A DNA stretch of 64,000 bases from Podarcis muralis (GCF_964188315.1 NC_135667.1:8432001-8496000), one strand, 5' to 3'; counted from the stretch's first letter, positions 1 through 64,000 are shown. Made by a program: numbers and translations. The notes: generated by a model not told the origin, from the sequence alone.

Positions 1-1305
1 TGCCGCCCCGGCCCAGCTTTCCCTCACTCAGTGCCAAGGCCTCAGGGCTGTATTCAAAATTAAAACTGAAACTTTCCAGAAAACCACAAAGCCAATGCTT
101 CAATGAAAAATAAAAGCCAGTAGGCCTTATCCAATAAGCCAGCAAGGGAAGAGCTGAATTGTCATGCAATCTGAGCATTTAAATGAAGAAATCGGGGGGG
201 GGGGGGGGTTAAAATGATATTGTCTCTCCGCTCTTGCCCATTTATTATTGATGCTATACTCTTCAATGGCTGGTTAACCATTAAGTTGGTCACTCTTGGA
301 GAGTGAGAGTATTTGATGGATTCCCCAAAGAAATGAGGAATTTTCTGGCTGACCTGCCTAGCACTCCTGTTGAGGTTCCTGCCTCATTGTGCAATGGTGG
401 GGTTTATACAGACATTGAATCAATGGATTCTAAGTACCCTCAACATCAATGTGGAGCAGTATTATTCCTGAAACTAACAATAGCCTCAGCAGGCACAATT
501 ATTTTGGGATTTGTTCTGGGTTGAGTAGTATCGGTGTCAACCAATGACAGGTATGCCTGATAACCTGCCCCTCACAGGGCAGATTGGGGTTGGTTTTGGC
601 TGCAGTCAGTGCTACTAAATATCTTTCAGCACTGTAGAAGTTGTGCTGTGGGGTGCTGCAGAGGACCATGTTCCTAATGTCCTTAGTGCTAATTGTATGA
701 TGTAGTCCTTGTGATTTGAGCATTAGGAAATTTGGGGCAAGGTGTCATCAGAAAACTGATTGTAGTCAGCTCTGTTTTGCTGTAACATCTAAATCATGAA
801 ATTTAGAAATCCCTGCTTAGCAGTCACAAAGTAAATAGTTTCACCACGACTTTCCAGCTTGCTTGCTTTGAAAAATTCCACTTTTGGGGCCACTGAAAGG
901 CAGGGGCAATTTGTAATCAGATTTGAATAAAGAAATCAAACCCAACATGTTTGTTTCTAAAAGTATGACTCTGAGGCAAAATACTCAGAATTATTATCTC
1001 TTCCAGCAATTATTGAAATAATTATATGTAGCTGACTTGGCAAAATCTTAAGAGACTTTCTGATTGCACCTGTAAAAAGTCAAGACTTTAATGAGTGTTT
1101 CCACTCTTATCCATACATCAAGGCATGCAATTATCAGGTTTGAATCTAATAAACTCGAATCTAAGAAACAGGTGAGCAAACACACAAACTAGAAAATGAT
1201 TGAAACATCTGAAAACATCTCAATATACTTTCAGTACAGCTATAGACTGGGAAACAGCTCTCCTTAAGAGATTTGTTGGAAGAGGATAAAAGCTACAAAG
1301 CTAGG

Positions 1306-4300
1306 ATGCTGTGGCTATTGCTGTTGCTGTCCCTGCAAATGCCTGTTGTATACAAAGCAGATAGTGTGCAGTGTCCAATGAAAAATCCTTTTCCTGTTCC
1401 TCATGAGTGGTACCAGCCAGGGGACTTCATCATTGGTGGGATTTCTTCGCAACTCTTTTATGTATTCTATGAAGTTTTCTTCAGAGAACACCCTTCACAG
1501 AATCTTTTTGATGTTTCATAGTAAGAGTTTTCAACCTACCGACAAGTCTCTTCAAGACTGAAAGCTTGATAGTTGATACTGTACATTGAAATTTATAAAC
1601 TCCTGAGCTAGATTTTGAATTGTACATTTCTGCTTCTTTTCTCTTTTTATTTTATCTTAATATATTTCATTTGGAATGGCATGGAAATAAAAGGGAATTT
1701 ATTTAAATACAGAGAACATAAAAAGTAAATGAATCAATAAAATACAATTAAAAATAATCATAACTATTTAATGCAAATATCCTGCAAACCACCTGACTGA
1801 ATTTGTGGAACACTAGAACTCTGGATTAAAATGATCCAGAAATTTATTTTTCCAGAAATGCATGTGTTGCAGTAGAGTATACATAAAACACATTCATTGA
1901 TCAAAATACCTCATGTCAGAACCTCATGCAAAAAACAAACAAACCCCACAAGAACCTAAAAAGAGGTGTTTACAGGAATTAGTATATTAGGAAAGTGTAC
2001 ACTGGACATGAGAAAATGTGAAGAACTAAATTTATGATTGGAAATATAAACTAAGATAAAACAAAATTGGAAGAATCACCCATAGGGAGCCACTGATCTT
2101 CAACACATCATCCATGTATACCCATCCACCCATTGAATTCAGTCGTGATAATACAATGTAAATGAGTAGAGCAAAAAAGATATTTATGAGTTAGAAAGCA
2201 CTTCATGAGACATGTGAAGTATTCAGATACCTAAATAGAGGGATGGGGGGGAAAGGATTTTTTTTAAAAAAAATCAACTGTGCTGCAAAGGTTGAGAAAG
2301 GCATGAAAGGCATGCAGAACACAGATGCCCTGATGAATCATACACTTTCATCAACTGTGTGTTGTCTGTTAGCTTAGAAACATGAATGACAAATGGCATA
2401 ACTTCATTTCAATAAAAATCATTTTAAACAAAGATGGTCAACATTATGGAATGTTGATTTTTATGCATTGTAGTATTCACCTCTGGACTTGTATATTAAT
2501 TAACTTCATTTGCAGCATGGTGACAAAATTCTACCAGCACATACTTGCCTTAGCATTTGCTGTGAAAGAGATCAATGAGAACCCCACAATCTTGCCCAAT
2601 ATCACTCTTGGGTTCCATATCTATGATAGCTATCATGATGCAAGGATGACCTATCGTAGCACATTAGACCTGCTCTTCAAATCTCACAGATTTGTCCCGA
2701 ATTATAAATGTGATCTCCAGAAAAACCTCATGGCCATCGTTGGGGGACTTAGCTTTGATACATCCTTCCATATGAGAGACAACATAGACCTCTACAAGAT
2801 TCCACAGGTAGGATCTCTGAAGAGCAGAAGCAGCATAATGACTTCCAAAGTGAATAGATTTCTGTTTTGTTTTGGGGGGTTTTTGAGCCGAATATCCCCA
2901 AATACCTAATCGTTGGATTATACATTGAGAATTCACATAACCGTTTGAAAAAAGGTTTCATGTTGCCAGTTTGTTTTGTGGGTGATGCCTGAGAAAAATA
3001 ATTAGCTATGCCACCCCATAAAAAGATGGAATTATCTACAGGGTAATGTCTAGTGCCTCCATTTTATAGTTTCTGTCACATGAACTTTAAATATGCACTT
3101 CTTCACTTTGAATTTTCACATGTTATATTTATATTTTAGCACCAACCCTACTCTCTTGATTGTCATTCATTTGTTGATTTAATTTGTATGTTTCTATTAC
3201 ACATAGACACACACACACACACAATGCTCAAAGTGGAATGCCAAAAAGGATCAGGGATGCATTTCAGACAAACACTACAAAAGCAATTTTATAATGACAT
3301 AACAAACCAATTAAAAAACAAATAATTTCATAGTAATACAGAAAAATAATAGTGAATGTTATTGGCCTCTGTCTTTCTCAAGAGATGATGGAGTGTGCAT
3401 CCATGGGTGAAGTCAAACCTCTGAAGAATTATTTCGTTATTTTGGCTGCACTAGCAGTGCTGAAGTGATCTTCCCAGGGAAGAAGCCTGGGCAGTGTATA
3501 TGGATGTCTAGTCCTACTCTGCCCAGACTAGAAGACCTCTCAGTCTTGCTGATGTGATCCAAAGGAAAACAAAGCAATATATTTGGCACCAGCTTGGCCA
3601 CAGAAGTTGCAAAAGGAAGGAGTACAATACACCATTCAACTTGACTCCACATTTGTGAAGAGTTTATTCGTTAACCTTCCCTTCTCCTGAGAAAATACCA
3701 AACACACATGCAAAATTCCTTAATATGCAGAGTCTAATAGCAAAACTAAGAAGGGAGATGAACAATTTCACCTTTGTCGTAGCAACATCCCTCCTTTGAT
3801 GTTGCTCTCATTCCCTCACCTGAAGAAGCTGTTTACGAGGCTTCCAAGGGCAAAGTGAAGGTAGCTCGAAACACCTGCCATGATGCTGCTCTTTTTTCTA
3901 CTGGATGTTAAATTATTGGAAACATCCTAGCACCTGTTGTTAAAGGGCAGGCTGGATATAAAATGACTGTATTTACTATCATTATTATTGATGTGATTCC
4001 AAGTTTCAGAAAGTGTCTATACACAGTCCTTAAACATGAGAGGCATGTTCCCAGGAAAGGCCTATTATGACTGATGAATGATTTTTTTGAGTTGTGAAAA
4101 TATCTCAATAACTGTAGAAAATTAACAGAAGTCATTGCACATAATGTGTTTCAGTAATATTGGTGCATTTTTTGTAGCTCACTTATGGCTCATTTCCCAC
4201 TGAGGAGGAGAGTGAGGAAAGTCATATCTATTCCTTCTACCGCATGGTTCCAAATGAAGCCCATCAATACATGGGAATTATCAGCTTGCTTAAGCATTTT

Positions 4301-5091
4301 GGATGGATATGGGTTGGAATCTTTGTTGTGGACGATGAAAGTGGAGAAAATTTCTTGCAGACCATGGAACCCTTGTTATCCAAAAATGGAATCTGTTCTG
4401 CCTTCACACAAAAGCTCCCAAAACTACCCCGTTATGATAACCCTGCGGGAGTTTACGATGTCCTATTAAGTAGTTACAATGATGTCAAAGATGACAAAGC
4501 CCACACATTTATTATCTATGGAGAATCTATGGCACTCGTATGGCTGACAGCTATTTTCTTTTTTCTACAAGATATTGAAAAAAATGACATTGAATCAGTT
4601 ACAAAAGTTTGGATCATAACAACTCAGATTGATTTCATGTTGACAGGGCTTCAAAGGAGCTGGGATCTTGGTCTCTTCCAAGGTGCCATTTGCTTCACAA
4701 TTCACTCAAAAAAGCTTCAAGGGTTCCACGACTTTCTTCAGAGAATAAAGCCTGATGGGATAAAAGAAAATGGTTTTCTGAAGGACTTCTGGGAGCAAGC
4801 ATTTGACTGTGATTTTCCAAACCCCAATGTGTCAATGGACACAAGTGAGCAATGTACAAGAGAGGAGAGCCTGGAGAGTCTTCCTGATCCACTCTTTGAA
4901 ATGAGCATGACTGGCCACAGCTATAGTATCTACAATGCTGTCCATGTGGTGGCTCATGCTTTACATGACATTTCTTTAACAAGATCAACGTGCAGAGCAA
5001 TGATGGGTCATAACACATTTGAACTTCAAGATCTGCAGCCTTGGCAGGTAATGTGCTGAAAATAAGTCCGCATTGTCATTTACAAAAACAT

Positions 5092-5122
<31 letters not shown>

Positions 5123-8100
5123 TCATGAACTGGTATTTAGCAATATATTATTTAACAAAGGTTTTTATATTTACGTTACATTCTGGCCTGAAAAGACACT
5201 TAGTCTTCAGTGCATAAGGCAGGTTTTTATCTTCTATGGAAAAATAGAATTTTTTTTTCACTTTTGGTCTTTTTTAGATAAGATGTGTAGTAAGATGTGT
5301 GTTTCTGTATCTCGGCATTACATTGAAAATCTTCATTTCTCTCACCCCCCCCCCTTTTTCTTTTAAACTTTCAATCAGCTCCATATTTATCTTCATGGCA
5401 TTTCATTTAACAATTCAGCTGGAGAAACACTGTCCTTTACTACTAAAAAGGAAATAGGAGGTGGATTTGACATCATGAACATGGTCATATTCCCAAACAG
5501 GTCCTTCCTTCGAGTGAAAATTGGAGAGGTGGATGATACTGCTCCAGAAGGAAGGAGATTCATCATTCATGAAGACATGATAATGTGGCATAAAGGTTTT
5601 AACCAGGTTAGCATCCTAACAGTATTTTGTTTGTTTGTTTCTTTCTTTGTTTGGGGGGTGGGGGTCTGTTGTAACCTACAAATGTGTCTTGACAGAAGAG
5701 TTATTTTTTCTACACACCCTCTTTCTTTCTATTGAAAAATGTCATAGGAATAAAACTGCTGTCTGGCCAAATGAAAGCCTAAGCACAATACAAAATTGAA
5801 AAGCTAAGTTATATTTTCTGCCATGCTATATGTGCCCCAGGCTCTTAAAGACCCAGAAAACTAGCACATTGAAAGCCTAGTTGCAACACTGAACCATCAG
5901 CAATCAATGGTATATTTGTCGTAGATTAAACCTATGTGTCAGGGATGGGGCAGAGAGTTCAGAACTACAACAATGGGTTGGGGTAGATAACAGCTCAGAG
6001 GCACATGTGGGGGAAAACTGGGAAATAATGGGAGAAGAGAAAGAAGAAGCAGATGTGGGGAACAGCTGATGGACATAGTGTGTTTAGAAAGCATCCCAGA
6101 CCTTCCCTCTCCCAGAACCCAGTGAGCATTGAAAGTAGGAGAGCAGAGAGCTCAGAGGAAGACACAGTGACACAGTGACACAGTGAAGTCACATGAAGGG
6201 AGAAATCGAGGGAGAGGGGACTCACTTGGGGCAACACCATTATTCCAATAGTCTTCTTTTCCAAGCCTCTCACTCTGAATGTTGAATAAAAAGCAGTTGG
6301 TAAGAACTTTTCCATGTCTTATCCATTCCTTCTGACTTGACGTGAGGGTAGGGTCCCCTGCCACCTGACACTATGCATCATTTGAGGGATCTCAGCATTG
6401 GGTTATCTCTGTTTCCATTGCTTCAATCTCAATTGAAGAAATCATGCTGGACATGTGAAGTCCACACTTCCAATCCTTTGCATGTCTAAATTGGATTGGT
6501 AAACATCAGAAACAACTTCTGATAATGTTAGAAAGCAAGAGGACTTGAAGGTCAGACTGTAGATAAAGCTGCATCTTATGCAATAATTCATGTAAGAAAT
6601 TCAGTAAGAGAACTTCTTTTTACTCTCTAACCTGAAACCCCTTTCCTATTTATGGATAGGTGATGCCCATTTCGGTGTGCAATGAGCACTGCCCCCCTGG
6701 TCTTCAGAAGAAAAGAAAGGAAGGTGAAAAATTTTGCTGCTATGATTGTGCTGCATGTCCAGAAGGCAAGATTTCAGACCAGAATGGTACATGGGAAGGA
6801 AATCACTTTTATTTTCATCACAAAGTATTGTCACTGATTCTGCCTAAGAACTAATGAAAAATGTTTACCATGCTGTGCATGTAAGAAAGCTATCCTAATA
6901 TTCCTTGTGCAATGCTATCTGTATGGATTTGGCAGTAAGCCTCAATGAAGACCAAATGATTTAGTCGACCATATACTTTAAGATATCAAAAAAGGTAGAA
7001 ATATGGAAATAGTTTAAGCAAGACTATTATAACCTCATGAGTCTGACCAAACTGCGGGAGGCAGTGGAAGACAGGAGTGCCTGGCGTGCTCTAGTCCATG
7101 GGGTCACGAAGAGTCGGACACGACTAAACGACTAAACAACAACAATTATAACCTCAGCAGTCAAGTGATAATGGTGATAGAACTGATGATGGTGATGACT
7201 ACTTCAATCTGCTCAGATGTGAGATCTAAACTTGATTATATGCCGCAGGTTCTGGGTCTGATAGCTGTTTCACCCCAGTTCCCTCTGCAACAGATGCCGC
7301 ATTAAGGGGGAGGCTTTGCCCCATTCCATAACAGCACAAATAATATTTGAGAGTCAAGGATAAGTCTTTGGCATATATGCTGAGAAAATAAAATTAAGGT
7401 ACTTAACAGAACTTTTTGCAATTGATGGATGAGAAGATAAATTAGGTTATGGAATAAGAACACAAAATCTAATTACAAAAGGATCATTTAGAAACCCTAG
7501 TGAAATCGTAACATCCTGGATGAGTAAGGGTAAGACTGGTAACCATGCAATGAGCACCCCAAAGATAAAACCAATTAGATCCCCAAAGATGGGATAGTTA
7601 TACTGCATTTCCTTTGAAAAATACAAATATATATTACATAATTGTATATTACATAATTGCCAATTCTCTTAAATCCTCGATGGTCAGAAAAACACTATAT
7701 TATTGATACTTACCAAACCTTCACCCACTAACAAAAACATTCTTCATAAGACAATAGTAGTATACTTTATTTTTGCATCGCATCGTTTTCAGAATGGTAT
7801 GTGATTGGGTCATATAAGATGCATAATTTCAAAGATACGGGAATATCTTCAGTGTGATGCAGAAGTCAGTAAATTTTGTTGTAGGTGTGAACTGATTAGT
7901 TCAAAATTTTAAAAGGGGGTGTGAACTCTAACACATATCAAAAAGTTCAGGTTCCTTTAATTCCAAGTTTGCTAAATTTTAATGTGGGTAGAAGTCTGGC
8001 CAATATAGGTTTCAACAGTGTGAGTGGTGTCCCTACTCGCAAATCAGTAATCAATTGTAACAAAAACTAATCCATTCAGAAGTATGTATTCTGACAAGGA

Positions 8101-9442
8101 TTACAAACTCATAAAGAGACTACAAACTCAAACAGACTAAAAACTCGAACACATGATATGCATAACACAATAATAACAGGATTAGAGATGAGAGTTTATG
8201 AATAGAGATAAGTTCATGTAAGTCCATAGTCAGATTCGACATGAAGGTCTTGGTTTGAATCATTGAGCAGAAGTCAGAAGTCAATTATGGATCAGAAACC
8301 AGGACACGGCACTGTTTCGATGTATTCACCTTCATCAGCTGGAAGTATCAAACATTTTTCTTGGTATGTTTAATAACAAGAACTCCAACTTATTTAAAAT
8401 TTTAATGTGGTGCATTGGTTTATGGTAAAATAATGAATTATATAATTAGCTGTGGACTCACTAAGAATTAGCAAGTGTATATGGAAGGCAAAAAAAGCTT
8501 ATGAATTGTCTTTGGAATTTGACCTATTTCTGTACTTCAGATCTGGATGACTGTTTCAGATGCCCAGAAGATCAATATCCCAACAAGAAGAGAAACCAAT
8601 GCATCTCCAAAACTATGAGCTTTCTTTCCTATGAAGAACCTTTTGGGATCAGCTTAGCTTCCATTGCTCTTTCTTTTTCCCTTCTCACAACTCTGGTGTT
8701 AGGCACTTTTGTGAAGCACAAAGATACTCCCATTGTCAAAGCCAACAACCGAGCCCTCACCTACACTCTCCTGGTCTCTCTTCTGCTCTGCTTCCTATCT
8801 TCTTTGCTGTTTATCGGCAAACCTGAGAAAGTGACTTGCCTTTTCAGGCAACCTGCTTTTGGCATGATCTTCTCTGTGGCTATTTCTTGCATGCTGGCCA
8901 AAACAATCACTGTAGTTGTAGCTTTCATGGCCACCAAGCCAGGCTCTAGCATGAGGAGGTGGGTAGGGCAAAGACTGGCCTACTCTGTTGTAGTTTCCTG
9001 TTCTTTTATTCAATATAATGTTTGTGTTCTGTGGTTGATGACATCACCCCCATTCCCCGATTTAGATATGCACTCTGTGACCACAGAAATCATTGTGCAA
9101 TGTAATGAAGGGTCTGTGACCCTGTTTTACTGTGTCCTGGGCTACATGGGCCTCCTGGCCATTGCCAGTTTCATTGTGGCATTTCTGGCCCGCAGATTAC
9201 CTGACAGTTTTAATGAAGCCAAATTCATTACCTTCAGCATGTTGCTGTTTTGCAGTGTTTGGCTTTCTTTTGTTCCAACTTACCTGAGCACCAAAGGGAA
9301 ATACATGGTAGTGGTGGAGATTATCTCCATCTTGGCCTCCAGTGCTGGGTTATTGGGCTGCATCTTCGCTCCAAAATGCTACATCATTGCCTTGAGGCCT
9401 GAGTTGAACAACAGAGAACAATTAATAAGGAGAAAGAATTAA
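1306..9442 (+). CDS. Vmn2r: V2R gene 1, complete six-exon vomeronasal type-2 receptor (~877 aa)
   Basis: Exons 1306-1520, 2516-2807, 4178-5047, 5379-5606, 6660-6786, 8541-9442; all GT-AG, phases compatible, total 2634 nt. Signal peptide, [31 protein letters not shown], Cys-rich domain (CNEHC..CCYDC..C) and 7TM with [12 protein letters not shown]. Symbol is family-level only. Confidence 0.95.
5937..6370 (+). mobile_element. Solo LTR in gene 1 intron 4
   Basis: TGTCAGG...CCTGACA inverted termini, 5-bp TSD CTATG (5932-5936, 6371-6375), AATAAA at 6285; absent at the paralogous site in copy 3 (about 21083). Confidence 0.8.
7038..7144 (+). mobile_element. RTE-BovB LINE 3' end
   Basis: GGGGTCACGAAGAGTCGGACACGACTAAACGACTAAACAACAAC tail; 12-bp TSD ATTATAACCTCA (7026-7037, 7145-7156); empty site in copy 3 intron 5. 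Confidence 0.85.
8299..8342 (-). ncRNA. Type I hammerhead ribozyme motif (Penelope-like element remnant)
   Basis: Minus strand reads CCAG CUGAUGA A GGUG AAUA CAUC GAAA CA GUGCCG UG UC CUGG: stem I CCAG/CUGG, canonical CUGAUGA and GAAA cores, GUC cleavage triplet. Confidence 0.7.
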
Positions 9443-11712
9443 ATAGAACCTTAGGGATTTTCCTTCATTGTCTTCTATATGTGAAGTGGAATTGTTTAAG
9501 ACCAAGGCCATTTTACCTACATCCTCTGCTAGAGATTCTGCTGTTATTCCAGTGCCAAACCAACAATTTCTGCATGTGAACCTATTTTCCAGTGACAGTC
9601 CCAGATTTACAGAAGATATCCCAGTTTCCAATGTAATCCCAGGATATCCCAGTTTTCCTTAGGATGTCCCTATTTTCATGGGAGAAATGTTGGAATGTAT
9701 GGAACAGGATTTTCTTATTTTCATCACAGAAATATTGAAGGGTATAATATAACTTACAAGAAACCCAGTGTAGGGCTGCACAATTTAGAGGAGGGTGGGT
9801 GGGAAGGAAGTATAGGTGTATTGAGGTAACTCTGTGTTGGTGCGAGAACACCACACAACTAAGGGAAAAGAGGCGTGAAAAGGGGGAATTGTACATGTTA
9901 GGAAAATGTGTTAGTGAAGCACTTAAAAGACAATGCAATGCAATACGCAGGGAATGTGCATATTATATCAGAGTAAAATGCAGTCCGTTTCCATATGTTT
10001 GCACCTACCACACCATTATAAAAGCTTATTGTCAGTAATGTTACGAGGCTATTATTGTATTGTAATTGATATTGTAATTGAAAACTAATAAAAATTATCA
10101 TTATAAAAATAGTAATAAAACCTTATTTTCCTTCTGCTATGGTTTGGACAGATCAGCAAACAGTAGTCCCGCTCCATAGCGTACTTTATCGCAATGTAAT
10201 CTAATTTTACAGTAGCTTCTTGTGTATCTGATTGGCCTGTAAGATCCTTCACCTTGATGACACAAGTGTATTCTGCTCTGAATTCATTCATACTCTTGAG
10301 AAATGGGAGCTGCCATTGCTTTGGTAAAACTGGGGTTTGGCAGCCGCCATCGGATGAGGCCGGAAACTGAATCCTAGTTTTTGTTTTTGTTTCCCTCATT
10401 TTTTCCACACTTACGTACTGCAGATTTCGTCCTGCCTATGCTTCAATAAATAAATGCCAGGAGGCCTTATCCAATAAGCCAGTTAGGGAAGAGCTGAATT
10501 GTCATGCAATCTGAGCATTTAACAGAAGAAATCAGGGTTCCCCCCCCCCAAATTATATTGTCTCTCCCCCCCCTCCCCATTTATTATTGCTGCTAATACT
10601 CTTCAATGGCTAGGGAACCATTGAGTTGTTCACTGTTGTAGAGTAAGAGAATTTGATGGATTCCCCAAAGAAATGAGGGATTTTTTCGCTGATCTGCATA
10701 GCTCTCCTGTTAAGGCTCTTGTCTCACTGTGTAATGGTGGGATTTACAGAGCCATTGAATCAATGGATTCTAAGTACCCTGAACATCACTGTGGAGCAGT
10801 ATTATTCCTAAAACTAACAATAGCCTCACCAGGCACAATTATTTTGGGATTTGTTCTGGACCGAATTGTATCGGCGTCAACTCAGGGCAGGTCTGTCTGA
10901 TTACCCGCCCTCCCCCAGCTGTTTGGGGGTGGTTTTGGCTGCAGGCAGTGCTACTAAATATCTTTCAGCACTGTAGAAGTTGTGCTGTGGGCTGCTCCAG
11001 AGGACCAATTTCCTAGTTTCCCTTGTGCTCATTATATGATGTGGTCTATGTCATTTGAGCATTAGGAAATTTGAGGCAAGGTGTCATCAGAAAACTGATC
11101 GTACTCAGCTCTGTTTTGCTGTAATATCTAAATCATTAAATTTAGAAATCCCTGCTTTGCAGTCAAAAAGTAAATAGCTTCAACATGACTTTCCAGTTTG
11201 CTTGCTCAGAAAAAAAATCCACTTTTGGGGCCACTAAGAGGCAGAGGCACTATGTAATCAGATTTGGATAAACAAATCGAACCCAACTTGTTGGTTACAA
11301 AAAGTGTGATTGAGGCAAAATACTCAGAAGATTATTATCTCTTCCAGCAATTATCCAAATAATTATATGTGGTTCACTTGGCCAAATCTTAACAGATTTT
11401 CTGATTGCACCTGAAAAGAGTCAAAATTTTAATGAGTGTTGACACTCTTATGCATATATCCAGGCATGCATTTATCAGGATTTGATTCTAATACGTAGCT
11501 GACAATTCACACTTTGAGATTTATCATTATTTTTATTTCCATTGTCAGGGATCATCAAATGCTGCCGACTCCTCCTAAAAGAAACCATGACAGCAAACAC
11601 AGAAAATATAAAACAACTGAAAACATCTAAAAATAATTTGAGTACAGATATAGACTGGGAAACATCTCTGCTTAAGAGATTTGTTGTAGGGGAGAAAGGT
11701 TACACCGGTAGG

Positions 11713-11927
11713 ATGTTGTGGCTATTGGTGTTGCTGTTCCTGAAAATGCCTGTTGTGTGTAGAGCAGATAATATCCGGTATCCAATGAAAGACCCTTTTC
11801 CTGTTCCTCATGAGTGGTACCAGCAAGGGGACTTCATCATAGATGGGATTTCTTCTCAAATCCTTCACATATTCTCTGAAGTTTTCTTCAGAGAACACCC
11901 TTCACAGAATCTGTTCGATGTTTCATA
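11713..11927 (+). CDS. Vmn2r: V2R exon 1 of copy 2 (own exons 2-5 deleted; candidate first exon of a chimeric gene)
   Basis: ATG 11713, MLWLLVLLFL signal peptide, HEWYQQGDFIIDGI, phase-2 donor TA|GTAAG at 11927/8; 215 bp as in gene 1; upstream 10430-11710 is paralogous to the gene 1 upstream region. Confidence 0.85.
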
Positions 11928-12817
11928 GTAAGTGTTTCCATCCTATCCAACAAATCTCTTTCCTTTTCTGTAATCTCCTTAAGATTGAAAGCTTGATGGT
12001 TGAGACTGTACACTGACACTTATAAGCTGCTGAGCTAGATTTTGAATTGTACATTTCTGCTTCTTTTATTTTTATATTTTATTTAATATATTTCATTTGG
12101 AATGGCATGGAAAGCTAAGGAAATTCAATAAAACACATAGAACATAAAAACTAAATAATTCAATTAAATACTGATTAAAAGAAGCAGAAATGTTTAATGT
12201 AAATGTCCTGCAAACTATTTGACTCCCTTGACCCCTGGATTAAAATTGTTCATAAAAATAATGTCTCCAAAAATATGTTGCAGTTACGTGTACATAAAAC
12301 ACATGTATTAATTAAAATATATCATGCTAGAGAATATTGCAAAAAACACAAAACAACCTCAAAAGAGGTATTTACAGGAATCAGTATATTAGGCAAGATT
12401 TCATATAGCAAGTATCCATTGGTCTGATGTGAAAATGTAAAGAACTGAATCTAAGATTGGAAATATAAACATGAAATATGAACACGATAACACGGAATTG
12501 GTAGAATTGCCCATATGGAGCCACTGAACTTCAACACATCTATGTATATCCATCCACTCAGAGAAAAGTCCTATTGAATTCAGTTCAGGCTATACATGGT
12601 AAACAAGTATAGCAAAAAGACATTTTTTAGTCGGAAAGCACTTCATGAGATATTTGAAGTATTCAGCTACCTAAAGAGAAGGATTTTTTCTTTTTCTTTT
12701 TTCTTTTTTCAACTAGAGCAAAGTTTCAGAAAGGGATGAAAGGTGGGTGTGTCAAAGAACCACACAGAACACAGATGCCCCGATGAGTCATACACTTTCA
12801 TCAACTGTGTGTTGTCT

Positions 12818-13033
12818 AAACAAAAAAAAATTCCTTCCAGTAGCACCTTAAAGACCAACTAAGTTAGTTCTTGGTATGAGCTTTCGTGTGCATGCACACT
12901 TCTTCAGATACACAGAAGTGTGCATGCACACGAAAGCTCATACCAAGAACTAACTTAGTTGGTCTTTAAGGTGCTACTGGAAGGAATTTTTTTTTGTTTT
13001 GACTATGGCAGACCAACACGGCTACCCATCTGT
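12818..13033. mobile_element. Penelope-like element remnant forming a perfect 86-bp inverted repeat
   Basis: Arms 12818-12903 and 12914-12999 are exact reverse complements around a 10-nt loop; 15-bp TSD AACTGTGTGTTGTCT (12803-12817, 13034-13048); single-copy empty site in gene 1 (about 2353-2367). The PLE assignment rests on recalled similarity to squamate PLE termini and on the hammerhead motif. Confidence 0.8.
12874..12911 (-). ncRNA. Minimal type I hammerhead ribozyme motif (PLE-type)
   Basis: Minus strand reads GUAU CUGAAGA A GUGUGC AU GCACAC GAAA GC UC AUAC: stem I GUAU/AUAC, CUGANGA core, palindromic stem II, GAAA, minimal stem III. Confidence 0.65.
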
Positions 13034-13103
13034 AACTGTGTGTTGTCTGTTAGCTGAGAAACATGTATTACAAAAGGGATAACTTCATTTCAATAAAAAC
13101 CAT

Positions 13104-13332
13104 ATGAGCCAAATTCATTACCTTCAGGATGTTGCTGTTTTGCAGTGTTTGGCTTTCTTTTGTTCCAACCTATCTGAGCACCAAAAGTAAATACGTGGTG
13201 GTGGTGAAGATCATCTCCATCTTGGCCTCCAGTGCTGGGTTATTGGGCTGCATCTTTGCTCCTAAATGCTACATCATTGTCTTGAAGCCTGAGTTGAACC
13301 ACAGAGAACAACTAATAAAGAGAAAGAATTAA
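13104..13332 (+). pseudogene. 3' fragment of V2R exon 6 (TM6-TM7 and tail) fused to intron 1 sequence
   Basis: ORF 13129-13332 [19 protein letters not shown]...[21 protein letters not shown] matches the end of gene 1 exon 6; sequence just upstream matches gene 1 intron 1 (about 2340-2421); downstream 13333-14340 matches the gene 1 3' flank. Confidence 0.9.
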
Positions 13333-14340
13333 ATAGAACCTTAAGGATTTTCCTTCATTGTATTCTATACTTGAAGTGGTAGTGGTAAGTCCAAGGACAT
13401 TTTAAGTACAGCCTCCTCTAGAGATTCTGCTGTTATTCCAATACCAAACCAAAGTCATATTACAGACGCTCCAAGTGTCCCTATTTTCCAGGGACAATCT
13501 CAGATTTACAGAATGTATCCTAGTTTATGATGTGATCCTGGGATATCCCAGTTTTGCTTAGGATGTCCCAGTTTTCATTGGAGAAATGTAGAAAAGTATG
13601 GAATAGGATGTCCTTCTTTTCATCACAGAAATGTTGGAGGGTGTGATATAACTTAGAAGAAGACCATTGCAGGACTGCACAACCTAGAGGAGGGTGGTCG
13701 TACAGGTGAGCTGAGGTAGCTCTGAGTTGGTACCAGAAAACCACACAAGTAAGGGGAAAGGGCATGACAAGGGGGATGTTAGGAAGATGTGTTAGTAAAG
13801 CTCTTGAATGACAATGCAATGCATTGCACAGGGAATACACATACTGTATCAGAGTAGAATGCAGTCCGTTTCCATATGATTGTACCTACCACACCATTTT
13901 AAAGGTTTATTATTGGTGATGTTATAATGAGGCTATTATTGTATTGTAATTGAAAAGTAATAAAAATTATCATTATAAAAAAATAATAATAAAACTTTAT
14001 TTTCCTTCTGCTATGGTTTGGACAGTTCAGCAAACAGTAGTCCCATTCCATCATGTACTTTATTTATGTAATTTAATTTTACACTTGATTCTTGAGTATC
14101 TGATTGACCTGTAAGACCCTTTTCCTTGATGGCACAAGTGTATTCTGCTCTGAATTCATTCATACTCCTGAATAATGGAAACTTCACATTGCTTTTGTAA
14201 AACTGTTTTGCAGCCACCATTGTTTTGCAGCCACCATTGATGAGGTTGGAAATTGTATCCTGGTTTTTGCTTTTGCTTCCCTCATTTTTTCCACCTTTAC
14301 GTACTGCAAATTTCATCCTGCCTATGCTTCATTCAAAAAT

Positions 14341-15417
14341 GACCGCTCCCCGCTTAAAACGGGGGGCGGCCTTTGCGTGGACGCGTGCAGCCCCTAGATC
14401 TGGAGCGGCTCCAACAGCATAGGCTTGGCCTTGCCTTCCCTCAGGTGGGATACCTGGAGGTCTCCGCCTACCTCAGTCATTTGCCCAATCCCACCTGGGG
14501 GAAGCGTTGCCAAGGAGACCAGGCCAGGTAGGGGAGGGACTACCTGCCCACACAATAGAGGGAGGATCTTACCTGGGAATCCTCACTCGGCGAAAATGAC
14601 TTGGTCATGCGTAAAAGCTTAATTCTGATCAAAACAGCGATCGCAGACCTGGAAAGCGTACACGCCACTCACCCCAGTATTACGATTTTCTGGTCCGAAC
14701 TTCTGCCACGCTTGCATTGGCGTGGCAACATCAAACCCACCAGACTTAACTACACTGTGGAAAAAATCAATAGGGCAGTGCGCTCTGCAACCACTCACAT
14801 GGGAGGTTGGGTCGTGAAACACCCCAACATTAAAGTTTACATGCAGGAGCTATTTCGGCCCGATGGCGTGCACCTATCGGACCTTGGTAACGAGCGTTGG
14901 CTGAGCGACATCAGGCATGGCCTGATTGACTGGTTGGAGGATGGCAAAGGCGCTTTTCAGATGTAGGTAGTCTTGGCGGCGAGACCGCAATCTTTGCGGT
15001 CTCGGGTGGCGGTATCAGGCCTTGGGCGGAATCCTTTAGTCCATCTTCCTCTTTGCGGCGGCGATACCAGGGTTCCCCGTTAAAGGGGTTTCTGAAGGGA
15101 GGCTTTGGCCGTGTGCCGAAAGGTTGTCATTGCTCTCCCCTGCGGCAGCGGCGTAACGGGGGCGGCTATCTCTGCTTGAACATATGTTCTCCAGAGCCGG
15201 CCCATCCCCCCCCACACACTGTATAACCCTGATGCTCCCTAGGTCCCCGGCTGGGGACTGGGGAGGGAGAACACCCAATGCCTGAGCCAAGGTCTACCCA
15301 CATTTGAAATTTAATAAAGTTGTGGCCAATTTAATCCCATAGCACATTGTCTCGAGTCATTATTCCACATGACGGGGGGACCGCGGGGGATCTGGGGACT
15401 CTGCCTGTCCACGCAAT
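14341..15417 (+). mobile_element. GC-rich insertion encoding a degenerate SGNH hydrolase; DIRS/Ngaro-like tyrosine-recombinase retrotransposon fragment
   Basis: ORF 14601-14966 with FRPDGVHLSDLG (SGNH block V DxxH), preceded in frame by LGENDL (block III GxND, 14586-14603); AAT at both junctions against the empty site at 106-118; AATAAA near 15314. Confidence 0.6.
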
Positions 15418-15618
15418 AAAAGCCACTAGGCCTTCTCCAATTCAATCAAATACATACAACATACCAACAAAATAATTCAATTAAGTAGTGATAAAAATAA
15501 TCACAGATATTTAATGTGAATGTCCTGTGAACCACTTGACTGAATTTATGGACCCCTTGAAACCTGGACTAAAATGCTCCAGAAAAATAATGTTTCCAAA
15601 AATATGTTGCAGTTAGGT

Positions 15619-15968
15619 AAAGGTAAAGGTACCCCTGCCCGCACGGGCCAGTCTTGACAGACTCTAGGGTTGTGCGCCCATCTCACTCAAGAGGCCGGGG
15701 GCCAGCGCTGTCCGGAGACACTTCCGGGTCACGTGGCCAGCGTGACATCGCTGCTCTGGCGAGCCAGAGCCGCACACAGAAACGCCGTTTACCTTCCCGC
15801 TAGTAAGCGGTCCCTATTTATCTACTTGCACCCGGGGGTGCTTTCGAACTGCTAGGTTGGCAGGCGCTGGGACCGAGCAACGGGAGCACACCCTGCCGTG
15901 GGGATTCGAACCGCCGACCTTTCAATCGGCAAGCCCTAGGCTTTTACCCACAGCGCCACCCGCATCCC
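15619..15968 (-). mobile_element. Sauria SINE (young subfamily)
   Basis: (ACCTTT)n tail and tRNA-like head on the minus strand; 16-bp TSD TATGTTGCAGTTAGGT; empty site near 12275. Confidence 0.92.
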
Positions 15969-16652
15969 TATGTTGCAGTTAGGTGTACATAAAACACATG
16001 TATTAATCACAATACCTTATGCTAGAGAATATTGCAAAAAACACACAACAACCTCAAAAGAGGTATTTACAAGAATCAGTATATTAGGCAACATTTCATA
16101 TAGCAAGTGTCCACTGGGCTGATCTGGAAATGTGAAGAACTGAATCTAAGATTGGAAATATAAACACGATAAGATGAAATTGGCAGAATCGCCCATACGG
16201 AGCCAGTGAGCATCAACACATCTATGTATATCCATCCAATCAAAGAAAAGTCCCATTGAATTCAGTTGAGGTTATACAAGGTAAACGATTATAGCAAAAG
16301 ACATTTATGAGTCGGAAAGCACTTCATGAGATATGTGAACTATTCAGCTACCTAAAGAGAAGGATGAGAGAAATATTTTTTTTAATTAAAAAAATCAACT
16401 GAGCTGCAAATGTTGAGGAAGGGATGAAAAGCAGGTGTGTCAAAGAACCATGCAGAACACAGATGCCCATGTGAATCATACATTTTCATCACCTATGTGT
16501 TGTCTCTTAGCTTAGAAACATGAATTACAAAAGGCATAATTTCATTTCAATAAAAATCATTGTAGACGAGCACGGTCAAAATTGTGGAATGTTGATTTTA
16601 TGCACTACAGAATTCGACTCTGGAATTGTATATTAATTTACTTCATTTGCAG

Positions 16653-19600
16653 CATGGTGACAAAATTCTACCAGCACATACTTGCCTTGGCATTTGCTGT
16701 GAAAGAGATCAATGAGAACCCCACAATCTTGCCCAATATCACTCTTGGGTTCCACATCTACGATAGCTATCATGATGCAAGGATGACATATCGTAGCACC
16801 TTAGACCTGCTCTTCAAATCACAGAGATTTGTCCCCAACTATAAATGTGACACCCAGAAAAACCTCATGGCCATCGTTGGGGGACTTAGCTCTGATACAT
16901 CCTTCCATATCAGAGACAATATAGACCTCTACAAGATTCCACAGGTAGGATTTCTGAAGAGCAGAAGCAGCATACTGATTTCTAGGAGCTGAATTTTGGC
17001 ATTTTCTATTGAATTTATAAAACTTTTTAAAAATATGTAACAAGTAGGATGAATATACAGTGGGAAGGAAGGGCTAGCACAAGATACCTAGCAGTTAGTT
17101 CTAGCACTGAAAAACTGAGATAGCAGTGCTATGAACCAACTACAAATGAAACAGAAAAGTATTTCATATAATAGCATGGAAAATTGACCAAGCCAATAGA
17201 AAGCAGTATAATAACTTCTAGGGTGAATAGACTCCTGATCTTGTTTGTGGAGCTGAATTTTGACAATGTTCTATATAAAGGTAAAGGTACCCCTGCCCGT
17301 ACGGGCCAGTCTTGCCAGACTCTAGGGTTGTGCGCCCATCTCACTTAAGAGGCCAGGGGCCAGCGCTGTCTGCAGACACTTCCGGGTCACGTGGCCAGCG
17401 TGACAAGCTGCATCTGGCGAGCCAGCGCAGCACACGGAACGCCGTTTACCTTCCCGCTAGTAAGCGGTCCCTATTTATCTACTTGCACCTGAAGGTGCTT
17501 TCGAACTGCTAGGTTGGCAGGCGCTGGGACCGAGCGACGGGAGCGCACCCCGCCGCGGGGATTCGAACCACCGACCTTTCGATTGGCAAGTCCTAGGCGC
17601 TGAGGCTTTAACCCACAGCGCCACCCGCGTCCCAATGTTCTATATAAAACATTGATATTAAATATTTAACCAGTAGGATGACTATACAGTGGGAAGGAAA
17701 GGCTAGCACAAGATACCTAGCAGTTAGTTCCAGCGCTGAAAAACTGAGATAGCAGTGCAATGAACAAACTGCAAATGAAAATAAAATACAATAAAGTATT
17801 TCAAAATCATTCTCCGAGGTTAATAACATGGAAAATTGACCAAGCTGGAAGAAAACAGTGTCATCATTATTTCAAAATCCCTCTCCACAAGAACAATAAT
17901 TTGAATGATGTTGTTTGTGATATTACTGCCTTCCATTAGAAGCAAATATCTGTTTCTCTATAAGCAAAGGCCCGCTACGCTTCCTCCCTCTCTCCTTGCC
18001 CTTGCTATTTTGCCTTGTATTTTCCAACTCTACAATTCTATGATTTGGACTACCAGCCATTATTAATCCATTAAATTGAAACTTTCTCCCCAAGTGCCCC
18101 ATTGTAAGATTATAGATTTAGAATTCCCATAACTTTTTTTAAAAGGTGTACCTTGCCAGTTTGTTTAGTGGGTGATGCCTAAGAAAAGTCATTATCTGTG
18201 CCAGCCCTTAAAATATGGGATTCTCTGCAGGGTAATGTCTAGTGCCTTCATTGTATAGTTTTTGTCGCGTGCTCTTTAAATATGCACTTCTTCAACTTGA
18301 AATTTCACATTATATTTACATTTTAGGACCAACCTTACTCTCTTGATTGCCATTCATTCATTTTATTTGTCTGTTGCTTCTACACACAGAGAGACACATA
18401 CAATGCTCAAAGTGGAATGCCACAAAGCAACACGCTAGCATTTCAAACAAACACTACAAAAGCAATTCCATAATTCCATAACAAAACAATAAAAACAACA
18501 ATTTCATAGTAACACAGAAAAAGAATAGTGACGGTTATTGGCATCTGTCTTTCTTGCGAGACAATGGAGTTTGCCTCCAGGGGTGAAGTCAAACCTCTGA
18601 AGAATTATTTTGTTATTTTGGCTGCACTAGCAACACTGAAGTAACCTCCCCAGGGCACAAGCCTGGGCAGTGTGTATGGATGTCCAGTCCTACTCTGCCC
18701 AGATGAGAAGACCTCTCAGCCTTGCTGATATGGTCCAAAGGAAAACAGAGCAATACATTTGGCACCAGCTTGGCCACAGAAGTTGCAAGAAGAAAGGCAT
18801 ACAAGATGCCATTCAACTGTCTTAGGGACTTGACTCCAGATTTGTGAACAGTTTATTCCTTAACCTTCCCTTCTCCTGAAGTCATACCAAACAGCCCTAT
18901 TCCAATACACATACCAAATTACTTAATATGAAGCACCCAATAGCAAAAAGAAGGGGGCTTCACAATTTCACCTTTGTCTTAGAAATAACCCTCCTTTAAT
19001 GATGCTTACACACCTTCACCTTAAAAAGCTTTTTATGAGGCTTCCAAGGGAAAAGATAAGGGTAACTGGAAACCCCTGCCATGATGCTGCTCTTTTTTCT
19101 ATTGTATGTTAAATTATTGTAAGCATCCTCAACACCTGTTGTTGAAGAGCAGGTTGGAAATAAAATGATTGCATTAATCATCACAAGATTCAGAAAGTGT
19201 CTATAAGCAAAACTTAAATAAGAGAGGCATATTCCTAGAAAAGGTCTACTATGATTGATGAAAGTTTTCTTTGAATCATGAAAATATCTCAGTAATTGTA
19301 GAAAATTAACTGAAGTCGTTGCTCATAATGTGTTTCAGTATCTGTGCATTTTTATGTAGCTCACTTATGGCTCATTTCCCATGGAGGAGGAGAGTGATGA
19401 AATTCATGTCTCTTCCTTTTACCGCATGGTTCCAAATGAAGCCCACCAGTACATGGGAATTATCAGCTTGCTTAAGCATTTTGGATGGATATGGGTTGGA
19501 ATCTTTGTTGTGGATGATGAAAGTGGAGCAAATTTCTTGCAGACTATGGAACCATTGCTTTCCAAAAATGGAATCTGTTCAGCCTTCACACAAAGGCTCC

Positions 19601-22600
19601 CAAAACTAGCTCGTTTTGATAACCTTGATGACGTTTATGGTGTATTATTCAGAGGCTACAAGGATGTCAAAGATGACAAAGCCCAAACATTTATCATCTA
19701 TGGAGAATCTATGGCACTCATATGGCTGACAGCTATTTTCCTTGTACAGGATAATAAAAATAATGATATTTCATCAGTGACAAAAGTTTGGATCATAACA
19801 AGTCAGATTGATTTCATGTTGACCGGGCTTCAAAGGAGTTGGCCTCTTGTTCTCTTCCAAGGTGCCGTTTGCTTCACGATTCACACAAAAGAGCTTCTGG
19901 GGTTCCATCAGTTTCTTCAAAGCATAAAGACTGATGGGATAAAAGGAAATGGTTTTCTGAAGGACTTCTGGGAGCAAGCATTTGACTGTGATTTTTCAAA
20001 CCCCAATGTGCCAATGGACACAAGTGAACAATGTACAGGAGAAGAGAGACTGGAGAGTCTCCCTGATCCACTCTTTGAAATGGGGATGACTGGCCACAGC
20101 TACAGTATATACAATGCTGTCCATGTGGTGGCTCATGCTCTACATGACATTTATTTAACAAGATCCAAACCCAGAGCAATGATGGGTCATAACATATTTG
20201 AACTTCATGATCTGAGACCTTGGCAGGTAATATGCTGAAAATAACTCAATATTGTCTTTTGCAATAAATAAAAAATAAAAATGTGTGAACTGCTACTCCA
20301 CATTTTATTTTTTATTTTTTACAAAGCTTTGTATATGTATGTTATGTATTGCTCATTCTGGCCTGGAAAGACATTGTGTCATCAATGTATAATGTAGGTT
20401 TTTATCTTCTATGTAAAATAGTTGATTTTTCACTTTTGGTCTTTCTTAGATAATGCTAACAAACACTAATAGTGAAATGTGTGTGTGTGTATCATGGCAT
20501 TCAAAATTCAAAATTTTCATTTCCCCCGCCCTTGTCTTTAATCTTTCAATCAGCTCCACCCTTTCCTTCATGGCATTTCCTTTAACAATTCAGCTGGAGA
20601 AACACTGTCCTTTACTACTAAAAAGGAAATAGGAGGTGGATTTGACACCATGAACATGGTCATATTCCCAAACAAGTCCTTCCTTCGAGTCAAAGTTGGC
20701 GAGGTGGATGATACTGCTCCTGAAGGAAAGAAATTCATCATTCATGAGGACATGATAATGTGGCACCCAGGTTTTAACCAGGTCGGAATCCTAACAGTGT
20801 TTCTTGGGTTTTGGGGGTCTGCTGTAACCTACAAAACTGTCCTGCCAGAAATTTTTGTTTATTTTTCTGCAAACCCTCTATCTTCCTATTGAAAACTTAA
20901 ATAGTGCTGCTGTCTAGCAGAATGAAAGCCTAGGCACAACAATGAGTTGAAAAGCAAAGTTATATTTTCTGCCATGTTATATGTGCCTTAGGCTCTTAAA
21001 GACCCAGATACCTAGCACAATGAAAGATTAATTGCATCACTGAACTATCAACAATCAGTGGCATATCTGTTGCAGATTAAAGCTATGCCTCATCTGAGGG
21101 ATCTCAATGAAATGTTATAGCAAGACAGCATTGAGTTATCTCTCTTTTCATTGTATAATTCTCAATTGAATAAAACCTTCCTTAACATGTGAACTCTCCT
21201 CTGCCAACCCTTGGCATCTCTAAATACGAATAGAAAACATTAAAAACAACTTTTGATAATGTTAAAAAGCAAGAGGACTTGGAGGTCAGACTGCAGATAA
21301 AGCTAGATTCCATGCAAAAATTCATTTTATAAGAAATTCAGTAAGAGAACTTCTCCAACCTGAAACTCCTTTCCTATTTGTGGATAGGTGATGCCCATTT
21401 CTGTGTGCAATGAGCACTGCCCCCCTGGTCATCAGAAGAAAAGGAAGGAAGGTGAAAAGTTTTGCTGCTATGATTGTGCTCCATGTCCAGAAGGCAAGAT
21501 TTCAGACCAGAATGGTACATGAGAAAGAAATCATTTTTATTTTAATGGCAAAGTATTTTTAATGGATATTGCCTAAGAGCTAATTACAAATGATTATTCA
21601 CTATGTTGTGCATGTAAATAAGTGATCCTGCTTGGTATGAATTGCAAATATATCACTGCTGACTTCCACTACTTGGAGAAGCTAATATTCCTTGTGCAAT
21701 GCAATCTGTATGGTTTGGTAGTAAGCCTCAATGAAGACCAAATTATTTAGCTGATCATATCCAAAAAAGTAGACATATAGAAACAGTTTAAGCAAGACTA
21801 TTATAACCTCAACAGTCAAGTGATAATGATTATAGAAATGATGATGGTGATGACTAATTCAATCTGGTCAGATGTGAGATCTAAACTTGATTATATGCCA
21901 CAGGTTCTGGATCTGATAGCTGTTTCACCTCAGTTCCTTCTGAAGCAGATGCCACATTAAGGGGGAGGGTTCCATATCAGCACAAATAATATTTAAGAGT
22001 CCAGGATAAGTCTTTGGCATATATGTGGAGAAAATAAAATTAATGTACTCAACAGAACTTTTTGACATTTATGAATGAGAAGATAAATTAGGTTAAGGAA
22101 CAAGAACAGCAAAATCTAACTTACAGAAGGATAATTTAGAAACCGTAGTGAAATCATAACTTCCTGGATCAGTAAGGGTAAGACTGGTAACCATGCAATG
22201 AACATCCCAAAGTTAGACCAATTAGATTCCCAAAGATGGGATAGCTATACTACATTTCCTTTGAAAAATACAAATGTATATTACATAATTGCCAATTCTC
22301 TTAAATCCTCAATGGTCAGAGAAACGCTATATTACTGTAACTTGACAAACCTCCTCCCACTAACAAAAACCTTCTTCATAAGACAGTATTGGTATACTTT
22401 ATTTTTGCATCACATCTTTTTCAGAATGGTATGTGATTGGTTCATATAGGATGCATAATTTCAAAGATACGGGATTATCTGTCAGTGTGATGCAGGAGTT
22501 GGGTCACATGGTACATTTTATTGTAGGTATGGATTGATTAATTCAATTTTTTAAAAATAATGCTGTGAAGTCAGTAATATCCTATTAATAATCTTAAATT

Positions 22601-23868
22601 CAGAAGAGATTGATGTTAGTTCAAGATAGGAAATGGTTGAGTGATGATATCTGATGTATCACTGAAGGACATAAAAAAAGCAAAAAGTTTCCTTTTACCC
22701 AGTTTGATGAATTTTAAAGTCGTGCATGGTAAAATAATGAATGATATAATTAGCTGTGGGGCCTCATCCATTATCTCTTCAATCTTCCTGAATTGTTGCA
22801 GCAGCAAGAATATATGGCACATAATGGTACTGATAATAATAATATTGAGCCTGGTGGTCTGTCAAAATACAATGTTACATTGACACCTACTCACTAAGAA
22901 TCAGCATGGAGGCAAAGAAAGAATATGAATTGTCTTTCGAATTTGACCTATTTCTATTTTTTTCAGACATGGATGACTGTTTCAGATGCCCAGAAGATCA
23001 ATATCCAAACAAAATGAAAAGCCAATGCATCTTCAAAACTCTGAGCTTTCTTTCCTATAAAGAACCTTTTGGGATCGGCTTAGCTTCCATTGCTCTTTCT
23101 TTTTCCCTTCTCACAACTCTGGTGTTAGGCACTTTTGTGAAACACAAAGATACCGCCATTGTCAAAGCCAACAACCAAGCCCTCACCTACACTCTCCTGG
23201 TCTCTCTTCTGCTTTGCTTCCTATCTTCTTTGTTGTTCCTCGGCAGACCTGGGAAAGTGACATGTATTCTCAGACAACCTGCTTTTGGCATGATATTCTC
23301 TATGGCTGTTTCTTGCATGTTGGCCAAAACAATCACTGTAGTTGTAGCTTTCATGGCCACCAAGCCAGGCTCTAGCATGAGGAAGTGGGTAGGGCAAAGA
23401 CTGACCTACTCTGTTGTAGTTTCCTGTTCTTTTATTCAATCTATTGTTTGTACTTTGTGGTTGATGACATCTCCCCCATTCCCTGATGTAGATATGCACG
23501 CTGTAACCACAGAAATCATTGTGCAATGTAATGAAGGGTCTGTGACCCTGTTTTACTGTGTCCTGGGCTACATGGGCCTTCTGGCTGTTGCCAGCTTCAT
23601 TGTGGCATTTCTGGCCCGCAGATTACCTGACAGTTTTAATGAAGCCAAATTCATTACCTTCAGCATGTTGCTCTTTTGCAGTGTTTGGCTTTCTTTTGTT
23701 CCAACTTACCTCAGCACCAAAGGGAAATACATGGTAGTGGTGGAGATCATCTCCATCTTGGCCTCCAGTGCTGGGATATTGGGCTGCATCTTTGCTCCTA
23801 AATGCTACATCATTGTCTTGAGGCCAAAGCTGAACAACAGAGAGCACCTAATAAGGAGAACGCATTAA
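16653..23868 (+). CDS. Vmn2r: V2R copy 3, exons 2-6 intact, own exon 1 deleted
   Basis: Exons 16653-16944, 19360-20226, 20554-20781, 21388-21514, 22967-23868; open frames, GT-AG. No exon 1 between 15440 and 16653; the nearest exon 1 is 11713-11927, which is phase-compatible (2631 nt total). Confidence 0.9.
17280..17633 (-). mobile_element. Sauria SINE (young subfamily)
   Basis: Full length, head GGGACGCGGGTGGCGCTGTGGG on the minus strand; 15-bp TSD AATGTTCTATATAAA. Confidence 0.92.
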
Positions 23869-24309
23869 AGACTCTTTGTAATGTGCCCTCATTGCCACAT
23901 TACACCTCATTGTGCATTACACCACAATGCACCCCTATTGTTCAAGACCAAATATATTTTTACTACCTGCCTTCTTATTGTTCCTGTTGCTGCTCCAGGT
24001 CTACTTCAACCTTATTAAATTACCACCATATATTATCCAATTAAATAAACCAGTTTGGGAAGTGATGGATTGTCATGCATTCTGAGCATTTAAATCAAAA
24101 AATTTGGGGAGATTTTACACTCTCTCTCTCTCTTCCTCTTCCTTTCCTATGCTGTGTCAAAGGAACATTAGAACCATGTTATATAGTGTTTTCAAATAGG
24201 TACATCAGAAAACACCATAAAATGGGAAGTGGGAATTGTCCATCAACATTCCATATCCCTCACTAGGAAAATGATCCATGTGGTATCTGGCTTTGAGGGA
24301 TTGTTTGCG

Positions 24310-24545
24310 GTGTTGGGTCAGAGAGAGAGAAAATCGAAGTCTGACCCACTGCTCTGCAATCCTGTATAAATGTGCTGACAGAGGTAATCTTGCATGTGGT
24401 GTTGGAGAACCCTCACACTTTGATGTTGGGGGATGTCAATGAAGGACATCATGACCTTCATGGCAACCATGGGGCTGTCTCATTACATCAGTGGTCCAAC
24501 GCATGTAGCTGAGCATGCCCTCAACCTGGCCTTCACCTCACCCAT
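24310..24545 (+). mobile_element. Degenerate L2/CR1-type LINE endonuclease-region fragment
   Basis: Resembles the APE region (TTGGGGGATGTCAAT..., CAACGCATGTAGCTGAGCATGCCCTCAACCTGG); heavily decayed, boundaries approximate. Confidence 0.4.
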
Positions 24546-25493
24546 TGATTTACAAGCTAACTGTGAGTCTATTGCCATGGATAGTTGATTGCCGGCTGAG
24601 GTATGGGCTTACTGCAGACCCTCCAAGTGTCCCTACTTTCCAGGGAAAGTTCCGGATTTACATAAGTCATCCTGGTTTCTTATTTGGAACTTGGAATGTT
24701 CCACTTTTCCTTAGGCTGACCCTATTTTGATTGCTGAATGGAGATAGCTCAGTCTATGGTTGCCATATTTCAAAAAGTGAAAATCTGGACATAAAAGCTC
24801 TTTACCTTTTTTTTTAATCTGAAGGGGGTGGGAAGGTTTGGGCCAAAGTTTTTTAAGGAATTTTGCCAAATTCTACACTTCCGACATGGGTTGCCATACA
24901 TGATAACAGTGTCCTATGGCTGAAACCCAGCTATGCCTGGGAAATTCTGGATGTATGTCAACCTTAGCTCAGTCAGTCGGGCATGAAAATCTCTAAATCT
25001 CTTAACCTCTCATGGTTGTGCATCCCAGCTCCTCACTGGGCAAAGGGGGTTGGACTAAATGACCCTGGGGTGTCCCTTCCAACTTTACAAGTTTATCATT
25101 CCATGGCAGGATGTCCCTCTTTTCAGTGGAGTAATGTTGGACACAAACCTTTTTCTTGACTGGCTGTACTAGAGGTGGGCTTATTTTCCTTCTGCTAGGG
25201 TTTGGGCAGCTCAGCCAACAGTAGTTAAGTTCTGAGTTTTCATCTATTGTACTTTATCCCAGTGTGATTTAATTTTACATCAGCTTATTTTGTGTATGAT
25301 TGCCCTGTAGGTCCCCTCACCTTTATGGCACAACTGTATTGTGCTTCATGTCTATTCTCCTGAGAAATGTGTGCTGTCCAGTGTTTGGTAAACCTGGAGT
25401 TTGGAAGCGATCTTTAATTTGGGATTTGTTGCTTTGTAATGCCCAAGAAATTTATTTCATTTTTAGCTTCCCTGTGGAAACTAAACAAATTGG

Positions 25494-25521
25494 CACTTTT
25501 TGTGCCACTAAGGAACAGAGG
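25494..25521 (+). promoter_or_regulatory. Conserved upstream motif of V2R exon 1 (representative copy)
   Basis: CACTTTTTGTGCCACTAAGGAACAGAGG; related copies at 879-900, 11220-11241, 36564-36590, 47504-47529 and 58900-58925, each about 420-515 bp upstream of the ATG. Function is inferred from conservation only. Confidence 0.45.
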
Positions 25522-26001
25522 TAACATGTGCACAGACTTCAGAAAAACACACAACCCAATGTTTCTTACGAAAAGAAATGCCCCTTTGAGCTAAAGCTTT
25601 GAAGAAGTTCTCTTTCTTTGCAGTTCTCCAAATCACTATAATTTGTTCACCAATGGAGGAAACAATTAGAAATCAGACAATGAGCAAGCCTGAAGTGATT
25701 ATAATAAATAAGTCTCTGTACCATGAAGGGTAGGGGCATGAGAAAGGAAGGGCTCTATCAGTTTTATATGTTTCTCCTCCCTTATTTGTAGGTCAGAATT
25801 GAAATCAGAGTGTTAGCATTCTTAGGTGACATTTAAGGAATGTGTCTGTCGTGCTTTGGTTCTAAAATAAGACTTGTGGATTTTCCTTATTTTGCTGTAT
25901 TGGCAGAGCCAGGCATCATCCACTGCAATCTGTTTATGTCAGTCAGCTGTTACTGATAGACAAAGGGGAATCTGGATGTGGAAAGAAGACAGGCTGCCTG
26001 G

Positions 26002-26614
26002 ATGTGGTGGCTATTGGTCTTTCTGTTTCTGTTGTTTCCTACTATGGGAAAAGTAGATACTATGAAGTGCCCCATTCAAAATCCATTTCCAATTCCACAC
26101 GAGTGGTATCAGCCAGGTGACTTCATTATTGGTGGGATTGCCTCTCAGATCTGTTATACTTTCTATGAAGAGTTCTTCAAGGTTCACCCTTCAGAGAATA
26201 TGTTTGAACTTCCACAGTAAGGGTTTTCCCTCACCTTCTGTATCCTTCCAAATCCCCTTAACTTTTCCTTCAGGTCTTCTAGACTGTAAAGCCAGCGATA
26301 GGGAATTTCTTATCACTGACACCTAAGAGCTGGTGTAGGAAACTTTGTTTTTCTCTAAAGAAGAAGAAGAAGAAAAGTTTGGATTTGATATCCTGCTTTA
26401 TCACTTCCCGAAGGAGTCTCAAAGCGGCTAACATTCTCCTTTCCCTTCCTCCCTCACAATAAACACTCTGTGAGGTGAGTGGGGCTGAGAGACTTCAAAG
26501 AAGTGTGACTAGCCCAAGGTCACCCAGCAGCTGCATGTGGAGAAGCGGAGACACAAACCCAGTTCCCCAGATTACGAGCCTACCGCTCTTAACCACTACA
26601 CCACACTGGCTATT

Positions 26615-26669
<55 letters not shown>

Positions 26670-29600
26670 CTTCCATTAGAAGAATGAATCTCAATTTCAT
26701 AATTGGTTGCAGACCAATTGTGATAATGAACCAAAATTTTCTCACAGTAGTTCTAGCTGCCTTTTTGATTAGTGAAGATGAAAAAAAAAAATTATCTGAC
26801 AGTAAGCACCATTGAACTCAATGGGATGACCCTTCTGCTACAGTCTACTACGTGATAAGTCCCTTTGAATTCATTGAGACTTACATCCAGATTAAGCATA
26901 TATAGAACTGCAGCTTTTATCGGCCGGAACACACCTCCTTTGTGATCACCTACTAAAAGAGAAAAGGGATGCGGGTGGTGCTGTGGTCTAAACCACAGAG
27001 CCTAGGGCTTGCTGATCAGAAGGTCGGCAGTTCGAATCCCCGCGACGGGGTGAGCTCCCGTTGCTCGGTCCCTGCTCCTGCCCACCTAGCAGTTCAAAAT
27101 CACATCAAAGTGCATGTAGATAAATAGGTACCAGCAGGAAGGCAAATGATGTTTCCGTGCACTGCTCCGGTTCGCTCAGTCATGCTGGCCACATGACCCG
27201 GAAGCTGTAGGCCGGCTCCCTCGGCCAGTAAAGTGAGATGAGTGCGGCAACCCCAAAGTCGTCCACAACTGGTCCTAACGGTCAGGGGTCCCTTTACCTT
27301 TACTAAAAGAGAAAGCATTATTATTATTTTTAATCAAATGAGTTTTATAGGTCAATCAAGAGATTAACAGCAGGTGTGTCAGAATACTGTACAGTATACA
27401 ACTGTCCTGATGAAACATACATTTTCTAATGACTGTTATTCCATAGCTAAGAAAAAACATATACAATAATATTATTTCAATCTGAATTAGTTTGAGATAG
27501 AACTGACTCCTATTGTTGTAGGTTGACATGTATAATACAGTTCCCATCTGAAATTTTCAAAAAATTCACTTTATGTGCAGTATGATGACAAAATTCTACC
27601 AGCATGTCCTTGCCTTAGCATTTGCTGTAGAAGAGGTAAACGAGAACCCCAAGATATTGCCCAATATCACTCTTGGGTTCCATATCTATGACAGCTATTT
27701 TGATGCAAAGATGACCTATCGTACCACACTTGACTTGCTCTTCAAATCACATCGTTTCATCCTGAACTACAAATGTGACACTCAGAAAAACCTCATAGCC
27801 ATCATCGGGGGACTTAGCTATGACACTTCTTTCCATATGGCTGACACCATATCCCTCTACAAGATTCCACAGGTGGGGTTTGTGAATGTGGTGATATGTT
27901 AATTTCCACAATCTACACTTCTCCTGTTCCTTTATGAGTCCATTTATGTGTCCCATTCATTTATGAGTCCAATGCAAGATGCTCATATTAGTGTCTAAGG
28001 CCTGGACATTTTTTAGCCCTAAAGAACACAAAATGCCCTTTTGATAGTTCCCATTTTACTAGAAAATTTTACTAGAAAGGTTGCTGAATTTAACTCACAC
28101 AGAAACTACCAATTGCTTCAACTATTTGTTGAATAAACAAGCATATACTCAAATAGAATTCTTCTGGTTTCCTTCTGTAATATGAGTACAATTTCCTTTA
28201 GCTCACTTATGGTTCATTTCCCACTGAGGAGGACAGTGATACAAGTCGCATCCCTTCCTTCTACCGCACAGTGCCTAATGAAGCCCACCAATACATGGGG
28301 ATTATCAACCTGCTTAAGTATTTTGGGTGGACATGGGTTGGACTCTTTGTTGTGGATGATGAGAGCGGACAAAATTTCTTGCAGACTATGGAACCTTTGC
28401 TTTCCCAAAATGGAATGTGTTCAGCCTTCACACAAAGTCTCCCAAAATTACCCCATTTTGATATGTGGAATGAATTGTGTGATTCATTGTCGAGTCATTA
28501 TACAGATCTTACTGATGACAAGGCCAATACAATCATCATCTATGGAGAATCTATGGCAACTATATGGCTGACAGCTAATGTCATTCTGCGAGATCCTGAA
28601 AATGTGAACAGATCATCACTTAGAAAGGTTTGGATCATAACAAGTCAGGTAGATTTCATATTGTTGGGGGTTCAAAGGACCTGGGATCTTGATCTCTTCC
28701 AAGGTGCCATTTGCTTCACAATTCACTCAAAAACAATTATAGGGTTCAAGGAATTTCTTCAGAGCATAAAAATGGATGGTAGAGACGGAGATGGTTTTCT
28801 GAAGGACTTCTGGGAGCAAGCATTTGACTGTACTTTTCCAAACCCCAGTGTCCTCGTGGACATCAGTGAACAATGTACTGGAGAGGAAAACCTGGAAAGC
28901 CTTCCAGATCCAATTTTTGAAAGGCGCATGACTGGTCACAGCTACAGTATCTACAATGCTGTGCATGTGGTGGCTCATGCTTTACATGACATTTATTTAA
29001 CTAGGTCCAGGCACAGAACAAGGAGGGGTCATAAAATGTTCAAACTTCCAGAACTTCAGGCTTGGCAGGTAATGTATTTTTTAAAAAATAGAACATTGTG
29101 TCCATTAGTATAATATAAGACAATTTCCAGGTTCTCATCTGGAATTGTACGTTTTATTCACTGAAAGCATCTTGCACATCCCCCCCCCCATGTTGATCTT
29201 TATTATTGTTAAAAATATACATTTATACAACATTTATACAAGACTCTCTGTTTTTGTTTGTAACAAAAAGAAGCAAAAATACCTTGTACACCTAACAATA
29301 CACATAACAATACAATTTATGAAGAAGAAGAAAAGAGACAAAAGAAAAGAAAGGAAAGGAAAAGGAGAATATGTATATGTTTGTGTGTGTGTATGTGTGT
29401 GTGTGTGTGTGTGTGTGTAGGCAGTTGAGGTTTTAAAAAGACTTCCAAACATTCTCATTGTACATTATCTGTTTTCATTTTTTTCATTACATTTCTGATT
29501 TTTTGTGAAGTTATTGGAATAACTAACTCCTTAATTTTTTCTTTTATATTGGCAACTATTTGATGTCTTTTTAGATATTGTTCTATATCATCTTTATTTT

Positions 29601-32263
29601 CTTCCTTTTTCTTATATAACTCTTCAAAATATTTCACACATTCCTGCATTATTGTCTTTGGGTCGTCTATAATTTTTTCTCCTATTTTTAGCCTATTTAT
29701 CAATTTTTCATGTTTCGTTTTCTTTATTTTCCAAGCCAAATATTTGCTGGGTTTATTAGAAAATTATTTTGATTCCAAATTTTTAAATTCCAATCCATTT
29801 CCTGTTCAACTTTTGTTTTGTATTCCAATTTTAATAATTTAATTTCCGTTTTTATATTTTCCTTTTTTGGATTTTTTAAAAATTCCTTTTCCTTTTTTTA
29901 AAAAAATCATTCAATATTCTATTTTCCCCCTCACCTTTTTCTTTTCTTCGTATAGCATTTTTTTTATGAACTATCCTCTGATGACTGCTTTACTAGTATC
30001 CCAAATTATTCATGATTCTGTATCTTTTTATTAAATTTAAATAATTCTTGCAAAGTTTCTTTTGCATCTTCTAGTATCTTCTCATCATACAATAGTGAGT
30101 TGTTCAAATTCCATCTTCTTATTCCTACTTGCCACTCTAGTTTTAATTGAAGTAAAATCAGATTGTGGTCCGAAATTGTGTTTGGTAGGATCTGTGTCTC
30201 ATTTATTCTCCCCAATAAATCTGTAGATAGCCATTTGGCATCAATCCTACTTGAAATTGTTTTGGTTCTAAGAAATAGGTGTAATCTATTTTTAACTCAT
30301 GTTTGAACCTCCAGGAGTCTTTTAGATCCAAACTTTCCACCAATTTAAAGAACTTAGCGGGTAGTGAAAACATATTGCATATTATGGAGTTAATATTGTT
30401 ACAGAACTGGGGTGGGGGTCCAACTATTAATAAATGCTAGGATTTGAGTTTTTTTGTAATATGATGAGAGACTGAGGGTGTAAATAGGAGAATAAACCAC
30501 ATTTCTTGAAGCACAACAGACATTGCTGAGTCTTCTGTTCTCCAAAGAGACACAGACCCTGTGTGGGCACCTGAGATCCCATGTGCTTTTGCCACAGCTT
30601 GGCAGAGAGACAGGTGCCGGGCTTCTGTAACAATATCAACTATAGCAGAATTGCTGATTTTTCACTCTTGGTTATTGAGAAACAATACTAGTAAACAATA
30701 CTAGAAAAGAACTGTGTTTCAAAATCATGGCATTATGTGCAAAATCTGCATTGCTTCCTCTCATTTCGTCTTTTTATCCTTCAATTAGCTTCACCCTTTT
30801 CTTGGTGATATTTCCTTTAACAACTCAGCTGGAGAATCCATGACCTTCACTGCTAAAAGGGAAATGGAAGGTGGATTTGACATCATGAACATGGTCACAT
30901 TCCCAAACAGGTCTTTCCTCCGAATCAGAGTTGGGCAGGTGGATGACAATGCTCATGAAGGAAAGAAATTCATCATTCATGAGGACATGATCATGTGGCA
31001 CAAAGGTTTTAACCAGGTCCAGATCCTTCATCATTCTTGTTACCCCCTGCATTAGCTACATAGATGTAGCCTGGCAGAAGAATCACTTCTTTTCTACATA
31101 CAATCTGTCTTTTTTGGACAGGGTCATGGGAATAATGCGGCCATCTACCACATTGAAGGATTAGGTGCAACAATGAACTGTAAAAAAATAAAAAGAAAAG
31201 AACCCAATGCTATATTTTATGTAGTTGTTATCTGCACCTCATTTATATATGGCATTTCAAAATGTATTTGTGAGGCAGTAGTGGGTAGTCTCTATTTGCA
31301 TTGCATAAGTGGCAAATCATCCCACCCCCGCAAATTTAAATGCCACGTATAAAAAGTCTTTAAAAAAATGAAGAAAGAAAATAAGAAAATGAGAAAGGGG
31401 AACGGGGTATAGTAAATCACTATAACAATTGTTTACAGTTAACTATTGCATTTTTTAAGCTAGTGTATTTTGTATAAATGAGTTCCAAGTTTAATTACAG
31501 ATGTCTATTTAAAGTCGACATCTAGAAACAATCCACTCATACATGGTAGGCATAGTTAGGTCTTCAGTCCATTTAATAAATGGAGTCGTACATTAATCTT
31601 TCCAATGCAGCAATATCAGTCTTTCGGCCATAGGAAGGGTAAGGATAACCCATTCATGTTGTCTAGTTGTCAAATTCTATACACTATGTATGAAGTTAGT
31701 TCAAAATAATAGTATTCTCTGGTTTTTATTGTTATTTTTTCACAATTACATTATATAATCCAGTACTTTCTCCTAAAATCTATTAATTATAGGACATTGT
31801 AAAACCATGTGTTTTAAAGAAGCGTTATCCTTATTACACAAAATGCTGTCTTAGACAATATTTTTCTACACAAACATAAAGACAATTCAGTGTGGGAATA
31901 GGGGTCAAATATTTTTCTGGTTTGACATTGCATTACATAACTTTCTCACTGACATAATTGTTTCCAGAGATACCAGTGTTCTGGTGTATTTTGATCCTAA
32001 TACTGCCCATCAAACAGAAAAGCCTCAACTCAGACTCCTTTCTTGTATATGGATAGGTGACTCCTATTTCTCTTTGCAATGAGCACTGCCTCCCTGGTTA
32101 TCAGAAGAAAAGGAAGGAAGGCGAAAAATTTTGCTGTTATGATTGTGCCGCATGTCCAGAAGGCAAGATTTCAAACCAAAATGGTATATGACAATGAAAT
32201 CATATTTTCTTTTTGTTAGAAAGTGTTAATATGGCTTGTTTTCTAATACTGTATTTACAAATG

Positions 32264-32315
<52 letters not shown>

Positions 32316-34418
32316 AGTGGTACCTTGGTTCTCAAACTTAATCCATTCCAGAAGTCCGTTCCAAAACCAAAGCATTCCAAAACCAAGGCACACTTTCCCA
32401 TAGAAAGTAATGCAAAATGAATGGATTAATCCACTCCAGACTTTTAAAAACAACTCCAAAACAGGAATTTAACATGAATTTTACTACCTCTATTGTTGTT
32501 CTGTTAATGGTTCTCTTGACTTTGCAGCTTTTATCCATTTCCACAGTCACACATGCAATAAATCAATCAGTAGCTGTACTGGGTTCTACACAGTCACAAA
32601 AACAAATGAAACAGGAAAACCACACAAACAAAAATGCAAAAAAATTAAATAAATAGCAAAAACAGTAGCACCAAATATAAGCTCCAAATATCTAATCGGA
32701 AGCGTGGGGCTCAAATCAGAAACACAACACTCCAACTGGAAGAGGAACACTCTAATCAGAACTAAAAACGTAGCACGTTTGGTTTTCGGGGAAAAATTCA
32801 GAAACCGGAACAGTTACTTCCATGTTTGCAGCATTCAGGTTCAAAGTTGTTTGAGAACTAAGCTGATCGAAAACCAAGGTACCACTGTGCTTCGCTTGGA
32901 ATGATTTGCAAATGTTTCTCTGCTGACACCATTATCCTCTCAAGAATAATTAGTAAAACAAATACTCCTGGTGCAATACTTTCTACATAGATTTGAGAGT
33001 AAGCCCCAATGAAGATAGAATAATTTAGTTTCAAATTAAAGGTAAAGGTAAATGTACCCCTGACCGTTAGGTCCAGTCGCGGATGACTCTGGGGTTGCGA
33101 GCTCATCTCGCTCTTTAGGGAGCCGGCGTTTGTCCGAAGACAGCTTCCGGGTCATGTGGCCAGCATGACTAAGCCATTTCTGGCGAACCAGAGCAGCGCA
33201 CAAAAACACTGTTTACCTTTCCACCAGAGTGGAACCTGTTTATCTACTTGCACTTTGACGTGCTTTCGAACTGCTAGGTTGGCAGGAGCTGGGACTGAGC
33301 AACGGGAGGTCACCCCATCGTGGGGATTCGAACCACCGTCCTTCTGATCAGCAAGCCCTAGGCTCTGTGGTTTAGACCACAGCGCCACCCACGTCCCAGT
33401 TTCACATTAAGATAACCTAAAAAGGAGACATATTAAAGTGATTAAACTGCTATATACTCAGCAAACTCAGCATAATATAATATTGTCTAGGAATCTGACC
33501 TACTTCTGTTTTTCAGATATGGATGACTGTTTCAGATGCCCAGAAGATCAATATCCCAACAAGAACAAAAATGGATGCCTCTCCAAAACTCTAAACTTCA
33601 TTTCAAATGAAGAACCATTAGGGATCAGTTTAGCCTCAATTGTTTTGTTTTTTTCCATTGTTACAACTTTAGTGTTTAGTACTTTTGTGAAGCACAAAGA
33701 TACTCCCATTGTGAAAGCCAACAACCGAGACCTCACCTACACTCTCCTCATTTCCCTTCTGTTCTGCTTTCTCTCTTCTTTTCTATTCCTTGGAAAACCT
33801 GGGATAGCGACTTGCCTTCTGAGACAAACTACCTTTGGCATGATCTTCTCTGTTGCAGTTTCTTGCATCTTGGCCAAAACTGTCACTGTTGTTGTAGTTT
33901 TCATGGCCACTAAGCCAGGGTCAAACATAAAGAAATGGGTGGGAAAAAAGTTGGCCTACTCCATTGTCCTTTCCTCTTGTCTTATTCAAGCAAATATTTG
34001 TACTTTGTGGTTGACAACTACTCCCCCATATCCTGATTTAGATATGTACTCTGTGACCACAGAAATCATTGTGCAATGTAACGAAGGGTCTGTTGCCATG
34101 TTTTATTGTGTCTTGGGCTACATGGGCCTCCTGGCTATTGCCAGCTTCAGTGTGGCATTTCTGGCCCGCAGATTACCCGACAGTTTTAATGAAGCCAAAT
34201 TCATTACCTTCAGCATGTTGCTGTTCTGCAGTGTTTGGCTTTCTTTTGTTCCAACCTATCTGAGCACGAAAGGAAAACACATGGTGGCTGTGGAGATCTT
34301 CTCCATCTTGGCCTCCAGTGCTGGGTTATTGGGCTGCATCTTTGCTCCTAAATGCTACATCATTTTGCTGAGGCCTCAGCTAAACAGTAGAGAACAACTA
34401 ATAAGGAAAAGGATGTAA
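26002..34418 (+). CDS. Vmn2r: V2R gene 4, complete six-exon receptor (~876 aa)
   Basis: Exons 26002-26216, 27581-27872, 28202-29068, 30789-31016, 32057-32183, 33517-34418; GT-AG, open frame, 2631 nt. Confidence 0.95.
26358..26611 (-). mobile_element. tRNA-derived SINE (Squam3-like)
   Basis: Minus strand begins AGCCAGTGTGGTGTAGTGGTTAAGAGCGG (A box), has a B-box-like GGGTTTGTGTCTCC, and ends in a (CTT)n tail. Confidence 0.8.
26618..26666. repeat. (AAT)n microsatellite
   Basis: Direct read. Confidence 0.95.
26966..27300 (+). mobile_element. Sauria SINE
   Basis: GGGATGCGGGTGGTGCTGTGG head, CCTTTACCTT tail, 14-bp TSD TACTAAAAGAGAAA. Confidence 0.92.
29383..29418. repeat. (GT)n microsatellite
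   Basis: Direct read. Confidence 0.9.
29475..30345 (-). mobile_element. L1/Tx1-clade LINE ORF2 fragment (endonuclease C-terminus and linker)
   Basis: Minus-strand translations SRID...ISDHNLI...WNLNNSLL and [11 protein letters not shown] are typical of L1 ORF2. Confidence 0.75.
31330..31990 (-). mobile_element. L1-like ORF2 C-terminal/3' fragment
   Basis: Minus-strand [10 protein letters not shown]...KWTEDL..YE resembles the L1 ORF2 C-terminus; boundaries approximate. Confidence 0.5.
32267..32311. repeat. (AT)n microsatellite next to a TA-targeting transposon
   Basis: Direct read. Confidence 0.95.
32315..32887. mobile_element. Tc1/mariner-type non-autonomous DNA transposon (MITE)
   Basis: TIRs CAGTGGTACCTTGGTT / AACCAAGGTACCACTG; TA on the left flank, TG on the right. 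Confidence 0.8.
33040..33397 (-). mobile_element. Sauria SINE
   Basis: Full length on the minus strand; TSD AGTTTCA(A/C)ATTAA. Confidence 0.9.
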
Positions 34419-34908
34419 AAAATTTCTTTTATTTTTCCCTATTTTTTAATGAAATTTTTATTCCTGCATGAATCCAAGGCTGTGGTTATGGGAGAAGTGA
34501 CACTGGATTCAGTGGTGGGATTTTTGTTAACTTGAGGAGGACCTGTGAGCAAGGTGTACCTAATCAAAGCCAGAGATGTTTTTTCGAAGGCACTAGAAAA
34601 GTTAAAAAAAAACAAGTCAGAAAGCCATTGAAAATAATCTCAAATGCCTTAGATAGCTGGAAATAGGAGCAGAGACAGCCAATTATCAACTTCATTTCTG
34701 ACCTCCCCCACCCTCGGTATTCACCAGAATTTAAATCAGAGTTTCAGCACTCTCATCTACTATTAATAACATGTTTTTGTAATCTTTCGATTCTCAAAAA
34801 CAGTTACCGGGGGCCTCTTGTAGAGCTGTATTGGCATCACCAATAATAGCCAGTTCTAGCTAAGGATGAGCACAGGAAGGTCTGCATTTTTAGAAAAGCT
34901 GGGAGGCT

Positions 34909-35118
34909 ATGATGTTGTGGCTGTTGATATTTCTGAAATCCCCGGTTGACTGCACAGAAGATACTTTGAGGTGCTCAGTGAACAATCCATTTCTTTTTCC
35001 ACATGAGTGATACCAGCCAGGTGGCCTCATCATTGGTGGGATAGCTTCCCAGCTCTTTTATGTATTTTATGAAGTTTTCTTCAAAGAGCACACATCACAG
35101 AATATTTGAGGTTCCACA
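34909..35118 (+). pseudogene. Orphan degenerate V2R exon 1
   Basis: ATGATGTTGTGGCTGTTG start, CATGAGTGATACCAGCCAGGTGGCCTCATCATTGGTGGG (EWYQ changed to E*YQ), frameshifts, donor mutated to CA|GAAAG; no downstream exon 2 of its own. Confidence 0.85.
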
Positions 35119-36050
35119 GAAAGAGTGTTTCCTTCTCTACATTCCTCCAAATCCCCTTTCCTTTTGTGTTATGCCTTTTAGATTGCAAACCTCAGAATTG
35201 AATCTATAAATATCTGAGTTGTTAAAAAACCATCCTGGTTCACTCTGGGCACTCCTCTTTCTCAATCACATTCTTAGTCTTGTGCATTATTGGAAGCCTT
35301 AGATATGCCTGTTAATCATCATCACCATCATCATCCTTTCAATGTATTCCCTGGCATCCACATCCCTCCAAATCTCCTTTCTCATTTTGAAACCAGCGTT
35401 TTCACAGCTGCCCTGCCAATGACCTTTGAATTACTTATGTGGAGAAGAATTTGGCACAAATTATGTTCTAAAACATGAATGCAGGTTTAGACTAATATAG
35501 AAAGTCTTCGGTCAGCAAGTGGCAGCACTATTCTCGGTGGATTTAAATTTAAAAGAAAATGGCATGTTATACATCACAGCAAACTCTTTGAATCCTTTTT
35601 ATTTGTCATAAATAAGTATATATATATATCTGTGTGCACATGTGTGTGATATTAATTGGAGCCAAACTACATGGGAAGGGAGTGAACTCTTTCATCAGCC
35701 CATGGTGATCATGTCAGTCTACCCAGGCAGTTTCCCACTCATGCATGTGCTGATTTGAAAGCCTTCTGGCCACTGCTTACAAGTGGGTTTCTAACATAGC
35801 ATTTGCTTGTTTGTTTGCATTCTGTATATGCTACCATAAAACAAATAGGTCACTTAGTGTTTCATTTATTTATTTTTAATAAGTTAGAAATGACAATGAA
35901 ATAAATTTCATAGGTGCTCAATGTCAAGCCAACCCTAGACATTCTTTGAGATTAAATCTACAATTTTACCCCCTATAGTCAATTCCATACTTTTTTTAGC
36001 CAGTGATTTGTTGCGTGGATAAATTGTAGCTGAACATGACTTTGGCAGTA

Positions 36051-36453
36051 CAGTGGTACCTCAGGTTACAGACACTTCAGGTTACAGACGCTTCAGGTTA
36101 CAGACTGAAAACAGATAACATAGAATGGGAATGTTTGGAAGTCTTTTTAAAACCTCAACTACTTTTTCTTCATATATGTATGTAACCCGAGGTACCACTA
36201 TATATATATACTGGTACCTCGGGTTACATACGCTTCAGGTTACATACGCTTCAGGTTACAGACTCCGCTAACCCATAAATGTTACCTTGGACTAAGAACT
36301 TTGCTTCAGGATGAGAACAGAAATTGTGAAGTGGCGGCATGGCGGCAGCAGTGGGAGGCCCCATTAGCTAAAGTGGTACCTCAGGTTAAGAACAGTTTCA
36401 GGTTAAGAATGGACCTCCAGAATGAATTAAGTTCTTAAGCCGAGGTACCTCTG
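36051..36453. mobile_element. Two adjacent Tc1/mariner MITEs (36051-36199 and 36211-36453)
   Basis: CAGTGGTACC/CTGGTACCTCGGG termini, internal TTCAGGTTACAGAC repeats, TA flanks, (TA)n between the two elements. Confidence 0.75.
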
Positions 36454-37062
36454 TAGAGATTATTTTTAGCATTTAGCAATGCTTTGTTTTTCCAAAGAAA
36501 ATGGCCTCACTCTGACTTTCCCTATGGCATTTGCCCTTTGGAGAAAATTGTAACCAATCCACAACTTTCTGTGCCACTAAAGAACAGAGGTGGCATATGG
36601 ACCAACATGTTTTCTATCAAAAGGGCCACTCAGGATCCAATCTCTGAATAAGTGATTTTCTCCCCCTGCAATTATCTAAATCACAAAAAATGGGCATAGC
36701 CCAAGAGACTGCCCAGAAGGCATCATGAAACAATCAACAAGTTAGCCTGAAAGTGCTTATAAACAATCCCCCTTGGACATAGGAGCATAAGGCAGACAGA
36801 GCTTTGTTAGCAGCCTTCCTGATGTTTCTTCTGCCCACCCCTATAATACTGGTCAGATGTCATATCAAAGTGTTTGTAATCTCAGCAGTTAATCAAGATG
36901 TTCAGAGTCAATCATTTAATAGTAAAAATACAACTGATAAATGATTCTTCTGCAGCTGTATTGACACAGTCAGACATCATTCAACAAAACCTATTTAACT
37001 AAGGCAGGTGGTATGGATGGGGAAAGGAAGGACTGTATTTAGAGTGAAACTTTGTTGACAGT

Positions 37063-37697
37063 ATGTTGCCACTATTGGTGTTGCTGTTTCTGCTTCCTCC
37101 TATGGTGTGCAGACTAGATGATGTGACCAATCTTCTCCTTGTTCCCCATGAGTGGTACCAGCCAGGTGACTTCATCATTGGTGCAATTACTTCTCAGATA
37201 TTTTACGTTTTCTCTGAAATTCTTTTCAAGGAGCACCCTTCGCAGAAAATGTTTGAGGTTCCACAGTAAGGATCAATCCCCACTCTCCATCTTCTAGGCT
37301 TGGTCAGTTCACAGGGGAATTGTCTTGATAACTGACAGCATTCCTGTTGGCCAGCTCCTCATTCTCAATCACATTTTGAATTTTGTGCATTCTGCTAAGC
37401 TTTCAGGCAGTACATATGGACTTTATTTCATAATATTCTCAGGCATTTAGTGTATTTATACTGCTGATATTTCATTGTTGTTGTTGTTGTTGTTGTGTTT
37501 ATTGAGCTTAATTGCTTTTTTTAGTGTACTGTGTTATGCTTTGAAAGTCAACTAGAAGCTGATTTTTAGTAGTAAACTAAAACAAGGAGAGATATCTGAG
37601 AGTAACACTTCTTGGAACTAATGACATTGATTGTAATCAACAAAAGCGTATCCATATTAGGTTCATTAGTCTTCAAGGTGACAGTAGACACTTCATT

Positions 37698-37739
<42 letters not shown>

Positions 37740-52200: not shown

Positions 52201-55200
52201 TCAGCTTCAGGATCTCTCCTTCCAGTGAGCACTCAGGGCTGATTCCCTTACAAATGGATAGGTTAGTTCTTCTTACAGTCCATGAGACTCTCAAGAGTCT
52301 CTTCCAGCACCATAATTCAAAAGCATCAATTCTTTGGTGACCAGCCTTCTTAGGGTCCAGCTCTCACTTCCATACATCACTACTGGGAAAACCATAGCTT
52401 TAACGATACGGACATTTGTTGGCAAGGTGTTGTCTCTGCTTTTTAAGATGCTGCCTAGGTTTGTCATTGCTTTTCTCCCAAGAAGCAGAAGTCTTTCAAT
52501 TTCCTGAATCATGAATACCTCACCTTATCATGACAGGCTTAGGAGCTTATTAAAGTTTTAAATATTTCCTACACATGGTCTTTTCTCTATGCAATTTTCT
52601 CTGTGTCAAAACTCTTCCTGGGTGTTATGGATATACAGTTAGAAAATGACTATGGAACTTTGCTATAATATAGGATTATTGCTGCAAACGTTTATATGGA
52701 CAAAGATGGAAGGATCCATTATTCTAACAATGGAATAACTGTTAAAACTAATGGACCTAGCTGAGATGGCAAAATTGACATGTTTATTCAGAGAAAAGTC
52801 ATTCTTAACATTTGTTAAAGACTGGAAACCTCTCTTGGACATTTCGCGTGAAAAAGAAAAAGAAATAATAACAGTTTGATTTGAGGACTGAAGCTAATGG
52901 TTGTGTGGCTTTCTGGGTGTTATATTGGAGGGGATAAAGTGAATATTGCTTATTTATAGCAGACAGAGGAAGAACCAGAAGTCACTTACATTCTGAATTT
53001 TATTTCTCTCTTTCGTTTCACCTCCTTTCTATTTCTTTGTTTCTCTCTTTCTCTTTCTTTATCCCTTTCTTCCTCCCACATCTCTTTATGTTTTTATTGT
53101 GTTCAGATCAAAGTCTTGTTGTTGTTTAGTCGTTTAGTCGTGTCTGACTCTTCGTGACCCCATGGACCAGAGCACGCCAGGCACCTCTGTCCTCCACTAC
53201 CTCCCGCAGTTTGGTCAAACTCATGCTGGTAACCTCGAAAACACTATCCAACCATCTCGTCCTCTGTCGTCCCCTTCTCCTTGTGCCCTCCATCTTTCCC
53301 AGCATCAGTGTCTTCTGTTTGGACTTCTGACAAAGTCTTATTTTGGCCAAAAAAAAAGAGGGAAAATATTTGATATTAAGTTTTGTATTTTTATCTATAA
53401 ACCCTCATAAAGTTTATTTAAAAAACCCTCTCCAAAAAAAAATAAGATAATTTCCTGTTGGCAGGTGGTGCCTGTTTCTGTGTGCAATGACTACTGCCAC
53501 CCCGGTAATCGGAAGAAAAGGAAGGAAGGGAAGAAATTTTGCTGCTACGATTGTGTTCTATGTCCAGAAGGGAAGATTTCAAGCCAGAATGGTAAATGAC
53601 ATTTTTCACCGTACAAGACTAGTAATGATTAATGAGTCATATTGACTTAAAAGAACTTACATACTATGTTGTGCATGTAGCCAATATTCTCCTTCAAGTG
53701 GCATGAACATTTTTTCTGATGCCTTCCAGTAACTTCTTATAAAAACTTTCAAAAATGAATATTAATTAAAATGTTTTAAAAAATGCTACAATATGTTCAG
53801 CTCAAAAGGTAATTCAGATAATATTACATGACCACCAATTTCCTTAATTTCAGAAGATTGAGATAAACAGGTGCAGAGGCTGGGAACAAGATTGAGGGAA
53901 ATGGTGGAGGTTGCCCTCCCTTCTCCTGAAGCTTCCAATGGAGAGGAAGGCAGTACAGTGGTACCTCAGGTTACAGACACTTCAGGTTACAGATGCTTCA
54001 GGTTACAGACTCGACTAACCCAGAAATAGTACCTCGAATTAAGAACTTTGCCTCAGGATGAGAACAGAAATCGTGCAGTGGTGGCGCAGCAGCAGCAGGA
54101 AGCCCCATTAGCTAAAGTTAAGAACAGTTCCAGGTTAAGAATGGACCTCCAGAACGAATTAAGTTCTTAACCCGAGGTACCACTGTATTGAATAACACTT
54201 GTTGGTTTAGGAAAGTCACAGCTCAGAGAGAGATGAACAGAAGACTTGGGAGCTGCTGGGAGAAGAGCCAGGTGAGACAGAGCAGCCAGCTGACGGGTCA
54301 TCACTGGAGAGCATTTCTGCCCCTCTTCTCCAAGAACTCAGCGTTCATTGAGTGTGCAAGAGCAAAGGACTCAGAGACAGCTCCTGGCAGCCACCATCAG
54401 GGGAAGTGCTGTTGCTAGGAAGGGAGGCAGGAGGAGCTCATTTGGAGAAAAACCATTAATCGGGAGCCAGACTGATTCCTTTGTCTCATGCTGTGATGAT
54501 TTAACAAACTCATTAATAAGAACTCTTTCTTGTTTTTTCTCTGCTCCTTGTGGCCACCGGGGGAGGGAAAGAATTACCCGGATTCTGACAAGAGGAATGA
54601 TAACTTAGATGTAAGAGGCAAAGAACACACATGAATTGCAACTGGAGTTTGACTTTATGCTATTTTTTCAGATATAGACAACTGCTTCAGATGCCCAGAA
54701 GATCAGTATGCAAACAAGAACAAAAATGGATGCATTCCCAAGTTAATAACCTTTCTTTCCTATAAGGAACCTTTAGGGATTGGCTTAACATCAGTTGTTG
54801 TTCTTTGTTCCCTAATTACAATTTTGGTGCTGGGAACTTTTATTAAACACAAAGACACTCCCATTGTCAAAGCCAACAACAGGGATCTCACCTATGCTCT
54901 CCTCATTGCCCTCCTACTCTGCTTCTTGTCATCCTTTCTATTCATTGGTTACCCTGGCAAAATGACCTGCCTTTTTCGACAACCCACTTTCGGCATCATC
55001 TTCTCCATGGCTGTTTCTTGTGTGTTGGCCAAAACCATCACTGTAGTTGCAGCTTTCATGGCCACCAAGCCTGGGTCCACTATGAGGAAGTGGGTGGGAA
55101 AAAGACTGAGCAACTGCATTGTCCTTTCTGGCTCACTCATTCAAGTGAGTATTTGTACTGGGTGGTTGATGACCTCTCCCCCATTCCCTGATGTAGACAT

Positions 55201-55573
55201 GCTCTCAGTAACAGAGGAAACCATTTTGCAGTGCAATGAAGGGTCAGTGATCATGTTTTATTGTGTCCTGGGCTACATGGGCCTCCTGGCCATTGCCAGC
55301 TTCATTGTGGCATTTGCAGCTCGCAAATTACCAGACAGTTTCAATGAAGCCAAGTTCATTACCTTCAGCATGTTGCTGTTTTGCAGTGTTTGGCTTTCTT
55401 TTGTTCCAACCTATTTGAGCACCAAAGGGAAATCCATGGTGGTGGTGGAGATCTTCTCCATCTTGTCCTCCAGTGCTGGATTGTTTGGATGCATCTTTGC
55501 CCCCAAATGCTACATCATTGTGCTGAAGCCTGAGCTGAACAGCAGGGAGCAACTGATAAGGAGAAAGATGTAA
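48014..55573 (+). CDS. Vmn2r: V2R gene 6, complete six-exon receptor (~874 aa; alternative in-frame ATG at 47969)
   Basis: Exons 48014-48225, 48846-49137, 49920-50783, 51084-51311, 53465-53591, 54672-55573; GT-AG, open frame, 2625 nt. Confidence 0.95.
51965..52506 (-). mobile_element. RTE-BovB LINE 3' fragment
   Basis: ORF 52291-52512 [40 protein letters not shown] is the BovB RT C-terminus; characteristic tail present. Confidence 0.9.
52640..53100 (+). mobile_element. L1-like 3' fragment
   Basis: Decayed translation [12 protein letters not shown]...[19 protein letters not shown], followed by a pyrimidine-rich 3' region. Confidence 0.6.
53117..53315 (-). mobile_element. RTE-BovB LINE 3' end
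   Basis: KTLMLGK.EG.RRRGRQR.RWLDSV...[11 protein letters not shown] translation plus tail. Confidence 0.88.
53956..54185. mobile_element. Tc1/mariner MITE
   Basis: TA|CAGTGGTACCTC...GAGGTACCACTG|TA; same family as 36211-36453. Confidence 0.85.
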
Positions 55574-57174
55574 ATTTTTCTCTTTAAAATTGCATCTTAG
55601 TTCTTTGTTCTATTGTACTCTTAGGTATTAAGGAGTTTAGTATAAAGTTGTTACGGTAAGTACCTCTGGTCTCTAACTCTTTTGTGGGAGAAGTACATCA
55701 CGTACTATAAAGTTCAGATTTGTGAAATTAAAGTGGATTAAATGTTATGTCAACCTAGCACAGGGATAGGGGACCTCTGGCTGGTGGGCCAAATTTCATC
55801 TAGGAATGATTCCAATTGCCAGACCATTCCTGACAATCCACACTCATCTATCCCTCATCTGACTATACAATTGACAGTAAGTGTATCACAGGTACCAATT
55901 ATTTCAGAGGAACAATTCGGAGCTTAAAGTGAGTTCCTGATTGTGCATTTGCCATAAGAAGCAGCAACTGCTAGAAAGATGCATGCAAAGACTCAGTTTT
56001 GCAGTGGAAGACACTATCTGCTCCAAGAGGATGCATCTGTGGAAATGTGCCTTCAAATAGACTCATTGCCTGGCATTGCAACACCAAGTGATTAAAAGGT
56101 ATGGCCCTCCAGATGCTGAGAAACTACAACTCCCTTTATCCCAAGCAGGTTTGGCTAGTGGATAGGGGTGATGAGAGTGATAGCTCAGCAAAATTTGGAA
56201 GGCCAAATGTTCACTACCACCTGCTTTATACAACTAATAAATGATATTTAGATGAAAACACTTGCATTTATTTTAACATTATTGTTTAATTTATTATTCA
56301 GTGTTCTATGTCACAACCTCCAGTTTATTGCTAATAAAGTGACAGTTTATGTCTCATGAGATTCATTTCCAGGTGTGCTGGCAATATGTGTAACTTTTTT
56401 TTTAAAAAAAAGTTATTGATAACATTGATAAATGTTATCCTATTTTCCTGTCAGCCACAATCTCAGTTTGCATTAAAGGAGCTTGTACTAGATGACTCTT
56501 GAGGTCTCTCCCAACTCTAGAATTCTATGATGCCCAAGAATGGAAGGCAGCTTCTCCATTTCCTGCTTTTAAAGGGATCCGATTCAAACAAATGGAGACC
56601 GGGTGTTTCCTCCTCAAAACATATTATCCATAGCAAGTCATATTGGTTTGTTGGTTGACCAGCAAAGTGGTCAAACTTGTGGTTTCATCTATAGGTCCCC
56701 TCCGGCCACCTTCCCACAGCTGAACTGCCAAACACATTTTAATTTCCACTGTGGGGAATTAGGAAGGATATACATTTTAAATGATGGATGCAGATTTAGT
56801 TTACAGATTAAAAAGATTTACTATTCATTCATATATATTTATACCCCACTCTTCCTCCAAGAGCAGCAAATAAGCAAGAACAACATCTTGAAAACACTTC
56901 TGGGCAATTGTAAACTAATTCTATCAATTTAGAAATGCCGCACATAGAGAAACCGCTTTGTGGCATCTTGAGGGTTTCAAGTGAGGAACAAACTGCACAT
57001 TACACATCAATACAAAATCCTTGAAACCTTTTTTATTGTTTTAAATAGCTCGGTGAGAGATGGGTGGACATTTGGATTGGGAACATGCTGCACAGAAAAC
57101 GAGTAAACTTTTTGTCAGCCCATGATGAAGATGCTAGTATATTGGGTCAATTTCCCATTCAGATATATTATTAT

Positions 57175-57738
57175 TATTATTTATTTTATTTCTATACCGC
57201 CCTATACCTAAAGGTATCAGGGTGGTTCACATTAAGAATCACTTACATAACATCAAAACAGAAAGAAGTTTTACTTCCCCACCCCCTGTGAAAAGAGCCA
57301 GCATTTTAAAAAGGGTATAGAATGTCAGGTCAGGCAAAGGCCTGGTTGAAGAGGAATGTTTTTGCCTGATGCCTAAAGATGTAGAGTAAAGGTGCAAGGT
57401 GAATTTCCCTGGGGAGAGCATTCCACAGATGGGGAACCACCACAGATAAGGCTCCTTCTTGTGTTGCCACCCTCCTGACCTATTGAGGAGGAGGCACATG
57501 AAGAAGGGCCTCAGAGGATGATCTCAGGGCCCGGGCAGGTTCATATGGGGAGAGGCAGTCCTTAAGGTATTGTGGTCCTGAGCTGTTTAAGGCTTTATAG
57601 GTCACTTTGAATGGGGCCCAGAAACTAATCGGTAGCCAGTGCAGTTGGAGCAGGATCAGTGTAATATGGTCGAACCGTCTAGTTCCGGTGATCAACCTGG
57701 CCGCTGAGTTCTGCACTAGTTGTAGTTTCCATCTTCAG
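57175..57738 (-). mobile_element. L2 LINE 3' fragment
   Basis: QNSAARLITGTRRFDHIT.IL.QLHWLP...YKALN...P.YL.D.L..YEP.R.LRS is the L2 ORF2 C-terminus. Confidence 0.85.
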
Positions 57739-58193
57739 ATGGAAATGTGTGGAAATGTGTCTTCAAATAGACTCATTGCCTGGCATTGCGACACCAAGTG
57801 ATTGAAAGGTATGGCCCTCCAGATGCTGAGAAACTACAACTCCCTTTATCCCAAGCAGGTATGGCTAGTGGATAGGGGTGATGGGAGTTATAGGTTAGCA
57901 AAATTTGGAAGGCCAAATGTTCTCCACCACCTGCTTTATATAACAAATAAATGATATTTAGATGAAAACACTTGCATTTATTTTGACATCATTGTTTAAT
58001 TTATAGTTCAGTGTTCTATGTCACACCCTCCAGTTTATTGTTAATAAAGTTTTGACAGTTTTTGATAACATTGATAAAGGTTATCCTTTTTTCCTGTCAG
58101 CCACAATCTCAGTTTGCATTAAAGTAGATTGTACTAGATGACTTGTTCTAGATGACTTTTGAGGTCTCTCCCAACTCTAGAATTCTATGATGC

Positions 58194-58600
58194 CCTTAAG
58201 GTATTGTGGTACTGAGTTGTTTAAGGCTTCATAGGTCAATTGAATTGGGACCAGAACATATCAGTAGACAGTGCAGTTGGACCAGGATCGGTGGAATACG
58301 CTCAAACCATTTAGTTCCAGTGAGCAACCCGGCTGCTGAGTTCTGCACCAGTTGAGGTTTCCAAATCATCTTCAGAGGCAACCCTGCATATAACACATTA
58401 TAACACATTGCAGTAATCTAATTTTGAGATTACCAGAGCATAGACGACAGTAGTTGGGTGATCCCTGTCCAGATAGGGTCGTAGCTGGGCTACCAGCCGA
58501 AGCTCGTGGAAGGCACTCTTTGCCATTGAGGCCACCTGGGCCTCAAGTGACAGCAAGGGATCCAGGAATATCACCAAGCTACGAACCTGCTCCTTCAGAA
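58194..58600 (-). mobile_element. L2 LINE fragment
   Basis: LDPLLSLEAQV...AKSAF..LRLVAQLRPYL...VYALVISKLDYCN is the L2 RT C-terminal region. Confidence 0.85.
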
Positions 58601-59166
58601 GAAGTACATCCCCATCAAGAGCAGCCAATCTCCCACACATCTGGTCTGAGTAATAACACTTTAGGAATCAGCCCCTGCCTACATGGTCTGTGGTCGGAAA
58701 TGATGGAAGCTGTATTCCAGCAGCACCTGGAACCCCACAGGTTCTCCATTCTTGGAGCTTTACATTTATTTGATAAAACTGCAGTTGACCAGCCTCCTTT
58801 CATTTCAGGATCATCTACTACTTCTCGGAGTCATCAAAGCCGAAAGTTTCAGTCTTACTTTTCTTTTGGTGTTTGCTCACCATGGAAAATTGTATTTGTC
58901 ACTTTTTCTCTCCCTAAGGAGCAGATGATGGAAAGTGGGGGCAGTTCAGCATGTTTGTTAGCAAAACTGCTACTTACAGCCAAAGCAATGAAAAAGTAAC
59001 TATCTCACCCAACAATTATCCAAATCACTATACTTTGTTCACTTCTCTGAACCTTTCGAGGCTTCCTAGAACTCAAGAAATCAGTCAATAAGCAAACCAC
59101 AAAGTGGTTATAAAGAAACCGCATACTAATGGGAGCAGGAAACAGGAATAATGCTCATGTGTCACA

Positions 59167-59205
<39 letters not shown>

Positions 59206-59413
59206 TTGATCAGATTTAGCATCACAATGTTGGCAATCTTGGCTAATAAGGTACACAGCTGTAACCCTTTGATTCTCAAAAGCTGGTTGTAAACCATTCT
59301 TCTAAAGCTGTATTGACAGTGATAGGAATTAACCAATGTAGCCTGTTCAAGTCATGCAGCTGCTCTGAATGGAAACAGGAGGTGTGTGTTTAGAGAAAAG
59401 TCTGACCGCAAGG

Positions 59414-61315
59414 ATGCTCTGGCTGCTGATGTTATCTCTTCTCCCTCCTGCTGTGTGCAAAGTAGATACACTTAGGTGTCCCATGAATTATCCATTCCCT
59501 GCTCCACATCAGTGGTACCAACCAGGTGACCTCATCATTGGTGGGATTGCTTCTCAGATCTTTTATTTCTTCTTTGAAGTTTTCTTCAAGGAGCACCCTT
59601 CACAGAATATGTTTGATGTTCCATAGTAAGAGCCTTCCCCCTCTTTGCATCATTCTAAATCTCCTTTGCTTTTGTGTCATGTGTTTTAGATTGCAAATCT
59701 GAAGATAGAGATTGTCTTTGTTATTTTTTCAGGTGCTGTGGGAGAGAGCTGAAGAGAGGCACTAAAAATGCTTGAATCAATACATCTACCATTCCTCAAG
59801 GAGTCATTTTTAATTATTGACAGAAAATCTTTTGGGCAATCTCTGGCCACTCCTCATTCTCTGTCACATTATTTATCTTGGGCAATGTAGACAATAGTAG
59901 TTTGGTTTACCATATTGAGAATGCTTTCCATTCTGTAAAGCAAAATGAGGAAAAGGATTTTGAATTTTTGTTGCAAAAAATTATTGCACCAAACAATTGA
60001 AATTGTTCTACCATTCATACATTTATGAGGATAAAGTTGAAAATGGGGGGGGGGGGGTAATCTGGGGAATAAATTCAAATGATAAGACTAGAGCCATGTC
60101 TAAAGTTGTCTTTCAATTTCTCAAATGTTTTGTTCCCACATTAAAGAATCCTGAGTTTTTCTGCATTTGCAGGGAACTTTAGTAATTTTTCAAGGTATGA
60201 GGTTAAGCTTATTTCATTGTTGTGCACTGGACGATATGGGTGTATATATTTTACTTACAAAACTGTTTTAAATATATATCTACATATCATTCTTTTATAA
60301 AAAAATCAAAGTAGCTTACATCAGAAATACATAAAACCAAGCCGTAAACCAAGTTAAAAGCCATATTAAAAAGCTAAAAATGTGCATGTTTTTCTTTCTA
60401 GTAAACATTTATACAATGCTTTCAAATTGCCTCCTCTGTGGAAGGAGATAACTCATTTTGCACTTCCCTGAGTTTTAATATAAATGTTGGGAGATGGTGA
60501 GTCTGGCTGGTAAGCCCCTGCGATTAGTGGTCTTGCTGATTTTCTTTATAAAGGAATGTCCTTCATTTTGCCTAAATAAAAAATTTCTGCCCTTTAGTAA
60601 AATAAAGAAAAAGACTTTTAAATATGTAACAATCGACAACTTTCAGAAGTATAGTAGACTGTCTCCCAAGATTCCCACTGGGGAACCAAGAGAACTGAGA
60701 AGGTCAAGAAAGAAATTGATAGCATGTGTTTCAAAGTGTTAGGCATACCTTGAGAGAGGATAATCTTTATATGAAGTGCACTGAGTTCAACAGCTTAGAA
60801 AAATCAATGACATTTAAAATAATTTTATGTCAATCTTAATCTGTTTGTGGTAAAAATGGCATTGTGGCAAATTGATCTCATATTCCAAAGTTGTACATTA
60901 ATTATCTTTGCTTGCAGTGTAGTAACAAAATTCTACCAGCACATTCTTGCCTTGGCATTTGCTGTGAAAGAGATAAATGAGAACCCCAAGTTTTGTCCTA
61001 ATATCACTCTCGGCTTCCACATCTATGATAGCTACTATGATGCCAGAATGACCTATCGTACCACTCTTGACCTGCTCTTCAAATCACATCGATTTGTTCC
61101 CAACTACAAATGTGACACCCAGAAAAATCTCATAGCCATCATTGGGGGACTTAGCGCTGACACCTCCTTCTATATGGCTGACACAATTGGCCTCTACAAG
61201 ATTCCACAGGTAGGATCTCTTGCCTTACCATTCTGGGAGTCATTTTGAACTTTAGAAAAAGGAAGGGTTTTTGACTGACATTTAAATCTGATTTTTTTAA
61301 AAAATTGACGCTACG

Positions 61316-61368
<53 letters not shown>

Positions 61369-63481
61369 ATATTGCAGTGCTTTAAGTTGACCTGAGCTTT
61401 CTGCAACTCCACCCCAACTGGTTTAAAGGTGGCCTAGTAGATTTCTAAGCATCCCCCTACAAATGCCATTTTTCCTAGCATTCCATTTCAAGCCAATCCA
61501 TTCCCATTTCCATATGAGCCATAAGGAGGACACTTGCTTGCTCCATGAACAAACCTGGGGCTGGAAATTACAGCTCCCAATCTCCTCTCCTGCCACACTC
61601 ACTGAAACAAAAGGGAAATCACTGCCGTCTAACATCCTTCTGTCACATGCACTTACTACCTCAATTCTTTCGAAGTCGTTGCTTCTTCAACTTCATCCCA
61701 AACTTTCTGGCCCCTTTTTCCTTCCTGGCCCTTTGTCCCTTCCTTGTCTATTCTAGTTATCTGTCTTCCTCCATTCATTTACTTTTTCAATTTCCCCCTT
61801 TCCTTTCAATTATAAAAACCTTTTGGGATTGAGTAGTGGTCATTATTTTCTTTTGTATTGTTCCTGTTCTTGTTTATATTTGGTATTTTGTGCTTTTATT
61901 TCACATTTTTATGCTGAAAACACCCTGAGTTCTTCAGATGAAGGGCAATACACTAACTACCTAACAACCTAACTACCTAACTAACTAACTAACTACCTAA
62001 CTTCTTGGATTTAACCCATAAATTGCTTAAACATGTATTTTTTTGAATAATCTGGCATCTGCTGCTAAGCAATCTCTTTAACATTTTCTTTTAGCTCACA
62101 TATGGGTCATCTCCCCCAGACAAAAATTATGGAAGCCAAGTACCATTTTACCGCATGGTGCCCAATGAAGCCCATCAGTATATGGGGATTATCAGTTTGC
62201 TTAAGCATTTCAGATGGACCTGGGTCGGGCTCTTCACTGTCGATGATAATAGTGGAGAACATTTCTTGGAGACCCTGGAGCCATTATTTTCCCATAATGG
62301 AATCTGTTTAACCTTCACGCAAAGAATCCCACAAATACCCCGTTTTGATAACTTTGATGGATTTCATGATATAGTTTTGAATATTTATGTTCATTTAACA
62401 GATGACAAAGCCCATGTATTTATGATGTATGGAGAATCTATGACAATTATATGGCTCAGAAGTATTCTATTTCCAAGCGATCCTGAAAATAGGGAAACAT
62501 CATCATTTAAAAAGGTGTGGATTGTAACATCTCAGATTGATTTCATATTAACAGGATTTCAAAGGAGTTGGGGCCTTCAGATCTTCCAAGGTGCTATTTC
62601 CTTCACAATTCATTCACAAAATCTCCCACAGTTCCAAGAATTTCTTCAGGGAATAAAACTTCACTGGACACAGGGAGATGGGTTTTTCAAGGACTTCTGG
62701 GAGCAAGCATTTGATTGTACATTTCCAAATCCCAGTGTACCAATAGAGGACATTGACCTGTGTACTGGGGAGGAAAGGTTGCAGAGTCTTCCAGCATCTC
62801 TATTTGAAATGAGCATGACTGGCCACAGCTACAGTATCTACAAGGCTGTTTACATTGTGGCTCATATTTTGCAAGGGATATACTTGACTGGTTTCAAGAA
62901 AAGAGCCATAGGAAACAGTGGAATATTAAAAATTCAAGATCTGCAGCCTTGGCAGGTAATGGATTGCAATTGAAGAGTATAAAAATATCAGACAATTTCA
63001 ATGAATAGATTTGTAAAAGTAAAAGGTTGATGACAATTGGAAGAAACAAGCTGCTGCTAAAATGCCACTACGGGTCTCATTCACTGAAGAATATTTAATA
63101 TCAAGCAGCTGATTAATGCTGGGTCTTTGTTAGAATAAGTTACATAAACATAGGTAAATAATATTCCTAAAGAATGTTGGTAGAAAATCATGGCATTTTA
63201 TTAAAAGCTCCATTGCATTATTTTCCTTTCATGTATTTTGTCTCTTTCCTTAGCTGCACCATTTTTTCCATGACATTTCATTTAACAACTCAGCTGGAGA
63301 AACAGTAACATTTACTGATAAGAGAGAAATGCGAGGTGGATTTGACATAATGAACATGGTCACATTCCCAAATAAGTCTTTCATTCAATTGAAAATAGGA
63401 TGTGTGAATCCCTATGCTCTTGATGGAAAAGAATTCATCATTCATGAGGACATGATTATGTGGCCCAAAGGTTTTAAACAG
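59414..63481 (+). CDS. Vmn2r: V2R gene 7, exons 1-4 (3' part beyond the window); close paralog of gene 6
   Basis: Exons 59414-59625, 60918-61209, 62095-62955, 63254-63481; GT-AG, open frame; alternative in-frame ATG at 59369. Confidence 0.92.
61317..61367. repeat. (TTA)n microsatellite
   Basis: Direct read. Confidence 0.95.
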
Positions 63482-63662
63482 GTCTGGCGTCTGGGGTCAT
63501 TCAGGAGTCTTCAGATGGGTCATTCAGGTGTCTCAACATCACCATCACTGATTTCTTTCATAAACGCATGAAAATAATTTTGGTACCAGCTGGATGCAAT
63601 TATGAGCTTCCAAAACCAAACTATTCTTTTGTTTTAATAATGTTTACTATGCCACATTTATT

Positions 63663-64000
63663 GCTGTGGGTTAAACCACAGATCCTAGGACTTGCCGATC
63701 AGAAGGTTGGCGGTTCGAATCTCCGCGACGGGGTGAGCTCCTGTTGCTCGGTCCCAGCTCCTGCCAACCTAGCAGTTCAAAAGCACGTCAAAGTGCAAGT
63801 AGATAAATAGGTACCGCTCTGGCGGGAAGGTAAACGGCGTTTCCGTGCGCTGCTCTGGATCGCCAGAAGCGGCTTAGTCATGCTGGCCACATGACCCGGA
63901 AATTGTACGCTGGCTCCCTCGGCCAATAAAGCGAGATGAGCGCCGCAACCCCAGAGTCGGTCACAAATGGACCTAATGGTCAGGGGTCCCTTTACCTTTA
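63663..64000 (+). mobile_element. Sauria SINE (slightly 5' truncated) in gene 7 intron 4
   Basis: GCTGTGGGTTAAACCACAG head remnant through the GGGGTCCCTTTACCTTTA tail. Confidence 0.9.

What the first reader, a model, noticed from the sequence alone, without database searches (positions are those of the whole stretch)
11713..23868. Two reciprocally deleted V2R copies could splice into one full-length chimeric receptor
Seen: copy 2 keeps promoter and exon 1 but jumps from intron 1 into the end of exon 6 (about 13103). Copy 3 has lost promoter and exon 1 (junction about 15440) but keeps exons 2-6 with open frames and all GT-AG sites. Exon 1 ends in phase 2 (TA|) and exon 2 starts with C, giving TAC and a 2631-nt ORF (876 aa), the same size as intact neighbours. 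The new 4.7-kb intron would contain a dead 3' end, a retro-insertion, a palindrome and a SINE. Inference: gene birth by fusion of two half-genes. Counter-evidence: this exon 1 has changes at otherwise conserved residues (C>Y in RYPM, P>Q and G>D in QQGDFIIDG), and the copy 2 3' flank inside the intron has AATAAA motifs that could end transcription early.
Basis: partly seen in the sequence, partly recalled or inferred. Interest (0 to 1): 0.72.

Follow-up and report, generated by a model that had tools for sequence, protein, structure and literature searches.

The report
Lizard scent-receptor gene with rearranged intron
A wall-lizard vomeronasal receptor gene has its first exon 4.7 kb from the other five because a copied piece of the neighbouring gene's end sits in its first intron; the reading frame is whole, but whether it is still expressed could not be tested here.

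Summary
Exon 1 (11713-11927, phase 2, GTAAGT donor) and exons 2-6 (16653-23868) are open, have AG/GT sites and sum to 2631 nt (876 codons). The three odd exon-1 residues and the AATAAA motifs are real.

- "Copy 2" is a mosaic. Its intron 1 is closest to copy 3, but its exon-6 tail and 3' flank are closest to gene A.
- A 3.9-kb duplication straddling the A/B intergenic region (S1 9214-13103, S2 13104-16569) explains this.
- The proximal promoter and exon 1 were then either deleted (1.65 kb) or never copied.
- So exon 1 and exons 2-6 belong to one gene lineage. This is not a fusion of two half-genes.

Exons 2-6 are under purifying selection (omega 0.34, same as gene A). Exon 1 shows raised omega, and G44D occurs in 0 of 94 squamate V2Rs.

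The window is Podarcis muralis. The RefSeq model P0120 starts at exon 2, which is a common annotation habit.

I put the chance of a working receptor at about 0.5. The scan had not noted this structure elsewhere.

The parts
9214..13103 (+). Segment S1. It holds the last 227 nt of gene A exon 6, A's 3' flank, the tandem-unit boundary (10434), gene B's upstream region, exon 1, and intron 1 up to 84 nt before exon 2.
   Evidence: Colinear with S2. K between S1 and S2 is 0.075 (tail), 0.174 (flank) and 0.162 (intron 1).
10434..11712 (+). Upstream (promoter) region of gene B. It is homologous to 91-1305, upstream of gene A.
   Evidence: K is 0.145 distal and 0.254 in the last 220 nt. There is an 85-nt indel at 11494-11578.
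11713..11927 (+). Exon 1: 71 codons plus TA, hydrophobic N-terminus, donor GTAAGT. It carries Y23, Q38 and D44.
11928..16652 (+). Proposed intron 1, 4725 nt.
   Evidence: Sum of the parts below. The normal intron 1 in gene A is about 1 kb (1521-2515).
12818..13033 (.). Palindromic repeat insertion (arms 12814-13003) with a 15-nt target duplication, present in S1 only.
Evidence: No Rfam family reached threshold.
13104..13333 (+). Dead copy of gene A's exon-6 tail (TM7 plus C-terminus, 74 open codons). No acceptor site precedes it.
   Evidence: 3 synonymous and 8 nonsynonymous changes, four of them at invariant TM7 residues.
13334..14352 (+). Copy of gene A's 3' flank. Its AATAAA pair at 13959/13988 matches A's at 10087/10114.
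14353..15410 (+). GC-rich repeat insertion with a remnant of a GDSL/SGNH-esterase-like ORF (14601-14966).
   Evidence: Pfam E = 0.04, below cut-off; look-alikes are short hypothetical proteins of many animal phyla.
15411..15441 (+). First ~30 nt of the tandem unit (matching 10440-10466), then the jump into intron 1 (matching 12113).
15442..16569 (+). Second copy of intron 1 (matching 12113-13103), interrupted by a SINE at 15618-15968.
16653..16944 (+). Exon 2. The in-frame ATG at 16654 is where RefSeq model P0120 starts.
19360..20226 (+). Exon 3 (ANF_receptor).
20554..20781 (+). Exon 4.
21388..21514 (+). Exon 5 (NCD3G).
22967..23868 (+). Exon 6 (complete 7tm_3, stop at 23866-23868).
   Evidence: 285 bits, profile positions 1-251 of 251.

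Best explanation
This is one V2R gene ('gene B', the Podarcis muralis gene behind RefSeq protein P0120), not two half-genes.

History. A roughly 3.9-kb stretch was copied in tandem by non-homologous joining. It reached from the last 227 nt of the upstream neighbour (gene A), through the intergenic DNA and gene B's promoter and exon 1, into gene B's intron 1. The proximal copy of the promoter, exon 1 and the first 185 nt of intron 1 is absent. Either a later 1.65-kb deletion removed it, or a second template switch in the same event never copied it.

Result. Gene B keeps a single promoter and exon 1 (11713-11927). Its intron 1 grew from about 1 kb to 4.7 kb. The intron now holds a dead copy of gene A's 3' end with its poly(A) signals, and three repeat insertions came later.

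Expected working (inferred, not shown). Transcription starts upstream of 11713. The exon-1 donor pairs with the exon-2 acceptor at 16652/16653, because no exon-like acceptor lies in between. An 876-residue receptor results. Some transcripts probably end early at the intronic poly(A) signals near 13.96-13.99 kb.

Shown: the anatomy, the mosaic relationships, and purifying selection on exons 2-6.

Inferred: the splice, the promoter activity, and the tolerance of the G44D change.
For: Mosaic kinship.
- Intron 1: K is 0.162 for c2-c3, against 0.208 and 0.244 to A.
- Flank: K is 0.138 and 0.249 for A-c2, against 0.276-0.394 to c3. The A and c2 flanks align colinearly over 1 kb at 80%, while the c3 flank aligns only in short bits.
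- The two duplicated parts have equal ages, 0.162 and 0.174.

Junctions. Both are non-homologous with 2-3 nt of microhomology. About 30 nt of the unit start are preserved at 15411-15441.

Exon 1 belongs to the B lineage. It shares D27, H52 and S55 with the Zootoca vivipara protein P0133. P0133's exons 2-6 are the closest foreign relatives of exons 2-6 here, at 89-93%.

Selection on exons 2-6. Omega is 0.34 (95% interval 0.22-0.55). Omega = 1 is rejected at p = 3e-5. It does not differ from gene A or from background (p = 0.82 and 0.97). dS to A (0.15-0.25) is close to intron K, so recent gene conversion is unlikely.

Intactness. Under neutrality, exons 2-6 would stay intact with P < 0.1 once K exceeds about 0.01-0.013, compared with about 0.06-0.10 per lineage since the duplication.

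Domains. Pfam finds ANF_receptor, NCD3G and a full 7tm_3.
Against: No transcript evidence could be obtained.

Exon 1 evolves differently from the rest of the gene.
- It has 5 synonymous and 11 nonsynonymous changes on its branch.
- Omega is above the family background of 0.26 (LRT p = 0.044 and 0.071; lower bound about 0.33).
- G44D is seen in 0 of 94 squamate V2R exon 1s, and C23Y in 2 of 67.

The proximal 220 nt upstream of the ATG are not conserved with gene A (K 0.254, with an 85-nt indel).

The intron holds A's conserved AATAAA pair and possible cryptic acceptors inside the tail copy.

RefSeq does not join exon 1 to exon 2. However, 28 of 89 comparable models also start at exon 2.

No close Podarcis raffonei protein was found; the best is 86%.

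The three-sequence topologies rest on distances without an outgroup.
Confidence: 0.6

Rival explanations
1. Recently orphaned pseudogene. Exons 2-6 lost their own proximal promoter and exon 1 through a young 1.65-kb deletion. The distal exon 1 had long been a redundant, decaying twin. It is either not spliced productively, because transcripts end at the intronic poly(A) signals, or it yields a misfolding receptor because of G44D. Exons 2-6 only look healthy because too little time has passed.
For: Exon 1 has a raised omega and an unprecedented G>D in the near-invariant GG motif. The same segment's tail copy shows a clearly neutral pattern. The intactness of exons 2-6 still allows a neutral period of up to K of about 0.01-0.013. 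The omega interval allows up to about 30% of the branch to be neutral. There is no close annotated P. raffonei orthologue. A solo dead exon 1 at 34912-35106 shows that such relics occur in this array.
Against: There is no disabling change in 2416 nt or in any of the 9 splice sites. Omega for exons 2-6 equals that of the intact neighbour. The Zootoca orthologue's exon 1 has changed just as fast (6 against 4 lineage-specific residues in 47), including the conserved GD, so fast exon-1 evolution may be normal for this lineage. If the structure arose in one event, there never was a second exon 1.
Confidence: 0.3
2. Two complete tandem paralogues each suffered a deletion (copy 2 lost exons 2-6, copy 3 lost its promoter and exon 1). 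Their remnants now form a new chimeric gene.
For: The present anatomy is compatible with it. Intron 1 of copies 2 and 3 are each other's closest relatives.
Against: Copy 2's tail and flank should then be closest to copy 3's, but they are closest to gene A's, and copy 3's flank is barely alignable. The model needs three events where one or two suffice. It does not explain why the c2-c3 intron distance equals the c2-A flank distance.
Confidence: 0.1
3. The RefSeq reading. The product is the 804-residue protein P0120, which starts at the ATG at 16654, transcribed from a start site inside the intron (for example in the repeat insertion or the SINE).
For: P0120 equals exons 2-6 at 100% identity in the peptide comparison and begins at the first full codon of exon 2.
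Against: Such a protein lacks the signal peptide and the first strand of the ligand-binding domain. Starting at exon 2 is a frequent annotation habit (28 of 89 models), also seen in relatives whose exon 1 is intact. No promoter evidence exists.
Confidence: 0.05
4. Assembly artefact in a repetitive tandem array.
For: Tandem V2R arrays are hard to assemble.
Against: The duplicated parts differ by 14-17%. Each carries its own repeat insertions with target duplications. The junctions show microhomology. A mis-join of near-identical repeats would not look like this.
Confidence: 0.03

Closest known systems
[quoted passage not shown]
   Same: It has six coding exons with the family's phases and the ANF_receptor, NCD3G and 7tm_3 domains. 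It lies in a head-to-tail array with at least five paralogues in the window. It shows the birth-and-death dynamics known for the large lepidosaur V2R repertoire (PMC10869828, PMC3590772).
   Different: Intron 1 is 4.7 kb instead of about 1 kb, and it contains a copy of the neighbour's terminal-exon end and 3' flank. Exon 1 carries D at a Gly found in 92 of 94 relatives.
Chimeric genes born from partial duplicates (fusion of two parental genes)
   Same: A non-homologous duplication junction places parts of two neighbouring genes side by side.
   Different: The piece of the second gene (A's tail) is intronic and not part of the ORF. The coding exons all come from one gene lineage, and no new domain combination arises.
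Duplicated first exons upstream of shared exons, as in UGT1A and clustered protocadherins (from general knowledge, not tested here)
   Same: If the duplication first produced two promoter/exon-1 units upstream of one set of exons 2-6, the arrangement would be of this kind.
   Different: Only one exon 1 survives, so there is no alternative usage now.
Truncated or relic V2R fragments, such as the solo exon 1 at 34912-35106
   Same: These are leftovers of rearrangements in the same array. The exon-6 tail copy at 13104-13333 is such a relic.
   Different: Exons 2-6 here show neither disabling mutations nor relaxed selection.

Membership tests
V2R / class C GPCR | Venus-flytrap ligand-binding domain (Pfam ANF_receptor) | tested here: met
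   Exon 2 E = 2.6e-9 and exon 3 E = 7e-20. Together they cover profile positions 5-310 of 353.
V2R / class C GPCR | Cysteine-rich linker (NCD3G) | tested here: met
   Exon 5, 59 bits against a cut-off of 38.9.
V2R / class C GPCR | Complete seven-helix domain (7tm_3) | tested here: met
   Exon 6, 285 bits, profile positions 1-251 of 251.
V2R / class C GPCR | Six coding exons with conserved phases and GT-AG introns | tested here: met
   The boundaries are the same as in genes A, C, D and E.
V2R / class C GPCR | N-terminal exon with a signal-like start and the conserved GDxxxGG strand | tested here: inconclusive
   The exon is present and open, but G44 is D (G in 92 of 94 relatives, D in none), C23 is Y (2 of 67) and P38 is Q (7 of 94).
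V2R / class C GPCR | Expression in vomeronasal sensory neurons | not testable with these tools
Chimeric fusion gene from two half-genes | The 5' and 3' coding parts derive from two different parental genes | tested here: not met
   Intron 1 next to exon 1 is the closest relative of intron 1 next to exon 2. Exon 1 shares derived residues with the Zootoca orthologue of exons 2-6. The 'other gene' piece, A's tail, is intronic.
Chimeric fusion gene from two half-genes | A transcript that joins the parts | not testable with these tools
V2R pseudogene | Stop codon, frameshift or lost splice site | tested here: not met
   None is found in 2631 nt or in any splice dinucleotide.
V2R pseudogene | Relaxed selection on the coding sequence | tested here: inconclusive
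   Exons 2-6 have omega 0.34, clearly below 1. Exon 1 has an omega that is raised and compatible with 1.

The most novel reading that the evidence does not exclude
After a straddling duplication created two promoter/exon-1 units, the receptor lost its proximal one and has since lived on the distal twin, 4.7 kb away. It splices across a dead copy of its neighbour's terminal exon and poly(A) signals. It also tolerates an Asp at a Gly that is otherwise almost invariant in class C receptors. This would be a natural case of first-exon replacement, and of suppression of intronic poly(A) sites, in a chemoreceptor gene.
Probability: 0.3. Interest if true: 0.5.

Novelty: new member of a known kind. Interest (0 to 1): 0.3.

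Why it matters
V2R arrays evolve by rapid birth and death. This locus shows in detail how a non-homologous duplication across a gene boundary remodels a 5' end without breaking the reading frame.

It is also a warning for repertoire counts. Homology-based pipelines would call this gene 'complete', while RefSeq gives it an N-terminally truncated protein.

If the splice is real, the locus offers a natural test of two things: whether a terminal-exon remnant with poly(A) signals inside an intron is tolerated, and whether the invariant Gly of the first strand is needed. If the splice is not real, this is an ordinary, freshly disabled receptor.

Tried and rejected

All searches were done exon by exon, by reference, or with database proteins.

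4. Mapping G44 onto solved class C structures failed. Exon 1 alone gave only chance hits, and the HMMER alignment of P0133 to CaSR starts in exon 2. The equivalence with the GDxxxGG strand of CaSR and mGluR therefore rests on my own knowledge only.

5. Rfam found nothing above threshold in 10-26 kb.

6. Promoter conservation gave no signal. The distal upstream region has K 0.145 and the proximal 220 nt have K 0.254.

7. I first read the exon-6 tail states shared by copy 3 and Zootoca, but not by copy 2, as dating the c2/c3 split before speciation. I rejected this once the tail turned out to be a copy of gene A's tail.

8. I first thought the GC-rich insertion caused the 5' deletion. I rejected this because about 30 nt of unit start lie between the insertion and the junction.

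9. The large representative protein search and the structure prediction were not used, because they would not decide the question.
Full report
WHAT THE WINDOW IS

The window holds a head-to-tail array of V2R genes on the + strand:
- gene A (exon 1 about 1306-1520, stop at 9442);
- the locus in question (11713-23868);
- gene C (26002-34418);
- a solo dead exon 1 (34912-35106);
- gene D (37063-44560);
- gene E (48014-55573);
- the start of gene F (59414 onward).

The species is Podarcis muralis. [quoted passage not shown] Against the window DNA, exon 5 matches at 100%, and the exon 3 and exon 6 alignments read 99.7% only because each runs one or two residues past the exon. P0126 matches gene E at 99-100% in the same way.

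CHECK OF THE OBSERVATION

Exon 1 is 11713-11927 (215 nt) and ends TA| before GTAAGT. Exon 2 starts at 16653 with C after a good polypyrimidine-AG. The remaining exons are 16653-16944, 19360-20226, 20554-20781, 21388-21514 and 22967-23868. Each is open in its frame and bounded by AG and GT. The lengths sum to 2631 nt.

Pfam finds ANF_receptor in exons 2 and 3, NCD3G in exon 5 and a complete 7tm_3 in exon 6. It also finds the last 55 positions of 7tm_3 in the tail at 13108-13329.

The three odd residues in exon 1 are real. In 94-95 squamate V2Rs with an N-terminal exon-1 match:
- position 23 is C in 60 of 67 (Y in 2);
- position 38 is P in 70 of 94 (Q in 7);
- position 44 is G in 92 of 94 (D in none).

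AATAAA motifs lie at 13314, 13959 and 13988. The last two correspond to gene A's 10087/10114 and are probably the clade's real poly(A) signals.

That exon 1 fits exon 2 in frame needs no special explanation, because every exon 1 in the array ends in phase 2.

HISTORY

The relationships contradict this.
- In the shared part of intron 1 (692 columns) the closest pair is c2-c3. K2P is 0.162, against 0.208 for A-c3 and 0.244 for A-c2.
- In the 3' flank the closest pair is A-c2. The two flanks align colinearly over 1 kb (80%, K 0.174). Copy 3's flank aligns to either one only in two short pieces, where K is 0.138 and 0.249 for A-c2 against 0.276-0.394 for pairs with c3.
- In the 227-nt tail, A-c2 (0.075) is also closer than c2-c3 (0.099).

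'Copy 2' is thus a mosaic: its 5' part comes from the lineage of exons 2-6 and its 3' part from gene A.

The tandem unit boundary lies at 10434, which matches 91. A single tandem copy of the stretch 9214-13103 explains the layout. That stretch holds A's tail, A's flank, the unit boundary, gene B's upstream region, exon 1, and intron 1 up to 84 nt before exon 2. It reproduces junction 1 (13103/13104), the order of parts, and the equal ages of the two duplicated pieces (0.162 and 0.174).

In the second copy, the sequence jumps after about 30 nt of unit start (15411-15441, matching 10440-10466) into intron 1 at the position matching 12113, with AAT microhomology. This gap of about 1.65 kb would have held the proximal promoter, exon 1 and 185 nt of intron 1. 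It is either a later deletion or a second template switch in the same event. The present sequence cannot tell which.

Three insertions are private to one copy or the other, and two of them carry clear 15-nt target duplications:
- the palindromic repeat (12818-13033), with target duplication;
- the GC-rich insertion (14353-15410), which carries a weak GDSL-esterase-like ORF;
- the SINE (15618-15968), with target duplication.

Exon 1 shares D27, H52 and S55 with the Zootoca vivipara protein P0133. P0133's exons 2-6 are the nearest foreign relatives of exons 2-6 here (89-93%), and it shares the derived C-terminal states of copy 3. Exon 1 and exons 2-6 therefore belong to one gene lineage.

SELECTION

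I fitted a three-taxon codon likelihood model myself, treating the exons as separate partitions and dropping split codons.

For exons 2-6 on this gene's branch:
- omega is 0.34 (95% interval about 0.22-0.55);
- omega = 1 is rejected (p = 3e-5);
- there is no difference from gene A (0.375, p = 0.82) or from background (p = 0.97).

dS to gene A (0.15-0.25) matches the intron distance, so recent gene conversion is not what keeps the ORF clean.

I also simulated neutral substitutions. The locus's own ratio is 20 indel events per 257 substitutions, 14 of them not multiples of three. Combining the two shows that exons 2-6 and their splice sites would remain intact with probability below about 0.1 once K exceeds 0.01-0.013. 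The per-lineage divergence since the duplication is about 0.06-0.10.

So there are two possibilities. Either the exons have been expressed as a working gene for nearly all of that time, or they lost their first exon only recently.

Exon 1 behaves differently:
- it has 5 synonymous and 11 nonsynonymous changes on its branch, against 3 and 5 in gene A;
- its omega is above the family's exon-1 background of 0.26 (p = 0.044 with outgroup C, 0.071 with outgroup E), with a lower bound of about 0.33.

The dead tail copy shows the neutral pattern expected of it: 3 synonymous and 8 nonsynonymous changes, four at invariant TM7 residues.

Against reading exon 1 as decayed, the Zootoca orthologue's exon 1 has changed at least as much. 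It has 6 lineage-specific residues against 4 here, in 47 positions, and these include the conserved GD.

ANNOTATION

P0120 starts at the ATG at 16654, the first full codon of exon 2, so RefSeq does not use exon 1. This says little. Of 89 near-full-length squamate V2R models in which the exon-2 start could be located, 28 start there and 23 carry only part of exon 1.

No close P. raffonei protein turned up; the best is 86%. A P. muralis paralogue outside the window (P0229) is 92-97% identical in exons 3 and 6.

WHAT COULD NOT BE DONE

Neither the 11927|16653 junction nor the assembly junctions were tested.
- The joined 876-residue model was deliberately not searched or folded.

VERDICT

The anatomy is as described. 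The 'fusion of two half-genes' is better read as one gene whose intron 1 received a duplicated piece straddling the boundary with its neighbour. I give the one-gene history about 0.75.

I give a present-day working receptor about 0.5. The main alternative is a recently orphaned set of exons with a degenerating distal exon 1.

This is ordinary birth-and-death dynamics of a large chemoreceptor family (PMC10869828, PMC3590772) with an instructive structure, so interest is modest.

Noticed in passing
window 34912-35106: A solo exon-1 relic lies 500 nt after gene C's stop and 2 kb before gene D's real exon 1. It has an in-frame stop and its donor GT is changed to GA. Homology is limited to about 320 nt around the exon and is closest to gene E's exon 1 (78%).
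   Followed up: partly
window 14601-14966: A 121-codon ORF remnant with weak GDSL/SGNH-esterase similarity (Pfam E = 0.04, below cut-off) lies inside a 1.06-kb GC-rich insertion. Its atlas look-alikes are short hypothetical proteins from chordates, arthropods and molluscs, which suggests a widespread transposable-element ORF.
   Followed up: partly
window 12814-13003: A nearly perfect inverted repeat (190 nt, 95%) is flanked by a 15-nt target duplication. It is present in only one of the two intron-1 copies.
   Followed up: partly
window 15618-15968, 17276-17639, 43129-43486: The same SINE family occurs several times in V2R introns at 89-96% identity. The copy at 15618 has a 15-nt target duplication and postdates the duplication of intron 1.
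   Followed up: no
window 37063-37266 (gene D exon 1): Gene D's exon 1 lacks the segment that holds the conserved Cys (a 4-codon gap in the alignment) and has GA instead of GG, yet the gene is otherwise open. This shows that exon 1 is the least constrained exon of the family.
   Followed up: no
proteins P0120, P0123 and others: About a third of automated squamate V2R models start at the Met at the first codon of exon 2 and so lack the signal peptide. This is a systematic annotation shortfall.
   Followed up: partly
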